A program made the translations under genes and the position numbers. A DNA stretch of 64,000 bases from Bacillota bacterium (GTDB lineage Bacteria > Bacillota > Clostridia > Peptostreptococcales > Anaerovoracaceae): positions 12,515 to 76,514 of the forward strand of contig JALERA010000045.1 of the NCBI GenBank assembly GCA_022764365.1, read 5' to 3'. How positions within the stretch are numbered: the stretch's first letter is position 1; each line of letters starts with the position of its first letter. Positions 1 to 64,000 of this stretch are shown piece after piece. The notes under the pieces are model-generated. The model ran no database searches and had not been told where the DNA came from. It was given only the letters and a program-made list of their open reading frames with translations.

Positions 1-1010
1 GCGACGAGATCGAAAAGTACTGTGAGGCAAGAAATTTATCGCCGCGAATTGACCATACTAACAACGAGGCAATTTATGCACGAAACAAGATAAGACTTGA
101 ACTTTTGCCGATGCTCAGGGAAAAGTTCAATCCCAATATAATAGAAACGATTAACCGGCTCGGAAAAAACGCAGCCGCCGACAAGGACTATCTCGCGCAG
201 CAGGCGAGAGCTGCTTATGAAGCGGCTCTGGAAGACGCAGACGGCAGGAACTGCGCCGTTGAAGTAGGAACCGCAAAACTTGACGAGATGCACAGAGCGG
301 TACGAATGCGCGTTTACAATTACCTGCTTGCGGACGTTGGCATGGAAGAAAATCTTACGGAAGGACAGCTTGAGGCTATTGAAAAAGTGCGGATTTCGCA
401 AAGCCCATCGGCAATGTGCGATTTAGCAGACGGATTCCGGGTATATAAGATTTACGACCGAATTCGATTTTGCAGGGAAGCTGAAATCGAGGCAGGCAGA
501 CAGCTGAGGATGCGATTTATGAGCGCGGAGGAATATGCGAAAGAATCGAAGATTGCTCGTGCACCGGACGCAGACGGCTGCGAGAACGCGCGGGTTGTCG
601 GGATTTTCGCACTGCCGCCGGGCGCAGAGGATTCAGTGTGCATAAGGAAGCGCAGGGACGGCGATGTGATTGCGATTGCGTCCAAGAGCCAGTCCCAAGG
701 CGAGCCCCAAGGCTCAACCCAAGGCCGGTCTCAAGGCGAGTCCCAAGGCGAGCCCCAAGGCGCGGGCACGGCTCCGCCGCAGGTGCGCCACAAGAAGCTG
801 CAGGATTTTCTGGTGGATGCGAAGGTGCCGAAGAGCGTGCGCGACGATATCGATTTGCTGGCATACGGAAACCGGATTTTGTGGGTGCTCCCGTCGCCGC
901 ACTTTGCGAGCGGACAGTACCGCGAAAAGGGCAGGTTTTCTGCAGAATTCAGGCCGGACGACGCGCCGAATAATGTGCCGGAAACAATATTAATCCTTGA
1001 AATTTTATGA
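1..1010 (+). CDS. tilS: tRNA(Ile)-lysidine synthase, C-terminal part (5' end outside the window)
   Basis: The frame is open from base 3 (DEIEKYCEARNLSPRIDHTNNEAIYARNKIRLELLPMLREKFNP), a typical TilS central motif, and a TilS C-terminal domain follows. It lies directly upstream of ftsH. Confidence 0.85.
   Translation, partial: DEIEKYCEARNLSPRIDHTNNEAIYARNKIRLELLPMLREKFNPNIIETINRLGKNAAADKDYLAQQARAAYEAALEDADGRNCAVEVGTAKLDEMHRAVRMRVYNYLLADVGMEENLTEGQLEAIEKVRISQSPSAMCDLADGFRVYKIYDRIRFCREAEIEAGRQLRMRFMSAEEYAKESKIARAPDADGCENARVVGIFALPPGAEDSVCIRKRRDGDVIAIASKSQSQGEPQGSTQGRSQGESQGEPQGAGTAPPQVRHKKLQDFLVDAKVPKSVRDDIDLLAYGNRILWVLPSPHFASGQYREKGRFSAEFRPDDAPNNVPETILILEIL
684..767 (+). repeat. In-frame 12-bp tandem repeat (about 7 units, caaggcgagccc-like) inside tilS
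   Basis: The units caaggcgagccc / caaggctcaacc / caaggccggtct / caaggcgagtcc / caaggcgagccc / caaggcgcgggc encode (S)QGEPQGSTQGRSQGESQGEPQGAG. Confidence 0.9.
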
Positions 1011-1070
1011 AATTTGTGTTAAAATACAACGAAATATTTGTTGAAGAAAACAAAGCGAAAGGGGAAAGAA

Positions 1071-3134
1071 GTGAAAAAATTCTCGAAAAATATAAGTGTA
1101 TATATCCTGATTTTTGCGCTCGTGATTTCACTTGCATATTTTTGTAAGGGCTTTATGGGATCGGATCAGGTTTCCATGAAGGAAGTCTCCTTCTCACAGT
1201 TCACGGAACTTGTGAAAGGGGAGAAAATCAGTGAAATTTCGATTGAAGGCACCACGCTCAGAGGGCTTGTAAGCAAGTCATCGATGGTCTATGCGTATGC
1301 GCCGTCCGTAATCGAAATCAACTGGCTCGAAGAAACATACATTTTTGACCAGATGGAGAAAGGCACCATAAAGAGCGTTTCAAGCCCGAAGCCGGATACA
1401 AGCTCCTGGCTTTGGTCGTTGATACCGAACATCATTATGATTGGAGCACTCGTGTTCCTTTTCTACATCATGATGAACCAGGGCGGAAACGGCAAGGCAT
1501 TCCAGTTTGCAAAGTCCAGGGCCAAGATGGTCAAAGGCGGCGACAAGAAGGTTACCTTCAAAGATGTTGCCGGACTTGAAGAAGAAAAACAGGAACTTTC
1601 GGAGGTAGTTGACTTCCTGAAAGACCCAAGAAAATACAGAGAACTTGGAGCCAGAATCCCGAAAGGCATTCTGCTTGTAGGGCCTCCGGGAACAGGCAAA
1701 ACCTATATTTCCAAAGCCACAGCCGGCGAAGCGGGCGTACCGTTCTTTACAATCAGCGGTTCGGACTTCGTTGAAATGTTTGTTGGCGTGGGTGCATCCA
1801 GAGTAAGAGACCTTTTTGAACAGGCGAAGAAAAACGCTCCGTGCATCATTTTCATAGACGAAATTGATGCCGTAGGTCGTAAGAGAGGTGCAGGAATCGG
1901 CGGCGGACATGACGAAAGAGAACAGACGCTCAACCAGCTTCTCGTTGAAATGGATGGATTTGCGGAGAACTCCGGAATCATCATCCTTGCGGCTACCAAC
2001 CGGCCTGACATTCTCGACCCGGCACTCCTGAGACCGGGCAGATTCGACAGACAGGTTGTCATCGGAATCCCGGATGTAAAAGGCCGTGAAGAAATCATCA
2101 AAGTTCACGCAAAGAACAAACCGCTTGCTGACGACGTTACGCCGAAGATTTTGGCAAGAAGAACCATGGGCTCAACCCCTGCGGATCTTGAAAATATCCT
2201 GAACGAAGCTGCACTTATTACGGCACGCAGAAACGGCCGCTATATCCGAATGGAAGAAATCGAGGAGGCAATTCGCAAGGTGCAGATGGGACCTGCGAAG
2301 AAGTCCAAGGTCGTTTCCGACGAAGAAAAGAAACTTACGGCATACCACGAAGCAGGTCACGCAATCGTTGCAAGAACGCTTCCGAAGCACATGCCGATTC
2401 ACGAAGTTACGATTATTCCGAGAGGAAGAGCCGGCGGATACACCATGTACCTTCCGGAAGACGACAAGATGTTCGACACGAAAACATCGATGTACAACCA
2501 TATTGTTTCGTGTATGGGCGGACGCGTTGCGGAAAAACTCAAGCTCGACGATATCTCAATCGGTGCATCCGGCGACATCAAGCAGGCTACGGCAATTGCA
2601 CGCGAAATGATTACAAAATACGGTTTCAGCGATAAGCTTGGCGCGGTAAATTACGGTGGGGACGATGAAGTTTTCCTCGGCAACGATTTTACCGCTCACA
2701 AGAATTACTCAGAGCATACAGCACAGGAAATCGATGAAGAAATCAAGCGTCTCATCGATGAAGCATATGAAGAGGCTATGCGTATTCTCACGGAACACGA
2801 CAGCGTTCTGGAAAGCGTTGCAAAGGCACTTCTGCTTGTTGAAACAATCGACGGACAGCAGTTCGAAGACCTCTATACCGGCAGGATTACGGCTGAGGAT
2901 TTGAGAGAAAGCGTTGAAAAAGCCGACGAAGAAAAGAAGGCGCAGGACGAAAAAGAAGCAAAAGAGCGCGAAGAGTTGAGGCAGGAAGAAGAACGCAGAC
3001 TTATGGAAGAACTCAAGAAATACGACTCTGACTATTTAGGAGAGGACGAGGCACCGGAGGCGGATCAGCCGCATCCTCAGGAAGAGGAAGAAAAGCCTCA
3101 GGAAGAAGAGGACAAGGATGAAAGTAACAGTTAA
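1071..3134 (+). CDS. ftsH: ATP-dependent zinc metalloprotease FtsH
   Basis: It has an N-terminal TM pair, Walker A GPPGTGKT, Walker B IIFIDEID, the SRH motif and the zinc motif HEAGHA. GTG 1071 follows the RBS GGGGAAAG; the ORF track begins at TTG 1038. Confidence 0.95.
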
Positions 3135-4695
3135 AGACTGCTTGCAGTTGGATTCTTTTAGAAAATGTATCGTAGTGGCCGGTGAAAAGCATATGGATAA
3201 CCGCATCAAAGCCGTGTCCGTACTGGATGCGGCAACTCCGGCGGAGGCACTTGCCTGCAACGGAAACAGCGGCACCATGATTCTCACGACTTTTGCGGGA
3301 ATGAAGAAAGATACCAAAGCACAGTGCGAAACAATCAAAGAACTTGCAAAAGCAGGTGTTCCGGCGATTGTGTTTTTCCAGCGAGAGAAAAGCGCGCGTC
3401 CGGTTGACAAAGAGGTAACCGCGGCTGCCGACACGGCGGGAATTCCGCTGCTTCTCATGGTAGACGGCGAGGGCATGGACTATTCCAAGATCATCGCCGA
3501 GGTCATGGAGCAGGTGCTGTACGGCAACAATTTCAAGAACAGTCTCATAAACAACACGATTTTCCATCTGCTGAACTTCGAGAAGCATTCGAGCTTCCAG
3601 CAGGCTTTGCACGAGGCTGCCGTGAACAACGACTTCCAGGCTGTTCTGCTCAGCGAGGAATTCAACCCGGTTTTCACGGTTGAAACGCGCCATCAGGCAA
3701 CCATAAACGAAGTAATCCGGCGCGGCAGAGAAGTTGCGCTGAATCTGGGGCACATCTACAGCCTCATCGAGATAAACGGCGTGCTCACTTACTGGGGGCT
3801 TCTTTATCTCAATAACGAAAAATATTATTTGTTCATCGTGGACAACGACGACAATTATTCGGCGGGCGAAATCACCAAGCTTGCCGAAATCATAGAGCTT
3901 GCAATGGGCATGTGGAAGTTCACGCCGGAGCGGGATGCGAAGGCGGAGCTTGTCAAGGCACTCATGAGAGGAAACAAGAGCCTTGCGTATTCCCTTCGCG
4001 AGGAGGCGGGAATCCGCGCATCGGATATTTTGTCCGTGGTCTATGCAAGAGGCATTGAAACCGGCATGGCGGACGAGATTATCGACGAATATATGGAAAA
4101 AGGTCTTCTGAACATCATCAAGATAACCGAGGACAATGAAAGCTACGCGGTTCTGCTGCGCGGCGAAAAACTCGGAGAAGATGAGGATATTTCAGAGATG
4201 GCGGTGTGCGTTTCCTTCTTTGACAGACTCAAGGAAAACAAGACGGTTCGTATTTTCCATGTAACCGGTGTTGACCGCATCGAAGGAGCCGGGGACGGCT
4301 TCCGGCTGATCGGCGAGACCTGGGCGTTTGTCGAAAATATTTTCCCGTATAAGAGAGTCTTCTCGAAATACGAACTTGCGCTTGTAAGCAACTGCATCAA
4401 CATCCAGGTTCAGGGCGGACACCTCAAGAAAAACTACATGGATCTTTTGGACCCGTTCCGCAAGGAAGGGGACAACAAGTCCAGACAGCTTCTCGAAACG
4501 CTTGAGACCTTTGCTTTGGATGCGGGCATGAACAGCGGCAAGACGGCGGAGTTTATGGGCATACATACGAACACCGTTCAGTACAGGCTCAAAAAAATCA
4601 ACGACCTTCTGGGTGCGGAAATCACGGGAAATCGTGTCATCCCGGGTCTTACGATTGCGCTTGCCCTGCAGAGAATGGAAAACGCAAAGAAATAG
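3118..4695 (+). CDS. PucR/CdaR-family transcriptional regulator
   Basis: The 525-aa product has a C-terminal PucR-type HTH (SGKTAEFMGIHTNTVQYRLKKINDLLG) and a PucR-like N-terminal domain. Confidence 0.8.
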   Translation: MKVTVKDCLQLDSFRKCIVVAGEKHMDNRIKAVSVLDAATPAEALACNGNSGTMILTTFAGMKKDTKAQCETIKELAKAGVPAIVFFQREKSARPVDKEVTAAADTAGIPLLLMVDGEGMDYSKIIAEVMEQVLYGNNFKNSLINNTIFHLLNFEKHSSFQQALHEAAVNNDFQAVLLSEEFNPVFTVETRHQATINEVIRRGREVALNLGHIYSLIEINGVLTYWGLLYLNNEKYYLFIVDNDDNYSAGEITKLAEIIELAMGMWKFTPERDAKAELVKALMRGNKSLAYSLREEAGIRASDILSVVYARGIETGMADEIIDEYMEKGLLNIIKITEDNESYAVLLRGEKLGEDEDISEMAVCVSFFDRLKENKTVRIFHVTGVDRIEGAGDGFRLIGETWAFVENIFPYKRVFSKYELALVSNCINIQVQGGHLKKNYMDLLDPFRKEGDNKSRQLLETLETFALDAGMNSGKTAEFMGIHTNTVQYRLKKINDLLGAEITGNRVIPGLTIALALQRMENAKK

Positions 4696-4732
4696 GAAAC
4701 AGGAAAATAAAGTAATATATTGGAAAAAATAT

Positions 4733-5707
4733 ATGAATGCAAAAGTTTTAAAAATAGGAAATGTTGAACTTGACAGTCCCTTCCTGCTTGCGCCCATGGC
4801 CGGAATTACCGATGGGCCGTTTCGCCGCATCTGCCGCGAAATGGGGGCAGGGCTTGTGTACTCCGAAATGGTGAGTGCAAAGGGGCTTTGGTTTAAAGAC
4901 AAAAATACAGGCAGGCTCCTCGAAATCTTAGATGGCGAGGAGCCTGTGGCGTACCAGCTTTTTGGGCATGAACCGGAAATCATGGCATTTGCGGCAGAGA
5001 CTCTGGCCGGCCGAGGCAATGTAATCTTTGACATTAATATGGGCTGCCCGGTGCCGAAGGTCGTAAAAAACGGGGAAGGCTCGGCCTTGATGAAGGATCC
5101 GCAGCTTGTTTTTGATCTCGTGGAAGCTGCGGTAAAAGGTGCCGGCAAGCCGGTGACGGTCAAAATCCGTGCAGGCTGGGACGAGGCTTCCGTCAATGCT
5201 GTGGAAATCGCACGCGCCGCCGCGGCGGGCGGAGCCGCCGCGGTCGCGGTCCACGCCCGGACGCGCGAACAGTTTTACAGCGGCCGGGCGGACCGCGCCG
5301 TCATCGCCGCCGTTAAGCATGCAGTATCAATCCCGGTCATCGGAAACGGCGACGTGACGGACGGCGCGTCCGGAATGAGCATGATGGATGAAACCGGATG
5401 CGATTTTGTCATGGTCGGACGCGGCGCACTCGGAAATCCGTGGATTTTCAGAGAACTGAATGCCGCATGGAAGGGTACTGAGCCGCCTGCTGCCCCGAGC
5501 ATGGAAGACAAGAAACAGATGATGATAAGGCATTTTCGCGACGTCCTTGCGCTGAAAGGCGAGTATGCGGCGGTTCGCGAGATGCGAAAGCATGTCGGCT
5601 GGTATCTGAAGGGCCTGCCGGGCTCGGCAGCTTTTCGCGGCATGGTAAATCAGATTACAAAGGCGCAGGAACTCGAAAGCGCCATAAGAAATCTTGGATG
5701 CAGATAG
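4733..5707 (+). CDS. dusB: tRNA-dihydrouridine synthase
   Basis: The product starts MNAKVLKIGNVELDSPFLLAPMAGITDGPFR and shows Dus FMN-binding motifs (NMGCPVPKV, VTVKIR, HARTR). ATG 4733 is preferred over the 4613 ORF start, which overlaps the pucR-family gene. Confidence 0.9.
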   Translation: MNAKVLKIGNVELDSPFLLAPMAGITDGPFRRICREMGAGLVYSEMVSAKGLWFKDKNTGRLLEILDGEEPVAYQLFGHEPEIMAFAAETLAGRGNVIFDINMGCPVPKVVKNGEGSALMKDPQLVFDLVEAAVKGAGKPVTVKIRAGWDEASVNAVEIARAAAAGGAAAVAVHARTREQFYSGRADRAVIAAVKHAVSIPVIGNGDVTDGASGMSMMDETGCDFVMVGRGALGNPWIFRELNAAWKGTEPPAAPSMEDKKQMMIRHFRDVLALKGEYAAVREMRKHVGWYLKGLPGSAAFRGMVNQITKAQELESAIRNLGCR

Positions 5708-5737
5708 CTTAAATAGCCAAGTTTCAAGGGAAAACAG

Positions 5738-6304
5738 ATGAAAGAGTTATTTGAGATTTTTATTGCTTCCGCCAAGGTGGGAGCCTTGACGTTCGGCGGC
5801 GGATATGCGATGCTGCCGATTTTACAGAGAGAGATAGTCGAAAACAAAGGGTGGAATTCCGAAGCGGAAATCCTGGATTATTATGCGCTGGCGCAGTGCC
5901 TTCCGGGGATTCTGATGGTGAACACCCTTGCTTTTGTCGGAAAAAACAGAAAAGGCAATATCGGAGCGGTCTTTGCTGCACTTGGCGCGGCCGCTCCTTC
6001 CTTTCTTATAATCACCATTATTGCGACGGTGCTCACGGCATTTGCAGATGTTCCCGCGGTCAAAAATGCTTTTGCGGGAATCAGGGTCTGCGTGTGCGTG
6101 CTGATTTTTAATGCCATAACCAAACTTTGGAAAAGCGCGATTGCGGACATTAAATGTCTTCTGTTGTTCCTGGCGGTTCTGACTGCGTCGCTCTTGCTGG
6201 ATGTGACTCCGATTCTGTTCGTTGTCGTTTCGGCGCTCCTTGGAATTGCAATTACAATGCTTTCGGCGCGCAAAACATCCGGTGCACATGCGGATGACGC
6301 GTAG
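5738..6304 (+). CDS. chrA: Chromate-transporter (CHR) family protein, short half 1
   Basis: The motif GALTFGGGYAMLPILQREIV is typical of the CHR family. The gene is paired with a second short CHR gene. Confidence 0.8.
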   Translation: MKELFEIFIASAKVGALTFGGGYAMLPILQREIVENKGWNSEAEILDYYALAQCLPGILMVNTLAFVGKNRKGNIGAVFAALGAAAPSFLIITIIATVLTAFADVPAVKNAFAGIRVCVCVLIFNAITKLWKSAIADIKCLLLFLAVLTASLLLDVTPILFVVVSALLGIAITMLSARKTSGAHADDA

Positions 6305-6321
6305 GAAGGGGGTGCATCGAA

Positions 6322-6906
6322 ATGATACAACTCCGGCTGTTCTATGAATTTCTCAAGATCGGACTCTTTGCGGTCGGCGGCGGCATGGCGGCACTTCCGT
6401 TCATACAGGACATGGCAGAGCGCACGGGCTGGTGCACGAGTGCACAGATTGCGGATATGCTTGCGGTTTCCGAATCCACGCCCGGGCCGATCGGAATCAA
6501 CATGGCAACCTATGTGGGCTTTGAAGTCGGCGGAATTACGGGTGCCCTGGCCGCAACGCTGGGTGTTGTGATTCCCGGGGTCATTCTCGTCATCCTTGTG
6601 ATGGCGATAATCGGCAAGTTCCGCGGAAACAAGCTCGTCGAAGGTGCCTTTTACGGACTGCGGCCTGCATCGACGGCGTTGATTGCCGCTGCTGGGGTTT
6701 TGGTGTGTGAGATTACGTTTTTAAACCTTGATTTGTATGCGGAGACAGAGAATATCGCAAACCTTTTGAACTTCAAAGCTTTTGTGCTTGCGGCTGTTTT
6801 GCTCGTCCTTACGCGCGCCGTAAAACCTACGAAAAATCTGCACCCTGTCATTTTTATTGCTTTTTCCGCGGTGGTGGGAATTGCGTTTTCTTTTGCGGGT
6901 GTGTAG
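6322..6906 (+). CDS. chrA: Chromate-transporter (CHR) family protein, short half 2
   Basis: The motif GLFAVGGGMAALPFIQDM is present, the product is polytopic, and the gene sits next to half 1. Confidence 0.8.
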   Translation: MIQLRLFYEFLKIGLFAVGGGMAALPFIQDMAERTGWCTSAQIADMLAVSESTPGPIGINMATYVGFEVGGITGALAATLGVVIPGVILVILVMAIIGKFRGNKLVEGAFYGLRPASTALIAAAGVLVCEITFLNLDLYAETENIANLLNFKAFVLAAVLLVLTRAVKPTKNLHPVIFIAFSAVVGIAFSFAGV

Positions 6907-6992
6907 TTGACACGGCATTGAATTGCCACTATAATAAACATATCTATACGAAATTTTAGCAATAAGAATTAACAATTTTGGAGGAAATCATT

Positions 6993-8354
6993 ATGCAACA
7001 GAAATCAACTGCAAAACTGGTTGTATGCATTGTGGGCACGGTGGTGTTTGCCTTGCTTGGAATCAGAAACTTTGTATCTTTGGTACAGGACCTCGGATAC
7101 ATTATTGAAGGGTATGGCGGAGTCTCGTTCCTTCTCAGAGATTTAGTCGGCGTGCTCGGATATTTGGTACTGGCAGCCGGAACTTTGGTGCTCGGTCTCG
7201 ACAAGGTGGACAAAAAGCTTGGAATCCTTGCTTTTGCCGGTGCGTGTGCCGCAGCACTTTCTCAGTTTATATCGCTCATCATGGGATTTTCATACGGAAA
7301 CTATCTTGTATGGAATGCCTATGTATATGAGGAAAATTTTAACTTCCTCTGCTTCCTGCCGAGCTTCTTCGAATTCCTTGCATATGCAGCTTTTGCGCTT
7401 GCTCTGGCATTCGGCCTTTTGAAAGCGTTTTCCGCAAAGAAATACCTGTTTAAGAACCTTTGGTTTGTACCGGCAGCAGTCCTTCTGTTTGCAAGAATTA
7501 TCTTTGTAATCTGCTATGCAATCTACGATTATGATTGGTACGGTGCATACGGGATGTCGTTTTTCGGCGTAGTCTGGACTGTATTTGAACTTGTGGGAAT
7601 GTGTGCAGGCGGAATTCTTGTGCTCAACCCGGAACTTCTTCCGGCATCCGCGCCGCAGGCATATGCACAGCAGGCATATGCACAGCCTGACGGAAGTTAT
7701 GCGGCACCGGGCGGATATGCACAGCCGGGTGCGCAGACTTACGGCACTCAGGCCGAGGCACAGGCACGTCAGTATTATGCACAGCCGCAGAAACCGGACG
7801 GCTATTGCGACATGCTTAAGCATGTATTGCTCTTGCTTTTCACTTTCGGTATCTGGCAGTTTATTTGGATTTACAGAACCACGGAGTTCTTAAACCGTAC
7901 ACCGAATGAACCTCCGAGAAGCGGAGTTTCTCAGCTTCTGCTTTGCATGTTCGTTCCGTTTTACATCATTTACTGGGTTTACGCAAGCTGTAAGAGAATC
8001 GACAAGCTGGCATATTACAACGGCATTCAGGGTGAAATTACGGTTATGTGCGTACTGTTTGAAATCTTTATAGCAATTCTTGCTCCGATTTTCATGCAGG
8101 ATAAACTCAACAATATTGTTACATTCAGGAATATTCCGCCGGCCGGCGTGGATCCTGCATATCAGCAGGCACAGCAGGCGGCATGGCAGCAGGCTCAGGC
8201 ACAAGCGCAGACCTATCAGGCTCAGCCGCAGCCGCAGGCTGCACCGCAGCAGCCACCTGTTTATCAGCAGACTGCAGAACCTGTAGTAACGCCTGTGCAG
8301 CAGACCGCAGAACCTGTAGTAACGCCGATTGAACCGGCAGAAGACGAAAATTAA
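6993..8354 (+). CDS. Polytopic membrane protein with a DUF4234-like module and Q/A/P-rich low-complexity segments
   Basis: ATG 6993 follows the RBS GGAGGA. There are several TM helices, and the motif LLLLFTFGIWQFIWIYRTTEFLN resembles DUF4234. Q/A/Y/P-rich linkers are also present. Confidence 0.6.
   Translation: MQQKSTAKLVVCIVGTVVFALLGIRNFVSLVQDLGYIIEGYGGVSFLLRDLVGVLGYLVLAAGTLVLGLDKVDKKLGILAFAGACAAALSQFISLIMGFSYGNYLVWNAYVYEENFNFLCFLPSFFEFLAYAAFALALAFGLLKAFSAKKYLFKNLWFVPAAVLLFARIIFVICYAIYDYDWYGAYGMSFFGVVWTVFELVGMCAGGILVLNPELLPASAPQAYAQQAYAQPDGSYAAPGGYAQPGAQTYGTQAEAQARQYYAQPQKPDGYCDMLKHVLLLLFTFGIWQFIWIYRTTEFLNRTPNEPPRSGVSQLLLCMFVPFYIIYWVYASCKRIDKLAYYNGIQGEITVMCVLFEIFIAILAPIFMQDKLNNIVTFRNIPPAGVDPAYQQAQQAAWQQAQAQAQTYQAQPQPQAAPQQPPVYQQTAEPVVTPVQQTAEPVVTPIEPAEDEN
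8265..8330 (+). repeat. 33-bp tandem duplication (in frame) at the 3' end of the membrane-protein gene
   Basis: cagcagactgcagaacctgtagtaacgcctgtg is followed by cagcagaccgcagaacctgtagtaacgccgatt, encoding QQTAEPVVTPV / QQTAEPVVTPI. Confidence 0.9.
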
Positions 8355-8422
8355 CAATAGATGCAAAATGCGGAGAGCCTCCCGGCTCTCCGTTTGATAG
8401 TTTACACAAGAGGGATTTTACA

Positions 8423-9205
8423 ATGAGAAGAAAAAACATGCTCAAAAAAGTATTTGCACTTACCGCAGCACTGACACTTCTGACGACACTTGCCGCATGC
8501 GGAAACAGCGATGACAACAAAAATGTCGAACCGGGCAGCACACAGGTGCAGGTGGACCAAATCACCTGTCATGCGAAATATAAGGAAGCGATGCAGAACA
8601 TGCTCGATAACCGCGTTTTTCCAAACGGTGAACAGCTTTATGTGAACGATGGGGATGAGGCCTCCGTATGGGGCGATAACCAATTTGCGATTACGGATAT
8701 CGACGGGGACGGCATGGACGAACTTCTGATTAATTTCAACAACGCACCGGTAGTCGGCGAGGTTTTTTATATCTTTAAGTATGACCAGGAAAAAGATGCG
8801 ATTACGGAAGAATTTTCGGAATTTCCGGCTGTGGACTTTTTCGATAACGGCTATGTGACGGTGGGAGCATCCCATAATCAGGGGCTGGCGGGAGATTTCT
8901 GGCCTTACGAAATCTACAAGTATGACGCAGACAAAGACGCATACGAAATGAAGTATTACATAGACGCATGGAGCAAGGAATTTTTCCCGGAAGACTTCGA
9001 CGGCAACCCGTATCCTGACGCTGTTGACACGAGCAAAACCGGACTTGTTTACTACATTTACGAGGATCTGACCAAGTCCGTGGATCCGGTCGATAAATCC
9101 GCTTACGATAAAATCGTCGCAGAGACATACGGTCCGGCAGCGGAAGTCACAGTGGATTATAAAGACATCACACAGGACAATATCGACGCAATAACTTCGG
9201 CCTGA
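8423..9205 (+). CDS. Putative lipoprotein of unknown function
   Basis: The signal peptide carries a lipobox (LLTTLAACGNSDD), and a DIDGDGMDELL calcium/FG-GAP-like motif is present. Confidence 0.7.
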   Translation: MRRKNMLKKVFALTAALTLLTTLAACGNSDDNKNVEPGSTQVQVDQITCHAKYKEAMQNMLDNRVFPNGEQLYVNDGDEASVWGDNQFAITDIDGDGMDELLINFNNAPVVGEVFYIFKYDQEKDAITEEFSEFPAVDFFDNGYVTVGASHNQGLAGDFWPYEIYKYDADKDAYEMKYYIDAWSKEFFPEDFDGNPYPDAVDTSKTGLVYYIYEDLTKSVDPVDKSAYDKIVAETYGPAAEVTVDYKDITQDNIDAITSA

Positions 9206-9261
9206 TACTGGTGGAGTAAGATTACAAATCATCCACGCACGGTCGCGTGGATGCACATAGA

Positions 9262-9296
9262 CAAAAATAGGAAGCCCACGCAGGCTTCCTATTTTG
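9262..9296. terminator. Bidirectional intrinsic terminator between convergent genes
   Basis: The hairpin ataggaagcc-cacgca-ggcttcctat is flanked by A-runs on one side and T-runs on the other. Confidence 0.6.
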
Positions 9297-9316
9297 ACAA
9301 ATTCAATTATTTAAAA

Positions 9317-10096
9317 TTACAACTTTTCGACCTCTTCAGTAGAAAGCCCGGTTATTTCTGCGATGTCAGCGGTCGGGATTTTTTTCGCCTTCATGCTTTT
9401 CGCAATTTCACGCTGCTTCTGTGCAGCGCCCTCATCGTATCCATAGTGCCAACGAATCTTCAATTCTTCTTCTATCGTCATAATCTGTGTCACCTCCGCA
9501 TCGTGGTTGACTTCCTCGACCTTTTCGTGGATGCGTTTGACGAAGTCGTCATTTTCATCGACCTCCTCACACTTCACATAGGTAAAGAAAGTTTCCAGTT
9601 CTTTCGGAATCTTGCCCTTCGGACAATTGATTGCTAAGATTATTGTATAGGTTTCATCGTTTAATTGCAACTGTAAATTTTTATCAGTCATTTGAAATTG
9701 ATAGACTGCTTCGCCCATTTCAAACGGGTCTTTCATGAAGATAAAAATGACATAGCTTGGCTTGAGGTCTTTGTAATCTCTGCCTTTCTTCAGGAAGTGC
9801 GTGTCCATGCTCGTGTGATAGTAACGGGAACGCTTTGGAAGCTCCGGCTCCTTTTCCACCTGCATTTCAATGTCATATACTTCTTTTTCGCCCTCGAACA
9901 AAACATTCAGCCGCACGGACTTCGAGAGAACCCCTGTAACAATGGTTTTCTCAGGTGTGATTTTAATGTCATTTGGGAAAGTGATGGATTTGACCTTCTT
10001 TCCCGGAAAGAGACGCTGGACGAATTCCGCACAAATCTCCTCGTCCTGCATGACGAGTGCAAACATCAGCTTGTTGCTGAACTTGTATCTAGCCAT
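9317..10096 (-). CDS. Rpn-family recombination-promoting nuclease / putative transposase (PD-(D/E)xK)
   Basis: The core YDIEMQVEKEPELPKRSRYYHTSMDTHFLKKGRDYKDLKPSYVIFI is typical of Rpn/YhgA-like proteins. ATG 10096 follows the RBS GAGAGGA. Confidence 0.75.
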   Translation of the reverse strand: MARYKFSNKLMFALVMQDEEICAEFVQRLFPGKKVKSITFPNDIKITPEKTIVTGVLSKSVRLNVLFEGEKEVYDIEMQVEKEPELPKRSRYYHTSMDTHFLKKGRDYKDLKPSYVIFIFMKDPFEMGEAVYQFQMTDKNLQLQLNDETYTIILAINCPKGKIPKELETFFTYVKCEEVDENDDFVKRIHEKVEEVNHDAEVTQIMTIEEELKIRWHYGYDEGAAQKQREIAKSMKAKKIPTADIAEITGLSTEEVEKL

Positions 10097-10431
10097 ATTT
10101 TTTCCTCTCATCTTCCGAGTCTGCGCGCATGCTCTGATTCATACAGATTCTGTAAGATAATAATAGCATAATATGGAAACAAATATAAGTCATATACTGG
10201 GAATTGCCCCGAGGAAAATTCCGACAAAATTCGACAAGCGAAGGCGGAAAGCAGATAAAGAGCAAAAAACAGAACGATGGATCCCTCCGACATTCTCATA
10301 AGTTTTAGATTTTTCGAAGAGATAAGAAGTGCTTGTGAAAAAGCAGAAGAAAGCGTAAAAAAAGAGGAAGTATGCCGTGCATAGGAGATCTGCAGTGCCG
10401 GCTTTGTGCAAGGAGGAAAAGACAAACGAGA

Positions 10432-10746
10432 TTATGTAAGCTTATCGACCTGCATTTCGATGGTCAGAAGCACACCGGAATCGGTTTTCGCCTTGATGTC
10501 CATAATGCTGTCTTTATCCAGTATCCACTCGCCCAAATCAATCGGGTTTGTGATTTCAATGTGACGAATCGGGTCGTCCTTTCGCTCAAGGATAATATTA
10601 AGCAGACCGATGAGCGCCGCGCGCGATTCTTCGGTGTCGCTTCCGTAGATGCGGTGAAAGACATAGTCATTATAAAGCGGCATGCGCGTGCGGTCATTCA
10701 GACGCGTTTTGCGGCTCGCCGCCGCGAAGCTAGCAAAAACACCCAA
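10432..10746 (-). pseudogene. Truncated PDDEXK_2/Rpn-type nuclease gene (N-terminal third only)
   Basis: The translation MPLYNDYVFHRIYGSDTEESRAALIGLLNIIL...ITNP...MDIKAKTDSGVLLTIEMQ then stops. Full-length family members are about 300 aa, and the downstream frames show no continuation. Confidence 0.6.
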
Positions 10747-10763
10747 ACCGCCATATATGACCT

Positions 10764-10823
10764 CTGTTTCGTGTAGGGACTACATGTTTCACGGGAATTT
10801 TCATTGTTTCACGGAGATTTCCG
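10764..10823. repeat. Three direct repeats at exact 20-bp spacing (TGTTTCGTGTA / TGTTTCACGGG / TGTTTCACGGA)
   Basis: The repeats start at 10765, 10785 and 10805, immediately upstream of the truncated nuclease gene. The reverse complement of the first unit recurs at 10969 and 49005. Confidence 0.8.
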
Positions 10824-11027
10824 GTCAGGAGGGAGAGGGGGACGATGGGGTACCAAAAAAGAGTACAAATTATACCATTGAAATTTCAACGGTTTGACGG
10901 ATTGTTTTTTTTGAGGAATGTCCGTCCGGACAAAAGATAAGCATATCCCGGTGCATATGGGCGGTCGATACACGAAACACCCCCTAAAAAAACCACTTTG
11001 GATGTTTTTGCTAATCCCGGCCGCCCT

Positions 11028-11062
11028 ACAAAAAAAGAAAGCGCAAGCCGCAGCTTGCGCTC
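11028..11062 (-). terminator. Intrinsic terminator of the rubrerythrin gene
   Basis: On the minus strand, agcgcaagc-tgc-ggcttgcgct is followed by ttcttttttt. Confidence 0.8.
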
Positions 11063-11078
11063 ATCCTTATACGTATGT

Positions 11079-11663
11079 CTAGCCGAAGTATCTGTCCAGC
11101 AGACCCTTGAGTGCCTTGCCGTGTCTAGCTTCGTCGCGTGCCATCTCGTGAACGGTGTCGTGGATGGCGTCGAGGTTGTTCATCTTTGCAACTTTTGCGA
11201 GGTCGAATTTGCCTGCAGTTGCGCCGAATTCACAGTCAACTCTCCAAGCGAGGTTGTCCTTTGTAGTCGCTTTCATGTTCGGCTCTAAATCTTCGCCTAA
11301 TAATTCCGCAAACTTCGCAGCGTGTTCCGCTTCTTCGTAAGCTGCTTTTTCCCAGTAGAGGCCGATTTCAGGATAGCCTTCTCTGTGAGCGATGCGAGCC
11401 ATACAAAGGTACATGCCGACTTCGGAGCATTCGCCCTGGAAGTTAGCCATAAGCTGCTCGAAGATGTATTTCTTGTCTTCTTCCTTGATGTCAGGATTAT
11501 TCTTAACTGTCTTTGCGTAAACACCGTATTCGTGCTCAGCAGCAAGAGTCATTTCGCCTTCAACTTTTTTAAACTTGTCTGCGCCAACATGGCAAACCGG
11601 ACACTCTGCAGGCGGCTGGTCGCCTTCGTGAACATATCCGCAGACTGAACAAACCCATTTCAT
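11079..11663 (-). CDS. rbr: Reverse rubrerythrin (N-terminal rubredoxin-like domain plus ferritin-like diiron domain)
   Basis: MKWVCSVCGYVHEGDQPPAECPVCH supplies the CxxC...CxxC pairs at the N-terminus. The ExxH diiron motifs follow (EEAEHAAKF, EARHGKAL). Confidence 0.9.
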   Translation of the reverse strand: MKWVCSVCGYVHEGDQPPAECPVCHVGADKFKKVEGEMTLAAEHEYGVYAKTVKNNPDIKEEDKKYIFEQLMANFQGECSEVGMYLCMARIAHREGYPEIGLYWEKAAYEEAEHAAKFAELLGEDLEPNMKATTKDNLAWRVDCEFGATAGKFDLAKVAKMNNLDAIHDTVHEMARDEARHGKALKGLLDRYFG

Positions 11664-11992
11664 ATTCTGTTACCTCCTTGTAATTCTCGTGCATACGCAC
11701 GACGATAGATTCTTTCATACTTCGATATTATCACAAAACGTGGCAGGATGCAATTGTCTAAAACCAAAAAAATCCACAAAATCAGACAATCCGTCATGCC
11801 GGCACAGCCGTCGTGTCCGGCGGGCGGAAGATATCACCATTTTAACAAAAAATTATCTGGCAGGGCACACAGAATACAGATATAATAAAATGGGGTAACG
11901 CATCACGCGGCGTGATCGTACGAAACGCGACCGACATCACGCACAGGGGCCGCACCCCGTTTACAATGTTTCAATCGAAAGGAGGACTCCGT

Positions 11993-13525
11993 TTGCACAA
12001 TCATAATTTGCTGCAGGATAAATTCAGGGAAGCCCTCACATCCGTGCTTCCGATAACCTTTATAGTGATGGTGCTTTGTTTCACCGTTTCACCGATTCCG
12101 AACAATATGCTTGTATCGTTCCTCACGGGAGCGGCGATGCTGATAATCGGCATGGCTCTTTTTACGCTCGGAGCGGATACTGCGATGACGCCGATCGGAA
12201 ACAAGGTGGGAAGCTGCATCACAAAGTCGAAGAAGCTTTGGCTCATCGTATATGTGAGCTTTTTGCTCGGAGTAATCATAACCATTTCAGAGCCTGACCT
12301 TCAGGTTCTTGCAAACCAGGTGCCCACGGTGCCGAACCTTGTGCTGATTGGCACGGTTGCGCTTGGCGTGGGGGTATTTCTGGTAATAGCGATGCTGAGA
12401 ATCCTTTTCGGAATCAGCCTGAATACGCTGCTCATCGTGTTTTATGCAATCGTGTTCGGACTTGCGATGCTTGTACCGAAGAATTTCTGGGCGGTTGCGT
12501 TTGACTCGGGCGGAGTTACCACCGGACCGATGACGGTTCCGTTCATTATGGCTCTTGGTGTGGGTGTTTCGTCCATACGAAGCGACAGACATGCGGGCGA
12601 TGACAGCTTCGGTTTGGTTGCGCTTTGTTCAATCGGACCGATTCTTGCGGTGCTTATACTTGGACTGCTCTATCCGACGGAAGGTGCATATGTGCCTGTT
12701 ACGATTCCGGAGATGGAAGATTCGCAGGATATGATTCTGCTGTTCATCCGGGCACTCCCGCAGTATATAGAAGAAGTGGCGATTGCGCTTGCGCCGATTA
12801 TCGTCTTTTTCTTCCTTTTTAATGCAATTTACATTAAACTGTCCAAAAGGCAGCTTATAAGCATAAGCATAGGACTCGTATTTACCTATGTCGGCCTGGT
12901 GCTTTTCCTGACCGGAGTAAATGTGGGATTCATGCCGGTCGGTAATTATATCGGCAATCGGATAGGAGAGCTCACATATAATTGGATTCTGCTTCCGATC
13001 GCAATGCTTATCGGATATTACATCGTAAAAGCGGAGCCGGCGGTTCATGTGCTCAACAAGCAGGTTGAAGAACTGACGGCAGGAAGTATTCCGGCAAGAG
13101 CCATGGAATTGTCTCTTTCCATAGGTGTTGCCGTTTCGCTTGCATTGGCAATGATTCGCGTCCTTACGGGAATTTCCGTCATGTATTTCCTCGTTCCGGG
13201 GTATGTGCTTGCAATCGCACTCAGCTTTGCGGCGCCGAAGATCTTCACATCCATCGCCTTTGACTCGGGAGGAGTTGCCTCCGGACCGATGACGGCGACC
13301 TTCCTGCTTCCGTTTACAATGGGGGCCTGCGAGGCAATCGGCGGTGCGGACAGGATTGTAAGCGACGCGTTCGGAGTTGTGGCAATGGTTGCCATGACAC
13401 CGCTCATAACGATTCAGCTTCTCGGCGTGGAATACAAGATTCGCAAGAAGAGAGAAGAAAAAGCACGCTCGCTCATTCAGGATTACATCCGGGATTACGC
13501 GGACGACGATATTATAGAACTATAG
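11993..13525 (+). CDS. DUF1538-family integral membrane protein (internally duplicated putative permease)
   Basis: The motif is repeated as AFDSGGVTTGPMTVPFIMALG and AFDSGGVASGPMTATFLLPF. TTG 11993 follows the RBS AAAGGAGG; the ORF track starts at 11912. Confidence 0.8.
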   Translation: MHNHNLLQDKFREALTSVLPITFIVMVLCFTVSPIPNNMLVSFLTGAAMLIIGMALFTLGADTAMTPIGNKVGSCITKSKKLWLIVYVSFLLGVIITISEPDLQVLANQVPTVPNLVLIGTVALGVGVFLVIAMLRILFGISLNTLLIVFYAIVFGLAMLVPKNFWAVAFDSGGVTTGPMTVPFIMALGVGVSSIRSDRHAGDDSFGLVALCSIGPILAVLILGLLYPTEGAYVPVTIPEMEDSQDMILLFIRALPQYIEEVAIALAPIIVFFFLFNAIYIKLSKRQLISISIGLVFTYVGLVLFLTGVNVGFMPVGNYIGNRIGELTYNWILLPIAMLIGYYIVKAEPAVHVLNKQVEELTAGSIPARAMELSLSIGVAVSLALAMIRVLTGISVMYFLVPGYVLAIALSFAAPKIFTSIAFDSGGVASGPMTATFLLPFTMGACEAIGGADRIVSDAFGVVAMVAMTPLITIQLLGVEYKIRKKREEKARSLIQDYIRDYADDDIIEL

Positions 13526-13535
13526 GAGGATTGCC

Positions 13536-14237
13536 ATGGACGGATTAAATATGGTTATTACCGTTACTGACAGAGAGAGAACCGAAACGGCAATCAATCT
13601 GTTTCAAGAAAACAATGTTTTTACGACGGATATCGTGCTCGGGCAGGGGACGGCATCCAGGGAAATGCTGGATTACCTTTACCTCAACCCATCGGAAAAA
13701 GCAATCGTTTTCGGCGTGGTTACAGGGGCGGGGCTTTTGCCTCTGCTCAAGGCCTTCAAACGCAAAATGTTTATCGATGTTCCGGGAAAAGGCATCGTTG
13801 CGGTGGTACCGCTGAACACGATAGGAGGCAGAAGAAGTCTGGAATATATGCTGGACGGCCAGGCTGTAGACACAACTCAGAAAAGCCAGGAAGAGGCGGA
13901 AAGGATGGAAAGAATGTCCGTTAAAACAGATCACGAACTGATTTTTGTAATCGCAAACGAAGGATACAGCGATTTGATAATGGAAGCCGCACGCGGAGCG
14001 GGGGCTGCAGGCGGCACGGTAATCAAGGCGAAAGGAACGGGAGCGGAGTATACCGAGAAGTTCTTCGGATTTTCGATCGCTTCCGAGAAAGAAATTCATC
14101 TGCTTGTCACGCCGGCACAGGGAAGAAACAATATAATGAAAGCGATAATGGAAAAAGCGGGCCTTGAAAGCAAGGCGCAGTCAATCGTTTTTTCGCTTCC
14201 CGTAAGCCACGCACTCGGATTGAGACAGCCGGAATGA
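13536..14237 (+). CDS. Tandem P-II-like (GlnB-fold) domain protein, partner of the DUF1538 gene
   Basis: There are two halves of about 100 aa each. The second half (ELIFVIANEGYSDLIMEAARGAGAAGGTVIKAKGTG) resembles the P-II beta-alpha-beta core. The start lies 11 bp after the DUF1538 stop and has the RBS AGGAGG. Confidence 0.55.
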   Translation: MDGLNMVITVTDRERTETAINLFQENNVFTTDIVLGQGTASREMLDYLYLNPSEKAIVFGVVTGAGLLPLLKAFKRKMFIDVPGKGIVAVVPLNTIGGRRSLEYMLDGQAVDTTQKSQEEAERMERMSVKTDHELIFVIANEGYSDLIMEAARGAGAAGGTVIKAKGTGAEYTEKFFGFSIASEKEIHLLVTPAQGRNNIMKAIMEKAGLESKAQSIVFSLPVSHALGLRQPE

Positions 14238-14336
14238 AAAGCGGGATAAAAATGTTTTTAAATGAAAACAATTATTGCGAAAAAACATTTTTTGAAAAAA
14301 TATTTTGTTGTTTTAACACAATAAATCGAAAAAAGC

Positions 14337-14365
14337 TTGCATTTTGTGCCAAGAAGGTATATAAT
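14337..14365 (+). promoter_or_regulatory. Sigma-A-type promoter of liv operon 1
   Basis: TTGCAT, a 17-nt spacer, then TATAAT. Confidence 0.5.
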
Positions 14366-14407
14366 CGTCCTATATTTGTAACCGATTAAATTAGGAGGAC
14401 AATTAGA

Positions 14408-15586
14408 ATGAAAAAGAAAGTTGCTTTATTATTAGCACTCGTAATGATTTTCACTCTGTTTGCAGTTGGCTGCGGAAGCAATGATGACGCAGAATATGCA
14501 GGCACAGTTAAAATCGGTGTGTTTGAACCGGCATCCGGAGACAACGGTGCAGGCGGCAAGCAGGAAACACTGGGAATCCAGTACGCAAACAAAGTACAGC
14601 CTACCGTTGACATCAACGGAGAAACTTACAAGGTTGAACTTGTAACAGCTGACAACGAATCCGATACAAACAAGGGTATCTCCGCTGCTCAGACCCTCGT
14701 ATCCTCCGGCGTATCCATGGTACTCGGAACTTACGGTTCTGCAGTTGCAATCGCAGCAGGCAAGGTATTCAAAGAAGCAGGCATGCCTGCACTCGGAATC
14801 ACTTGTACGAACCCTCAGGTAACAGAAGGCAATCCGGTTTACTTCCGTATCTGCTTCCTTGATCCTTTCCAGGGCACAGTACTTGCAAACTTCGCATATG
14901 AAAACGGACAGAGAAAAGCTTACTGCTTATCCAAGCTCGGTGACGACTACTCCGTAGGTCTTGTAAACTACTTCGTTAAGGCTTTCAAGGCTCTCGGCGG
15001 TGAAGTTGTGGAAGAACAGTTCCCACAGGGCAACTCTGACTTCACATCCTATGTAGCAAACGCTAAGGCTAAGGGATGCGACGTATTCTACTCACCGGTA
15101 TCCATCGAAGCTGCTGCTCTTATCATCGACCAGGCAGAAGCACAGAAACTCGGAATGCCAATCCTTGCAGGCGACACTTGGGACTCCAACGTAGTTCTCG
15201 AAGCTGCTAAGGGCAAGAACATCGAACTCAATGTTACTACTTTCTATCAGGAAGGCGGAAACCCTGACTTCGATAACGGCATCAAAGAATGGATCAACTC
15301 CGATTCCACAGCTAAGGCTAACAACAACGGCAATGACCAGATCGCTGCTGTATCCGCAATGGGTTATGATGCTTACTTCGTTGCTCTTGAAGCAATCAAG
15401 AAAGCAAACTCTGCAGAACCTGCAGACATCCTTGCAGTTCTTCCTGACCTCGTATACGAAGGCGGAGTATGCGGTACTGTTAAGTTCAACGAAACAGGCG
15501 ATGCTGAAAAGACAGAAGCTGTTGTTAAGCACTGCAACACCGAAACCGGTGAATGGGAATTCGTTAAGACACAGACGATCGAATAA
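14408..15586 (+). CDS. livJ: ABC transporter substrate-binding lipoprotein, branched-chain amino-acid (LivJ/K) family
   Basis: It has a lipobox (LFAVGCGSND) and type-I periplasmic-binding fold motifs (KIGVFEPASG...LGTYGS). The first gene of the liv-like operon. Confidence 0.9.
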   Translation: MKKKVALLLALVMIFTLFAVGCGSNDDAEYAGTVKIGVFEPASGDNGAGGKQETLGIQYANKVQPTVDINGETYKVELVTADNESDTNKGISAAQTLVSSGVSMVLGTYGSAVAIAAGKVFKEAGMPALGITCTNPQVTEGNPVYFRICFLDPFQGTVLANFAYENGQRKAYCLSKLGDDYSVGLVNYFVKAFKALGGEVVEEQFPQGNSDFTSYVANAKAKGCDVFYSPVSIEAAALIIDQAEAQKLGMPILAGDTWDSNVVLEAAKGKNIELNVTTFYQEGGNPDFDNGIKEWINSDSTAKANNNGNDQIAAVSAMGYDAYFVALEAIKKANSAEPADILAVLPDLVYEGGVCGTVKFNETGDAEKTEAVVKHCNTETGEWEFVKTQTIE

Positions 15587-15789
15587 TAACAATATAGTAT
15601 GACTTGCTTTTTGAAATCAGATACATATTATATATGACTTCAGGCATACAGCGGGAGGGATGATTCCTCCCGCTTATCGTCGTATTATGGGGGAACTCTT
15701 TTTTGCATGATTTTTTGATGAATCATGAAGGAGAGGACGATTTTGAGCGAAAGCGTCCTGTCTTTTATGATTATTTTGGAGGTTAAAAT

Positions 15790-16674
15790 ATGGAATTAAT
15801 TACGAAATGGCTGCCATATGTCCTGGCGGGAATTTCCGTAGGCGGTCAGTATGCCCTCATCGCAATCGGGTATACTATGGTTTACGGCATTCTCAGGCTG
15901 ATTAACTTCGCACACGGGGATATGTTTATGATGGCCGGACTGGTTATGATTTATTTGGTAACGGTGCTTCCTGTGTGGGTAAGCATAATTATCGTTATCG
16001 CGTTTACGGTTGTGCTCGGCTGCACGATTGAGAGAGTCGCTTACAGGCCTCTGCGCTCGGCACCGAGAATGTCAATCATGATTTCTGCAATCGGCGTGTC
16101 CTATTTCCTGCAGAACATTGCACTGTATGTGACAGGCGGGCTGACGAAGACTTATCCGTCCATACCGTTCCTTCAGCAGACCGTAACGGTTCTCGGAGCG
16201 CATACGAAGATGGTAACGGTTATTACACCGTTCCTGACCATCGGACTTGTGGTTCTGCTTGTTCTGCTCATCAACCATACGAAAATCGGCATGGCAATGC
16301 GTGCGGTTTCGCGTGATTTTGAAACATCCGAACTTATGGGTATTGACATTAACAGGGTTATAGCCGTAACATTCGTTATCGGTTCATTCCTTGCTGCAGT
16401 AGGTTCGATTCTGTTCTTCTCCAACTACACGGGCGTTAACCCGATGTCAGGCGCAATGCCGGGACTGAAGGCTTTCGTTGCAGCGGTATTCGGGGGAATC
16501 GGTTCCGTTCCGGGCGCGGTTGTCGGTGCATTTGTCATCGGACTTTGCGAAAACCTTATCAAAGGTGCGGGCTGGACAACATTCTCGGATGCGTTTACAT
16601 TCGTTCTTCTCATCATTATTCTCATGGTTAAGCCTACGGGAATCTTTGGCGAGAAAGATATCAACAAGGTATAA
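15790..16674 (+). CDS. livH: Branched-chain amino-acid ABC permease LivH
   Basis: The motifs GYTMVYGILRLINFAHGD and AFVAAVFGGIGSVPGA are present. Confidence 0.9.
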   Translation: MELITKWLPYVLAGISVGGQYALIAIGYTMVYGILRLINFAHGDMFMMAGLVMIYLVTVLPVWVSIIIVIAFTVVLGCTIERVAYRPLRSAPRMSIMISAIGVSYFLQNIALYVTGGLTKTYPSIPFLQQTVTVLGAHTKMVTVITPFLTIGLVVLLVLLINHTKIGMAMRAVSRDFETSELMGIDINRVIAVTFVIGSFLAAVGSILFFSNYTGVNPMSGAMPGLKAFVAAVFGGIGSVPGAVVGAFVIGLCENLIKGAGWTTFSDAFTFVLLIIILMVKPTGIFGEKDINKV

Positions 16675-16686
16675 GGAGGGGCAGAG

Positions 16687-18015
16687 ATGGAAAAGACATT
16701 ATCAAAAAAACAAAAAACCGTCTACAGTGCTGCTGCCATTTTGGTGTTCCTTGTTCTTGTGTACTTAGGCGACACACTGATTCCGATGACATCGCAGTGG
16801 AATATGCTTATGACGGTAATCAAAAAAGGTGCGATTTTTGCACTGGTTGCGGTATCAATGAACTTACTGAACGGCTTTACGGGACTTTTCTCCCTCGGAC
16901 AGGCAGGCTTCATGCTTATCGGAGCTTATGCTTATGCGATTTTCTCGATTCCTGCGGCTCAGCATGATGCGGTTTATCAATATTTCAACGGCGGACTTTT
17001 TAAATTCTCGGTTCCGGAAATTCTCATGAATGCGCTCGGCGGAGAAGGAAGCTTCGGCGGTTTCCTCGGCGAATATGCGGGTATCTTTATTCTGATTATC
17101 TTTGCAGGACTTTTGACCGGCGGAATCGCTTACTTGATCGGTATTCCGGTACTCAGACTCAAGTCCGACTACCTTGCGATTGCAACGCTTGGATTTGCTG
17201 AAATCCTGAGAGCCGTATTCCAGTGGAACGCCATCGGACCGGTTACAAACGGCTCGAACATTTTGAGAGAGTTCACAACTTACGAAACGGCATTGTTCCC
17301 GATTATTTTCTCGGGTATTTGCATAGCATTAATCGTATTACTGATTAATTCCACATACGGCAGAGCTTTCAAGGCGATTCGCGATGACGAAATCGCTGCA
17401 GAGGCGATGGGCGTAAACCTGTTTAAACATAAAGAACTTGCATTTGTTATTTCATCCTTCTTTGCGGGTGTCGGCGGAGCACTTCTGGCAATGTTCCAGA
17501 ATTCCGCAACCGCTTCGACATTTACAACGAATATGACTTACGAAATTCTGCTTATTGTAGTTATCGGAGGTATCGGATCCATCACCGGTTCTGTTATCGG
17601 TGCCTTCATATTTATCGGACTCAACGAATGGCTGCTTAGAGGTCTCGACCAGGGGCAGTGGCTGGGAATCCAGTCTACACTCATGCGCGCAGGCTTCCGT
17701 AAGGTTGTATTTGCAATTCTGATTATGCTCGTTGTACTTTTCTTTGCGAAGGGCATCATGGGCAACAAGGAATTCTCATGGGACGGAATCATTCGCTGGT
17801 TTAAGACGCTTCCGCAGAGAACCAAGGCATGGCCTGCAAAGAAAAAAGCACAGCTTGCCGAACGCAAGGAGCAGAAGGAAGCTAAGAAAGAAGCAAAAGC
17901 TAAGGCAGCAGAGAGAAAGGCAAAGGGTGCAGAAGCACTTGCAGCCGGAGAGAAGCTGTTTACACCGCTTCCGGTTTACGACCATGTCGTAGTATTTGAA
18001 AAGGAGGTGCAGTAA
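16687..18015 (+). CDS. livM: Branched-chain amino-acid ABC permease LivM with a Lys/Glu/Ala-rich C-terminal tail
   Basis: The motifs GFTGLFSLGQAGFMLIGAY and LRLKSDYLAIATLGFAEI are present. The tail is AKKKAQLAERKEQKEAKKEAKAKAAERKAKG. Confidence 0.9.
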   Translation: MEKTLSKKQKTVYSAAAILVFLVLVYLGDTLIPMTSQWNMLMTVIKKGAIFALVAVSMNLLNGFTGLFSLGQAGFMLIGAYAYAIFSIPAAQHDAVYQYFNGGLFKFSVPEILMNALGGEGSFGGFLGEYAGIFILIIFAGLLTGGIAYLIGIPVLRLKSDYLAIATLGFAEILRAVFQWNAIGPVTNGSNILREFTTYETALFPIIFSGICIALIVLLINSTYGRAFKAIRDDEIAAEAMGVNLFKHKELAFVISSFFAGVGGALLAMFQNSATASTFTTNMTYEILLIVVIGGIGSITGSVIGAFIFIGLNEWLLRGLDQGQWLGIQSTLMRAGFRKVVFAILIMLVVLFFAKGIMGNKEFSWDGIIRWFKTLPQRTKAWPAKKKAQLAERKEQKEAKKEAKAKAAERKAKGAEALAAGEKLFTPLPVYDHVVVFEKEVQ

Positions 18016-18016
18016 T

Positions 18017-18862
18017 ATGACAAATGAAGTAGTATTAAAGCTCTCCGATATTACGATGCAGTTCGGCGGAGTTGTGGCAGTAGACAACCTCAATCTTGAG
18101 GTCCACAAGAACGAAATCGTCGGACTTATCGGACCGAACGGTGCCGGAAAGACAACGGCATTTAATGTTGTAACCGGAGTTTACGAGCCGACAAACGGTG
18201 CAGTCCACATTAACGGATTGGTTGAAATAGAAAATTACCCGAAAGGCAAGATGGCGACAACTTATAAGGGTAAACACCAGGGCGATTATCAGCAGACGAT
18301 CAAGCTCACACCGGACAAGGTAACAAAACTCGGAGTTGCGCGTACATTCCAGAACATCAGACTGTTCAAGGAAATGACCGTGCTTGAAAATGTTCTGGTT
18401 GCTATGCACATGAACCAGAAGCAGAGCATCTTCGGAGCAACTTTCAAGTCGAAAACGGCAAGAGTCGAAGAAAAGAAGATGATTGAAGAGGCCGAAAAGC
18501 TCCTGAAAAAGGTGGACCTTTACGAAAACAAGGATGACCTTTCAACATCGCTTCCTTACGGCAAGCAGAGACATTTGGAAATTGCAAGAGCACTTGCAAC
18601 ACATCCGAAAATTCTTCTTCTTGATGAACCGGCGGCAGGCATGAACCCGCAGGAATCTGACGAACTGATGCATTTCATCGGCAGAATCCGTGACGAGTTC
18701 GACCTCAGCATTTTGATGATAGAACACCATATGCAGGTAATCATGGGTATTTGCGACCATATTTACGTACTGAACTACGGCGGTCAGATTGCGGACGGCA
18801 CGCCGGAGGAAATTCAGAACAACCCTGCGGTAATTGAAGCATATTTGGGGGTGGATGAATAA
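18017..18862 (+). CDS. livG: Branched-chain amino-acid ABC ATPase LivG
   Basis: It has Walker A GPNGAGKTT, the signature LPYGKQRHLEIARAL and Walker B LLLDEP. It carries an insertion of about 25 aa relative to the second livG in this window. Confidence 0.9.
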   Translation: MTNEVVLKLSDITMQFGGVVAVDNLNLEVHKNEIVGLIGPNGAGKTTAFNVVTGVYEPTNGAVHINGLVEIENYPKGKMATTYKGKHQGDYQQTIKLTPDKVTKLGVARTFQNIRLFKEMTVLENVLVAMHMNQKQSIFGATFKSKTARVEEKKMIEEAEKLLKKVDLYENKDDLSTSLPYGKQRHLEIARALATHPKILLLDEPAAGMNPQESDELMHFIGRIRDEFDLSILMIEHHMQVIMGICDHIYVLNYGGQIADGTPEEIQNNPAVIEAYLGVDE

Positions 18863-19566
18863 TGTTGGCAATCAGAGATTTACATGTATATTACGGCGGT
18901 ATTCACGCACTGAACGGCGTAAGCCTGGACGTTCCGGACGGACAGATTATTTCGCTGATCGGAGCAAACGGAGCCGGCAAGTCCACAACGCTTAAGGCAA
19001 TCATGGGGCTTGTAGCCAAGACGGAAGGTCATATTTACTGGGACGATACGGATATTACATCCATGAAAACAAAAGATATCGTTGGCGAAGGAATTATTCT
19101 TTGTCCGGAAGGACGTAAGATTTTCCCTGACCTTACGGTAGAAGAAAACCTTTCCGCAGGGGCTTACCTCAGAAAGGATAAGAGCGAGATTGCAAAGGAC
19201 AGAGAATGGGTATACAGCCTTTTCCCACGTCTGAAAGAAAGAACCTGGCAGCTCGGTGCGACGCTTTCAGGCGGCGAGCAGCAGATGCTTGCGGTAGGAC
19301 GCGCACTGATGAGCAAACCGAAACTTCTGATGCTGGACGAACCTTCGCTGGGTCTTGCTCCGTTGATAATCAAGGACATTTTCACAATTATCCGGCAAAT
19401 CAAAGATGCAGGCGTAAACGTACTGCTGATTGAGCAGAATGCGAATGCCGCACTTGAGATTTCGGATTACGCATATGTAATGGAGACGGGGAATATTACG
19501 ATGGCAGGACCGGGTAAGGCACTGCTTTCGGATGAGAGAGTAAAACATGCATATTTAGGGGAATAA
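18862..19566 (+). CDS. livF: Branched-chain amino-acid ABC ATPase LivF
   Basis: It has GANGAGKST, LSGGEQQMLAVGRAL and LMLDEPSLGLAP. Confidence 0.9.
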   Translation: MLAIRDLHVYYGGIHALNGVSLDVPDGQIISLIGANGAGKSTTLKAIMGLVAKTEGHIYWDDTDITSMKTKDIVGEGIILCPEGRKIFPDLTVEENLSAGAYLRKDKSEIAKDREWVYSLFPRLKERTWQLGATLSGGEQQMLAVGRALMSKPKLLMLDEPSLGLAPLIIKDIFTIIRQIKDAGVNVLLIEQNANAALEISDYAYVMETGNITMAGPGKALLSDERVKHAYLGE

Positions 19567-19569
19567 GAT

Positions 19570-20868
19570 ATGAACAGAACAGTTAAAAAAGTGCTGGCAT
19601 GCGCCATGACTGTTTCGCTGACCGCGGGGCTTTGCGCGTGCACGACTTACAACAACTTCAAAAACGCGTTTTTTGACGAAGGAAAAGAAGCGCAGGAAAG
19701 AACAATTAAAATAGGGGTTTTTGAGCCGCTTTCGGGTAAAAATAAGACAGAGGGCAACGAGGAACTCATAGGAATCGAACTTGCCCACGACCTTTATCCT
19801 ACCGTTTGCGGCAAGAAGGTGGAGCTTGTTTACGGAGACAACAAGTCGGATATTTACACGGGCGAGACGGTAATACAGGAACTGATTTCCGCGAATTCGC
19901 CTTCTGTAATTCTCGGCAGCTATGGGGAAACGCTTACGCTGATCGCCGGCAAGTACGCAAAAGCAAACAATATTCCGGCAATCACGATTTCCAGTACCAA
20001 TCCGCTTATTACGACCAATAACGATTATTATTTCAGTGCGACCTATTCGGAAACAAGACAAGGGGATGCCTTGGCGGACTTCGCATATACCTCACAGAAA
20101 AAAATCGTTGCGGCGGCAGTAAAAACAGAGGATGACGATACGGCTACAGCTACAATCAAGCGTTTTACGAACCGCTTCAAGAAGCTGTCGGGCAAGAGTA
20201 ACAGCGTTGCGGGAACTTTTACGGTTCCGAAAGACAGCACCGACTACAGCAAGACGATCGACGATATCAAGGCATCCGGTGCGGATACGGTATTTGTTAC
20301 GCTTTCTGCAGAAAACTCCATCGAGTTCATGAAGCAGGCGATGGACAAGAAGCTGATGAATGTTCTTTTCCTCGGAACAAGGAACTGGAATGATGATAAA
20401 CTCATCAAATACCTCAAGGGAAATGATCGAATTCAGGCAGCCTTTCCTACGGAACAGAGCCAGAATGCGGAAACAGAGGTGTCCAACGAGTTTATTCAGG
20501 CATTCAAAGCAAAATACGGAGAGAGCGAAGAACCTTCGGCAAGAACGGCCGTTGCATTTGATGCATACTGCCTTGCAATCGATGCGATAAGCAGAGCCTA
20601 CGATGCGATGCAGAACATGGATCCGGATAAGCTTACGGCAGATGCTGCAACCGATGCAGAAGGAAGAACCGCTAAGGAGGTTCTCCAGAACGCACTTGAA
20701 ACCGGAATTCCGGCGGGCGAACACATCCGTGATGCCCTGAGCCAAACGAAGAATTTCCAAGGTGCGTCCGGTGTAATCAACTATGCCGGGAAGAACGAGG
20801 CAACCAAATCCATTACGATTAACTTTATTGTGGGCGGAATAGAACAGCCGACCTATACAGTAGAATAA
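19570..20868 (+). CDS. Second LivJ-family substrate-binding lipoprotein at the operon end
   Basis: It has a lipobox (LTAGLCACTT) and KIGVFEPLSG...LGSYGE motifs parallel to the first SBP. Confidence 0.85.
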   Translation: MNRTVKKVLACAMTVSLTAGLCACTTYNNFKNAFFDEGKEAQERTIKIGVFEPLSGKNKTEGNEELIGIELAHDLYPTVCGKKVELVYGDNKSDIYTGETVIQELISANSPSVILGSYGETLTLIAGKYAKANNIPAITISSTNPLITTNNDYYFSATYSETRQGDALADFAYTSQKKIVAAAVKTEDDDTATATIKRFTNRFKKLSGKSNSVAGTFTVPKDSTDYSKTIDDIKASGADTVFVTLSAENSIEFMKQAMDKKLMNVLFLGTRNWNDDKLIKYLKGNDRIQAAFPTEQSQNAETEVSNEFIQAFKAKYGESEEPSARTAVAFDAYCLAIDAISRAYDAMQNMDPDKLTADAATDAEGRTAKEVLQNALETGIPAGEHIRDALSQTKNFQGASGVINYAGKNEATKSITINFIVGGIEQPTYTVE

Positions 20869-20898
20869 AATAAGAGAAAACGAAAGGAAACACAAAAA

Positions 20899-21120
20899 AT
20901 GGAAAAAAAGATTCAAGAAGCTCTTGAGCAGATCAGACCGTTCCTCCAGAGAGACGGAGGAGACGTTGAATTCGTAGAACTTACGGAAGACAATATTGTT
21001 AAAGTGAAACTTCAGGGACACTGCGCAGGATGTCCGGGAGCTCAGATGACGCTCAAGGCTGTAATCGAAAGAATTCTCAAGGAAAGCTATCATGAAATTC
21101 AGGGAGTAGAATCCGTATAA
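20899..21120 (+). CDS. NifU-like C-terminal domain protein (Fe-S cluster scaffold/carrier)
   Basis: The 73-aa product contains IRPFLQRDGGDVEFVEL...LQGHCAGCPGAQMTLK. Confidence 0.85.
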   Translation: MEKKIQEALEQIRPFLQRDGGDVEFVELTEDNIVKVKLQGHCAGCPGAQMTLKAVIERILKESYHEIQGVESV

Positions 21121-21121
21121 A

Positions 21122-22564
21122 ATGAAGTACGAGGAATTTCTTGAAAGCAGCAAAGAAGAAATGATTGCGTCCCTGCAGTCCGTTTTGCGGTGCGAAAGTG
21201 AGCAGTCTCAGCCGGTGAAGACGGCGGACGGCGGTGTGTATCCGTTCGGAGAAGGCGTCCAGAAGGCTTTTGAGACTTTTCTTGCGCTTGCCGAAAGCAT
21301 GGGGTTCGAAACCTTCAATGCGGACAATTACGGAGGGCATGTGGACTTTCCGGGAACAGGCGATAAAATTTTCGGCATTCTCGGACATCTCGATGTCGTG
21401 CCGGCAGCAGGAGGATGGGATTTTGACCCTTATGCGGCAAGCATAGCGGAAGGCAGGATATACGGCAGAGGAACCACGGACGACAAAGGTCCGATGATTT
21501 CGTGCCTGTATGCGATGAAGGCCCTAAAGGACTCCGGGTATGTGCCGAAGGCAACGATACGCCTGATAATCGGACTCGATGAGGAAACCGGCTGGAAAGG
21601 CATGGACTACTACTTTTCAAAAGCACCGAAGCCGGACTTCGGTTTCACACCGGATGCGGATTTTCCTGTGATAAATGGGGAAATGGGCGTACTGGTCTTT
21701 GAACTTGCGAGAAAATTCCGCGATTCGCAGGTTAAGGGGCTGAAGCTTCGATCAATGAAAGGCGGCATGGCTGCAAACAGTGTAGCCGACTACTGCAGAG
21801 TGGTAATCAGAAATCAAAAGGACGAGGAAGCTCCGTATGTGAAAATCCGCGAGGAAATCACCGCTTTCCGTGAGGAAACCGGCTACCGGATTCACGCAAA
21901 AGGCGTGGGAAAATCCTTGGAAATCACAACGGAAGGAATCGGAGCGCATGGTGCAAGGCCGGAAGCGGGCTTAAATGCAGTCTCGATTATGATGCAGTTC
22001 CTCGGGAGGCTGAACTTTGTGGATGAAGACCATAACGATTTCATAGACTTTTACAACAAGTATATCGGCTTCTCCCTCGACGGCACGAAGCTTGGAATCG
22101 GTTTCTGTGATGAACCATCCGGAAAGTTGATTTTCAATGTGGGCATGGCCGAAATGAATGAAAAGGCGGGCAAGCTTACGATCAATGTAAGATATCCGGT
22201 GACGATGACGGACGACGATGTGTACGATGCGATGAGCGATTTGCTTGAAAAGTACAATATCGGAGTTCTGAAGCTGAAACACCACGAACCGATCTTTGTA
22301 GAAGCGGACAGCCCGATGATTCGCATGCTGGTTGATATTTACCGCAGGCACAGCGGAGATACCGAGTCGGGGCCTAAGGTGATAGGCGGCGGAACCTATG
22401 CGAGAGCTGCAAAGAATGTCATCGCATACGGGGCTTTGTTCCCGGGTGATGAAGATTTGATGCACCAGAAGAATGAGTATCTCAGCATCGAGAGACTCGA
22501 GCAAATGACAAAAATTTATGCGGAAGCTATTTACAAACTCTCTTCGGGGGAATATAATAGTTAG
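21122..22564 (+). CDS. pepV: M20-family dipeptidase (PepV/Sapep-like)
   Basis: The motifs GHLDVVPA, GRGTTDDKGP and GLDEETG are present in a 480-aa product. Confidence 0.85.
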   Translation: MKYEEFLESSKEEMIASLQSVLRCESEQSQPVKTADGGVYPFGEGVQKAFETFLALAESMGFETFNADNYGGHVDFPGTGDKIFGILGHLDVVPAAGGWDFDPYAASIAEGRIYGRGTTDDKGPMISCLYAMKALKDSGYVPKATIRLIIGLDEETGWKGMDYYFSKAPKPDFGFTPDADFPVINGEMGVLVFELARKFRDSQVKGLKLRSMKGGMAANSVADYCRVVIRNQKDEEAPYVKIREEITAFREETGYRIHAKGVGKSLEITTEGIGAHGARPEAGLNAVSIMMQFLGRLNFVDEDHNDFIDFYNKYIGFSLDGTKLGIGFCDEPSGKLIFNVGMAEMNEKAGKLTINVRYPVTMTDDDVYDAMSDLLEKYNIGVLKLKHHEPIFVEADSPMIRMLVDIYRRHSGDTESGPKVIGGGTYARAAKNVIAYGALFPGDEDLMHQKNEYLSIERLEQMTKIYAEAIYKLSSGEYNS

Positions 22565-22600
22565 CGTGAGTTTTCCCAAACGGGAAATATAATGACATAA

Positions 22601-22715
22601 TCTGTTTCAGGGCGAGGTGAAATTCCTCACCGGCGGTATAGTCCGCGAACGCCGAGAGGCGCCGAGCAGGTGAAATTCCTGCACCGACGGTATAGTCCGG
22701 ATGAGAGAAACAAAG
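22601..22715 (+). promoter_or_regulatory. FMN riboswitch (RFN element)
   Basis: The sequence cagggcgaggtgaaattcctcaccggcggtatagtccgcgaacg...gcaggtgaaattcctgcaccgacggtatagtccggatgagagaaac matches the conserved RFN core (GGTGAAATTCC...CCGGCGGTA...CCGACGGTATAGTCCGGATG). It lies upstream of an ECF S-component gene. Confidence 0.85.
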
Positions 22716-22893
22716 GATTGCGCGATGCCTGCGTAATAGAATGACGGAGGCTTGGCGCGGAATTCGTATGTTGCTTTTTTGAGCCTTGATTCCCATCAAG
22801 GCTCTACTTGTGTAACCTGACAGATTTCCAACTACATCTTAGGGCGCCCGGACTTCAAAACGGGCAGATACAGAAAGAGAGGAAACTGTAGAA

Positions 22894-23490
22894 ATGACTA
22901 ATTTAAACAATCAGAAGGCAAAGTCGGACAGACTTGTCAAAATGGCGATGATGGCTGCGGTCGCATGTGTAATCGGGCTTGTACGGTTCCCGCTGATACC
23001 GGCGGTATCATTCTTAACTTACGACCTTGCAGACATTCCGATTATCATCACGACCTTTGCGTTCGGGCCTGCGGCAGGAATGCTTGCACTTACCGTCGTG
23101 AGTGCAATCCAGGCGTTTCTCCTTGGCGGAGACAGCGTTTACGGCTTCCTGATGCATATGATTGCATCGGGTGCATTTCTTATCACAGCCGGATGCATTT
23201 ACAGAAAACACAAGACGAAGAAAGTCGCAATTATTTCGATGGCGGCTGCAACTCTTGTAATGACGGTTGTCATGGGCTTCGCAAACTATTTTGTAACACC
23301 GTTCTACTACGGCGGAGAAGCAATGAGAGAGGTCGTTGTAAGCCTGATGCCGCTGATTCTTTTGTTCAACGTAATCAAGGGCATCTTAAATTCGCTTATC
23401 ACTTTTGTGGTATATAAGAGAATTTCGGGATTCCTTCACAGAGAGGGGCTTCACAAAGCACATGAAAATAAAGAGAATTATACCAATTAA
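22894..23490 (+). CDS. ribU: ECF-transporter S component, probable riboflavin transporter
   Basis: The product is a 6-TM small integral membrane protein of the ECF S-component type and is preceded by the FMN riboswitch. Confidence 0.75.
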   Translation: MTNLNNQKAKSDRLVKMAMMAAVACVIGLVRFPLIPAVSFLTYDLADIPIIITTFAFGPAAGMLALTVVSAIQAFLLGGDSVYGFLMHMIASGAFLITAGCIYRKHKTKKVAIISMAAATLVMTVVMGFANYFVTPFYYGGEAMREVVVSLMPLILLFNVIKGILNSLITFVVYKRISGFLHREGLHKAHENKENYTN

Positions 23491-23890
23491 AAATGAAGAA
23501 GAAACCCGGCGGTTTGCACACGAACTTGCGGAAAGCCTTGCTCCCGGCGATGTGCTTGCGTTGATCGGCGACCTCGGAACAGGCAAGACGGCGCTCACAT
23601 CGTATATTGCGGAGGGACTTGGAATCAAACGGCGGGTAAACAGCCCGACATTTACGATTGTAAAGGAGTATACGGACGGCAGAATGCCGCTGTATCATTT
23701 TGATGTTTACCGGGTGAGTGATCCGGATGAATTGTTTAACATCGGCATCGATGAGTATTTTTTCGGCGAAGGAGTATGCATTGTGGAATGGGCGGACTTG
23801 ATTTTGGATATTCTGCCGGAAAACACGAAATACATTTATCTCGCATACGGAGAAAATGAAGGAGAAAGGGTATATAAATGTACATTTTAG
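23462..23890 (+). CDS. tsaE: tRNA t6A37 biosynthesis ATPase TsaE
   Basis: The motif LIGDLGTGKTALTSYIAEGLG...SPTFTIVKEY...HFDVYR is present. ATG 23462 lies within the 23405 ORF. Confidence 0.9.
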   Translation: MKIKRIIPIKNEEETRRFAHELAESLAPGDVLALIGDLGTGKTALTSYIAEGLGIKRRVNSPTFTIVKEYTDGRMPLYHFDVYRVSDPDELFNIGIDEYFFGEGVCIVEWADLILDILPENTKYIYLAYGENEGERVYKCTF

Positions 23891-24633
23891 CCATTGAAAC
23901 CACAGGAAAAGAAGGCTCCGTATGCCTTGTGCAAAAGGACGAAGGCGGCGGGGAGCCTGCTGTTTTGGGAGAAAAGCGGATAGAGGGAAGCATGAGTCAT
24001 CTCAAAGAACTGATTCCTTCCGTTTCAAGTCTCTTGGAATCGCAAGGGGTTTCAAAGAATGAAATTTCATACATTGCAGCTTCCGTGGGTCCGGGATCTT
24101 TCACGGGAATCCGCATCGGGGTAGCAACGGCACGCGCCTTGTCACAAGCTTTCGGACTGGAATACGCAATTGCGGTGCCTACCCTTACGGCCTTCCAATA
24201 TAAAGAGCAGGCCGCTGAGGCCGGAGCAAAAGGAACTGCGGTCTGTGCGATTATCAACGCAAGGCGCGGGCAGGTCTACGGCATGGTGGACGGATACCTT
24301 GCGGATGGTCCGTATATGCTGACGGATGTTTTGGAAGTGATCCGAAACCGCGTTTTTGCGGACGGACGGGAAGTTCTTTTCTTCGGAGACGGTATCGATG
24401 CCTACGAATCGCTTATTTGCGATGGACTTGCAGGAGCCGGAAAATACAGCTTTGCGGATTCTTCCTGCAGGTATCAGGACGCTCGTGCTGCAGCTTTGTG
24501 TGCTGCGGTTAATGCAGATGTATATACGGTAAAACGCGAGGATCTGCTGCCGGATTACATGCGCAAGGCAGAGGCGGAGCAGAAGCTTGAAGCAGGAGAA
24601 CTTCCGATTTGCAAGGGACCGAAACAGGAGTAG
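23878..24633 (+). CDS. tsaB: tRNA t6A37 biosynthesis protein TsaB
   Basis: The product starts MYILAIETTGKEGSV and contains GPGSFTGIRIGVATARAL. Confidence 0.9.
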   Translation: MYILAIETTGKEGSVCLVQKDEGGGEPAVLGEKRIEGSMSHLKELIPSVSSLLESQGVSKNEISYIAASVGPGSFTGIRIGVATARALSQAFGLEYAIAVPTLTAFQYKEQAAEAGAKGTAVCAIINARRGQVYGMVDGYLADGPYMLTDVLEVIRNRVFADGREVLFFGDGIDAYESLICDGLAGAGKYSFADSSCRYQDARAAALCAAVNADVYTVKREDLLPDYMRKAEAEQKLEAGELPICKGPKQE

Positions 24634-24639
24634 TTTCAT

Positions 24640-25098
24640 ATGGATGAGAGCAGGAAACTGATAATACGAAAAGCCGCAAAATCTGATGTTCCGGCGGTTG
24701 AAGAGGTTGAAAAGGCATGCTTTTCGGTTCCTTGGAGCTACGAATCGCTCTATCACGATATATTGGAAAACAAGCTGGCTTTTTACATCGTGGCGGAGAT
24801 AGACGGCAAAATATGCGGCTATGTGGGCGTGTGGAAAATTTTCGACGAGGGACATATCACGAATGTAGCCGTTGCACCGGAGTATAGGCGGATGCATATT
24901 GCAAGTGCAATGCTTTCGGTATTGTTTGATGTTACCGGAGCGCAGGGCATCGAAAGCTATACGCTTGAGGTCAGAGCCGGAAACCAAGCGGCAATCGCAC
25001 TTTATGAGGGATTCGGCTTTCGTGAGGCGGGCCTGCGGAAGGGATATTACGAAGATAACGGCGAGGATGCCATTATCATGTGGAAGGAAAAGAAATGA
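24640..25098 (+). CDS. rimI: Ribosomal-protein-alanine N-acetyltransferase
   Basis: GNAT motifs are present (VAVAPEYRRMHIASAML, LEVRAGNQAAIALYEGFGF). The gene lies between tsaB and tsaD. Confidence 0.9.
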   Translation: MDESRKLIIRKAAKSDVPAVEEVEKACFSVPWSYESLYHDILENKLAFYIVAEIDGKICGYVGVWKIFDEGHITNVAVAPEYRRMHIASAMLSVLFDVTGAQGIESYTLEVRAGNQAAIALYEGFGFREAGLRKGYYEDNGEDAIIMWKEKK

Positions 25099-26111
25099 AA
25101 GACGGAAGATTTTTGACACTTGGAATCGAAACCAGCTGCGACGAGACAGCGATTGCCGTCCTTGCGGACGGAAGAACGGTTTTGTCCAATGTCATTTCAT
25201 CACAAATCGATATATTTAAGAATTTCGGCGGAGTTGTGCCGGAAATCGCATCCAGACACCATTTGGAAAACATCAACGGTGTTCTCGCGGAGGCACTGGA
25301 AGATGCAAAAGTGAGCCTTGAGGAGATCGATCTCATCGGCGTTACGAACGGCCCGGGTCTCATCGGGGCACTTCTGATGGGAGTAGCAACGGCAAAATCC
25401 CTTGCATTTGCAAAGGACATCCCGCTTGTGGGCGTTCATCATCTGATGGGGCATATCAGTGCGAATTTTATCGAATATCCGGAGCTTCAGCCGCCGTTCA
25501 TGGCGCTTATCACAAGCGGCGGACATACGGAAATCGTAGATGTGAAGAGTTATACCGAATGCGAAATTCTGGGCGGAACCAGAGATGACGCGGTCGGAGA
25601 GGCTTACGACAAGGTAGCAAGAGTTTTGGGGCTCGGCTATCCGGGAGGTCCGAAAATCGACAAAATCGCAAAAGAAGGAAATCCCGAGGCGATTCATTTC
25701 AAACGCGTATATCTGGAAAAGGACAGCTTTGATTTCAGTTTCAGCGGTCTGAAGACATCGGTGCTCAATTACATCAACCAGCAGAAACAGGCAGGAAACG
25801 AAATAAACCGTGCGGATGTTGCGGCAAGCTTCCAGCAGGCGGTGATGGATGTCATCGTCGAAAAGGCCGTGAATGCCGTAAAAATGCGTGGCGAAAAGAA
25901 ACTGGTGCTTGCCGGCGGCGTTGCGGCAAATTCCAAACTCAGAGAAATGCTCGGAGAGGCTTGCGGCGCAAACGCAATCACACTTTACCGTCCGACCCCT
26001 GCTTTGTGCACGGACAACGGCGCCATGATCGGGGCGGCGGCATACTATAAATATAAGGAAAAAGGGGCAGACGGGCTTGACCTTGATGCCTATGCAAATA
26101 TGGAATTATGA
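25095..26111 (+). CDS. tsaD: tRNA N6-adenosine threonylcarbamoyltransferase TsaD
   Basis: The motifs LGIETSCDETA, VGVHHLMGHI and GGVAANSKLR are present. Confidence 0.95.
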   Translation: MKDGRFLTLGIETSCDETAIAVLADGRTVLSNVISSQIDIFKNFGGVVPEIASRHHLENINGVLAEALEDAKVSLEEIDLIGVTNGPGLIGALLMGVATAKSLAFAKDIPLVGVHHLMGHISANFIEYPELQPPFMALITSGGHTEIVDVKSYTECEILGGTRDDAVGEAYDKVARVLGLGYPGGPKIDKIAKEGNPEAIHFKRVYLEKDSFDFSFSGLKTSVLNYINQQKQAGNEINRADVAASFQQAVMDVIVEKAVNAVKMRGEKKLVLAGGVAANSKLREMLGEACGANAITLYRPTPALCTDNGAMIGAAAYYKYKEKGADGLDLDAYANMEL

Positions 26112-28024
26112 TTGTACTTTCAGCGAATAATCTTACAAAAACATACGGAACGGATGTCATAATCGATAAGGCGAGTTTTCACCTGAATGCCGGCGACAAG
26201 GTCGGCATCATCGGCAGAAACGGTGCCGGAAAAACGACGCTTCTGAACATGCTCACCGGTGAGCTTCCGTGCGACGGAGGGGAATTTTTCGTGTCACAGA
26301 ACACGAGAATCGGCTACTTGAAGCAGCGCGACAATTTCAACAGCGAAGGTACGGTCCTCGAGGAAATCGAAGGAATTTTTTCGGGGCTTCGGGAGCTTGA
26401 AAACGAAATTGCGGAGCTTTCGGACAAGGTTGCAGAAAACCCGCAGGATACCGGGCTTCTTAATCGGCTGGATGAACTGCAGCACCGGTTTGACAGAGAG
26501 GGCGGCTACACCTATAAGTCGGAGATGATTGGGATTTTAAACTCCATGGCTTTCGACGAGAGTTTTTACAATAAGAAGATTTCCTCGCTTTCGGGCGGAG
26601 AGAGGACAAGGCTGGCGCTTGCAGCGCTTTTGCTTGAAAAACCGGATATTTTGCTGCTGGATGAGCCTACGAACCATTTGGATATCGGAACGCTGAAATG
26701 GCTGGAACAGTACCTGGAAGCTTATCGCGGCACGATTATGATTGTATCGCATGACCGATATTTTCTCGATCGGACGGTAAACCGGATTTTCGAAGTGGAA
26801 AATCACAAGGTTTACTCCTATCAAGGAAAATACAGTGACTATGCGGCACAGAAAAAACTTCGAAGAGAAACCGAACTTCGTGCATATAATAACCAACAGA
26901 GGGAAATCGCGCGCCAGGAAGAAATGATCAGGCGCATGAAACAGCGCGGCACCGAGCACCTCGCAAAGAGGGCGGCATCGCGTGAGAAACGGCTTGATAT
27001 GATAGAAAGAATCGAGCGTCCGGAAAGCGAAATGGGGAAGATGAAGATTCACTTCAAGGAAAACTTCCCGTCCGGCGGCGATGTCATCATGGCGGAAAAT
27101 CTCGAAAAAAGCTTCGGCAGAGGCAGTGAACGCAGGGATCTTTTTCACGGTGTGAATCTTGATATTAAGAGAGGCGAGAGAATCTGTATTCTCGGGCCGA
27201 ACGGCGTAGGCAAGACGACGCTTCTCAGGGTGCTTCTGGGAGAACTGACGCCGGATGCGGGTTATCTGAAAATCGGTCACAATGTTGCGTTCGGCTATTA
27301 TGACCAAGGGCAGCTGCTGCTCAGCGATGCCAACACGGTTCTCGAAGAACTGAAGGAATCGTACAGACTGTATACCGATACGGAAATGCGTTCGATTCTG
27401 GGCAGATTCCTCTTTAAAGGCGAGGAAGTCTTCCTTCCTGTGGGAAGCTTGTCGGGCGGCGAAAAAGCGCGGCTTTCTCTTCTGAAACTCATGCTTTCGG
27501 GCGCAAACACCCTGATTTTGGACGAACCGACCAACCACTTGGACATCGAATCAAAGGAGGTCTTTGAAGAGGCTTTGATGGAATTTCCGGGAACGGTAAT
27601 CGTCGTATCGCATGACCGGTATTTCCTGCAGAGGATACCGACGAGAATTCTGGAACTTACGCAGGACGGCGTAATTGAGTACCTCGGCAGATATGACTAT
27701 TATCTGGAAAAGAAGTCGCAGGGCATATCCTCAAAGAAATACTTCAGCAAAACGCAGGAAAAACCCGCAGGAGATGCTGCAGAGCAGCGCAGGCTGAAGA
27801 AAGAACGCGAAGCCGAGGAACGGCGCAGGGCAAGGCTTTCCGAGAAACTGGAGACGGAAATTTCCGAACTTGAGGATAAGATTTCGGAACTTGAGCACAA
27901 CCTTTGCAAACCGGAAAACATGAGCGATTATGAACTCTTGGCAAGGCTCGGGGCAGAACGCCAAGAGGCTGAAAAACGGCTTGCGGAAGCTTATGATGAG
28001 TGGGCAAAAGTGCAAGAAGCGTAA
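26108..28024 (+). CDS. ABC-F family ATPase (two ABC domains, coiled-coil C-terminus)
   Basis: There are two Walker A sites (GRNGAGKTT, GPNGVGKTT) and two LSGGE signatures. No TM domain is present, and the tail is Arg/Glu-rich. Confidence 0.9.
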   Translation: MIVLSANNLTKTYGTDVIIDKASFHLNAGDKVGIIGRNGAGKTTLLNMLTGELPCDGGEFFVSQNTRIGYLKQRDNFNSEGTVLEEIEGIFSGLRELENEIAELSDKVAENPQDTGLLNRLDELQHRFDREGGYTYKSEMIGILNSMAFDESFYNKKISSLSGGERTRLALAALLLEKPDILLLDEPTNHLDIGTLKWLEQYLEAYRGTIMIVSHDRYFLDRTVNRIFEVENHKVYSYQGKYSDYAAQKKLRRETELRAYNNQQREIARQEEMIRRMKQRGTEHLAKRAASREKRLDMIERIERPESEMGKMKIHFKENFPSGGDVIMAENLEKSFGRGSERRDLFHGVNLDIKRGERICILGPNGVGKTTLLRVLLGELTPDAGYLKIGHNVAFGYYDQGQLLLSDANTVLEELKESYRLYTDTEMRSILGRFLFKGEEVFLPVGSLSGGEKARLSLLKLMLSGANTLILDEPTNHLDIESKEVFEEALMEFPGTVIVVSHDRYFLQRIPTRILELTQDGVIEYLGRYDYYLEKKSQGISSKKYFSKTQEKPAGDAAEQRRLKKEREAEERRRARLSEKLETEISELEDKISELEHNLCKPENMSDYELLARLGAERQEAEKRLAEAYDEWAKVQEA

Positions 28025-28111
28025 AAACACATAAAAAAAACTTGCAAAGCACATAAAAAGTTATTATAATATTCCATAGTAATTTTTACTAAACAGAATG
28101 GAGGCTGTTTT

Positions 28112-28339
28112 ATGATTTTTGACAAAATTAAAGACATCATTATAGACCAATTACAGGTTGAAGAATCCGATGTTGCAATGGATACTAATCTCATGAAGGA
28201 TCTTTCGGCAGATTCACTGGATGCTGTTGAAATTATCATGGCAATCGAAGATGAATTCGGAATCGAAATTCCTGACGAGGACGCTGAGAACATTCAGACG
28301 GTCGGAGATTTGGTTAAGTATGTAGAGGAAAACAAATAG
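28112..28339 (+). CDS. acpP: Acyl carrier protein
   Basis: The 75-aa product contains [27 protein letters not shown], which includes the phosphopantetheine Ser motif DSLD. Confidence 0.9.
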
Positions 28340-28373
28340 TCGCAAGGCAAATATCGGAAGGCAGGTGTTACAG

Positions 28374-29003
28374 ATGAGAGAGAAGCAGATATCAAAAGCA
28401 GTAATCAAGCGTTTGCCTCGATACAGAAGATACCTGAAGGAACTGCAGAAGAAGGGAATCGAAAAAATTTCTTCTAAAGATTTGAGCAAGCTCATAGGGT
28501 ATACTGCGTCTCAGATTCGCCAGGATTTAAACAATTTCGGCGGATTCGGACAGCAGGGTTACGGTTACAGCGTGAGTTATTTATATGAAGAAATAGGCGC
28601 AATACTGGGCCTCAATAAAGAGTACAAGATTGTAATCGTAGGATACGGCAGACTTGGTCAGGCCATGGCAAGCTACATTGCCAACAATGAAGGAAACTTC
28701 CACATTTGCGGAATTTTCGACGTTAAGCAGATCATTCAGGATGTGGAGTTCAAGGACGCGCAGATTATGACATGCGGCTCACTCGCGGGATTTATCAAGA
28801 AAGAAAACATAGACATCGCCGTAATCACGGTTCCTGCCGAGAAAGCACAGATTGTTGCCGACACGGTATCGGGTGCGGGAGTCAAGGGTATTTGGAACTT
28901 TACCGCCGTTGACTTGGAACTGCCGGAAGACGTTGCGGTTGAGAATGTTCACATGAGTGACAGTCTGCACGCGCTTGCCTATTACATGCAGGATGCTGAA
29001 TAA
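28374..29003 (+). CDS. rex: Redox-sensing transcriptional repressor Rex
   Basis: The motifs ISKAVIKRLPRYRRYL, SSKDLSKLIGYTASQIRQDLNNFG and a Rossmann IVGYGRLGQA are present. Confidence 0.9.
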   Translation: MREKQISKAVIKRLPRYRRYLKELQKKGIEKISSKDLSKLIGYTASQIRQDLNNFGGFGQQGYGYSVSYLYEEIGAILGLNKEYKIVIVGYGRLGQAMASYIANNEGNFHICGIFDVKQIIQDVEFKDAQIMTCGSLAGFIKKENIDIAVITVPAEKAQIVADTVSGAGVKGIWNFTAVDLELPEDVAVENVHMSDSLHALAYYMQDAE

Positions 29004-29018
29004 AATCAAATAAAAAAG

Positions 29019-29046
29019 CAACCGGTCATAAGACCGGTTGTTTTTA
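29019..29046. terminator. Bidirectional terminator between rex and the ferredoxin gene
   Basis: The hairpin caaccggtc-ataa-gaccggttg is flanked by aaaaaag and ttttt. Confidence 0.7.
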
Positions 29047-29054
29047 TGTAGTGT

Positions 29055-29222
29055 TTAGCCTTCTACCGGAGCATCTACCGGGCAAGCATCTGCGCAAGAA
29101 CCGCAGTCGATGCACTTGTCAGCATCGATAACATAGATGTCGCCTTCGGAGATAGCTTCTACAGGACATTCTGCTGCGCAAGCACCGCAAGCGATGCAAG
29201 CATCTGTAATTTTATAAGCCAT
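29055..29222 (-). CDS. Clostridial-type 2x[4Fe-4S] ferredoxin (55 aa; below the ORF-track cutoff)
   Basis: Hand translation of the minus strand gives [55 protein letters not shown]. The RBS is AGGAGG, and two CxxCxxCxxxCP motifs are present. Confidence 0.9.
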
Positions 29223-29342
29223 TGTTGTTCCTCCTATTAAAAAGATATATCTTTACGCAGACAATTATAACAGAATGATGTATAATAGTAAAGTAAAAAA
29301 AAGTTGATTTTTTTGTAAAAAATAAAGAGGTCGAAAGAAAAA

Positions 29343-30149
29343 ATGCGAATATACACATTGGTCGGAAAGAGTGGGACCGGAAAGAGCTTTCATGCAATGG
29401 ATTTGTGCCGGAAAGAAAATATTGAGTCTATCATAGATGATGGGCTTTTCATATATCGGAACACGGTGCTTGCCGGCTCCTCGGCCAAGAGGGCCAGCAC
29501 CAAGATCGGTGCCGTAAAGACAGCTCTGTTCATAAACGAAGAGCAATGCCAAAGCGTCAGAGATGAGATTGCTAGAACGAAGCCTGAATCCATCTTGATT
29601 CTCGGAACCAGCGAAGGGATGGTAGACCGGATCATGGACAGGCTGGGGCTGGAAAAGCCTCCGGAGGACAGTCCGAGACGCATCAAAATCGAGGACATAA
29701 CAACGCAGGCGGAGCGCCGCAAGGCAAGGCAGCAAAGGGAGCAGCTCGGCAAGCATGTCATTCCTGCTCCGTCACTGCAGCTTAAGAGGAACTTTGCCGG
29801 ATATTTCATGGACCCGCTTCGCTTTTTCAGAGGAAAAGAGCAGGACGGAGAACGCACGGTCGTCAGGCCGACATACAGCTACATGGGACAATATCTGATT
29901 GCGGAGCGAGTAATCGATGATATCATTGGCTGCATAGCGGCGGGACACCCGGCGGCAGGCAGAGTCATATATGTGAGCCACAGCGCACAGCCCGAGGCAT
30001 ACGAGCTTTTTGTCGTCATCAAGATGAAACACGGTTTTGCCCTGTGGGAGGCAGTGAGTGAAATACAGGAAGAAATCAAGGAAGTGGTGGAAAAAATGAC
30101 CGCATTCAATGTTTCGGCTGTTGATATCGAAGTAAGGGGGATTGACTGA
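29343..30149 (+). CDS. Fusion protein: N-terminal P-loop NTPase-like domain plus C-terminal Asp23/Gls24-like domain
   Basis: The N-terminus LVGKSGTGKSFHAMDLCRKENIESIIDDGLFI is a Walker A in an HprK-like context. The C-terminus IAERVIDDIIG...VVIKMKHGFALWEAVSEIQEEIKEVVEKMTAFNVSAVDIEVRGI is Asp23-like. Confidence 0.6.
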   Translation: MRIYTLVGKSGTGKSFHAMDLCRKENIESIIDDGLFIYRNTVLAGSSAKRASTKIGAVKTALFINEEQCQSVRDEIARTKPESILILGTSEGMVDRIMDRLGLEKPPEDSPRRIKIEDITTQAERRKARQQREQLGKHVIPAPSLQLKRNFAGYFMDPLRFFRGKEQDGERTVVRPTYSYMGQYLIAERVIDDIIGCIAAGHPAAGRVIYVSHSAQPEAYELFVVIKMKHGFALWEAVSEIQEEIKEVVEKMTAFNVSAVDIEVRGID

Positions 30150-30151
30150 CG

Positions 30152-31006
30152 GTGGAGTACACGAAGACCGGGATAAAAGATTTCAACCTTGAACATATCT
30201 TTGACTGCGGGCAATGCTTTCGCTGGGAAAGGCAGGACGATGGCAGCTACACGGGCGCTGCGATGGGAAAGATCGTCAATATGCGATTTGAACCGGAGGG
30301 CAGGCTGACGGTCGACAATTGCACGGAAGAGGAATTCACGCGGATTTGGACGCCGTATTTGGATTTGGAAAGAGATTATGCGAAGATAAAATGCAGTCTG
30401 CAGGGCGAGGAAATCCAAAGGGCCATGAAATACGGATATGGAATCCGGATTCTGAAGCAGGATTTTTGGGAAGCCCTGCTGTCGTTCATCATATCGCAAA
30501 ACAACAATATACCGAGAATTAAAGGCTGCATTGAGGCTTTGACACGCTGCTGCGGCGAAAAAATCGGCACATATAAAGGAAAGGACCATTATGCGCTGCC
30601 CGAGCCGGAAACGCTTGCGAACATGACGCCGGACAAACTGGCGGAGTGCAGGCTGGGCTACAGGGGGCCTTACCTCATCAAAACGGCACAGAAGGTCTTG
30701 GAGAAAGGCGGAGCCGATGCGGCTGAGAAAGAACTCCGAAACTGTGAGACGTTTGAAGAGGTGCAGGAGGCTCTTCGGGAATATCCCGGGGTCGGTCCCA
30801 AGGTCGCAAGCTGTACAGCCCTTTTCGGTCTGGGATTTCTGGATGCTTTCCCGATTGATGTATGGATGCGGCGAGTTATGCATAGACTTTATGGTATGGA
30901 CGAAAAGGATGTACGCAGCATGGAGGATTTTGCCAAGAAAAATTTTGCGCCTTATGGGGGAATCGCACAGCAGTACCTTTTTTATTACATACGCGGGCTG
31001 CATTGA
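30152..31006 (+). CDS. ogg: 8-oxoguanine DNA glycosylase (Ogg, HhH-GPD superfamily)
   Basis: It has an OGG_N-like start (FDCGQCFRWERQDDGSYTG) and the HhH-GPD motif PGVGPKVASCTALFGLGFLDAFPIDVW. The start codon is GTG. Confidence 0.8.
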   Translation: MEYTKTGIKDFNLEHIFDCGQCFRWERQDDGSYTGAAMGKIVNMRFEPEGRLTVDNCTEEEFTRIWTPYLDLERDYAKIKCSLQGEEIQRAMKYGYGIRILKQDFWEALLSFIISQNNNIPRIKGCIEALTRCCGEKIGTYKGKDHYALPEPETLANMTPDKLAECRLGYRGPYLIKTAQKVLEKGGADAAEKELRNCETFEEVQEALREYPGVGPKVASCTALFGLGFLDAFPIDVWMRRVMHRLYGMDEKDVRSMEDFAKKNFAPYGGIAQQYLFYYIRGLH

Positions 31007-31048
31007 TTGTTTCACAGAAACTTCACATGCAAAAAAAGCAAGAAAGTA

Positions 31049-31076
31049 TTGACAATTGCGGCAGGATTGCTATAAT
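31049..31076 (+). promoter_or_regulatory. Sigma-A promoter of groESL
   Basis: TTGACA, a 16-nt spacer, then TATAAT, directly upstream of CIRCE. Confidence 0.6.
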
Positions 31077-31085
31077 AAAATTATG

Positions 31086-31112
31086 TTAGCACTCAAAGAT
31101 ACAGAGTGCTAA
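31086..31112 (+). promoter_or_regulatory. CIRCE operator (HrcA binding site)
   Basis: TTAGCACTC-aaagataca-GAGTGCTAA is a perfect match to TTAGCACTC-N9-GAGTGCTAA. Confidence 0.95.
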
Positions 31113-31147
31113 GAAACGTAAGAATTACTAAACGGAGGTAATGATAA

Positions 31148-31423
31148 ATGATTGGAATCAAACCATTGGGTGACAGAGTAGTCATCAAGAAACTTGAAGC
31201 AGAAGAGAGAACACAGGGAGGTCTTATCCTCACAAGTGCAGCGAAGGAGAAACCTCAGATGGCAGAAGTTGTAGCCGTAGGACCGGGAACCAAGGATGTT
31301 TCCATGGAAGTGAAACCGGGAGACAAAGTTGTTTTCAGCAAATACGGCGGAACCGAAATTAAGTATCAAGGCGAAGAATACACAATTATGAGACAGGATG
31401 ACATCCTGGCGGTTGTTGAATAG
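31148..31423 (+). CDS. groES: Co-chaperonin GroES
   Basis: The product reads MIGIKPLGDRVVIKKLEAEERTQGGLILTSAAKEKPQ. Confidence 0.97.
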   Translation: MIGIKPLGDRVVIKKLEAEERTQGGLILTSAAKEKPQMAEVVAVGPGTKDVSMEVKPGDKVVFSKYGGTEIKYQGEEYTIMRQDDILAVVE

Positions 31424-31427
31424 TTGA

Positions 31428-33080
<1,653 letters not shown>

Positions 33081-33103
33081 TCCCTATCGAATCCCTGATA
33101 TTT

Positions 33104-33150
33104 AATCGGCAGAATCTTTTCGGAAGATTTTGCCGATTTTTTTATTTTTT
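33104..33150 (+). terminator. Intrinsic terminator of groESL
   Basis: aatcggcagaatctt-ttcgg-aagattttgccgatt is followed by a long T-run. Confidence 0.8.
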
Positions 33151-33269
33151 GTGTTGACAAAGCAGGAAAGTAGTGCTAGTATAATACCTATAAAACAGAT
33201 AGGCTTTGTGGGGAATAAAAAACCACTGCGGAATAAATATGAATTATGATGAAAAAAGGAGATGTAAAA

Positions 33270-34199
33270 ATGAAAGCATACGAAAGAATTACAGATTTAA
33301 TCGGCGGAACACCGCTGCTCAAGCTGAACCATATTATAGGGGACGAAGAAACCCAGGCCGAAGTTTACGGCAAATTGGAATATTTCAATCCTGCGGGAAG
33401 CGTCAAGGACAGAATTGCAAGAGCGATGATTGACGATGCCGAGAAGTCGGGAGCTTTAAAGCCGGGTGCGGTTATCATCGAACCAACCAGCGGAAATACC
33501 GGAATCGGTCTGGCATCGGTTGCTGCTTCCAGAGGGTATAAGATTATTCTGACGATGCCGGAAACGATGAGCATTGAACGCCGCAATCTTTTGAAGGCAT
33601 ACGGTGCAGAACTTGTATTGACAGACGGCGCAAAAGGAATGAAGGGAGCAATTGCGAAGGCAGAAGAACTCGCCAAGGAAACTCCGGGAAGCTTCATTCC
33701 GAGTCAGTTCACAAATCCGGCAAATCCATCGGCTCATAAGGCGTCCACAGGTCCCGAAATCTGGGAAGACACAGACGGAAAGGTTGATATCTTTGTTGCC
33801 GGAGTCGGAACAGGCGGAACGCTTTCCGGCGTAGGAGAATACCTGAAGAGCAAGAATCCGGATGTCAAAGTGGTTGCCGTTGAACCGGCAGGCTCTCCGG
33901 TTCTTTCAAAGGGAACTCCGGGCCCGCACAAGATTCAGGGAATCGGTGCCGGATTCGTTCCGGATACGCTCAATACAAAGATTTATGATGAAATCATTAT
34001 AGTGGAAAACGAAGACGCTTTCGAAACCGGAAGAACGCTTGCAAGAAAAGGCGGTGTGCTCGTTGGAATCTCATCCGGTGCAGCCGTTTATGCGGCGGCG
34101 CAGCTTGCAAAACGCCCAGAAAACAAAGGCAAGGTGATTGTAGCACTTCTGCCGGATACCGGAGAAAGATACCTCTCCACTCCGATGTTTGCTGAATAA
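33270..34199 (+). CDS. cysK: Cysteine synthase A (O-acetylserine sulfhydrylase)
   Basis: The motifs [21 protein letters not shown] (PLP Lys) and [10 protein letters not shown] are present. ATG 33270 follows the RBS AAAGGAG. Confidence 0.93.
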
Positions 34200-34334
34200 T
34201 ATCGGCCGCACATTTTGAATCGTATCGGTCTCCTGCTTGAAAACCTAGCATTTTCATGGTATTATGTAGGTTATAGGGCAGGAGGCTTTTTGTATGAAAA
34301 GTTTTGTGTGCCGGCGCACAAGAGGAGGTGCAGA

Positions 34335-34772
34335 ATGAAGATTTCCACGAAAGGGCGCTATGCGCTCAGAATGATGATAGATTTGGCGGAGCATCAGAGC
34401 GAGGCTTTCGTTTCACTGAAAGATATTGCGGCGCGGCAGGGAATTTCAAAAAAATATCTGGAGCAGATTATTCCGATTCTGAACCGTTCGGATTTTCTGC
34501 AGGCAAACCGAGGCGCACAGGGAGGCTATCGGCTTGCAAAAGCACCGAGTGCCTATACGGTAAAAGATATCCTTGAACTGACGGAGGGCAGTCTTGCGCC
34601 TGTTGCGTGTCTGGATACAACGCCCGTGGGCTGCGACCGCAGCGAGTTTTGCGTGACACTGCCGCTATGGAAAGGCCTTCGTGATGCAATCGAAAACTAT
34701 CTTGAAGGAATCACGCTGCAGGACCTGCTTGACCGGCAGACGGAAATGTATTCCAACAATTATATGATATAA
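34335..34772 (+). CDS. Rrf2-family transcriptional regulator (CymR/IscR-like)
   Basis: The product contains MKISTKGRYALRMMIDLAEH...SLKDIAARQGISKKYLEQI and lies adjacent to cysK. Confidence 0.85.
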   Translation: MKISTKGRYALRMMIDLAEHQSEAFVSLKDIAARQGISKKYLEQIIPILNRSDFLQANRGAQGGYRLAKAPSAYTVKDILELTEGSLAPVACLDTTPVGCDRSEFCVTLPLWKGLRDAIENYLEGITLQDLLDRQTEMYSNNYMI

Positions 34773-34856
34773 TTGCAAAGTTCTTAATAATTCTGCTAAG
34801 ATTCTGTAAAGATATTGCAAAATTTTCAGTATAAGATATAATATAAGGGAGTAAAA

Positions 34857-35573
34857 TTGGATAAAGTGATGAAAAATGTAGAAAAATTGATTCCGAAATA
34901 TGCAGTTATCTCACTGGTCTTTTGCTTCGTATGGAACTGCTTTGTCTACTGGACAACGCAGTTTTTATGTGCGGGGCGCAGACACTTTGATTTGACGACG
35001 GATTTTGACAGGTGGGTTCCCGTTCAATCGTGGTGGGTCTTGATTTATGTGGCGAGTTTTGCCTTCTGGGTCATCTGCTACATCTTGATTGCGCGCTTCA
35101 ACGACAGGGAATTCTGGTTCCGGTTCGTGACGGCAGATCTCCTTTCCAGGACAATCTGCGGAGTTGTTTTCGTCGTTTTTCCGACCATGAACACAAGACC
35201 GGTACTCGAGATGAACTCGGTTTTTGACTGGATGCTGTCGGTGATTTACAAGCTGGATCTGCCGTACAATCTGTTTCCGTCGATACATTGTATCATCAGC
35301 CTGCTTTGTTTCCTGGGGCTTATGAAAACGGACAAAATGAACCGGGTGGCGAAGGGAGGTGTGCTGGTTTTTGCGCTGCTGATTTTCGCATCGACGCAAT
35401 TCACCAAGCAGCACTACATCTCGGATGTCATAAGCGGGGTGGTGCTTGTGCTGCTTTGCTATGGTATCGCAATGAAAACGGATATCGCAAGACCGGTAAG
35501 AAAGGTGTTTGAGAGGATTAACGAGAAAGTGTTCGGGGATGCATATGAAGAAAAAGAAGAAAGTACTGTTTAA
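34857..35573 (+). CDS. PAP2-superfamily membrane phosphotransferase, sphingomyelin/IPC-synthase-like (PAP2_C type)
   Basis: The product is polytopic, with motifs LFPSIHC (SxH) and QHYISDVISG (HYxxDV). Confidence 0.6.
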   Translation: MDKVMKNVEKLIPKYAVISLVFCFVWNCFVYWTTQFLCAGRRHFDLTTDFDRWVPVQSWWVLIYVASFAFWVICYILIARFNDREFWFRFVTADLLSRTICGVVFVVFPTMNTRPVLEMNSVFDWMLSVIYKLDLPYNLFPSIHCIISLLCFLGLMKTDKMNRVAKGGVLVFALLIFASTQFTKQHYISDVISGVVLVLLCYGIAMKTDIARPVRKVFERINEKVFGDAYEEKEESTV

Positions 35574-36600
35574 TTTTATATTTTTGACGCTCTGTATCGG
35601 CCTGACGGTTTACTATGTGTTTCGCGGAGAGGATTTTTCCGAGGTTGCCGAATATATCGAGCATGCCAAAGGTCCGGAGTGGCTGGTTGGAATCCTGCTG
35701 GTGTTTGCGTTTATATTAAGCGAATCAGTGATTATTTTCTACTTGATGGGGACCTTGAAAGAAAAACCGAAACTTTCGCACTGTTGTTTATATTCCTTTG
35801 TTGGGTTTTTCTTTAGTCTGGTGACGCCGACGGCTTCCGGAGGACAGCCCATGCAGCTCGTTTTTATGAACAAGGACAAGCTTTCGGCGCATGTTTCCAC
35901 GATTACGTTAATGATTGTTACAATCGCATATAAGGCGGTTTTGGTGCTTTTGGGTCTGTTTGTCTTGATTTTCAGACCTGCAGTTGAACTCAGGCTGCTG
36001 CGCCCGGCAATGCCGTGGGTGTATCTGGGGCTGGTGCTGAATGTGATTTGCGTAGCTTTTATGCTTGCCGTGGTATGGTCGCCGGAAATCATGAAAAGCC
36101 TGGTGCAGTGGTTTGTCGGGATTATGCGTAAACATCTGCATAAGAGCGGAAAGCAGGAAAAGCTGGAGAGACTGGAGGCAAAGGCCATCCGCTACATGGA
36201 CGGATACAAGGAAACTTCGGTGTATGTCCGCCGGCATAAGCAGGTGAGCCTGAATGTGCTTGGGATTACCTTGGTGCAGCGCTGTCTGCTGTTTGCGGTT
36301 ACCTATGTGGTTTTGCGCTCATTCGGGATTCACAGCCTTGGACTTGCGGATGTAATCGTTTTGCAGGGTGCGATTTCGCTGGCGGTCGATATGCTTCCGC
36401 TGCCGGGAGGTCTTGGCATCAGCGAACATTTATTTCAATTGATATTTTTGCCGGTATGCGGAGCGGGGTTAATCACGCCGGCGATGATTATAAGCAGGGG
36501 TTTGAGTTTTTATGCGCAGTTATTGATTAGTGCGGTCTTCACCGCGGTGGCGTATATCCTGATATTTGGGAGGAGAGAGAAAAATGATAGGATTTTATAA
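35545..36600 (+). CDS. Flippase-like / lysylphosphatidylglycerol-synthase TM-region (UPF0104) family membrane protein
   Basis: The product has about 8 TM helices and an MprF N-terminal-like architecture. The start overlaps the end of the PAP2-like gene, and the start choice (35539 or 35545) is uncertain. Confidence 0.6.
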   Translation: MKKKKKVLFNFIFLTLCIGLTVYYVFRGEDFSEVAEYIEHAKGPEWLVGILLVFAFILSESVIIFYLMGTLKEKPKLSHCCLYSFVGFFFSLVTPTASGGQPMQLVFMNKDKLSAHVSTITLMIVTIAYKAVLVLLGLFVLIFRPAVELRLLRPAMPWVYLGLVLNVICVAFMLAVVWSPEIMKSLVQWFVGIMRKHLHKSGKQEKLERLEAKAIRYMDGYKETSVYVRRHKQVSLNVLGITLVQRCLLFAVTYVVLRSFGIHSLGLADVIVLQGAISLAVDMLPLPGGLGISEHLFQLIFLPVCGAGLITPAMIISRGLSFYAQLLISAVFTAVAYILIFGRREKNDRIL

Positions 36601-37237
36601 TTATACGGTAATACTTACATACATGAGCCTGATTTCGGCGATTACGGGAATGACGTTTGCACATGCGGGGATGTTCGGAGCGGCAATATTCTGTCTCGCA
36701 CTTTCGGGCTTTTTCGATATGTTTGACGGCAAGGTCGCTCGCAGGAAGAAGGACCGAACCGATGACGAAAAGCTCTTCGGCATTCAGCTCGACTCGCTTT
36801 GCGATGTGGTTGCTTTCGGGGCTTTTCCGGCATACCTGTGCTACTGCATGGGCGTCCAGGGCAGACTGGGATTTCTGGCAATCATTTTTTATTCGATCTG
36901 CGGCGTGATCCGGCTTGCGTACTTCAATGTGATTGAGACAAACAACTTTTTCTCGGAAGAGGAACACGAAAAAGTGTATTATGGACTTCCGATTACCTCC
37001 GCGGCAGTGATTTTTCCGCTCGTATACCTTTTGAGAGGGATTTTTACGACGGCTACATATAATGCGATTCTGACGGTTCTGCTTTTCGGAGTGGGAATGC
37101 TTTTCATATCGAACTTCAAGCTCAGAAAACCAAGCAATAAACTGCTTCTGCTCATCTGTGTGGTTGTTGCGGCAGCATTGGTATTTATCTATGTAAATCA
37201 GGGCTGGAGTCAGCCGGGAGTATATCATGGAATGTAA
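36584..37237 (+). CDS. pssA: CDP-diacylglycerol--serine O-phosphatidyltransferase
   Basis: It has the CDP-alcohol phosphatidyltransferase motif DMFDGKVARRKK...GIQLDSLCDVV. Confidence 0.85.
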   Translation: MIGFYNYTVILTYMSLISAITGMTFAHAGMFGAAIFCLALSGFFDMFDGKVARRKKDRTDDEKLFGIQLDSLCDVVAFGAFPAYLCYCMGVQGRLGFLAIIFYSICGVIRLAYFNVIETNNFFSEEEHEKVYYGLPITSAAVIFPLVYLLRGIFTTATYNAILTVLLFGVGMLFISNFKLRKPSNKLLLLICVVVAAALVFIYVNQGWSQPGVYHGM

Positions 37238-38096
37238 AGACAGAAAAGGAATGCCTGTGCCAAGCGACGCGCAGCAGGATGCCGTTCTCAGAAAACTGTA
37301 CGGCACAGCCGGCGGACGGATGGCGCTTAAAGTTCTGGTAAGACCGTGGGTAAGCCGGTTCGGGGGAGCGGTTTTGTCCTCGGGCATATCAAAACTTGCA
37401 ATTCCGGGATTCGTAAAGAAAAACGGCATTGACATGCGCCAGTACGAGCACAGAAGATACAAATCCTATAATGACTTCTTTACGCGCAGGATAAGAAAGG
37501 GCATGCGTCCCGTGGAACAGGAGCCGGCCGGTTTCATCGCTCCGTGTGACAGCAGACTGACAGTGCATGAGATCTGCGACGGCGCGACTTTTCATATAAA
37601 GAACACGCAGTATACCATGCACAGTCTTTTTCGCGACAGCAAGCTGGCGGACGAATACCGCGGCGGTCTGCTGCTTTTGTTCAGACTCACGGTAGACGAT
37701 TACCACCGGTACTGTTATGCGGATAACGGAACCAAGAGCTGCGATACCTACATAAACGGCGTTTTTCACACGGTGAACCCGTTCGCGGGACAAATTTTTC
37801 CAATCTATAAGGAAAACAGCCGTTGTTATTGCACGCTCGAAACCGAAAATTTCGGGAAGCTGCTCCACATGGAAGTGGGAGCACTTATGGTCGGCAAAAT
37901 CGTAAACTACCACAAGCACGGCGGATTCTCTTTTAAACGCGGACAGGAGAAGGGCCGCTTTGAATTCGGCGGCTCGACAGTCATCCTCTGCGTCAAGAAA
38001 GATGTCCTGCGGGTAGATGAGGATATTCTGACAAACAGCAGGGAAGGAATCGAAACGAAGGTCCGCATGGGCGAGAAGATCGGGGAAAGGGTATGA
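37227..38096 (+). CDS. psd: Phosphatidylserine decarboxylase proenzyme
   Basis: The self-cleavage motif FEFGGSTVIL (G-S-T) is present, and the start overlaps the pssA stop. Confidence 0.85.
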   Translation: MECKDRKGMPVPSDAQQDAVLRKLYGTAGGRMALKVLVRPWVSRFGGAVLSSGISKLAIPGFVKKNGIDMRQYEHRRYKSYNDFFTRRIRKGMRPVEQEPAGFIAPCDSRLTVHEICDGATFHIKNTQYTMHSLFRDSKLADEYRGGLLLLFRLTVDDYHRYCYADNGTKSCDTYINGVFHTVNPFAGQIFPIYKENSRCYCTLETENFGKLLHMEVGALMVGKIVNYHKHGGFSFKRGQEKGRFEFGGSTVILCVKKDVLRVDEDILTNSREGIETKVRMGEKIGERV

Positions 38097-38230
38097 TTGC
38101 TATTCGTGTCGAATAGTGTAAAAATATAAAAAATATTCATGTAAAATAGTGCGAAAATATAATAAAAAATCGTTGATTTTAACACGAAAGTTAGTTATAC
38201 TATAATCAGAACCTTTGAGGAGGTCTGATT

Positions 38231-39526
38231 ATGTACAGAAAGATTATGCGCTTCTTAGAAGTATGGAGAAAAGATGAACACCGCAAACCTCTTGTTTTGC
38301 AGGGAGCAAGACAGGTCGGAAAGACTTATTCCGTTCTGGAGTTTGGACGTACCCGCTATGAGAATGTAGCGTATTTCAATTTTGAAACCAATCCGAAACT
38401 GAATGAGACCTTTGAGGAAAACATCAGCCCCGATTATCTGATACCGATTTTGTCCCATATTGCGGGACAGACGATTGTAAAGGAAAAGACGCTGATTGTT
38501 TTCGATGAGGTGCATCTTTGCGAAAGGGCATTGACTTCACTCAAATACTTTTGTGAGAACGCGCCGGAGTATCACATTATCGCTCTCGGCAGTCTGCTCG
38601 GTGTTGCGGTCAACAGGGCCCAGTTCTCTTTCCCAGTCGGGAAAGTCGATATGAAAACGCTTTATCCGATGGATATGGAAGAATTTATGCTTGCTCTCGG
38701 TGAGGAGACCCTTGTAGAAGAGATAAAAAAGTCCTTCGATACCGATACGCCGCTGCCGATGGCTTTGCACGAAACCGCAATGCAGCTCTATCGGCAGTAT
38801 CTTGTGGTCGGCGGCATGCCGGAGTGCGTGATGCAGTTCGCGCAGACAAAAGATTACATTCTTGTCCGCCATACGCAGGACACGATACTTGCAAGCTATC
38901 TCAATGATATGAGCAAATATAATAATTTAAATGAAATCAAGAAAACCAGACTGGCCTACGATAACATTACAGTTCAGCTTTCAAAGAAAAATACCCGCTT
39001 TCAATATAAGCTGATAAAGAAAGGCGGGCGGGCTTCCGAATTTGAAAATGCAATCGAATGGCTTTGCCTGTCCGGCATCGTGTCGCAGGTCTACAAGGTA
39101 GAGCAGATCAAAAAGCCGCTTGAAAACTACCGGGATATTGATGCATTTAAGATTTATGTATCCGATTTGGGACTGCTTTGTGCCAAGAAAGATCTGGCGG
39201 CTGACGATATTCTCTACGAGACGCCGGAAATCAATGATTTCAAGGGCGGGATGGCAGAAAACTATGTCAATGTGCAGCTTTCCATCAACGGCTATCGCAC
39301 TTACTACTGGCAGTCCGAGCGTGGCGCGGAAATAGATTTTATCATTCAGCGCAGCGGAAAACTGATTCCGATTGAGGTAAAATCCGCCGATAATACCAAA
39401 GCCAAGAGCCTGAAGGTTTATATGGATGTTTATAAGCCTGCATACGCAATCAAACTTTCCGCTAGAAACTTCGGCTTCGAGGATGATAAGAAAATTGTTC
39501 CTCTATATGCGGCATTTTGTATCTAA
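38231..39526 (+). CDS. AAA-family ATPase with a C-terminal DUF4143 (PD-(D/E)xK-like) domain
   Basis: It has Walker A GARQVGKT and Walker B LIVFDEVH. The C-terminal ERGAEIDFIIQRSGKLIPIEVKS is a nuclease-fold motif. Confidence 0.8.
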   Translation: MYRKIMRFLEVWRKDEHRKPLVLQGARQVGKTYSVLEFGRTRYENVAYFNFETNPKLNETFEENISPDYLIPILSHIAGQTIVKEKTLIVFDEVHLCERALTSLKYFCENAPEYHIIALGSLLGVAVNRAQFSFPVGKVDMKTLYPMDMEEFMLALGEETLVEEIKKSFDTDTPLPMALHETAMQLYRQYLVVGGMPECVMQFAQTKDYILVRHTQDTILASYLNDMSKYNNLNEIKKTRLAYDNITVQLSKKNTRFQYKLIKKGGRASEFENAIEWLCLSGIVSQVYKVEQIKKPLENYRDIDAFKIYVSDLGLLCAKKDLAADDILYETPEINDFKGGMAENYVNVQLSINGYRTYYWQSERGAEIDFIIQRSGKLIPIEVKSADNTKAKSLKVYMDVYKPAYAIKLSARNFGFEDDKKIVPLYAAFCI

Positions 39527-39634
39527 AAAAGAATGAACGATTGCGCACAAAGAAAATAAACGCAGAGCGTATGATATGATACGGCCCTGCGTTTTTTAGT
39601 ACCTGATTTTCGGGCTCCGGCCTTTGGCGTGCTG

Positions 39635-40231
39635 CTACATATCGAATTCCGGATTGATTGCGTAGAAGTTTTTGGAGTTAAGATTATCCTGAACGATTCG
39701 CAGCCCTTCGCCGAAACGCTGATAATGCACGACTTCGCGCTCACGCAGGAAGCGGATCGGGTCGAGGACATCCGGGTCGTCGCAAAGACGGATGATGTTG
39801 TCGTAGGTCGTGCGGGCTTTTTGCTCGGCCGCCATGTTTTCCGTCAGGTCGGTGATGGCATCCCCCTTGGAAGCGAAGCAGAGGGCATCGAACGGGAAGC
39901 CTGCCGCAGCCTGTGCGTATACGCCTGCTGTATGGTCTACAAAATATGTCTCAAAGCCCGCCTCTTTAATTTGTTCCATGGTCATGTTGCGGGTAAGCTG
40001 ATGAACGATGGTCGCAACCATCTCTAAATGACCGATTTCTTCCGTGCCGACATCCGTAAGGATTCCGGCAACACTGCGGTAAGGCATGCTGTAACGCTGG
40101 GAAAGATAGCGAAGGGAAGCGCCGATCTCACCATCAGGGCCACCATACTGACTGACTATGAACTTTGCCAGCGCCGGGTTCGGATTTTTGATGTTTACAG
40201 GGTACTGAAGTCTTTTTTCGTAATTCCACAT
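39635..40231 (-). CDS. cotJC: Spore coat protein CotJC (manganese-catalase family)
   Basis: The product reads MWNYEKRLQYPVNIKNPNPALAKFIVSQYGGPDGEIGASLRYLSQRY. ATG 40231 lies within the 40297 ORF. Confidence 0.9.
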   Translation of the reverse strand: MWNYEKRLQYPVNIKNPNPALAKFIVSQYGGPDGEIGASLRYLSQRYSMPYRSVAGILTDVGTEEIGHLEMVATIVHQLTRNMTMEQIKEAGFETYFVDHTAGVYAQAAAGFPFDALCFASKGDAITDLTENMAAEQKARTTYDNIIRLCDDPDVLDPIRFLREREVVHYQRFGEGLRIVQDNLNSKNFYAINPEFDM

Positions 40232-40232
40232 G

Positions 40233-40481
40233 CTATGCCTCCACTTCCCAAGGCCACGGGCCCTGTGTCCAAGTCCAGCCCTTTGAAGTATCGACACCGT
40301 AGAAACTCAAAGGACCGTAGTTTTTTTCATATTCGTCACGATACTGCATATACATCGCTTGATTGTCGCGGAAAAAGTCGAGCGCCATCTGATTCGTCGG
40401 GTGGGAGTCAAGGAAGAGCGCAGTGTCATAAAGCGCGAAGCCGACAGCCTCAACCTTATTGAATAATTCCTGTCTATCCAT
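40233..40481 (-). CDS. cotJB: Spore coat protein CotJB
   Basis: The product contains VEAVGFALYDTALFLDSHPTNQMALDFF and ends with the Trp-rich GWTWTQGPWPWE. Confidence 0.85.
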   Translation of the reverse strand: MDRQELFNKVEAVGFALYDTALFLDSHPTNQMALDFFRDNQAMYMQYRDEYEKNYGPLSFYGVDTSKGWTWTQGPWPWEVEA

Positions 40482-40876
40482 TACATTCTTCCTCCTTTGC
40501 TGCGCTCGCTCAAAATGGTTCTGCCCTCAAATGGGAGGTCAAGTTCCGGGAAAATTGTTCCGCGGGAAAGGCCTTTTTCTGCGGAGTAAGTGCTTTTCCA
40601 CTGCTGCATCGGTGTATATGCCATGGCAATCGGAAGACTGCCTAAATACATCGCATCAAAGCCAGAGGCGTTTGTTCCCGGTCGATTTTCACCGCCGGAT
40701 CCGCTTGTGCCGCCCTGGTTGCCCGAGCCGCCGCTGCCGCCGCCGGGCATCTCCGGACTCGGATTCGGACTCGGATTCGGACTCGGACTCTGAGGCGGCC
40801 TTACAGGATTTGACGGTACGGTATCGCACCTTCCGCCCATCGTTATGGGCATGCCTATATAAGGATCTTTAATCAA
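40481..40876 (-). CDS. cotJA: Spore coat-associated protein CotJA with a low-complexity N-terminal extension
   Basis: The C-terminal LPIAMAYTPMQQWKSTYSAEKGLSRGTIFPELDLPF is the CotJA core. The N-terminus has SPSPNPSPNPSP and Gly/Ser-rich tracts. TTG 40876 follows the RBS GGAAAGGGG; ATG 40852 is an alternative start. Confidence 0.75.
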   Translation of the reverse strand: MIKDPYIGMPITMGGRCDTVPSNPVRPPQSPSPNPSPNPSPEMPGGGSGGSGNQGGTSGSGGENRPGTNASGFDAMYLGSLPIAMAYTPMQQWKSTYSAEKGLSRGTIFPELDLPFEGRTILSERSKGGRM

Positions 40877-41075
40877 AATAAATACCCCTTTCCTATTGAT
40901 CTATGCTTTATTTTATGCTCAGCACAGAGAAAGTGTGAAAAAATGCGTAAGGAAGGCAGATACAGACATAAAAGACTGGAAATCGACATTTTTATGCGGT
41001 AGAATAGGGGTATAGGATATAAATTAGCGACATTTTAACGTATATTTGATATATTATGTATGTGGGAGTTGTGTA

Positions 41076-42227
41076 ATGGAAAGTGATACGAAAAAAAGAC
41101 GGAAGCAGACAGAGGAACAAATCAATATGCAGCGGCTTTTGTCGGAGCGGAAACAGTTGGTCGCATCACACAAGAGAGACATGTTTCTTTGCGCAGGCGT
41201 TTTCGCGATAGCGACATTGGCATCATTCTTTTTCAAGAACACGGCATCAGACCCGTCGCTTAACATCGCAATGCTCTATACGCTTGGCGTTTTTGTAATT
41301 ACACGATATACAAACGGCTATGTGTACGGCATGCTCTTTGCGATAATGAGTGTTCTGTCCGTAAACTTTTTTTTCACCTACCCGTATCAGGACTTCAATT
41401 TTACGATTGAAGGATATCAGGTAACTTTCCTGGGTATGTTCGCCATTGCGATTATCACATCTGCAATGAGCAGCAACATGAAAGAGCAGGCAGAACAGCT
41501 TGCAGAACAAGAGAAGGAGTTGATGGAAGCGCAGAAGGAAAAAATGCGCGCAAACCTTTTGAGAGCCGTTTCGCACGACTTGCGAACACCGCTTACGGGA
41601 ATTATCGGAAACAGCTCGTCCTACTTGGAAATGGGAGACAGCCTCACGGAAGAGGAAAAGAGAGATCTTGTAAGCTATATAAACAATGACGCAAACTGGC
41701 TTTTGAACATGGTGGAAAATCTGCTTTCGGTAACACGTATCAACAACGAAACCGCATCGGTTGCAAAGTCGCTCGAACCTGTTGACGAGGTAGCCTCTGC
41801 GGCGGTAATACACTTCAGAAAGCGTTTTCCGGATGCGGAAGTGCATGTGACGGTACCGGATAATGTAGTCATGGTAATGATGGATGCAATGCTGATTCAG
41901 CAGGTAATTATTAATATCCTGCAGAATGCGCAGATGCACGCAAGGAGCACAAAACCATTGGAGCTTACCATCGATGAAGATAAGGAAAAAGTTTTTTTCC
42001 ATATCAGGGATTACGGAGTCGGCATCGATGAGGACAGGCTGAAGACGATTTTCGACGGTGAAGGATATCGGTCCGAAGAGGCGAAAACGGATGGCTACAA
42101 GGGTATGGGAATCGGTCTTTCGATATGCAAGACGATTATTACGGCTCACGGCGGCAGGATTATTGCCGTAAACCACGAGGACGGAGCGGAATTTTGTTTT
42201 TCATTGCCAAAGGAAAAGGAGGACTAG
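41076..42227 (+). CDS. Sensor histidine kinase, KdpD C-terminal-type (DUF4118 + HisKA + HATPase)
   Basis: A TM block of the DUF4118 type is followed by the H-box LLRAVSHDLRTPL and the G-box GMGIGLSICKTII. The KdpD N-terminal sensor domain is absent. Confidence 0.85.
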   Translation: MESDTKKRRKQTEEQINMQRLLSERKQLVASHKRDMFLCAGVFAIATLASFFFKNTASDPSLNIAMLYTLGVFVITRYTNGYVYGMLFAIMSVLSVNFFFTYPYQDFNFTIEGYQVTFLGMFAIAIITSAMSSNMKEQAEQLAEQEKELMEAQKEKMRANLLRAVSHDLRTPLTGIIGNSSSYLEMGDSLTEEEKRDLVSYINNDANWLLNMVENLLSVTRINNETASVAKSLEPVDEVASAAVIHFRKRFPDAEVHVTVPDNVVMVMMDAMLIQQVIINILQNAQMHARSTKPLELTIDEDKEKVFFHIRDYGVGIDEDRLKTIFDGEGYRSEEAKTDGYKGMGIGLSICKTIITAHGGRIIAVNHEDGAEFCFSLPKEKED

Positions 42228-42230
42228 ACA

Positions 42231-42947
42231 ATGTATCAGAAAATCTCAATTTTAATCATAGAGGATGAAAAAAGCATTTGCGATTTTATCAGCAAAACAC
42301 TGAATTCACATCAATATAAGGTTAGTGCGGCACACAACGGAAAGGACGGACTCACGATGATCACGTCCTCACTTCCGGATTTGGTGCTGCTGGATTTGGG
42401 GCTTCCGGACATGGACGGCCTCGAAGTTATAAAGAAAACAAGAGAGTGGTCAAGTCTTCCGATTATCGTTATTTCGGCAAGAACACAGGAAAAAGAAAAG
42501 GTTGCCGCGCTTGATGCAGGCGCTGACGACTATATCACCAAGCCTTTCGGAACTTTCGAACTTCTTGCGCGGATCCGTACGGCAATCCGGCACAACAACA
42601 GGATTACAGATGACACAACGAACAACAACCGGCCGTATTCGGCGGGCGGGCTTGTCATCGACTTTGAAAAGCGAATTGTAAGCCTCGAGGGAGAAGAAAT
42701 TCACCTTACGAGAGTGGAATATAAAATCGTGTCGCTGCTTGCCAGAAATTCAGGCAAAGTTATGACCTACGACACGTTGATAAACGAAGTGTGGGGGCCG
42801 TATGCGGACGACAACAACAGAATCCTTCGAGTAAATATGGCAAATATACGCCGCAAGCTCGAGAAAAACCCGGGGGAACCGAAATATATCTTCACGGAGC
42901 TGGGTGTAGGTTATCGAATGCTTGAAGACGAGAATTTATCTGTTTAA
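42231..42947 (+). CDS. OmpR-family response regulator (KdpE-like)
   Basis: It has a receiver domain (LVLLDLGLPDMDG, ISARTQEKEKVAALDAGADDYITKPF) and a winged-helix C-terminus. Confidence 0.85.
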   Translation: MYQKISILIIEDEKSICDFISKTLNSHQYKVSAAHNGKDGLTMITSSLPDLVLLDLGLPDMDGLEVIKKTREWSSLPIIVISARTQEKEKVAALDAGADDYITKPFGTFELLARIRTAIRHNNRITDDTTNNNRPYSAGGLVIDFEKRIVSLEGEEIHLTRVEYKIVSLLARNSGKVMTYDTLINEVWGPYADDNNRILRVNMANIRRKLEKNPGEPKYIFTELGVGYRMLEDENLSV

Positions 42948-42967
42948 TGAAGGAATGACAAGACAAA

Positions 42968-44233
42968 ATGCAGGAAAATACAAACACAGCAAGAAAACAA
43001 GAACGCTGCGGTCTTTTGGGCCGCAGCTTAAAACATAGTTACAGCCCTGAAATTCACCGCATGATTTCGGAGCAGATGCAGCATCCGTATGAGTATGCCA
43101 TCTACGAAAAAGAACCCGAAGAAGTGGAAAACTTCATTCGAAACGGCGAATGGGACGGACTGAATGTGACAATTCCGTATAAGGAAGTCGTCATGCGCTT
43201 CTGCGATGAAATTTCGGAAGAAGCACACGAAATCTGTGCCGTGAACACGCTCGTGCGGCGCGGCGGAAAAATTATCGGATACAACACAGACTATTTCGGC
43301 TTCAAAAAAAGCCTCGAGGATGCGGGCATCTGCGTGAAAGGTGCGAAGACAACGGTACTCGGAAGCGGAGGCGCATCCAAGGCGGTTTGCAAGGCACTTG
43401 ATGACATGGGAGCCTCGCGCATAGACATCGTAAGCAGAACCGGAAAACTGAATTATCAAAATTTGAATGAGCATAAGGATGCCGAAATCCTCATAAACAC
43501 AACGCCGGTGGGCATGTATCCGGATACCGGGCGCTCGGCAGCGTTTCCGGGAACCTTCCCGAATCTGAAGTGGGCAGTCGATGTGATTTACAACCCGCTG
43601 CGCACGAACTTCCTCTGCCAGGCAAAGAAAGCCGGAATCGACATCCTTTCGGGTATGCGCATGCTGGTGCTTCAGGCGGCAGCATCGGCGGAACTTTTTC
43701 TGGACGAAAAAATCCCCAGGGGCATTCCTGAAATTGTTGAGAAACAGTTGATTTCGGAGAAACGCAACATCGTTCTCATCGGAATGCCGGGGGTAGGCAA
43801 AACCACCGTCGGCAGCATTCTCGCAGCGGAACTGGGCTGTGATTTTTATGACACCGATGAGATGATAACTGCCATGGAAGGAAAAACGATTCCTGAGATT
43901 TTTGCAGAGGGAGGAGAGGACGCTTTCCGCCGCTGTGAATCCGAAGCGGTTTCCGAGGTCTCCAAGGTTACAGGCGCGGTAATCGCCTGTGGTGGTGGAG
44001 TTGTTACCCGTGAGGAAAACTACTACGCGCTGGCGGAAAACGGCTATATTGTTTTTTTGGATCGAGACATATCCGAGCTTTCTGCACTCGGCAGGCCCAT
44101 CAGCCAGGCAGTGCCTGCAGAAAGACTTTACCGCATGAGACTTCCTCTGTATCTCGGCTGGTGTGATGCATCGGCAGCCATTCATGGGGAATCACCCGAA
44201 GAAACAGCTGCGGATATTATAAATATGCTTTAG
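42968..44233 (+). CDS. aroE/aroK: Bifunctional shikimate dehydrogenase / shikimate kinase fusion
   Basis: The N-terminal AroE part has LLGRSLKHSYSPEIH and VLGSGGASKAV. The C-terminal AroK part has IVLIGMPGVGKTTVGSILAAELGCDFYDTD. Confidence 0.85.
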   Translation: MQENTNTARKQERCGLLGRSLKHSYSPEIHRMISEQMQHPYEYAIYEKEPEEVENFIRNGEWDGLNVTIPYKEVVMRFCDEISEEAHEICAVNTLVRRGGKIIGYNTDYFGFKKSLEDAGICVKGAKTTVLGSGGASKAVCKALDDMGASRIDIVSRTGKLNYQNLNEHKDAEILINTTPVGMYPDTGRSAAFPGTFPNLKWAVDVIYNPLRTNFLCQAKKAGIDILSGMRMLVLQAAASAELFLDEKIPRGIPEIVEKQLISEKRNIVLIGMPGVGKTTVGSILAAELGCDFYDTDEMITAMEGKTIPEIFAEGGEDAFRRCESEAVSEVSKVTGAVIACGGGVVTREENYYALAENGYIVFLDRDISELSALGRPISQAVPAERLYRMRLPLYLGWCDASAAIHGESPEETAADIINML

Positions 44234-44289
44234 AATCAAAAAAGGTTACCGGGAAGTTCTCCCGGCAGCCTTTTTTTCATGAGCATTGA

Positions 44290-45021
44290 TTAGCGGGTTG
44301 TCGGCCCGAAAGGAATGTTCGGGAAAACCGGTTCGCCGAAATGCATGTAGACGTATTTGATGCTGTAAAGGTCAACGATTGCGACATTTCCGTTGGAAAT
44401 ATCCTGCAGCAGCAGATAATTGTTTCCCACCCCTACGAGGAAACCGTACCGGTCTTCGGTGGAGTCCGAGCCGATAAGCTGCTCGACGCGCATGTAGCGG
44501 CCGATCTGCGTACGAAGAAACCCATTCATATACTGCACCGAATCGTAGTCAATGGTCTGCTCATATTCCGGCGGAACCAGCGGGCTGCTCGGAACGCTGA
44601 AGCTCGGGCTTTGCTGGCCGGTATTCTGCAGAGAGTTTACATAGTCGGTCATATTCTGATAGATCAAAGGAATCGAGGCTGTATTTGTTTGGAACGTTCT
44701 GTATGGATCCTGATGTGCGCCCTGTGCGCCGCCGCCTATGTAAGAAGTCGAAGTATCGTTTTGGGAAGCCGGAGCCTGCGGCACCGCCTCGGAAATCGTC
44801 GTGGAAGCGGCAGGAACTGCTGCCTCGGCAGAAACTTCGACAGACGCTTCGCCGGTTGCTTCGCCGGGAGCCGCCGATACATAGACCGGCTCTTCGGCTG
44901 CCGTCGGTGCCGGTGCCGGCGCCGATGCCGGAATGTCCTCAAATTCGATTTTGTCTCCGATCTGTATTTCACCTCTTCGGATCATCGTTGGTGTAATCAC
45001 GTTGTGACTGCATGGTGCCAT
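44290..45021 (-). CDS. gerQ: GerQ-like spore coat protein with a Pro/Ala/Ser-rich central region
   Basis: The C-terminal FLRTQIGRYMRVEQLIGSDSTEDRYGFLVGVGNNYLLLQDISNGNVAIVDLYSIKYV resembles the GerQ/YwdL core. The gene lies immediately downstream of cwlJ. Confidence 0.65.
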   Translation of the reverse strand: MAPCSHNVITPTMIRRGEIQIGDKIEFEDIPASAPAPAPTAAEEPVYVSAAPGEATGEASVEVSAEAAVPAASTTISEAVPQAPASQNDTSTSYIGGGAQGAHQDPYRTFQTNTASIPLIYQNMTDYVNSLQNTGQQSPSFSVPSSPLVPPEYEQTIDYDSVQYMNGFLRTQIGRYMRVEQLIGSDSTEDRYGFLVGVGNNYLLLQDISNGNVAIVDLYSIKYVYMHFGEPVFPNIPFGPTTR

Positions 45022-45039
45022 AAAAAACCTCCTGAATTT

Positions 45040-45483
45040 TTAAGTATCTGCATAAAGCTCGGTCGGTATGTAAAAGCAATGATTGCCTACACGATTGTGA
45101 ATCACACCGACCCTTGTCGGAAAGTAAGTGGGGCAGGAGTCGCTGCAAGGATTGAAGAAGAAAAGCGATTCGTCCACGCCGACCAGCCTGCCGCCGCCAA
45201 GTGCCCAGTCCACAATATCGTAGTGCTCCTGCGTGGGCGTCATATTGTAGACATTCTGCCGGTTGTATCTGCCGCCCACAGTCTCCTGCATGCAGACGAA
45301 CTGCCCGGGCTGTGTGATGACTGCGCGCACATCGCCGCCGTTGTTGACCCGCGAAAATTCGCCCACATCAATCGTGGCACGGTTCATAATAACGGTTGCT
45401 ACCGCCTGCATTCCCGCAGTTCCTTCTCCGCCTGCCTCACATTGTATCAATCTTGCAAATAATTCTCTGGTGTCCAGTGCCAT
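45040..45483 (-). CDS. cwlJ: Spore cortex-lytic enzyme, CwlJ/SleB hydrolase_2 family
   Basis: The motifs LFARLIQCEAGGEGTAGMQAVATVIMNR and ITQPGQF are present. Confidence 0.85.
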   Translation of the reverse strand: MALDTRELFARLIQCEAGGEGTAGMQAVATVIMNRATIDVGEFSRVNNGGDVRAVITQPGQFVCMQETVGGRYNRQNVYNMTPTQEHYDIVDWALGGGRLVGVDESLFFFNPCSDSCPTYFPTRVGVIHNRVGNHCFYIPTELYADT

Positions 45484-45522
45484 AAAAAATACCTCCGCAA
45501 ACTATAACAGTATATGCGGAGG
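45484..45522 (-). terminator. Intrinsic terminator of the symporter gene; its 3' arm doubles as the cwlJ RBS
   Basis: On the minus strand, cctccgca-N15-tgcggagg is followed by tatttttt and then ATG, the cwlJ start. Confidence 0.6.
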
Positions 45523-45548
45523 CATTCGTTTTGTTACGTATGTATTTT

Positions 45549-46955
45549 TTATTTAGCCTTCAGTCTGTCAACTTCAGCAAAGTGCTCTTTGGTGAGTTTG
45601 AATACCACCGGTGAAAGTGCAAACAGTGCAATGAAGTTTGGAATTGCCATAAGACCGTTGAATGTATCTGCAATATCCCATACCGCATCGATCGGGCTTA
45701 CGCAGCCGACTACGATGATGATGCAGAAGAAAATCTGATAAGGCTTAACTGCTTTCATACCGAAGAGGTACTGGATGCAGCGTGTTCCGTACAGGGACCA
45801 GCCGAGGATTGTGGAATATGCGAACATCATTAAAGCAAGTGCAACGAAAACAGCGGAGAGCTTGTCGCCCCAAATTGTTCCGAATGCGGAAGTGATGAGC
45901 TCGCTGCCCGGCTTTTCGCCGAATGTGATGTCAACGCCGCTGATGATGATTGTAAGCGCTGTCAGTGAACAGATTACGATCGTATCGATGAATACTTCAA
46001 AAATACCGAAGACACCCTGCTGAACCGGTCCTTCGCAGTTTGCCGCAGCGTGTGCGATAGGCGCAGAACCAAGACCTGCTTCGTTGGAGAATGCGGATCT
46101 TCTCAGACCCCAAACGATTGCGTTCTTAAGCAGAATACCGCTGCCTGCGCCGACAACCGCCTGTGGGTTGAATGCAGCAACGAAAATCTTGCGGAATGCT
46201 TCTCCAACCATGTCAATATTGCCGAAGATGACAACGAGGGTGAAAACGATGTAAACAATACTCATAATCGGAACGAGTCTTTCGGTTACGGAACCGATTC
46301 TCTTGATGCCACCGAACAGAACGCCTGCAGTCAGGAGAGCCAGAGCGATACCGATTACCCAGTCAACCGCAGCCACATCTGCAAAGTTAGGAGCAAATGC
46401 TGCAACCGCACCCTTGATGGAGTCGTTGATGGAGTTTGCCTGAGACATGTTGCCGATACCAAACGATGCCAGAACTGCGAATAAGCAGAACAGAATCGCA
46501 AGCCAGGACCATTTCTGTCCGAGACCGTTCTTGATATAGTACATCGGTCCGCCGACCCAGTCACCCTTTGCGTCCGTTTCACGATAACGAATGGAAAGTG
46601 TAACTTCGGCATATTTGATAACCATGCCCAGGAGCGCTGCCAGCCAGAGCCAGAAAATCGCACCGTATCCACCGAGTGCAATCGCCTGGGAAGTTCCGAC
46701 GATATTACCGGTACCTACCGTTCCGGCAAGTGCGGTACATACAGCCTGAAGCGGTGTAACCTCACCTTCACCTGCATCCGATTTCTTGAAAATTTTTCCG
46801 AATGTGTTTTTCATGGCATATCCGAATCTACGGAATTGAACGCCGCCCGAACCAATTGTATAATACAATCCTCCTACGAATACGCAAGGAAGCAGGATGT
46901 AAATCCATGCGACGGTATTCAGTGTGCCTGCTACAAAATCATATAAAGCCTGCAT
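45549..46955 (-). CDS. Alanine/glycine:cation symporter (AGCS) family transporter
   Basis: The motifs GEVTPLQAVCTALAGTVGTGNIVG and SNEAGLGSAPIAHAAA are present. ATG 46955 follows the RBS AGAGAGG. Confidence 0.9.
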   Translation of the reverse strand: MQALYDFVAGTLNTVAWIYILLPCVFVGGLYYTIGSGGVQFRRFGYAMKNTFGKIFKKSDAGEGEVTPLQAVCTALAGTVGTGNIVGTSQAIALGGYGAIFWLWLAALLGMVIKYAEVTLSIRYRETDAKGDWVGGPMYYIKNGLGQKWSWLAILFCLFAVLASFGIGNMSQANSINDSIKGAVAAFAPNFADVAAVDWVIGIALALLTAGVLFGGIKRIGSVTERLVPIMSIVYIVFTLVVIFGNIDMVGEAFRKIFVAAFNPQAVVGAGSGILLKNAIVWGLRRSAFSNEAGLGSAPIAHAAANCEGPVQQGVFGIFEVFIDTIVICSLTALTIIISGVDITFGEKPGSELITSAFGTIWGDKLSAVFVALALMMFAYSTILGWSLYGTRCIQYLFGMKAVKPYQIFFCIIIVVGCVSPIDAVWDIADTFNGLMAIPNFIALFALSPVVFKLTKEHFAEVDRLKAK

Positions 46956-47005
46956 TTTTGTGTCCTCTCTTTCTTCTTTTAGCTTTTTAATGTCAATGTT
47001 AGAAA

Positions 47006-47041
47006 TTAAAAAGAGACAAGCTTTCCGGAAAGCCTGCCTCT
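47006..47041 (-). terminator. Intrinsic terminator in the symporter leader (likely the riboswitch expression platform)
   Basis: On the minus strand, agaggcaggcttt-ccgg-aaagcttgtctct is followed by ttttaatt. Confidence 0.6.
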
Positions 47042-47124
47042 TGGTTCTTATGCAAATATTCGTCAATCATAAACAAGTAACAATGTAAAGCTGAAATACT
47101 CCCCAATTAGGGAGGAATCATTTC

Positions 47125-47312
47125 TTTCTGTCCTTTTGCCTGAGAGATTGGCGTATTCTTCGCCTTGCACCTTCGGCCCCCGCTTAAGCGGGCGTCTCCA
47201 GAACGCTATCCCTTTACAGTCCTCACCGCGCGAGGCATACCCGGTCGGGCAGGCCGTGCGGAACCTGAGAGTTTTACTCCTTCGGTAGGTTCAACCTTTT
47301 CCTGCAAAGTTC
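47125..47312 (-). promoter_or_regulatory. Tandem glycine riboswitch
   Basis: Read on the minus strand, aptamer 1 is gcaggaaaagg..cctaccgaaggagtaaaactctcagg..cctgc. Aptamer 2 is ttctggagacgcc..ggggccgaaggtgcaagg..aatctctcaggcaaaaggacagaa. Both carry the conserved ACCGAAGG.GCAA/CTCTCAGG core and lie upstream of an AGCS transporter. Confidence 0.8.
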
Positions 47313-47445
47313 ATCTAGCATATTCATTTGTGTACCTGCCGCAAAATGCCGCAAGCACGATAACAGAAGTAATTATATACAATACAGGGGAAAAAATCAA
47401 GGGGGAATCCTCGAATTTTGTAGGGAAATACAAAAAATCGCCCCG

Positions 47446-48768
47446 TTAGGAGCGAATTTTTTTGTCATAGAGCACCAGTGCCAGCACAAGAGTACAGGTT
47501 TCCGAAGCGGCAGCAGCGGTCCAAACGCCGGTCTCGCCAAAGAAGAAAGAGAATATAAGGACGAAAACCGATGTAAAAATCAGCCCGCGCCCGACGGATA
47601 TGCTCATAGCCGACTTCGGCAGCTCTATAGACGTGAAATATCCCATCAGCGTAATCACTGCACCGAGAGGAAGAAACGCAGGGGAGTAGAGCCTGAATGC
47701 GTGAACGCTCTGCTCGAAAAGCTGCGGACTTGCCTCACTGTCAATGTATACGCCTACGATAGGGTCCGGATAAATCAGCCCGATTGCGAATGCGAGGAGC
47801 GAACATACGCCCGCGCAGCAAAGCGCAATCTTAAAAATGTAACGGCAGAAAGATCTTTTTTCCTTGCCGTAGTAATAGCTGATGAGCGGCTGCGTGCCTT
47901 GGTTTATGCCCATCATGGTCATAAGCACCAGCTGCGCAAAGTAGGAAATAATCGTATAAATCACAACTCCGTCGTTTCCCGAAATGCTCAGAAGCACGCG
48001 GTTGAAGACGAAAATGCAGATTCCCACGGAAAGCTCCGTCATGCAGTCGGCAATGCCAAATTTCGTACGGCAGAATGCCTCTTTGAGCTCGCCGCCACTG
48101 ATTCTGACAAAGGAAAATTCCGATTTTGTCGAAAGGAAATGTTTCACATAAATGCTGAAGGACATCAGCTGCGACAGCCCCGTCGCGATTGCTGCGCCCG
48201 CAATTCCCCACCGGAACACGAGTACAAACAGTGCGTCCAGCACGATATTGCAGCATGCCGCCGCAACGCATGTTTTGATGGCTGTCTGCGGAAACCCGTC
48301 CGCCTTGACCAAAACTTCCAAATTGTAGGATGTCATATAAAAAGGAATAAATGCTGTGATTATTCCAAGATACTGCTTCACATAGTCAATCGTCTCATCC
48401 GTTGCACCCAGAAAAAGCGCAACCTTATCAAGAAAAAGCAGGATAACTGCGGCGACTGCAAGCCCGACCAACGCAACGGCAATCACGCTGCCGGTAAAAA
48501 CTTTGTTCGCGCCGCTGCGCTCGCCCCGGCCTTTGCATACGGAAGCGCGCGTGCTTGCTCCGACTGCAAACAGGATTCCCAGTGCGAATGCCGCATTGAC
48601 AACCGGCATCGCAAGATTTACTGCCGCCAGTGCATCCTCGCCCACGCCGCGCGCTACGAAGATACCGTCTACCATCGTATAGATGGTATAGACCCACATT
48701 GCGGCAACGGAAGGCATAACATAATGGAAGAATTTCGATTTGATGTAAATTTTGTTTGAATTTGTCAT
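47446..48768 (-). CDS. MATE-family efflux transporter
   Basis: There are 12 predicted TM helices, and the N-terminus FFHYVMPSVAAMWVYTIYTMVDGIFVARGVGEDALAAVNLAMP is MATE-typical. ATG 48768 follows the RBS GAGGTGA; the ORF-track extension to 48933 runs into GC-rich noncoding DNA. Confidence 0.9.
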   Translation of the reverse strand: MTNSNKIYIKSKFFHYVMPSVAAMWVYTIYTMVDGIFVARGVGEDALAAVNLAMPVVNAAFALGILFAVGASTRASVCKGRGERSGANKVFTGSVIAVALVGLAVAAVILLFLDKVALFLGATDETIDYVKQYLGIITAFIPFYMTSYNLEVLVKADGFPQTAIKTCVAAACCNIVLDALFVLVFRWGIAGAAIATGLSQLMSFSIYVKHFLSTKSEFSFVRISGGELKEAFCRTKFGIADCMTELSVGICIFVFNRVLLSISGNDGVVIYTIISYFAQLVLMTMMGINQGTQPLISYYYGKEKRSFCRYIFKIALCCAGVCSLLAFAIGLIYPDPIVGVYIDSEASPQLFEQSVHAFRLYSPAFLPLGAVITLMGYFTSIELPKSAMSISVGRGLIFTSVFVLIFSFFFGETGVWTAAAASETCTLVLALVLYDKKIRS

Positions 48769-48787
48769 TGTTATCACCTCTGTAAAC

Positions 48788-48818
48788 AGCATAAACCCTG
48801 GTATCATACCAAGGTCAA
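48788..48818 (-). promoter_or_regulatory. MerR-type promoter (19-bp spacer containing a palindrome) for the MATE gene
   Basis: On the minus strand, TTGACC is followed by the 19-nt spacer ttggtatgataccagggtt and then TATGCT. The imperfect palindrome CCTTGGTAT-g-ATACCAGGG spans the -35 element and the spacer. Confidence 0.6.
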
Positions 48819-48883
48819 GAGTGATTTTGAAAAATTTTTTTGCCACCGGTCTCCCCGGTGCCGCCGCCCGGTGCGGCCGGGGG

Positions 48884-48988
48884 CGCCGGCGTTTGGGAAA
48901 CCTTGGCGTTTGGGACCTCGGGGACGCCGGCATTCCGGGAAACCTCGGCGTTTGGAGCCTCGGTGACGCCTGCGTCTGGGAAACCTCT
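48884..48988. repeat. GC-rich tandem repeat, 42-bp unit (two alternating 21-mers), about 2.5 copies
   Basis: ggcgtttgggacctcggggacgccggcattccgggaaacctc is followed by ggcgtttggagcctcggtgacgcctgcgtctgggaaacctc, with a leading partial unit. Confidence 0.85.
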
Positions 48989-49770
48989 GAGGAGAGATAG
49001 CGTTTACACGAAACATGCCCTTATAGAGGGGTGCTTCGTGTCTTTGAGGCCATAAATCGCCCCGAAGCGTCCCGGGCACGCATAGCGGCATAAGCGCCCG
49101 CTGAGGACCCCCTCTCAAAACGGTGAAATTTCAACAACCCAATAAATTCCATTTTGAATGCCGCCGGAGAACCAACCCTGCCGTGCGCAAAATTCACCTA
49201 AAATGGGCAAAAGACACGAAAAGGGGGTCAATTTTCGGCAGTTGGTGGGAAATGCCTAATTCTTACAGAAATGTAAAATGTCCGGTGTGCTGAGTCGAGC
49301 ATGCTGCATGCCTTGGGCGCGCACCCAAGCGCACGCCTCCGAAAACTAACCCAAACGCACGGCAGCAGTCCTCGATGTCTCGTCCCTGTCCCGGATGTGC
49401 ACCCTAAGCCCCGCACGCTTTCGCCCCAGGATTTCAGAACCTTCGGCGTTTGGAAGCATGGCGTGCCGTCCGGCCCCCTGCGCGCCTCCGCCCGAGGGGC
49501 GGGGCGCCTGGAATCCCTTGAACTCGCGAACCTCCGCCCTTGAGCCGCCGAGCCCCGACGACCCAGGGGCTCGCCGCGTACTTAATTCCCGAAGATACTT
49601 TTTAAAAATGAAAATGTATGATATGCTTATAGCAGAGACGAACGCGTTCCGGCGATGCGGAAACGAAAGTGTGCTGGCTGACGATGGTACCGGCACCCCC
49701 AGAGTGTGCGATTGGACGCACCTCGACGGTGACCGGTGCGCCCCGCGCGGGCATGCGAAAGGAGGAGATG

Positions 49771-50577
49771 ATGAAGGAATATTACAAGATAGGCGAAATT
49801 TCAAAACTTTACAATATCGGTACGGATTCGCTCCGCTACTACGAAGAAATCGGCATACTGCGGCCGCGGCGCGACGAAAACGGCTACCGCATGTACAGCG
49901 TCGGCGACATCCGAACCCTGAACGTTCTGCGCGAACTCCGCAGCATCGGCTTCCCGATGAAAGACATCAAAGCACACCTCAAGGACTTCGACGTGCAGCA
50001 AACGCTAGACATGTTCGCCGAGGCCATCGAAAGAATCGACCGGCGGCAGGAAGAACTCGAATTGCTCAAGAAAAATGTTTCCGAACGCATCGACGAGATC
50101 AATTACTATTTACGCGAAAAAAACACACACGAGAGCATTTCCGTGCAGTCGCTGCCCGAACGCCACATCCTCAAACTCAGCGAAAAAGCGCTACGTGAGA
50201 CCGACATCGATTTCGTCCTCAAGAAACTGCAGTCAGAGTACGAGGACCAGCTTTACATCGTAGGAAACGGTGAAATCGGAGCGCTGATTGACAGCGACTG
50301 CCTGCTCGAGGGTGAATACGGGCGCTTCGAAGCAGCCTTCTACATCGTAGCGCCCGACGAAGAGTTCGACGCCGTGCTTCCCGCCGCAGACTATCTTTGC
50401 ATGACGGTCAAAGGTTCTTATGCACAAATGCGCGAGGAGTGGAGCAAGATTTTGGACTATGCGCGACGGGAAGGGTTCAGCGTCTGCGGCAGCGGCGTCG
50501 AACTCTACCTTATCGACGACCACGACACAAACAAGGAGAGCGAATTCATCACCGAACTGCAGATTGCAGTTCGGTGA
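49771..50577 (+). CDS. MerR-family transcriptional regulator with a GyrI-like effector-binding domain (BmrR type)
   Basis: MKEYYKIGEISKLYNIGTDSLRYYEEIGILRPRRDENGYRMYS is the MerR HTH. The C-terminal 150 aa are GyrI-like. The RBS is AAGGAGG, and 49768 is an alternative start. Confidence 0.85.
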   Translation: MKEYYKIGEISKLYNIGTDSLRYYEEIGILRPRRDENGYRMYSVGDIRTLNVLRELRSIGFPMKDIKAHLKDFDVQQTLDMFAEAIERIDRRQEELELLKKNVSERIDEINYYLREKNTHESISVQSLPERHILKLSEKALRETDIDFVLKKLQSEYEDQLYIVGNGEIGALIDSDCLLEGEYGRFEAAFYIVAPDEEFDAVLPAADYLCMTVKGSYAQMREEWSKILDYARREGFSVCGSGVELYLIDDHDTNKESEFITELQIAVR

Positions 50578-50640
50578 TGAAGAGGCGGCAGCAGGCACGG
50601 CCGCGTCCCGGACTAAACACCCTGCGGCCGCCTGTGCCGC

Positions 50641-50718
50641 CAGGCGGCTCGGCGGCATGCGCAGCATCTCGACACTGCAGGCGGCTCGGCGGCATGCGCA
50701 GCATCTCGACACTGCAGG
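50641..50718. repeat. Perfect 37-bp tandem duplication
   Basis: caggcggctcggcggcatgcgcagcatctcgacactg occurs twice (50641-50677 and 50678-50714), followed by the first 4 nt of a third unit. Confidence 0.95.
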
Positions 50719-50780
50719 AACTTCGCAGGGGCGGGGGCAGAGATGCCAGACCTTTCCGGGCGGCAGTCAGGGATGCGGCA

Positions 50781-50921
50781 CCTTCCTGGAGGGCGAATTC
50801 TTCTTCATCTTGGGCGGAGGCGTTGCGCCTTCCTGGAAGGCGAATTCCTCTTCATCTCGGGCGGGAGCGTTGCATCTTCTTGGAGGTCGAATTCTTTTTC
50901 ATTTCGGGCGGGAGTGAAATG
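50781..50921. repeat. 47-bp tandem repeat, 3 progressively diverged copies
   Basis: The units start at 50781, 50828 and 50875 (ccttcctggagggcgaattcttcttcatcttgggcggaggcgttgcg and variants). The unit length is not a multiple of 3. Confidence 0.9.
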
Positions 50922-51300
50922 TCAAAAAATGGATAATCATGCATAAAGTAATATCTTTTTAGCCAAAGCGCCTCAAAAATAGAAACCGGCAGCCTGCAGA
51001 AACTCCAAAAACAGCAAAAAAGCCTCAGAACAGGCTGCTGTCGCAGACCCGCCCGGCAGGTGCCGCCCGGCAGGCCGTCGAGCCATATAAAAATTTCGAC
51101 GTTATAAGCTGTTCGCATCCGAGAAAACGAAAAAAAGGATGTGCATGCGGCAAATGCGAACTCTTGGTTCAGCCGGGGACGGAAGCTCGATTTTCTATCT
51201 TTTCGGTCCGATGCCCCAAAAGATAGAAAAATCGACCATTTTATGCATGCCCGGCGCCCACACCCGCCACCTGGCTGCCCCGGCGCACGCCCCACGCCTA
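50915..51300. repeat. Noncoding module, copy 1 (A box 50915-50994, B box 51194-51300)
   Basis: The A box shares the exact blocks ggataatcatgcataaagtaatatcttttt and aaaaatagaaaccggcagcc with copy 2. The B box shares the hairpin tctatctttt-N14-aaaagataga plus attttatgca and ccggcgcacgc. Confidence 0.85.
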
Positions 51301-51305
51301 GGGGG

Positions 51306-52136
51306 CTACATCTGCGGGAGCAGTATACCGGCAATTATGCGGCCGACCTCCTCAGAATCAAAGCCGCCGTCCGGGCCGTCGCATGTTACAATTAAGTTTT
51401 TAGGCTGATAGATGCCGTTCAAATAATACAGCTGCATTTTTTCCCGGTCACGCAAGAAGTACACATCATCGCCGAACATACCTTTATGCTCCCAATACAG
51501 AATTTTCCCGTTCGCAAGATAGATCGTAAAATCCGGATAAACTGTCATGAGCCTGCCGTGGCGATCATGCAAAACCAAGGCTTTTTCGTACACGAATTCA
51601 ATCCCCGCAGAAAAAAAGCTTTCGGCAAGCATCAACTCACCCTTCGAGCGTACGAGAAGACCGAACGAGGTTTTGTGAATGAGATTTTCACGCATGTATG
51701 GATTCTCGGACTGCCGAATCCAAGGCTTGACACCCTTCGGAGTATGGCTGCCTTTTTTGCGAATCCGCCCTTCGTAAGGCATGCGCTCATCGAAATGAAA
51801 TTGATAAGCCTTGGGCAGCGACGCATTTACCGCTGCAAAATCTGCGGGACGATACGCCGCCAAAAATTTTTCCTGCAGTACGATGTTCGACTTCAGACGA
51901 TTCTCCGTTTCCGCCACAAAACGCGCCACCTTCATATCGTTAACAATGTTTAAATCTTCCTTTTTTACATACCTAAGCGCAGCGTCGTTTTTGTACTTGC
52001 GCGCATAGAAAAGACGATTGCCTTTTTTCTGGCAAACAAGACGCCCGTCAGGCTTGGAAACATTTAGCGCTTTAATCTTTGCAAGCATTTGTTTCTCAAA
52101 ATCCAAATTCGCGCTTATACTATTCAAAAAGCTCAT
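51306..52136 (-). CDS. Orphan PD-(D/E)xK nuclease-fold protein (TnsA endonuclease N-terminal-like core)
   Basis: The C-terminal half SKGELMLAESFFSAGIEFVYEKAL...VYPDFTIYLANGKILYWEHKG gives the E...PD...ExK pattern. ATG 52136 follows the RBS AGGGAGG. The N-terminal 150 aa are unrecognised. Confidence 0.6.
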   Translation of the reverse strand: MSFLNSISANLDFEKQMLAKIKALNVSKPDGRLVCQKKGNRLFYARKYKNDAALRYVKKEDLNIVNDMKVARFVAETENRLKSNIVLQEKFLAAYRPADFAAVNASLPKAYQFHFDERMPYEGRIRKKGSHTPKGVKPWIRQSENPYMRENLIHKTSFGLLVRSKGELMLAESFFSAGIEFVYEKALVLHDRHGRLMTVYPDFTIYLANGKILYWEHKGMFGDDVYFLRDREKMQLYYLNGIYQPKNLIVTCDGPDGGFDSEEVGRIIAGILLPQM

Positions 52137-52162
52137 GCAGCATACCTCCCTTTGTACTACAA

Positions 52163-52191
52163 ATAATACCATAAAAGGATTTAAATGTAAA
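52163..52191 (-). promoter_or_regulatory. Putative extended -10 promoter of the PD-(D/E)xK gene
   Basis: On the minus strand, TTTACA is followed by a 17-nt spacer ending in TGg, then TATTAT. Confidence 0.5.
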
Positions 52192-52202
52192 TACCCTCCA
52201 GC

Positions 52203-52560
52203 TGAAAAATGTAAAAAAAAGGATAATCATGCATAAAGTAATATCTTTTTGGACAAAGGGCCTCAAAAATAGAAACCGGCAGCCCCGCAATGGGCTTCCG
52301 GCATATAAAAAAAGCATAATCCCGCGCCGCAGGAATATGCGTAAAAACCACTCAAAAACCAAAACGTTGAAATTCCAACGGTTTACAATTGTACAATTTC
52401 TTTTGTAATTTGACCCAAATTCCTTTTGCGAGTCAAAACCGCAAGGGGGGCGTCTATCTTTTCGGCTCAAACGGTAAAAAGATAGAAAAAACCGACATTT
52501 TATGCACGGGCAGCCGACACACGCGCGGCCCAAACAGCACACCGGCGCACGCTAGCGGCC
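52203..52560. repeat. Noncoding module, copy 2 (A box 52203-52284, B box 52453-52560)
   Basis: This is a direct-orientation duplicate of 50915-51300 with internal indels. The B end overlaps the stop codon and last codons of the TRIC-channel gene. Confidence 0.85.
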
Positions 52561-53184
52561 GCCGCCGCGGCTGCCGGGTTTTGGCAGGCTCCACCTGTAA
52601 TGCGAAGCGAGCAGGCGGATCAGAACGATGAGAACCGCGCCCGAAAGCATCGCGACATAGCCGTTGGTGTAAGGCATGAGGATGCAAAACAGCAGGGCGC
52701 CTGCGATAGAGGCGGTCGCGTAGATGTGGCGTACGAATATATATGGCATGTCGCCTGCCATCACATCGCGGAGAAGACCGCCGCCGACCCCTGTGATGAC
52801 ACCGACAAAGACGGCGAGAAATACGGTCGGATTCTCGGAAACCTCAAAGGCGCGCATAGCACCGGAAACGGTGAAAATACCAAGGCCGATTGAGTCGGCA
52901 AGCAGCATAACACGGCTGCTGCGTTCGAGAAGGTCGCGAACCTGTGGGATGAACACGATGAGACATGTGAGAAATGCCGTCAGTGCGTAAATCGGATTTT
53001 GAAACATTGCCGGCGGGAACGCACCGAGGATGATGTCTCGGATGATACCGCCGCCGACCGCCACGGTAAGCGCAAGTACGAATGCGCCGAAAATATCCAT
53101 GTTTTTTCTGATTCCTGTCATTGCGCCGGAAACCGCAAACGCGGCGGCTCCGATAAGCTCCAATACTAAAATGAAAATATCCAT
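52552..53184 (-). CDS. Trimeric intracellular cation channel (TRIC/UPF0126, YadS-like) family membrane protein
   Basis: The repeated glycine motif appears as AAAFAVSGAMTGIRKNMDIFG...VGGGIIRDIILG and FTVSGAMRAF...VGGGLLRDVMAG. ATG 53184 follows the RBS AAAGGTGG. Confidence 0.85.
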   Translation of the reverse strand: MDIFILVLELIGAAAFAVSGAMTGIRKNMDIFGAFVLALTVAVGGGIIRDIILGAFPPAMFQNPIYALTAFLTCLIVFIPQVRDLLERSSRVMLLADSIGLGIFTVSGAMRAFEVSENPTVFLAVFVGVITGVGGGLLRDVMAGDMPYIFVRHIYATASIAGALLFCILMPYTNGYVAMLSGAVLIVLIRLLASHYRWSLPKPGSRGGGR

Positions 53185-53235
53185 ATATCCACCTTTGTCA
53201 TTTTTTGTCGTTATGTGAATTGTACCGCCGAAACG

Positions 53236-53269
53236 ACGCAAAGTCAACGCAAAGTCAACGCAAAAGTCA
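53236..53269. repeat. Three tandem 11/12-bp direct repeats (ACGCAAAGTCA) abutting a -35 box
   Basis: acgcaaagtca acgcaaagtca acgcaaaagtca is followed 2 nt later by TTGAAA. Confidence 0.85.
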
Positions 53270-53271
53270 AA

Positions 53272-53300
53272 TTGAAAATGCAGCGCGGGGATGATATAAT
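53272..53300 (+). promoter_or_regulatory. Sigma-A promoter of the GNAT gene
   Basis: TTGAAA, a 17-nt spacer, then TATAAT. Confidence 0.55.
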
Positions 53301-53358
53301 GTAGGAAACGTGAGCGGAAGCAAAAGCGCGCAGAAGAGCGGCCGCGGGGAGGAACGAC

Positions 53359-53991
53359 ATGGACAATAAGAACAACGTCAACAACAAGACGATAGAAACA
53401 GAACGCTTAATAATCAGACCGTCGAGATGGGAAGACCTCGATACCTTTTATGAGTGGGAGCTTTTGCCTGAGGTTACGAAGTTTTTCAGTATTCGTGACA
53501 ACCAGAGCAAGGAAGATGTCATCCGCAAATATGTGGCGGACAGCGATGATCCGAAGGCACGGCAGTTTACCGTCTGCCTCAAGGCCGGGGCAGAGGCAGC
53601 AGACATGCCGGGCGCACAGGGCACACAGGGCGCGCCGAGCATGCCGGAATCCAGCGAGAAGATGATTGGCAGAATCGTGCTTGCGGACATCGAGGACGAG
53701 TGGAAGGCCGAAATCTGGAGAATTTACATTGCGGACACGGCACTCAGAGGCAGGGGTCTTGGCAGGGAAGCCATGCTTGCCATGATGAAATACTGCTTCG
53801 AAGATCTCAAACTGAAGAGACTTTACCTCGACCACTACACGGGAAATCCGGCTTCGTTCTTGTATCAAAGCCTCGGGTTCAAGTATGAAGGCGTGCTGAG
53901 AGACAACTGCCGCAAGAACGGCAAACTCTACGACGTGCACCTCATGTCAATGCTGGCATCCGAATATGCAGAACTTTACGGAAATAAGTAA
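53359..53991 (+). CDS. GNAT-family N-acetyltransferase (RimJ/RimL-like) with a low-complexity insert
   Basis: It has TERLIIRPSRWEDLDTFYEW and a GNAT core (RGRGLGREAMLAMMKYCFE). The insert is GAEAADMPGAQGTQGAPSMPESS. Confidence 0.85.
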   Translation: MDNKNNVNNKTIETERLIIRPSRWEDLDTFYEWELLPEVTKFFSIRDNQSKEDVIRKYVADSDDPKARQFTVCLKAGAEAADMPGAQGTQGAPSMPESSEKMIGRIVLADIEDEWKAEIWRIYIADTALRGRGLGREAMLAMMKYCFEDLKLKRLYLDHYTGNPASFLYQSLGFKYEGVLRDNCRKNGKLYDVHLMSMLASEYAELYGNK

Positions 53992-54106
53992 TTGTGGCAA
54001 ATAACAAAAAAATAAAAAAAAATAATGAAAAAACACAAAAAAGGGGTTGACATCCTTTTTTTTCTGTGCTAAACTGCGTATATCAGTTAAGGAAAGGAGA
54101 AAAACG

Positions 54107-54253
54107 ATGAACTACATGGCACTCATTATCAGCATTATACTTATCAGCATTATTTTACTGGTCCTCGTCATTATGAGCATCAGAATGAATAGTGATATTT
54201 GCATTGCGGGTAATGAAGCAAGTTCAATCGAATTTGCCAGAGCGGATATTTAG
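54107..54253 (+). CDS. Mini-ORF (48 aa), extremely Ile/Leu/Val-rich: candidate leader peptide or small hydrophobic membrane peptide
   Basis: The RBS GGAAAGGAG is followed 7 nt later by ATG. The product is MNYMALIISIILISIILLVLVIMSIRMNSDICIAGNEASSIEFARADI. A TTGACA / TGcTAAACT promoter lies upstream and a hairpin with a T-run lies downstream. Confidence 0.4.
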   Translation: MNYMALIISIILISIILLVLVIMSIRMNSDICIAGNEASSIEFARADI

Positions 54254-54293
54254 CTCAGGCATGAATCCGAAACTTAAGTTGAAACATAACTTT

Positions 54294-54329
54294 AACCTGC
54301 AGGCATTGGTCGGCAGGTTTTTTATTTTC
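54294..54329 (+). terminator. Hairpin plus T-run between the mini-ORF and the second liv operon
   Basis: aacctgc-aggcattggtcg-gcaggtt is followed by ttttttatttt. The livJ2 RBS begins 3 nt later. Confidence 0.55.
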
Positions 54330-54344
54330 AAAGGAGGAATTGAA

Positions 54345-55520
54345 ATGAACATGAAAAAATTTATGAAGAAATTCGCGGCTGTATCGATGGCAGTCGTAAT
54401 GACAGTGGCTTTTGCAGGATGCGGAAATGATTCCGGAACAAATACCGGAGACGGCGCAGCAAAATTCGTAATCGGCGGCATCGGACCGACAACCGGCGAC
54501 GCAGCAGTATACGGACAGGGCGTTAAGAACGCAGCCGAAATGGCAGTGGAAGAAATCAACGCTAACGGCGGAATCAACGGATATCAGGTTGAATTCCTTT
54601 GGCAGGATGACGTTCACGACACAGAAAAAGCCGTAAACGCATACAACTCATTAAAAGACCAAGGCATGCAGATGTTAATGGGTACGGTTACTTCCGCACC
54701 ATGCACAGCAGTCGTTGCTCTTACAGAAGAAGACAATATGTTCCAGCTTACACCGTCAGGTTCGGCTGTTGAATCCATCAAAGGCGACAACGCATTCAGA
54801 GTTTGCTTCTCCGACCCGAACCAAGGTGTAGGTTCTGCAGACTACTTCGCAGAAAACTTCCCGAATGCTAAGGTTGGCGTAGTTTACAACTCATCCGACG
54901 TATATTCCAACGGCATCTTCAAGACATTCAAGAAAGAAGCTGCAGCCAAGGGTGTAAACGTTGTTGCAACAGAAGCATTCACAAAGGATTCCGCACAGGA
55001 CTTCACAGTACAGATCCAGAAGATGAAAGAATCCGGCGCTGACTTAGTATTCCTTCCGTTCTACGCACAGGAAGCATCCTTGTTCTTAACACAGGCAGAC
55101 AAAGCAGGTCTTGACGCACAGTTCTTCGGATGCGACGGTCTTGACGGATTAATCAAACAGCTTGGAAGCAACGCACAGCTTGCAGAAGGCGTAATGCTGT
55201 TAACTCCATATGCAGCTGACTCCGATAATGAAGCATCCAAGAAGTTCACAGAAGCTTATGAAGCAAAATATGACGGCGAAGTTCCGACACAGTTCGCAGC
55301 AGACGCTTATGATGCAATGTACATCATCAAGAAAGCAGCAGAAACAGCAGGCGTAACTCCTGATATGAGCGTTTCCGACATCTGCGACGCAATGAAGAAA
55401 GCTATGACAGAAATCGAATTCACAGGTGCAACCGGCACAATGACATGGTCTGCAGACGGTGAACCTACCAAGACGCCGATGGCTATGGTAATCAAAAACG
55501 GCGAATACAAATCACTGTAA
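54345..55520 (+). CDS. livJ: LivJ-family substrate-binding lipoprotein (operon 2)
   Basis: It has a lipobox (VAFAGCGNDSG) and FVIGGIGPTTGDAAVYG. The RBS is AAAGGAGG. Confidence 0.9.
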   Translation: MNMKKFMKKFAAVSMAVVMTVAFAGCGNDSGTNTGDGAAKFVIGGIGPTTGDAAVYGQGVKNAAEMAVEEINANGGINGYQVEFLWQDDVHDTEKAVNAYNSLKDQGMQMLMGTVTSAPCTAVVALTEEDNMFQLTPSGSAVESIKGDNAFRVCFSDPNQGVGSADYFAENFPNAKVGVVYNSSDVYSNGIFKTFKKEAAAKGVNVVATEAFTKDSAQDFTVQIQKMKESGADLVFLPFYAQEASLFLTQADKAGLDAQFFGCDGLDGLIKQLGSNAQLAEGVMLLTPYAADSDNEASKKFTEAYEAKYDGEVPTQFAADAYDAMYIIKKAAETAGVTPDMSVSDICDAMKKAMTEIEFTGATGTMTWSADGEPTKTPMAMVIKNGEYKSL

Positions 55521-55581
55521 AATACAATCATATACAATTAATTACCGGAATATGACCGGAAACTTTTAAGAGGGTAGTTTT

Positions 55582-56460
55582 ATGAATTTTTTATCATATC
55601 TGATCAGCGGCATCAGCCTTGGAAGCGTATACGCACTGATCGCACTGGGGTATACAATGGTATACGGAATTGCAAAAATGTTAAACTTTGCACATGGTGA
55701 TGTCATCATGATCGGAGGATTCGTCATCTTCACGGCGGTATCCTCGGCATCAACCTCACCGGCAGTCGCAATACTTGCCGCAGTCATCGTATGTACGGTG
55801 CTCGGGGTTGCCATAGAAAAAATTGCATATAAACCGCTTAGAAACGCTTCACCGCTGGCTGTTCTTATTACAGCCATCGGTGTAAGCTATTTTCTGCAGA
55901 ATGTGGCACTTTTGATTTTCGGCTCCGCAGCGAGAAATTTCCCGGATGTACTCAAGGTAAATGACTGGCATGTTGCACAAGGGCTTACAATCACAGGCGA
56001 AACGATTATTACAATTGTTGCTACGGTTATCATTATGATATTGCTGACCGCATTCATCAATCACACGAGAATCGGTGCGGCAATGCAGGCGGTTTCCGAA
56101 GACAGAGGAGCGGCACAGCTTATGGGCGTTAACGTAAACAGCACGATCAGCATTACATTTGCAATCGGCTCTGCGCTCGCGGCAGTTGCAAGTCTGCTTC
56201 TGTGCTCCTCGTATCCGCTTATCGGACCGTACACGGGAGCAATGCCGGGCATCAAAGCGTTCGTAGCAGCCGTTTTCGGCGGAATCGGTTCGATTCCGGG
56301 GGCTATGATCGGCGGCATCCTTTTGGGAGTAATCGAAAATCTCAGCAAAGCATATATTTCCACACAGCTTTCGGACGCAATCGTTTTCGGAGTTCTGATT
56401 GTCGTTCTGCTGGTTAAACCGACAGGCATTCTGGGCAAACCGATGCGTGAGAAAGTGTAG
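55582..56460 (+). CDS. livH: Branched-chain amino-acid ABC permease LivH (operon 2)
   Basis: The motifs GYTMVYGIAKMLNFAHGD and AFVAAVFGGIGSIPGA are present. Confidence 0.9.
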   Translation: MNFLSYLISGISLGSVYALIALGYTMVYGIAKMLNFAHGDVIMIGGFVIFTAVSSASTSPAVAILAAVIVCTVLGVAIEKIAYKPLRNASPLAVLITAIGVSYFLQNVALLIFGSAARNFPDVLKVNDWHVAQGLTITGETIITIVATVIIMILLTAFINHTRIGAAMQAVSEDRGAAQLMGVNVNSTISITFAIGSALAAVASLLLCSSYPLIGPYTGAMPGIKAFVAAVFGGIGSIPGAMIGGILLGVIENLSKAYISTQLSDAIVFGVLIVVLLVKPTGILGKPMREKV

Positions 56461-56470
56461 GTGAGGCGGC

Positions 56471-57583
56471 ATGAAGAAATTTACTACGAATTTGAACAAC
56501 ACAAGCAAGCAGAATATGATAACCTATGGCATCGTCCTTGCGTTCTTTGTATTTTGCGTTATATACAGCGGACTGCCGGGAGGCTCCAGCCTGATTAAAG
56601 GACTTTTCGTTCCGATTTGCGCCTATGTAATCATGGCAGTTTCCCTGAACCTTACCGTTGGAATCCTCGGCGAACTCAGCTTGGGACATGCAGGTTTCAT
56701 GTGCCTGGGAGCTTTCGTCGGAAGCACATTCAGCATGCTGACGCAGGAAAGCCTGACGTCCGTATGGATCAGGTTTCCGCTTGCGATTTTGCTGGGCGGA
56801 CTGGTTGCGGCCGTTGCCGGAGTTTTAATCGGTATCCCGGTTCTCAGACTCAGAGGCGACTACCTTGCAATCGTTACGCTGGCATTCGGAGAGATCATCA
56901 AAAACATCGTAAACAATGTTTACCTTGTAAAAGATGCGGCGGGAGTTCATTTTGCAATCGGCGTTGATGCTTTCAACAACATGGAAATCGATGACCTCAC
57001 GTCCGAAAACATCATAAACGGTGCCATGGGAATCACCGGTGCACCACGGGATTCAAACTATATCGTTGGATTTATACTCGTTGCCATAACATTGGTTGTA
57101 ATCCTGAATCTGGTTCAGTCAAGAGCCGGCAGAGCTATCATGGCAATCAGAGACAACCGCATTGCAGCAGAGTCCATCGGTATCAACATAACGAAGTACA
57201 AAATCATTGCGTTCTCGATTTCCGCGATGTTTGCAGGTATGGCGGGCGTTCTTTACGGACACAACCTTTCCAGCCTTGTAGCGGTTAAATTCGACTATAA
57301 CTTGTCGATTTTGGTACTGGTATTCGTAGTACTGGGCGGCATCGGAAGCATGAGAGGCTCCATCATCGCAGCGGTAATCCTGACTGCACTTCCGGAACTT
57401 CTCAGAGGCTCGTTCAGCGACTACCGTATGCTCATCTACGCAATCCTCTTGATCGTAATGATGCTTGTAAACAACAACGAAAACATGGCTATGTATAAAG
57501 AAAAATTCAAATCCTGGCTTCCGACTCCGAAAAAAGCAAAGAGCGGCAGCACGGAAAATGCAGATAAGGGGGTGAGCGCATGA
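56471..57583 (+). CDS. livM: Branched-chain amino-acid ABC permease LivM (operon 2)
   Basis: The motifs GILGELSLGHAGFMCLGAF and LRLRGDYLAIVTLAFGEI are present. Confidence 0.9.
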   Translation: MKKFTTNLNNTSKQNMITYGIVLAFFVFCVIYSGLPGGSSLIKGLFVPICAYVIMAVSLNLTVGILGELSLGHAGFMCLGAFVGSTFSMLTQESLTSVWIRFPLAILLGGLVAAVAGVLIGIPVLRLRGDYLAIVTLAFGEIIKNIVNNVYLVKDAAGVHFAIGVDAFNNMEIDDLTSENIINGAMGITGAPRDSNYIVGFILVAITLVVILNLVQSRAGRAIMAIRDNRIAAESIGINITKYKIIAFSISAMFAGMAGVLYGHNLSSLVAVKFDYNLSILVLVFVVLGGIGSMRGSIIAAVILTALPELLRGSFSDYRMLIYAILLIVMMLVNNNENMAMYKEKFKSWLPTPKKAKSGSTENADKGVSA

Positions 57584-58341
57584 CGGCTATGCTTGAAACA
57601 AAGAATCTCGGAATCTCTTTCGGCGGACTGAAAGCAGTTGATGAGCTCACCATGACCATAGAAAAAGGACAGCTTTACGGTCTCATCGGGCCGAACGGAG
57701 CGGGCAAGACCACGGCCTTCAACCTGCTCACGGGTGTATACAAACCGACGGAGGGAAATTTTTTCCTTGACGGAGAAAAACTCACCGGAAAGAACACGAT
57801 CGAGATAAATAAGAAGGGAATCGCAAGAACTTTCCAAAATATAAGGCTGTTCCGACAACTTTCGGTACTTGACAATGTTAAGCTTGGGCTTCACAATGAT
57901 TATAAGTACTCTGCAGCGGCGGGCATCTTCCGTCTGCCTGCGTACTTCAAAACCGAAAAGGCTATGAACGAAAAAGCCGAAGAACTTCTTGAAGTATTCG
58001 GTCTTGCGGACGCGAAAGATTTTCTTGCTTCGAATCTGCCTTACGGCAAGCAGAGAAAGCTGGAAATCGCCAGAGCGCTTGCAACATCGCCGAAGCTTCT
58101 GCTTTTGGACGAACCGGCAGCGGGCATGAACCCGAACGAGACGCAGGAACTTATGGATACGATTGAATTCGTAAGAGCCAACTTCGACATGACGGTTCTG
58201 CTCATCGAGCATGACATGAGGCTGGTAGCGGGTATTTGCGAAGAACTTACGGTTCTCAACTTCGGAACCGTGCTTGCACAAGGCAAGACCAAAGATGTTC
58301 TCAGCAATCCTGAAGTTATTAAGGCATATTTGGGCGAGTAA
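57580..58341 (+). CDS. livG: Branched-chain amino-acid ABC ATPase LivG (operon 2)
   Basis: The motifs GPNGAGKTT, LPYGKQRKLEIARAL and LLLDEP are present. Confidence 0.9.
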   Translation: MTAMLETKNLGISFGGLKAVDELTMTIEKGQLYGLIGPNGAGKTTAFNLLTGVYKPTEGNFFLDGEKLTGKNTIEINKKGIARTFQNIRLFRQLSVLDNVKLGLHNDYKYSAAAGIFRLPAYFKTEKAMNEKAEELLEVFGLADAKDFLASNLPYGKQRKLEIARALATSPKLLLLDEPAAGMNPNETQELMDTIEFVRANFDMTVLLIEHDMRLVAGICEELTVLNFGTVLAQGKTKDVLSNPEVIKAYLGE

Positions 58342-58354
58342 GGAGGGCGCGCAT

Positions 58355-59065
58355 ATGGCAATGTTAGAAATCAGAGACTTGGAAGTTAATTATGGCGCCA
58401 TCAACGCCATCAAAAAGATTTCCTTTGACGTAAACGAGGGCGAAGTTATCGCACTCATAGGTGCCAACGGAGCAGGGAAAACCACGACTCTGCACACGAT
58501 TACGGGCCTTTTGAAGGCAAAATCGGGCAGCGTGAAATTCGAAGGCAGGGAACTCACTAAAATGCCGCCGCACAAAATCGTCAAGATGGGCATGGCACAC
58601 GTTCCGGAAGGCAGACGAATCTTTCAGCAGCTTTCGGTATACAAAAACCTGGATTTGGGTGCATACAGCCGCAGCGACCGCAAGGAATATGCCGAAAATT
58701 TGGAAATGGTATACGAGAAATTCCCGCGCCTGAAGGAAAGAAAAAACCAGATTGCGGGTACTTTGTCGGGCGGCGAGCAGCAGATGCTTGCAATGGGCAG
58801 GGCACTTATGTCAAGCCCGAAGATCATTCTTATGGACGAACCGTCAATGGGGCTTTCGCCTTTGTTTGTCGGAGAAGTTTTTAAGATTATCGAAGAAATC
58901 AAGAAGACGGGTACGACGGTTCTGCTTGTAGAGCAGAATGCGAAAAAGGCTCTCGAAGTTGCCGACAGGGCTTATGTACTTGAAACAGGCAAAATCGTTC
59001 TCAGCGGGGATGCAAAGGATTTGATGAACAACGAAGCAGTTAAGAAAGCCTACTTGGGAGAGTAG
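58355..59065 (+). CDS. livF: Branched-chain amino-acid ABC ATPase LivF (operon 2)
   Basis: The motifs GANGAGKTT and LSGGEQQMLAMGRAL are present. ATG 58355 follows the RBS AAGGAGG. Confidence 0.9.
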   Translation: MAMLEIRDLEVNYGAINAIKKISFDVNEGEVIALIGANGAGKTTTLHTITGLLKAKSGSVKFEGRELTKMPPHKIVKMGMAHVPEGRRIFQQLSVYKNLDLGAYSRSDRKEYAENLEMVYEKFPRLKERKNQIAGTLSGGEQQMLAMGRALMSSPKIILMDEPSMGLSPLFVGEVFKIIEEIKKTGTTVLLVEQNAKKALEVADRAYVLETGKIVLSGDAKDLMNNEAVKKAYLGE

Positions 59066-59082
59066 CGGATTAGGAGAATGGT

Positions 59083-59694
59083 ATGGAAAAATTTATTATC
59101 ACAATTGCGCGTGAATACGGAAGCGGCGGCAGAGGCATAGCGCACAGGCTTGCCGAAACGCTGGGCATTCGATATTATGACAAGGAGCTGATTCGCATGG
59201 CTTCGGAAGACAGCGGAATCAGCGAGGCCCTGTTCAACCTCACCGACGAAAAGCTTGAAGACAAATTCCTCCGCAAGCACGGAATTTCGAAAGGCACTCT
59301 GGTAGCACAGCCGCAGCCGGACCGCCTGACGAAAGAGGAACTTTTCCGTTTCCAGTCTGAAATCATCAAAAGACTGGCAGAAAAGGACGAGTCCTGCATC
59401 ATCATCGGAAGATGCGGACAGTATATTTTGAAGGACAGACCTGACCTTGTGAGAGTGTTCATTCACGCCGATAAGGATTACTGCGTTGACAAACTGATGG
59501 CAAGATACGGCATCGAACGCGCGGAGGCAGCGGCGCTCCGCGAGAAAACGGACAAAAACCGTGAAGCGTATCATAAACATTACACCGGCACCGAGTGGCG
59601 CGATGTAAGAAACTACGATTTGTCGCTTGACATGTCCCGTCTTACGCAGGATGAATGTATCCGTATCATCACCGAATACATAAAGGCCAGATAA
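59083..59694 (+). CDS. Cytidylate-kinase-like family protein (P-loop)
   Basis: The N-terminus IITIAREYGSGGRGIAHRLAETLGIRYYDKELI is typical of the cmk-like family. Confidence 0.8.
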   Translation: MEKFIITIAREYGSGGRGIAHRLAETLGIRYYDKELIRMASEDSGISEALFNLTDEKLEDKFLRKHGISKGTLVAQPQPDRLTKEELFRFQSEIIKRLAEKDESCIIIGRCGQYILKDRPDLVRVFIHADKDYCVDKLMARYGIERAEAAALREKTDKNREAYHKHYTGTEWRDVRNYDLSLDMSRLTQDECIRIITEYIKAR

Positions 59695-59705
59695 TATTTT
59701 TCATG

Positions 59706-59742
59706 AAAAACGCCCTGAAGCGAAAAGCCCCGGGGCGTTTTT
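59706..59742. terminator. Bidirectional terminator between the cmk-like gene and corA
   Basis: The arms aaacgccc and gggcgttt flank a 17-nt loop, with A- and T-runs on either side. Confidence 0.55.
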
Positions 59743-59754
59743 GTGCGTCGTGCA

Positions 59755-60612
59755 TTATTTGAACCATTTTTTCTTCTTGAAGAGCAGGATTTCGATGAGC
59801 ACCACAACGGCGGAAAAAACCGCCACGCAGCCGTAGGCATACGGGTGCGAAAGTTCAGGCATATTGCGGAAGTTCATTCCGTACCAGCCGGTAATCAGCG
59901 TCAGCGGCATGAAAATCGTCGTGATAATCGTGAGAAGCTGCATGATCTGATTCTGCCGGATGTCAATGCGGGACTGCCGCAATTCGCGCAGCTGGATCGA
60001 ATATTCTTTGAGGCTTGCAACCAGTGCGCCGAGCCTCTTTATCTTGTTGTCGTAAATTTCCGGGAGCGGCTTGGCCTTCGTGTGCTGCTCCGCCGCCCAC
60101 TGCTGAATCGTGTCGCTTGCGTCGGAGAGCTGGTCGTAGTACATGCCGAGCGCAGAGAGATCCTTTCGCATTGCAAGGATTGTTTTCTCAAAATCCACAT
60201 CGTCGTCATCCTTCTCTCCCGTTATGATGTCTTCAAGGTCTTCCAGATCGTCCTCGTAACTCTGAAGAAAAAGCATATCGTCCTTAATCAGGTACTCCAT
60301 GAGATCGTAGAGAAGCGAAATCGGCGAATCACCGGCATGCGGTTCTGCGGTTTCCAGCGCAGCAAGGAGTGTTGAAACATAGTCCGTATCGTCGATAAAG
60401 ACAAGCTGTCCCTTTGCGATGCAGTAACCGAAAATCTGCTTTTCAAGGGAAACTTCGGGCTTTTTCGGAACGGCAAAAGTGCCGGCAAGGGCATCGCCGA
60501 CGACCTCCGCCTTGCAGAACGGATGACGGATGCTGTTGTACGAAAAACATCTTTTGTATATTTCCGGGTATGCCGCCTCAAAACGGCCGACGGTTAAAAT
60601 TTCATATTTCAT
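59755..60612 (-). CDS. corA: CorA-family magnesium/cobalt transporter
   Basis: The C-terminal LTIITTIFMPLTLITGWYGMNFRNMPEL carries the GMN motif, and two TM helices are present. Confidence 0.85.
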   Translation of the reverse strand: MKYEILTVGRFEAAYPEIYKRCFSYNSIRHPFCKAEVVGDALAGTFAVPKKPEVSLEKQIFGYCIAKGQLVFIDDTDYVSTLLAALETAEPHAGDSPISLLYDLMEYLIKDDMLFLQSYEDDLEDLEDIITGEKDDDDVDFEKTILAMRKDLSALGMYYDQLSDASDTIQQWAAEQHTKAKPLPEIYDNKIKRLGALVASLKEYSIQLRELRQSRIDIRQNQIMQLLTIITTIFMPLTLITGWYGMNFRNMPELSHPYAYGCVAVFSAVVVLIEILLFKKKKWFK

Positions 60613-60684
60613 AAGCGTTCCTTTCTTTCTACGAGAATTATATCATAGGGCAGGAAAAAAGTAAAAAAATTTTCAAAAAAGGTA

Positions 60685-60743
60685 TTGACAATTGAATAGC
60701 CATTCAACTATAATATAGACAACAGTTGAATAAGTGCTCAACT
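60685..60743 (+). promoter_or_regulatory. Promoter with two palindromic operators (probable ArsR/CadC-type repressor sites) for the metal ATPase operon
   Basis: TTGACA, an 18-nt spacer, then TATAAT. The palindrome TTGAATAGCCATTCAA (60692-60707) fills the spacer, and AGTTGA-N8-TCAACT lies at 60724-60743. Confidence 0.6.
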
Positions 60744-60786
60744 TTATGGAAATGATAAATATCATATAGAATGGGAGAACACGAAA

Positions 60787-61008
60787 ATGAAAAAGACATA
60801 TTTACTTGAAGGGCTTGATTGTGCAAACTGTGCAGCAGAGGTTGAAAGAAACGTAGCAAAGCTCGACGGCGTAAACAGCGCTTCCGTAAACTTTCTTACT
60901 TTGAAGATGGTTTTGGATGTTGAGGAAGAAAATTTTGACGAAACATATAAGAAGATTGCAAAGACAGTAAAGAAGACAGAACCTGACGTAGAAATCAAGG
61001 AGCTCTAA
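60787..61008 (+). CDS. Heavy-metal-associated (HMA) domain metallochaperone-like protein
   Basis: The 73-aa product contains LEGLDCANCAAEVERNV (CxxC). Confidence 0.85.
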   Translation: MKKTYLLEGLDCANCAAEVERNVAKLDGVNSASVNFLTLKMVLDVEEENFDETYKKIAKTVKKTEPDVEIKEL

Positions 61009-61033
61009 ATTTTTTAGAAGGGAGAGGCTTGAG

Positions 61034-62941
61034 ATGAAGAAGACGATAATCAGACTTGCGGTCGGAGCGGTTTTATTCGCGATTGCGATTATGGTTCCGG
61101 CGGAGCCGTATCTTTTGAAGCTTGCGGTTTATCTCGCAGCTTATCTGGAAATCGGATATAAAGTACTGTGGAAGGCGATTCGCAACATCAGCCGAGGCAA
61201 AGTGTTCGACGAGAACTTTCTGATGGCGGTTGCTTCGGTCGGAGCCTTCGCAACAGGGGAACTTCCGGAAGCGGTTGCGGTTATGCTTTTCTATCAGATT
61301 GGGGAACTTTTTGAGGATTATGCGGTCGGCAAATCCAGAAAATCCATTACGGAACTTATGAACATCCGTCCGGATTATGCGAATTTGAAGCTGGAAAGCG
61401 GTGACACGAAGAAAGTCGATCCGGATGAAGTCAAAATCGGCGATGTCATCGTCGTAAGACCGGGCGAAAAGGTCCCGCTTGACGGTATCGTTCTCAGCGG
61501 CTCATCAATGCTTGACACCGCAGCGCTGACAGGAGAATCCGTTCCGCGCAGCGTGCGCGAGGGTGAGGAGATTCTGAGCGGCTGCATCAATCAGAGCGGC
61601 TTGCTTGAAGTGAAGGTAACCAAGGCATTCGGTGAATCAACGGTCAGCAAAATCCTCGAACTGGTCGAAAACGCGAGCAGCCAGAAGGCGCGCATGGAAA
61701 ACTTCATCACGCGTTTTGCAGCGGTATACACTCCGGCGGTTGTAGGTGCGGCAGTTGTTCTTGCACTTCTTCCTCCGATTCTCATCGGAAGCGGCGTGGT
61801 AGGCAGTGCGCCGGGCTTCACGGGTGCTTTGTTTAAGGACTGGGTTTACAGAGCTCTGAACTTCCTCGTAGTATCCTGTCCGTGCGCTTTGGTAATTTCG
61901 GTTCCTCTGAGTTTCTTCGGCGGAATCGGCGGTGCATCCAAAATCGGCCTGCTCGTAAAAGGCAGCAACTATCTGGAAGCTGCAGCTCATACAGAGTTTG
62001 TTGTCATGGACAAAACCGGCACGCTCACAAAGGGTGTTTTCAAGGTTGAAAGCGTAAAAACGGCGGGCGATATGCCGGAGGATGAAATTCTCCGCTATGC
62101 GGCATATGCGGAAGCAAACTCGAGCCACCCGATTTCGGTATCGCTCAGAGAAGAATATGCAGCACGCATGACTGCGGCTGCGGGCAATGCGTCCGGGCTG
62201 ATTGACAAATCGCAAATAGGCGATGTTACAGAGATTGCAGGCCACGGTGTTCGTGCGATTGTAGGCGGTCACACGGTTCTTGCCGGCAACGCAAAACTTA
62301 TGAAACAGGAAGGCATCCAATATGAAGATTCCGAGGCAGTGGGAACCGTCGTACATGTTGCCGTTGACGGTAAGTACGAGGGCTGTGTAACGATTGCCGA
62401 TCAGATTAAAGACGATGCGGCTGCCGCTATTTCCGGTTTGAAGGAGAGAGGAATCAGAACGGTAATGCTGACAGGCGACAGCAAGGCAGTGGCAGAGAGC
62501 GTCGGCGCAAAACTCGGAATCGACGAAGTTCACGCAGAACTTCTTCCGGAAGATAAAGTAAACGAAGTCGAAAAACTTCTTGCTGCAAAATCGCCGAAGG
62601 GCAAGCTCATGTTTGTCGGCGACGGAATCAACGATGCCCCGGTTCTTGCAAGAGCGGACATCGGCGCAGCAATGGGCGGCCTCGGCTCGGATGCGGCAAT
62701 CGAAGCTGCGGATGTTGTTATCATGACCGACGAGCCTTCCAAGCTCCTCAGCCTGATGGACATCGCAAGAAAAACTCTCGGCATCGCAAGACAGAATGTT
62801 GTATTTGCACTCGCCGTTAAATTAATCGTACTGGTACTCAGTGCAATCGGTCTCGTGGACATGTGGGCCGCAGTATTCGCAGATGTCGGCGTATCGGTAA
62901 TCGCCATCATCAACGCAATGCGTGCACTGAAGGTGAAATAG
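61034..62941 (+). CDS. cadA: Heavy-metal-translocating P1B-type ATPase (Cd/Zn/Co type), lacking a fused HMA domain
   Basis: It has TGES, the CPC motif VVSCPCALVIS, the phosphorylation site DKTGTLT, and VGDGINDAP. Confidence 0.92.
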   Translation: MKKTIIRLAVGAVLFAIAIMVPAEPYLLKLAVYLAAYLEIGYKVLWKAIRNISRGKVFDENFLMAVASVGAFATGELPEAVAVMLFYQIGELFEDYAVGKSRKSITELMNIRPDYANLKLESGDTKKVDPDEVKIGDVIVVRPGEKVPLDGIVLSGSSMLDTAALTGESVPRSVREGEEILSGCINQSGLLEVKVTKAFGESTVSKILELVENASSQKARMENFITRFAAVYTPAVVGAAVVLALLPPILIGSGVVGSAPGFTGALFKDWVYRALNFLVVSCPCALVISVPLSFFGGIGGASKIGLLVKGSNYLEAAAHTEFVVMDKTGTLTKGVFKVESVKTAGDMPEDEILRYAAYAEANSSHPISVSLREEYAARMTAAAGNASGLIDKSQIGDVTEIAGHGVRAIVGGHTVLAGNAKLMKQEGIQYEDSEAVGTVVHVAVDGKYEGCVTIADQIKDDAAAAISGLKERGIRTVMLTGDSKAVAESVGAKLGIDEVHAELLPEDKVNEVEKLLAAKSPKGKLMFVGDGINDAPVLARADIGAAMGGLGSDAAIEAADVVIMTDEPSKLLSLMDIARKTLGIARQNVVFALAVKLIVLVLSAIGLVDMWAAVFADVGVSVIAIINAMRALKVK

Positions 62942-63044
62942 ACGGCGGTGTCGAAACATGTCGAAAGTTGGATTTTTCGACGATCATAAAAAGAAGAAAA
63001 GTTGGCTTTTTCAGAATGAGCTTCCGAAAGGGCCAACTTTTATA

Positions 63045-63389
63045 TTAGTTATGTGCGTCGTGGCAGCAAGAGCAGGTGCATCCCGCCGCGTGGTTTTTGT
63101 GCGTGATATGCACGAAAGCAATGTCGAGCATATCAATGACGTGTTGGTCGTCGAGAGAGTAGAAGATATTTTTGCCCGCCCGGCGGCTTTTTACGAGGTC
63201 GTCATCCTTGAGCAGCTTGAGCTGGTGGGAAACCGCTGACTTTGTCATGTCAACAGCCTCTGCGATGTCGTTGACGCAGACCTCGCTGTCAGCTATCGTG
63301 CAAAGAATTTTCATCCTCGTTTCATCGCCGAGCACCTTAAAAAATGCTGCGGCACTTCCTATTAACTCTTTTGAAATGTGGTTCATCAT
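63045..63389 (-). CDS. ArsR/SmtB-family metalloregulator
   Basis: The motifs FKVLGDETRMKILCTI and ELCVNDIAEAVDMTKSAVSHQLKLLK are present. The C-terminal tail is Cys/His-rich (HAAGCTCSCCHDAHN). Confidence 0.85.
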   Translation of the reverse strand: MMNHISKELIGSAAAFFKVLGDETRMKILCTIADSEVCVNDIAEAVDMTKSAVSHQLKLLKDDDLVKSRRAGKNIFYSLDDQHVIDMLDIAFVHITHKNHAAGCTCSCCHDAHN

Positions 63390-63408
63390 TGTAATCTACC
63401 GGCTTTCC

Positions 63409-64000
63409 TTATTTTCCTCTTTCATAATACAGCTTCATTTCCCCGTCAGGCACCATGCTTCCGCCGGTTGCCCATAAGATGTGGGAGGCATTTTGCATTT
63501 TGTCCGTAAGCCCTTTTGCCTTGAGGTATTCTGCAGCGGAGGATACGAGTGCGGGACCGGTGAACGAAGCGCAGGAAGACGGCTCTATGTAGATTTTTTC
63601 CCTATCGGCAAGCTGCGCCAGGAACGGATAAAGTTTCTCGTCGTCAATCGTGTAGCAGCCGTCCAGAAGTGTCTGCATAAAGGAAGACACAAGATATGAG
63701 GCTCTGCCAACCGCAAGACCGTCCGCATCGGTAATTCCGTCAATTCCGATGTCGCGGCACGAAATTCCGTCGTGAAGTCCCGTGATGAGACCAAGGGTCA
63801 TGCAAGGCGCATGTGTCGGCTCTGCAAAAAATACATGCACATTATCGCCGTAAATCTGCTTGAGTCCAAATGTAACGCCACCCGGAGCTCCGCCGACTCC
63901 GCACGGAATGTACACAAAGAGCGGATGCTCTTCGTCAACAGTGATTCCGGCGTCCTTAAACTGCGTGCCGATTCTGAGAGCGGCAACCGCATAACCGAGG
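63409..64000 (-). CDS. dsdA: D-serine ammonia-lyase, C-terminal part (5' end outside the window)
   Basis: The frame is open to the window edge, reading ...[47 protein letters not shown], a DsdA signature. Confidence 0.85.

Follow-up and report, generated by a model that had tools for sequence, protein, structure and literature searches.

A TnsA-like nuclease gene and inverted-repeat modules in two invaded spacers around merR: a locus that looks like a nuclease-plus-miniature-repeat system

The REPIN/RAYT systems combine REP doublets with a REP-associated tyrosine transposase, an HUH/Y1 enzyme of the IS200 type. RAYT genes are low-copy, mostly vertically inherited and under purifying selection, and lie between copies of dispersed palindromic repeats (PMC3116915, PMC3337134, PMC5581495). 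The locus described here, at positions 48830-52560 of a 64,000-nucleotide stretch of a Bacillota genome (the window), resembles these systems in several aspects. A low-copy, mostly vertically inherited gene of the nuclease type is located between copies of a repeat family scattered in the genome, and a genome carries several divergent paralogues, each of which has a repeat type of its own. However, the enzyme is a PD-(D/E)xK (TnsA-like) protein and not an HUH/Y1 IS200-type transposase. REP doublets are about 100 bp long with GTAG/CGTC heads, whereas the units found here, termed modules, measure 220-390 bp across lineages and have terminal inverted repeats, variable interiors and no coding signal; their observed copy number is low, and GC-rich minisatellites are found at their ends.

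MITEs offer a second comparison. Like them, the modules are short (<~500 bp) noncoding units with terminal inverted repeats, forming subfamilies with common ends and differing interiors. They occur as dispersed copies with presence or absence at orthologous sites (family 1 as solo copies; family 2 in the comparison with the relatives L001-L008) and take part in rearrangements. The differences are that no DDE, serine or tyrosine transposase with the same ends was found within about 8 kb, and that the one gene linked to the repeats is not inside them but between two modules. The first-pass annotation of this DNA had stated that the repeats were not IS ends and belonged to no described class, which was too strong, as terminal inverted repeats are present, the design is MITE-like and solo copies occur elsewhere. 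Integron attC sites are 57-141 bp in length, carry R''/L''...L'/R' cores and always stand in direct orientation with an integrase nearby. The modules were rejected as attC sites on their length of 221-376 bp, their inverted placement at one paralogue locus (L022) and the lack of an integrase nearby.

Compact relatives, in which MerR is 74-78% identical to that of the window, have MATE-merR(-TRIC) spacers of 89-173 bp. For example, the order in L165 is MATE, 173 bp, merR, 96 bp, TRIC and GNAT, and the MATE-merR and merR-TRIC gaps are 125 and 89 bp in L167-L172 and 109 and 130 bp in L164. The same two gaps are 1002 and 1974 bp in the window. The shortness of the relatives' spacers shows that everything else at the window locus was inserted. 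That merR and MATE stand next to each other in relatives, 109-173 bp apart, does not make the finding ordinary; rather, it shows insertion. The region goes back to one short spacer on each side of merR; both have since been invaded, and the single GC-rich island described earlier gives way to inserts accreted in both. The MerR/GyrI-like regulator gene (49771-50577, + strand; Pfam E 2e-16 and 1e-6) has orthologues in the relatives and is itself ancestral. Likewise, the MATE promoter with its putative MerR-type operator (48794-48831, - strand), a TTGACC/TATGCT-like pair with the dyad CCTTGGTATGATACCAGGG in the spacer, is judged ancestral and separate from the inserts; the dyad is conserved in L164 and L165. 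In the merR-TRIC composite, module A lies between two GC-rich tracts, and the nuclease gene, module B and a third GC-rich tract follow in this order. The neighbours of the nuclease gene are housekeeping genes, and no transposase, recombinase or integrase was found within about 8 kb of the nuclease loci.

The shift in composition survives an actual GC calculation. The noncoding stretches 48830-49770 and 50578-51305 have 59.2% and 57.7% GC, with 80-nt maxima of 0.78-0.79, as against a mean of 41% and maxima of at most 0.68 in 23 spacers elsewhere in the window; the whole-window mean is 48.5%. The description as GC-rich holds for these two stretches but fails for 52137-52551, which is AT-rich (42% GC), and for the modules (39-49% GC), so that the region is a GC mosaic with the enrichment confined to tracts between modules. 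Its reading as noncoding, repeat-laden and compositionally odd DNA is borne out. The noncoding stretches have no period-3 signal (P3/mean 0.3-1.9 vs 8-20 in neighbouring genes), and the six-frame ORFs other than merR and the nuclease gene gave no Pfam match. The expectation of only two genes inside agrees with this, the MerR/GyrI gene being recognised by Pfam and the PD-(D/E)xK nuclease by AF2 and Foldseek. Rfam models searched against 48500-53000 with a cut-off as loose as E<10 returned two chance matches and nothing else. The earlier exclusion of CRISPR is sound, since the repeats are irregular and Rfam gives no match; a CRISPR array or a known structured RNA was rejected on these grounds and on the lack of covariation. 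Taken together, the original observation is partly confirmed, and the interpretation given with it is partly supported.

Two family-1 modules bracket the nuclease gene. Module A (50917-51249; 333 bp, 46% GC) has its L-end at 50917-50994, the terminal motif ATGCATAAAGT at 50939-50949 with its inverse at 51238-51248, an R hairpin TCTATCTTTT-N14-AAAAGATAGA at 51194-51227, and a terminator-like hairpin at 51021-51036 in the direction of the nuclease gene. Module B (52207-52507; 301 bp, 39% GC) has its L-end at 52207-52284, the core palindrome GTTGAAATTCCAAC with a T-run at 52365-52380, an R hairpin at 52453-52486 and a terminal motif at 52497-52507. The terminal inverted repeats read (A/G)TGCATAAA, followed by a hairpin with a 10-bp stem. 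The two modules are alike at their ends (94% identity over 78 nt at the L-end, 69% over about 100 nt at the R-end) and unrelated in their interiors (~48%). Hence, the duplicated module of 350-390 bp reported earlier stands as a duplication around the nuclease, with the corrected sizes and the similarity limited to the ends. L-ends are 95% identical within one genome vs 89-91% between orthologues.

The DNA at 48994-49280, previously taken for a diverged third relative of these modules, belongs to a separate family, with which A and B have nothing in common beyond the core palindrome GTGAAATTTCAAC and the overall design. This family-2 module (287 bp, 49% GC) contains an arm hairpin of the ACACGAAAC...GTTTCGTGT type and the core palindrome GGTGAAATTTCAAC at 49122-49135. 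It is present in the merR-MATE spacer of the window and L009 and missing at the orthologous site in L001-L008. Its relatives are a second family-2-like module of the window (10740-11020, - strand; core palindrome at 10877-10890), which adjoins a truncated piece of a PDDEXK_2 (Rpn-like) gene, and, in Firmicutes bacterium CAG:238, the sequence downstream of a paralogous nuclease.

The GC-rich tracts are rich in tandem repeats. All three minisatellites noticed at first are located as reported (48878-48987, 50641-50718 and 50778-50914), with the addition of a 13-nt unit in two copies (48854-48879). The latter and the first of the three, a 42-nt unit in 2.7 copies, are both GC-rich and together (48854-48987) abut one end of the family-2 module; their unit number and arrangement differ in relatives. 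The tract at 49281-49539 (about 63% GC), present in the window only, includes a single diverged 42-nt unit (49423-49453). The tract outside the L-end of module A (50578-50916) contains the other two, a 37-nt unit in 2.1 copies at 100% identity and a 47-nt unit in 2.9 copies. The number of 47-mer copies is 3 in the window, 2 in L009 and 0 in L001, and a 16-nt unit at the equivalent position occurs in 2 copies in L001, 6 in L173 and about 10 in L174, in strains 98-99% identical. Similarly, L009 has a 16-nt unit in four copies at the equivalent of the tract outside the R-end of module A (51250-51305, 84% GC) and a duplication of the tract outside the R-end of module B (52508-52551, 75% GC), which in the window reaches the TRIC stop codon. 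GC is at least 62% at 14 of the 19 non-promoter module termini.

The nuclease gene (51306-52136, - strand) encodes 276 aa and has a predicted promoter at 52163-52191 (- strand; TTTACA, 17-nt spacer, TG-extended TATTAT; 10 of 12 matches). The predicted catalytic residues, E167, D202 (YPDF) and E216-H-K218, are invariant in the family alignment, and the N-terminus forms a novel helix/beta-hairpin domain. The protein has no Pfam family, and its own family comprises ~7,460 clusters at 50% identity. With a dN/dS of 0.09-0.16, the gene is, judged by its sequence, intact, under purifying selection and mostly vertically inherited. The closest PDB fold is TnsA (Foldseek probability 0.99 for 1t0f_A and 0.80 for 1f1z_A), a weak match with E 0.03 and TM about 0.26. 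The order of the catalytic motifs, E...PD...ExK, is that of Tn7 TnsA, with the difference that the nuclease domain is C-terminal here. Pfam Tn7_Tnp_TnsA_N gave no match to the nuclease even at E<10, nor did Pfam Y1_Tnp match it. Tn7 itself was discarded as an identification on the missing TnsB/C/D partners, the missing Tn7 ends and the housekeeping neighbours.

The nuclease had been called an orphan, a description that does not fit, as several lineages place family members between or beside inverted-repeat/hairpin modules. The gene lies between two module copies in four independent paralogue groups of about 16, in direct orientation in the window/L001, L016 and L038 and inverted in L022 (221 nt at 100% identity); the double-flank scores are 68-221 vs a null 95th percentile of 18. 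At 15 of the 21 loci, a flank holds an inverted-repeat pair with a spacing of 100-260 nt whose score exceeds those of all 60 controls (mostly coding DNA), and TGCATAA occurs 17 times in nuclease-gene flanks vs about 3 expected. Tandem hairpin units stand immediately upstream of the paralogue gene in L032 (5 x 73 nt) and L025 (3 units), and several paralogue loci have no obvious module in their flanks. These counts associate the nuclease with the modules.

Modules are also found alone. In six metagenome contigs, a solo A-type module comes immediately behind tRNA-Ser(CGA) with its terminator, the identity being 84-86% internally and 91-95% at the module ends; tblastn for the nuclease gene was negative within the sequence of these contigs. 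A diverged solo module is located between convergent genes in four further contigs. At least three module loci per lineage were counted on the contigs, and the copy number looks low. Neither the solo copies nor the family-2 insertion showed a recognisable target-site duplication; the flanks there are hypervariable GC-rich repeats.

Two rearrangements between relatives have their breakpoint at a module terminus. Between the window/L009 and the L001 lineage, synteny is lost 3-5 nt outside the terminal GTGCATAAAATG of module B. In L173, positions 1-2766 correspond to L001 at 98.6% and positions 2844-7693 to the tRNA-Ser locus L145 at 98.1%, and the two parts meet at a single, clean crossover that falls within 17 nt immediately outside TGCATAAAG. 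By these matches L173 is a recombinant contig joining the nuclease and tRNA-Ser loci; being a single Logan contig, it could also be an assembly chimera, against which speaks the shared stretch at the junction of ~17 nt, below typical k-mer length.

The best explanation, to which we give about even chances, is that the spacers were invaded by a MITE-like or REPIN/RAYT-like system using a TnsA-like nuclease that acts on the modules. The locus looks like a new selfish system of a nuclease and miniature repeats, which also breaks and rejoins chromosomes. The nuclease would recognise the conserved module termini and nick or cut there, and host repair or recombination of these breaks would spread or homogenise the modules. 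Repair that joins distant modules would give rise to the rearrangements, and repair would also leave unstable tandem duplications at module ends. The gene would persist with a copy of its own substrate on either side, in the way that RAYT genes are placed between REPINs. To our knowledge, a PD-(D/E)xK nuclease alone is incapable of strand transfer, and the spread of the modules would therefore have to use host recombination. In its full form the proposal is more tentative, at clearly less than even chances: an undescribed class, selfish or domesticated, in which a stand-alone TnsA-like nuclease maintains and spreads its own inverted-repeat/hairpin modules by terminus cutting, rearrangement hot spots and GC-rich minisatellites are by-products, and each family lineage co-evolves with its own module type.

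It is rather unlikely, but the most probable of the alternatives, that the nuclease is an ordinary host or anti-phage defence gene, the modules being independent MITE-like repeats or terminator cassettes that were moved by another enzyme and gathered by preference for gene 3' ends, terminators and GC-rich spacers. The domain at residues about 140-271 matches in PADLOC the C-terminal domain of PDC-S68 (E 2e-28, 34-39% identity), so that the protein may serve in defence; there is also a weak match to PDC-S69. On Bacillus cereus plasmids, this domain forms the end of genes annotated 'AAA family ATPase'. The PDC entries are, however, candidates, and the match is limited to the nuclease domain (profile positions about 1084-1218 of 1221). 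PDC-S68 as such was rejected: like PDC-S69 and the plasmid ATPase fusions, it has about 1,200 aa and an ATPase region (N-terminal in PDC-S68), as against 276 aa, a different N-terminal domain and flanking repeats here. The hairpins resembling terminators inside the modules, the solo copies after a tRNA terminator or between convergent genes, and the lack of double flanking at many paralogue loci would suit independent repeats. Yet lineage-specific double flanking recurs in four independent paralogue groups, module-like inverted repeats occur in a flank at most of the loci compared (15 of 21), and the other enzyme, a transposase or recombinase, was not found within about 8 kb.

A homing cassette is less probable still. 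In such a cassette, a free-standing homing endonuclease would cut empty intergenic alleles and recombinational repair would copy the gene in, with the modules and GC-rich tracts as homology arms. The best viral structure match is the PD-(D/E)xK homing endonuclease of Bacillus phage Bobb (rmsd 3.4 A, 119 columns, 24% identity), the gene is a discrete intergenic insert between conserved genes with empty sites in related lineages, and its dS of 0.207, about 3 times the 0.073 of the adjacent merR, is compatible with lateral exchange. Phage homing endonucleases have no counterpart to the dispersed modules, which here also exist solo with the gene absent. Moreover, the paralogues within a genome (35-49% identical) occupy different, stable, syntenic sites, and the relatives' empty alleles contain no recognisable target site.

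Marginally less probable again are modules that are structured ncRNA genes (guides, antitoxins or cis-regulators) working with the nuclease. Single-sequence folds are somewhat stabler than shuffles (z = -2.0 and -3.5 on the two strands), and the tandem upstream hairpin units of L032 and L025 recall type III toxin-antitoxin arrays. But Rfam gives no match, and the consensus fold of nine module copies (-11.6 kcal/mol) retains only the four invariant palindromes, with 2 of 36 pairs covarying and an unfavourable covariation term. A and B have unrelated interiors, the module orientation to the gene varies (inverted in L022), and solo modules are distant from any nuclease gene. The long stop-poor ORFs on both strands would suggest decayed coding sequence or an artefact of assembly, a reading that is hardly credible given the missing period-3 signal and Pfam matches, relatives that lack the segments or carry equivalent noncoding modules with no collinear intact gene, and the same architecture assembled independently in many samples.

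Returning to a nuclease that acts on its modules, such a system would represent a third enzymatic route to bacterial miniature mobile DNA, beside the DDE transposases of MITEs and the HUH RAYTs of REPINs. A very large and unannotated family of proteins in gut Clostridia would gain a function, and the fragmentation of metagenome assemblies at these loci would be explained, as would the synteny breaks here between close relatives. Such a system would also show where the VNTRs used in strain typing originate, and the GC-rich tracts at module ends, prone to tandem repeats, could serve as a natural system for bacterial break-induced repeat expansion. For the host, the inserts separate the divergent MerR-regulated promoters of the MATE multidrug-efflux gene, and its regulation may change.

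The interval between the MATE gene (start 48768) and the TRIC-channel gene (stop 52552) is composed of parts which belong to different layers, namely an ordinary ancestral merR-MATE control region and extra DNA that was inserted. In compact lineages, whose MerR is 74-78% identical, the order is MATE, 173 bp, merR, 96 bp, TRIC and GNAT (L165), MATE, 125 bp, merR, 89 bp and TRIC (L167-L172), or MATE, 109 bp, merR, 130 bp and another gene (L164), whereas the same two spacers measure 1002 bp and 1974 bp in the window. Hence, with spacers of 89-173 bp in the relatives, the decayed coding sequence that the first-pass annotation had allowed for gives way to accretion, and a directly adjacent merR-MATE pair is indeed present in relatives, with gaps of 109-173 bp. 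In the MATE promoter (48794-48831, minus strand), with its long spacer, the dyad CCTTGGTATGATACCAGGG forms an operator of the classical MerR type, which is kept in all the compact relatives and in the window; owing to the inserts, the merR promoter now lies about 800 bp from this operator. The MerR/GyrI gene itself (49771-50577, plus strand) is borne out by Pfam. The 'empty' merR-TRIC spacer of L165 holds a 12-nt tandem repeat in three copies (GGTCGCGAGAAT; 3985-4020 of that contig), and tandem repeats of this kind, small and intergenic, may be common throughout the clade. Among the closer relatives, L001-L008 (nuclease 91% identical) carry module A, the nuclease gene and module B beside merR and are devoid of 48930-49538 and of the 37-nt and 47-nt arrays. 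L009 (nuclease 96% identical) has 48925-49280, is without 49281-49539, and carries two 47-mers against three in the window and none in L001.

The nuclease gene (51306-52136, minus strand, 276 aa) is intact and under purifying selection (dN/dS 0.09-0.16). When the window is compared with L009, its dS of 0.207 is roughly threefold the 0.073 of the adjacent merR. Against L001, the block of nuclease and modules shows 86% identity and its neighbours 92-93%. The promoter of the gene (TTTACA, 17 nt, TG-extended TATTAT) lies directly outside module B. Sequence searches of Pfam, NCBIfam, PHROGs and PDB with the protein or its family profile gave no significant match. The AlphaFold model (mean pLDDT 85.7) has TnsA (1t0f/1f1z) as its top solved-structure match, and its viral-model matches are PD-(D/E)xK enzymes, which include a phage homing endonuclease, endonuclease I, DUF559 and TnsA_N proteins. 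E167, D202 (in YPDF) and E216-H-K218 show no or almost no variation across 26 homologues. At 50% identity, a profile search found 7,461 family representatives with E<=1e-3, of which 1,194 reach E<=1e-30; none has a Pfam domain. Genomes hold two or three paralogues, 35-49% identical to one another; the window holds one family member only, and the tilS ORF at 105-1010 was tested as a second paralogue and rejected. Within about 8 kb there is neither a recombinase nor a transposase. A defence role for the nuclease stays alive as a rival explanation, since its nuclease domain has homologues in the C-terminal domains of PDC-S68, a candidate defence protein, and of plasmid 'AAA family ATPase' genes. 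Nothing was found in the literature on PDC-S68/S69, nor on TnsA-like nucleases with inverted repeats.

The gene stands between module A (50917-51249, 333 bp) and module B (52207-52507, 301 bp), which lie in direct orientation, one on each side. They had been described as a duplicated module; two copies do flank the nuclease, but their likeness is confined to the ends, with 94% identity over the 78 nt of the L-end, 69% over the about 100 nt of the R-end and about 48% in the interiors. The R-end repeats the L-end in inverted orientation, and each opens with (A/G)TGCATAAA followed by a hairpin, that of the R-end being TCTATCTTTT-N14-AAAAGATAGA with a perfect 10-bp stem. A terminator-like central palindrome, GTTGAAATT(T/C)CAAC and then a T-run, is found in module B and in module A of the relatives. 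The two L-ends of L001 are 95% identical to each other, against 89-91% between orthologous L-ends, and the two L-ends within one genome have derived changes in common, which is compatible with gene conversion or, alternatively, with co-evolution alongside a single binding protein.

The association of nuclease and modules extends across the family, as seen in a flank survey of 21 loci. In four independent groups (window/L001, L016, L038 and L022) the gene stands between two copies of a lineage-specific module. The module of L016 is 270 bp long, direct in orientation, and has perfect terminal inverted repeats of 25 nt, and that of L038 is 150 bp long and likewise direct, while in L022 a nuclease paralogue is enclosed by 221-nt inverted repeats that are 100% identical (3626-3846 and 4854-5074); such an inverted arrangement would let the gene segment invert. 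In 15 of the 21 loci, a flank contains a pair of inverted repeats 100-260 nt apart whose score exceeds those of all 60 control stretches. Tandem hairpin units occur directly upstream of the gene in L032 (five units of 73 nt) and L025 (three units). The L032 units (3645-3984) each read TCCACCGA-N31-TCGGTGGA, the stem being conserved and the loop variable; the final 3' arm and the ribosome-binding site overlap, and another MAG (L034) has this stem sequence beside a paralogue. The flanks show a six-fold enrichment of TGCATAA, but only in some lineages. Enrichment of the k-mer TTGAAATT in flanks is no proof of homology on its own, as it stems partly from promoter -35 boxes and partly from the core palindrome GTTGAAATTTCAAC, whose T-run gives it the look of a terminator.

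The segment at 48994-49280, previously taken as a third relative of the duplicated module, belongs, as it turned out, to a different module family. L001-L008 lack it at the orthologous site, and it resembles both 10740-11020 of the window and the sequence immediately downstream of a nuclease paralogue of 39% identity in Firmicutes bacterium CAG:238 (L017). The palindrome GTTGAAATTTCAAC occurs, with one mismatch each, in all three window modules (49122-49135, 10877-10890, and 52365-52380 in module B), giving 3 matches against 0.38 expected. A PDDEXK_2 gene (Rpn-type 'PD-(D/E)XK nuclease family transposase') lies at 9317-10111 (minus strand), and a truncated 83-aa second copy at 10460-10700 (minus strand) is directly downstream of 10740-11020; thus a second nuclease superfamily member also stands beside a module.

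The modules are dispersed and have a MITE-like anatomy. A metagenome contig scan used the R-hairpin pattern, which is so generic that about 100 of the 120 matches listed were chance AT-rich hairpins. In at least six contigs an A-type module comes directly after tRNA-Ser(CGA) with its terminator, and sigma-70 and serpin genes come next; tblastn found no nuclease in the contig DNA examined. At least four other contigs have a diverged module of the same design between convergent genes, with some 190 nt of very GC-rich DNA on either side of this solo module. Rearrangement breakpoints lie at module termini. The Logan contig L173 (raw reads SRR29673548; MerR 94% identical) joins the nuclease locus and the tRNA-Ser locus, with 1-2766 matching L001 at 98.6% (MATE, merR and a GC-rich tract) and 2844-7693 matching the tRNA-Ser locus L145 at 98.1%. 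About 40 informative sites show a single type switch, inside the 17 nt AAAAAATGGATAATT immediately outside TGCATAAAG, in this single contig, whose common sequence at the junction is shorter than usual k-mers. Independently of this, the window/L009 and L001 lineages cease to be homologous 3-5 nt beyond the terminus GTGCATAAAATG of module B, past which lies the TRIC side in the former and the iPGM and AddA-like helicase side in the latter. Two rearrangements have thus broken at module termini, and L173, as a single contig, shows that solo and nuclease-linked modules belong to one species. Contigs of about 1.1 kb bearing homologues were considered as excision circles or tandem units; no circular overlap was found, and they are ordinary fragments ending near module ends.

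The minisatellites flanking the modules are unstable VNTRs. The modules themselves have 38-52% GC, and of 19 module termini not facing the promoter of the gene, 14 have 62-88% GC in the adjacent 45-60 nt. These GC-rich tracts are often tandem repeats. For example, the 16-nt unit beside the L-end of A has 2 copies in L001, 6 in L173 and about 10 in L174, which are otherwise 98-99% identical; L009 has a 16-nt unit in four copies outside the R-end of A, (GGGCAT)n differs among solo copies, and L022 holds doublets of 33 nt and 28 nt. Cycles of breakage and repair, or slippage at the hairpins, may have produced this repeat-prone DNA at module ends. A target preference for GC-rich DNA could also have brought modules to such tracts, and a short one already exists in the merR-MATE spacer of L001 without a module. 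When the tracts were compared among themselves and against all other parts of the window, they proved not to be homologous copies of one element.

The composition shift reported for the island is real but patchy. Against 48.5% GC for the whole window and a mean of 41% in 23 other spacers, where no 80-nt window exceeds 0.68, the noncoding segments 48830-49770 and 50578-51305 have 59.2% and 57.7% with 80-nt maxima of 0.78-0.79, while 52137-52551 has 42.2%; merR has 52.7% and the nuclease gene 46.2%. Tandem Repeats Finder recovered the three minisatellites (42 nt x2.7, 37 nt x2.1 and 47 nt x2.9) and a 13-nt doublet as well. The Arg/Pro/Gly-rich ORFs are, as the first-pass annotation held, not genes, having no Pfam match and a period-3 power of 0.3-1.9 against 8-20 in flanking genes. 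Elsewhere in the window, a coding GC peak at 682-762 is an in-frame 12-nt/36-nt repeat (SQGEPQG-like) within the tilS-like ORF, another at about 5000-5500 is inside a dihydrouridine-synthase-like gene, and an 11-nt tandem repeat (ACGCAAAGTCA x3.1) lies at 53236-53270 in the divergent TRIC/GNAT promoter region.

A structured-RNA reading of the modules was rejected, as the alignment fold of nine copies from four loci kept only four invariant palindromes, with 2 of 36 pairs covarying and a consensus energy of -11.6 kcal/mol. Rfam, at gathering thresholds and at E<10, matched nothing in the island, and the conserved ends are therefore read as DNA sites. The only Rfam matches elsewhere in the window are an FMN riboswitch (22599-22716, plus strand, 114 bits), upstream of the ORF at 22894-23490, and a glycine riboswitch aptamer (47118-47211, minus strand, 61 bits, E 3e-10), upstream of the Na+/alanine symporter gene (45549-47066).

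The inserts form a coherent system of nuclease gene, inverted-repeat modules and GC-rich VNTRs at module ends, for which a mechanism can be proposed. The nuclease would recognise and cut the module termini, and host recombination would then spread, homogenise and rearrange the modules. REPIN/RAYT is the closest analogue in logic, but the HUH enzyme of RAYT is missing here, and MITEs are the closest in anatomy, but there is no transposase-bearing parent IS; hence, the locus is filed as neither. The combination of nuclease, module and VNTR, which was not found described in the literature, may rather be likened to miniature mobile repeats with a cognate enzyme.

Follow-up and report, generated by a model that had tools for sequence, protein, structure and literature searches.

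RAYT/REPIN systems are characterized by tens to hundreds of dispersed repeats per genome, with REPs occurring approximately every 5-10 kb. In integrons, an IntI tyrosine recombinase lies close to attI and Pc, the attC sites are 57-141 bp long and consist of R''-L''/L'-R' arms with a GTTRRRY core at the cassette boundary, and the cassettes are promoterless ORFs in arrays. The REPs themselves are tagged by GTAG or CGTC (PMC3733652). In the window, that is, the whole 64-kb stretch of DNA analyzed here, two noncoding copies of a module, at 52207-52508 and 50917-51249 and both on the minus strand, bracket the gene for a nuclease of the PD-(D/E)xK type.

Nuclease gene and protein family

The nuclease gene (51306-52136, minus strand) encodes a protein of 276 aa. 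The N-terminal part consists of a helix, a beta-hairpin, and a long helix, and the C-terminal part is a PD-(D/E)xK-type domain in which the catalytic-type residues E167, D202, and E216-H-K218 are conserved and motifs of the RSK-x-E type, PDF, and E-x-K are present. The top Foldseek match of the predicted model (mean pLDDT 88.6) is TnsA (1t0f, 1f1z), a weak match with E-values of 0.07-0.19 and a TM-score of ∼0.24. Homology to the C-terminal nuclease domain of PDC-S68 covers residues 140-271 (E 1.9e-28), and full-length PDC-S68 proteins of ∼1220 aa contain AAA_30 and UvrD_C_2 domains; the match to PDC-S69 is marginal (E 0.0024). One PDC-S68 gene adjoins DISARM on Bacillus cereus plasmids. Searches of Pfam, NCBIfam, PHROGs, and PDB sequences with the nuclease yielded nothing usable, including no transposase match, and a search of phages and plasmids matched only the C-terminal domains of large helicase-nucleases. 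A profile search at E < 1e-30 recovered 906 clusters at 50% identity. Judged by its sequence, the nuclease is a member of a large, unnamed family of ∼270-aa PD-(D/E)xK nucleases. A MOB_C-type (PD-(D/E)xK) relaxase with its oriT was considered, but there is no plasmid similarity at E < 1e-3 and no transfer genes lie nearby.

A promoter-like site of the nuclease gene, predicted only, lies at 52163-52191 on the minus strand (TTTACA, 17 nt, TG-TATTAT; 10/12 matches plus the TG extension), outside the repeated module, and is conserved in the sister species. The genes within ∼5-6 kb on either side encode TRIC, GNAT, ABC transporter, MerR, MatE, and Na/Ala symporter proteins, with no tyrosine or serine recombinase, integrase, or transposase in this interval.

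Anatomy and boundaries of the modules

The original prediction of a duplicated noncoding module on either side of the nuclease gene was borne out, and its claims about the sequence hold. The window contains the 30-mer GGATAATCATGCATAAAGTAATATCTTTTT exactly two times (50931 and 52221), with no match in shuffles, and the 20-mer is contained in a 23-mer, CTCAAAAATAGAAACCGGCAGCC, found in the window solely at 50972 and 52262. The A boxes are similar over 78 nt at 94% identity (50917-50994 vs 52207-52284). The B hairpin, TCTATCTTTT-N14-AAAAGATAGA, is present at 51194-51227 and 52453-52486 with unlike loops and is followed in both copies by attttatgca and ccggcgcacgc, the latter block next to the stop codons at 51306 and 52552. 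An element in the middle block, TTGAAATTYCAAC, is intact in the upstream copy, while the downstream copy has a 33-nt deletion there. The extents first drawn, 50915-51300 and 52203-52560, were too wide; the boundaries used here were set from the start and stop of similarity to the sister species and to a solo copy with identical ends.

The modules are 302-333 bp long in the window and up to 376 bp in relatives (∼300-375 bp overall). The module ends are inverted repeats, TGCATAAAATG ... CTTTATGCA, in which CATGCATAAA... pairs with ...TTTATGCATG. The A box and B box are mutually inverted repeats, so every module has terminal inverted repeats (TIRs), a feature overlooked in the original prediction. 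Immediately internal to each end is a hairpin, and the center is a GTTGAAATTYCAAC palindrome; a terminator-like hairpin is also internal. The outer limits are TGCATAAAATG on one side, unchanged in 8/8 aligned copies, and GACATTT on the other. While the ends are conserved, the middles of ∼200 nt are only ∼46-50% alike between the two copies, which argues for the ends of an element and against a duplicated promoter region.

On the gene strand, the upstream module (52207-52508, minus strand; copy 2 of the original prediction) reads TIR tag, H1, central palindrome, terminator-like hairpin, H2, TIR tag, and ATTATCC-T8-ACATTT. Its left terminal tag, GTGCATAAAATG (52497-52508, minus strand), is the inverted partner of CTTTATGCATG at 52228-52238. 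Hairpin H1 is the B-box hairpin at 52453-52486, with arms TCTATCTTTT and AAAAGATAGA around a 14-nt loop. The central palindrome, GTTGAAATTCCAAC, lies at 52366-52379 with an A run and a T run on its sides. The terminator-like hairpin, TCCTGCGGCGCGGGA followed by a T run, lies at 52310-52334 on the minus strand; its counterpart in the sister species is a 13/14-bp stem at the equivalent position (L009, 5795-5825). The A box (52207-52284, minus strand) contains a degenerate H2 (TCTATTTTTG..CAAAAAGATA), the right tag CTTTATGCATG, and ATTATCC..ACATTT, and abuts the promoter-like site of the nuclease gene.

The downstream module (50917-51249, minus strand; copy 1 of the original prediction) has the same layout, with 33 nt of the central palindrome deleted in this strain relative to relatives. 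Its H1 occupies 51191-51230 (16-nt arms, 94% complementary, 8 nt between them), and its A box 50917-50994 on the minus strand. A terminator-like hairpin, AGCCTGTTCTGAGGCT followed by a T run (51021-51036, minus strand), was detected by consensus scan only and, from its sequence, is probably the end of the nuclease transcript. G+C-rich linkers on the minus strand separate the modules from the adjacent stop codons: 52509-52551 from the TRIC stop codon to the upstream module, and 51250-51305 from the nuclease stop codon to the downstream module. The former shares GCGTGCGCCGG with 51281-51291 and is not conserved at the upstream copy of the sister species.

Tandem repeats adjoin the downstream module (37 nt x 2.1 at 50641-50718; 47 nt x 2.9 at 50778-50914). 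They are missing from the sister species, their copy number differs among strains, and they may or may not be part of the element. G+C-rich tandem repeats are likewise found beside the module of a 64%-identical homologue. Sequence searches revealed no further module copy in the other 62 kb of the window. Palindromes resembling GTTGAAATTTCAAC are present at two further intergenic sites of the window, so this motif may belong to a host factor. A Xer/dif-like site at the TGCATAAA end was considered and rejected, the second arm being absent as judged by eye.

Conservation among strains and the solo module

The module-gene-module unit is kept in the sister species despite a different left neighbor, iPGM instead of TRIC, and similarity between the species begins exactly at TGCATAAAATG and stops at GACATTT. 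Within the species, the unit is retained in 8/8 long contigs with no excised or empty allele, and the presence/absence polymorphism of the gene segment that was sought among strains was not found. Identical nuclease proteins are always in identical gene context, and nuclease paralogues occupy orthologous positions in the sister species. In this constant context, in the eight contigs, and at these orthologous sites, there is no sign of recent mobility.

A further copy with both module boundaries unchanged was found at a locus unrelated to this one, where it is flanked by tRNA-Ser on one side and an ECF sigma/serpin operon on the other. This solo module is known from nine metagenome stretches that represent one locus, the sole extra site found, and is antisense to both neighboring genes. 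Its identity is 86-88% with the full-length downstream modules of L019 and of the sister species, and ∼80% overall with the downstream module of the window, from which 33 nt are deleted. Within ∼4 kb on either side, no gene for the nuclease was detected; a 276-aa ORF beside the solo module was considered as a nuclease copy and proved unrelated to the nuclease. Neither an empty site nor a target duplication was found at the nuclease locus (via MerR orthologues) or at the solo locus (via the sigma-factor neighbor), the flanks of the next relatives being non-syntenic at both. No module was found in viral contigs.

The upstream and downstream A boxes are 93-96% alike within a genome and 88-89% between species, which points to gene conversion (concerted evolution), while the B box and the middle lack this within-genome excess of likeness. 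Short-read contigs break inside the A box; exact repeats of this kind break short-read assemblies, hence the ∼1.1-1.5 kb contigs of many family members.

One explanation is a local duplication of a regulatory or terminator flank, comprising insulating terminators and operator palindromes, that was copied once, with neither mobility nor nuclease action. Such a duplication would account for a terminator-like hairpin on the gene strand in each module, also seen in the homologous locus L031, for the stability of the unit within the species and between sister species, for the A box abutting the promoter-like site, and for the operator-like TTGAAAT palindrome, which is found elsewhere in the window too. 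However, the solo copy has its two boundaries unchanged at an unrelated locus, the ends are conserved around middles that are ∼48% alike, and the layout occurs in at least six lineages with different modules, twice inverted and once with 100% identity. We regard a single local duplication as unlikely.

The original prediction had compared the locus, as an analogy, to cassette arrays or to a gene captured between recombination sites. In a reading of this kind, an integron-like or att-site cassette would hold a gene captured by a site-specific recombinase acting in trans. There are direct repeats around one gene, each with a folded imperfect palindrome, and recombination of A box with A box could give a 1.29-kb circle. 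The analogy did not survive closer comparison: there is one gene rather than an array, it has its own promoter-like site, and the modules are 300-375 bp units with TGCATAAA-type inverted ends that exceed the 57-141 bp of attC and lack GTTRRRY cores at their boundaries. The excised allele is absent in the eight contigs, no tyrosine or serine recombinase is encoded within ∼5-6 kb on either side, and two lineages have inverted module pairs, which att-site recombination cannot produce. The cassette reading is already largely refuted and its remaining likelihood is very small. What stands of the original interpretation is that the repeat is more than a one-off local duplication: by the refutation test set out in the original prediction, a copy elsewhere counts against such a duplication, and the solo module at its unrelated locus is such a copy.

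Recurrence across the nuclease family

Distant homologues (37-64% aa identity) have modules of their own, either homologous or lineage-specific, located upstream only or on both sides of the gene. The arrangement of a gene between modules is seen again well beyond the window, and the hairpin is conserved across species and in the 64%-identical homologue. Direct module pairs are present in L027 (264 bp, 90% identity, perfect 25-nt TIRs), L035, and L054, and inverted pairs in L031 (221 bp, 100% identity) and L089. Flank repeats occur in only 6/28 comparable loci, corresponding to five independent lineages as L019 shares the arrangement of the window; L089 is one more such locus beyond these six. 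Only one module accompanies the gene of the 64% homologue, 425 nt upstream of it, with TIRs of ∼34 nt and the CTATCTTTTT hairpin as in the window, and the TIRs in L027 and L065 are 25-34 nt long.

The association extends to motifs and hairpins near the family genes. Repeated hairpin families within 600 nt of the gene comprise 28 hairpins in 12/31 loci, compared with two hairpins in 1/31 loci in distant DNA, which was 4.4x more extensive. TGCATAA was observed 27 times near family genes (4.9 expected), and the palindrome core TTGAAAT 46 times (6.3 expected), occurring within 450 nt of the gene at 24/32 family loci. GCATAAR followed by a hairpin is ∼6.7x denser near genes than in DNA distant from them. 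In a genome with three paralogues, the flanking hairpin sequences are all different, and paralogues within one genome are only 39-49% identical. Sequence comparison across the family demonstrates that the hairpin arms are lineage-specific and that the modules co-diverge with the gene family.

This co-divergence bears on another explanation, in which the module is a MITE of the usual kind, mobilized in trans by a conventional transposase encoded at another site, and the nuclease gene is a passenger between copies, as in a composite transposon. The TIRs, the MITE-like size, and the solo copy are what such an element would show, and PD-(D/E)xK proteins are not known to transpose alone; in Tn7, TnsA needs TnsB. 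Yet the modules of the 37-64% homologues are homologous or of like design but diverged, which indicates that they diverged with the gene. A pattern scan of metagenome contigs found the module solo or beside this nuclease gene and never bounding a transposase gene, and at this locus the ∼5-6 kb to each side are free of transposase genes. A conventional MITE with a passenger gene is quite improbable.

The modules could instead act as RNA, that is, as 3' UTRs or small RNAs that regulate, inhibit, or guide the nuclease, comparable with type III toxin-antitoxin repeats or guide-RNA scaffolds. The folding of the module beats that of shuffles (z -3.3 and -4.5, obtained with DNA parameters), the variable inner stem of the L035 hairpins shows compensatory changes, and the terminator-like hairpins on the gene strand inside the modules would make the B hairpins part of the 3' UTRs in the mRNAs of TRIC and the nuclease. 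The H1 stem of the window type is invariant in all ten copies seen, with variable loops, and so gives no signal either way on covariation. Several observations run against a role as RNA: modules are found facing either way with respect to the gene, the solo copy runs antisense to its two neighbors, and the predicted promoter comes after the upstream module rather than before it. G.T wobble had at first, in a count by eye, suggested a sense-strand signal, an idea that was dropped when a scripted count of mismatches in repeated hairpins gave 10 G.T vs 9 A.C, with no strand bias. An Rfam E-value search of 48500-54500 found no matching family, and a gathering-threshold search of the whole window detected only FMN and glycine riboswitches, both elsewhere. 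A function as RNA is, on balance, quite improbable as well.

Proposed mode of action

The explanation we favor, to which we assign about an even chance, is that the module is a discrete noncoding cis partner of the nuclease gene, and that module, promoter, gene, and module form a complete low-copy unit that is selfish or domesticated. The module itself has TGCATAAA-tagged TIRs, subterminal hairpins, a AAAAYGTTGAAATTYCAACRTTTT-type palindrome, and the internal terminator-like hairpin, and it also stands alone in the manner of a MITE or REPIN. The action of the nuclease on the module is suggested only by their linkage and co-divergence. Counting against this explanation are the lack of any sign of recent mobility, of further copies in the window, and of an empty site or target duplication, the small share of comparable loci with flank repeats, the single module of the 64% homologue, the palindromes resembling GTTGAAATTTCAAC elsewhere in the window, and the weakness of the TnsA match. 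The nuclease, probably a dimer joined through its N-terminal long helix, would recognize tagged hairpins or palindromes in the modules that belong to it and make its cuts at these sites. With the second copy as template, repair of the break would hold the A boxes of one genome similar, and a module might now and then be copied, flipped, deleted, or moved. Shielding of the nuclease gene from outside transcription may be a further effect of the internal terminators.

A more ambitious and decidedly tentative reading is that the unit represents a new class of prokaryotic selfish element, whose sole enzyme is a TnsA/Hjc-like PD-(D/E)xK nuclease acting on the 'tagged hairpins' (GCATAAA plus a stem-loop) of its own modules. 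Such an element would rely for its spread or maintenance on breaks made by the nuclease and on copy-repair, with no transposase involved, and might be a PD-(D/E)xK counterpart of RAYT/REPIN and IS200/IS605. The co-diverging DNA partner gives an unnamed nuclease family a concrete candidate substrate. Should the modules indeed be what the nuclease acts on, the system would be the first of the hairpin-repeat kind to be driven solely by a PD-(D/E)xK enzyme, and the enzyme would offer cleavage specific for both sequence and structure, at a natural site that differs from lineage to lineage.

Comparison with known systems

TnsA of Tn7 is the best structural match, though a weak one (E 0.07, TM ∼0.24), and shares motifs of the RSK-x-E, PDF, and E-x-K type; however, there are no adjacent tnsB or tnsC genes here and the N-terminal domain is unlike that of TnsA. 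PDC-S68, a PADLOC candidate defence gene, shares the nuclease domain over residues 140-271, whereas its RecD-like helicase part is missing here and the neighbors are housekeeping genes rather than a defence island.

Among systems that pair a gene with folded repeats, integrons likewise have a gene followed by a folded imperfect palindrome, and direct repeats lie on both sides of the gene here, but the IntI integrase, the attC architecture, and the array are absent and the gene has its own promoter-like site. ToxIN-like type III toxin-antitoxin systems have tandem RNA repeats and a terminator immediately ahead of the gene for a ToxN-fold endoribonuclease; the repeats here are non-tandem, on both sides of the gene, and in either orientation, and the protein fold is another one.

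IS200/IS605 elements are similar in being small units (∼1.3-1.9 kb) with one enzyme gene and subterminal hairpins beside short conserved sequences. In contrast with the inverted repeats at the ends here, those elements lack TIRs; their HUH transposase, an enzyme of another class, acts on single strands, and their copies are near-identical while the within-genome paralogues here are 39-49% identical. An insertion sequence with its MITE shares the TIRs, the size of a few hundred bp, the solo noncoding copy, and the bracketing of a gene by copies, but a DDE or other known transposase is absent here, and the sole protein linked to the repeats is a nuclease, for which the analogy with TnsA predicts cutting rather than joining of DNA.

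RAYT/REPIN systems also feature a single-copy, vertically inherited gene of nuclease type among its own family-specific palindromic repeats. The repeat is likewise a short conserved tag beside a hairpin, the tag here being GCATAAA; paralogues in one genome each have their own type of repeat, and repeats also occur away from the gene. In contrast with the HUH/Y1 transposase of RAYT (TnpA_REP), the enzyme here is a PD-(D/E)xK protein; the repeat is a 300-375 bp composite with TIRs rather than a REP of 20-40 nt, and copy number is very low, with no further copy in the remaining 62 kb of the window. By analogy, the locus is best read as a nuclease paired with its own tagged-hairpin repeat, resembling RAYT/REPIN, or an insertion sequence with its MITE, but with an enzyme of another class.

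Organization of the locus

The natural reading direction of the region is the minus strand. On this strand, the TRIC/Gly_transporter gene (53184-52552; PF03458, E 2e-44) is followed by the upstream noncoding module (52207-52508), a putative promoter-like site of the form TTTACA - 17 nt - TG-TATTAT (52191-52163), the 276-aa ORF of the nuclease (52136-51306), and the downstream noncoding module (50917-51249). A convergent MerR/GyrI-like gene (49771-50577) faces the unit with its 3' end. Between this gene and the downstream module lie two G+C-rich tandem repeats, one of 37 nt x 2.1 with 100% identity (50641-50718) and one of 47 nt x 2.9 with 84% identity (50778-50914), both of which are missing from the sister species. 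The number of 47-nt units differs between strains (two in L092, three in most), and the single module of a 64% nuclease homologue is also bordered by G+C-rich tandem repeats (L065 3140-3200, 3590-3720). The final codons and stop of the MerR/GyrI-like gene lie within a perfect inverted repeat (17-bp arms, 3-nt loop; TTCATCACCGAACTGCA atc TGCAGTTCGGTGATGAA; 50545-50581), which is kept in the sister species (L009 7340-7372). The window also contains a glycine riboswitch upstream of the Na/Ala symporter gene (47118-47211, minus strand) and an FMN riboswitch (22599-22716, plus strand), and has no tRNA genes.

Anatomy of the modules

The original prediction described a cassette-like duplication around a PD-(D/E)xK gene, and all of its sequence claims were reproduced. 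The exact 30-mer and a 23-mer containing the predicted 20-mer each occur twice in 64 kb, which no shuffle equalled; the A box, one conserved end of the module, is duplicated over 78 nt at 94% identity; and the hairpin of the B box, the other conserved end, is present twice as TCTATCTTTT-N14-AAAAGATAGA with differing loops. A feature overlooked there is that the A and B boxes are partial inverted repeats of each other (CATGCATAAA... / ...TTTATGCATG), so that each copy has terminal inverted repeats (TIRs) with a hairpin just internal to each. In alignments of the window with the sister species, similarity of the upstream copy begins precisely at GTGCATAAAATG and that of both copies ends at ...ATTATCC(A/T)TTTTTT(G/T)ACATTT, which sets the units at 52207-52508 and 50917-51249.

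On the gene strand, the module consists of a tag, TGCATAAAATG; the hairpin H1; a variable middle, in which lie a GTTGAAATTYCAAC palindrome and a terminator-like hairpin followed by a T run; H2, a second and degenerate hairpin; the inverted tag CTTTATGCA; and a short A/T-rich tail. It is noncoding, as 1-nt indels separate the species. The downstream module of the window is missing, at 51096-51110, 33 nt that are present in the sister species (L009 7036-7078), in the related locus L019 and in a solo copy (L076), where they build a palindrome with a 16-bp stem, GAAATTCCAATGATTC ccc GAATCATTGGAATTTC. The modules place terminator-like hairpins to either side of a potentially toxic gene, which would suit a purely regulatory or insulating role; such a role is nevertheless unlikely. 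Single-strand folding of the module is better than that of shuffled sequence (z -3.3 and -4.5), and an Rfam search matched no family. Action at the RNA level is quite improbable, and a strand-bias test of hairpin mismatches (10 G.T vs 9 A.C) lent it no support.

The nuclease and its family

Sequence searches of Pfam, NCBIfam, and PDB with the 276-aa protein gave no match. The family alignment reveals the invariant or near-invariant motifs QSENPY, TSFGLxVRSKxE, YPDFTI, WEH(K)G, and NGIYxPxNLIVTxDG, which by sequence amount to a predicted PD-(D/E)xK-type signature in the C-terminal half. AlphaFold models the protein confidently, with a mean pLDDT of 88.6, as an N-terminal helix, a beta-hairpin, a 36-residue helix, and then an alpha/beta nuclease domain; the top structural matches of the model, Tn7 TnsA chains, are weak (E 0.07). 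Alignment shows clear homology (E 1.9e-28) of residues 140-271 with the C-terminal end of PDC-S68, a helicase-nuclease of ~1220 aa that PADLOC lists as a candidate defence gene. On Bacillus cereus plasmids, a PDC-S68-type helicase-nuclease with the common nuclease domain is flanked by a site-specific integrase gene on one side and drmA of DISARM on the other (L059 665-4420).

The full-length family is large and unnamed: a profile search at E < 1e-30 found 906 cluster representatives (clusters of 50% identity), and those members that can be identified derive from gut and rumen MAGs of the class Clostridia. One metagenome allele matches the window protein at 86% identity over residues 1-134 and at 96% over 136-277 (L083 11161-11562 and L071 3-428, one contig), a mosaic that suggests recombination between diverged alleles.

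Conservation in the sister species

All identical-protein contigs (L001-L008) share the arrangement of the window. In the sister species (L009-L018), the nuclease is 91% identical and the right-hand neighbours MerR, MatE, and Na/Ala symporter are unchanged, with iPGM and AddA on the left in place of TRIC. Both modules are kept despite this different left side, at 78-81% identity. Within one genome, the upstream and downstream A boxes are 93% (window) or 96% (sister species) identical, whereas A boxes of the same copy type are only 88-89% identical between species. In the B box and the middle, identity depends on the copy type (98% and 83% between downstream copies, 80% and 81% between upstream copies, 73-80% and ~48% between the two types). 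From these comparisons, the module ends are conserved, drift is left to the middle, and in each genome the A box is homogenised. The A-box pattern is read as probable gene conversion centred on this box; selection by a co-evolving binding protein predicts the same pattern.

In some sister-species strains, the terminator hairpin within the upstream module is swapped for a different hairpin, GGGGCTGTGCCCTAACG...CGTTAATGCGACAGCCCC, and a closely similar hairpin is found upstream of another nuclease paralogue (L078 1-60, L082 6396-6450, L026 165-215, L028 1-22). The two contigs join in reverse complement at this hairpin, representing an inserted element or an assembly artefact.

A solo module beside a tRNA gene

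A further copy of the module elsewhere was found by scanning metagenome contigs with the B-end pattern: among 17 stretches, some are the known unit and nine represent one other locus. This solo module of ~370 bp has tRNA-Ser(CGA) and its terminator on one side and an ECF-sigma/serpin operon on the other, and no nuclease homologue was detected in the ~4 kb searched on either side. It aligns over its full length with the downstream-type module, with both boundaries exactly identical, at 86-88% identity to the copies of L019 and the sister species and ~80% to that of the window, which carries the 33-nt deletion. Three assemblies (ODHN01, OIWT01, ERZ780149) contain both solo module and full unit, as would be expected if the two belonged to one genome. 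Some strains lose all similarity partway through the tRNA-homologous segment, past ...CGCATTTCGAGT (L076 3750-3838 vs L081, L077); the partly kept tRNA sequence would fit an island integrated at that tRNA-Ser gene.

Modules around distant homologues

Paralogues and their context were compared across 39 genome loci. Two or three nuclease paralogues per MAG are common, with a mutual identity of only 39-49%, and they occupy orthologous positions in sister species (L023 with L024, L026 with L028), which argues that the genes are old and vertically inherited rather than recently transposed.

The same module design recurs with other sequences at distant homologues. L027 harbors a 264-bp direct module pair, 90% identical, with perfect 25-nt TIRs containing CGTGCATAAG; the ORF of its nuclease, a 39% homologue, ends within the downstream-module TIR (4785-4826), the stop TAA lying in CGTGAATAAG where the upstream copy has CGTGCATAAG. 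The homologous pair of L031 is inverted, with 221 bp at 100% identity, as is the pair of L089, with outer ends GCATAAAGACTACTCTTTTG. L035 and L054 carry hairpin arrays, with four hairpins upstream of the gene and three downstream; the L035 hairpins share a constant outer stem and differ in the inner one, with compensation on both arms (TTTTGCT/AGCAAAA vs TTTCACT/AGTGAAA). The closest outside homologue (L065, 64%), surrounded by phage-like genes, has one upstream module only, with ~34-nt TIRs and the hairpin CTATCTTTTT at each end, as in the window modules.

The association of module and gene family holds up quantitatively. Within 600 nt of the gene, 12 of 31 loci together hold 28 hairpins of repeated families, against 2, in one locus, in the 4.4-fold larger stretch beyond 1 kb. 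For TGCATAA, 27 copies lie within 450 nt of the gene (4.9 expected from composition), and GCATAAR with a hairpin at most 14 nt on is ~6.7x denser near nuclease genes than far off. TTGAAAT, with the consensus AAAAYGTTGAAATTTCAACRTTTT, occurs 46 times (6.3 expected); it is present at 24 of 32 loci and flanks the gene on both sides in ~11. The window has three GTTGAAATTTCAAC-type palindromes against 0.38 expected. Because near-perfect copies lie at two other intergenic sites (10877-10890 and 49122-49135, one between divergent MatE and MerR genes), the TTGAAAT palindrome may be the site of a host factor or regulator rather than of the nuclease.

Mobility of the unit

The presence/absence polymorphism considered for the gene segment was not seen: both modules and the nuclease gene are present in all eight long TRIC-bearing contigs, and two shorter contigs break off within the A box, where the exact repeat interrupts the assembly. 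Outside the two sister species, the nearest MerR orthologues are bordered on that side by other genes and lack the unit: one orthologue, of 78% identity, has an unrelated gene 130 nt away, and another, of 60%, an MjaI-type restriction-modification pair. Downstream of the MerR orthologue of a more distant relative lie an MjaI-type restriction enzyme and an N6/N4 methyltransferase (L062 5928-7839), which marks this side of the gene as a variable spot gathering accessory genes. A clean empty site was found neither for the unit next to the closest MerR orthologues nor for the solo module upstream of its sigma-factor orthologues, where the module is likewise absent, and no module was found in viral contigs or in the remaining 62 kb of the window. 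No recombinase lies within ~5-6 kb on either side of the unit; that an unrelated transposase mobilises the modules is distinctly unlikely.

Interpretation and comparison with known systems

A one-off segmental duplication is ruled out by the data. The original interpretation stands in that the unit is real, recurring, and structured, with a copy elsewhere; as a cassette system it does not. An integron-like cassette is a misfit, given the absence of a recombinase within ~5-6 kb on either side, the lack of attC architecture, the predicted promoter of the gene's own, and inverted pairs in two lineages. What fits the observations is a nuclease gene paired with a cognate DNA element that is rich in hairpins, bounded by TIRs, and also found alone. 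The nuclease itself would recognise and cut the modules, and break repair could explain why A boxes are homogenised, why one inverted pair is 100% identical, and how the solo copy arose. The system is rated as an enzyme gene with cognate hairpin repeats, with a modest chance that a PD-(D/E)xK nuclease alone drives it, as a new class of element. The closest known logic is that of RAYT/REPIN, with vertically inherited enzyme genes that are bordered by a tagged palindrome and with a repeat specific to each paralogue; an insertion sequence with its MITE is the other close analogue of nuclease and module. Unlike in both, the enzyme here is of a different class and the copy number is very low.
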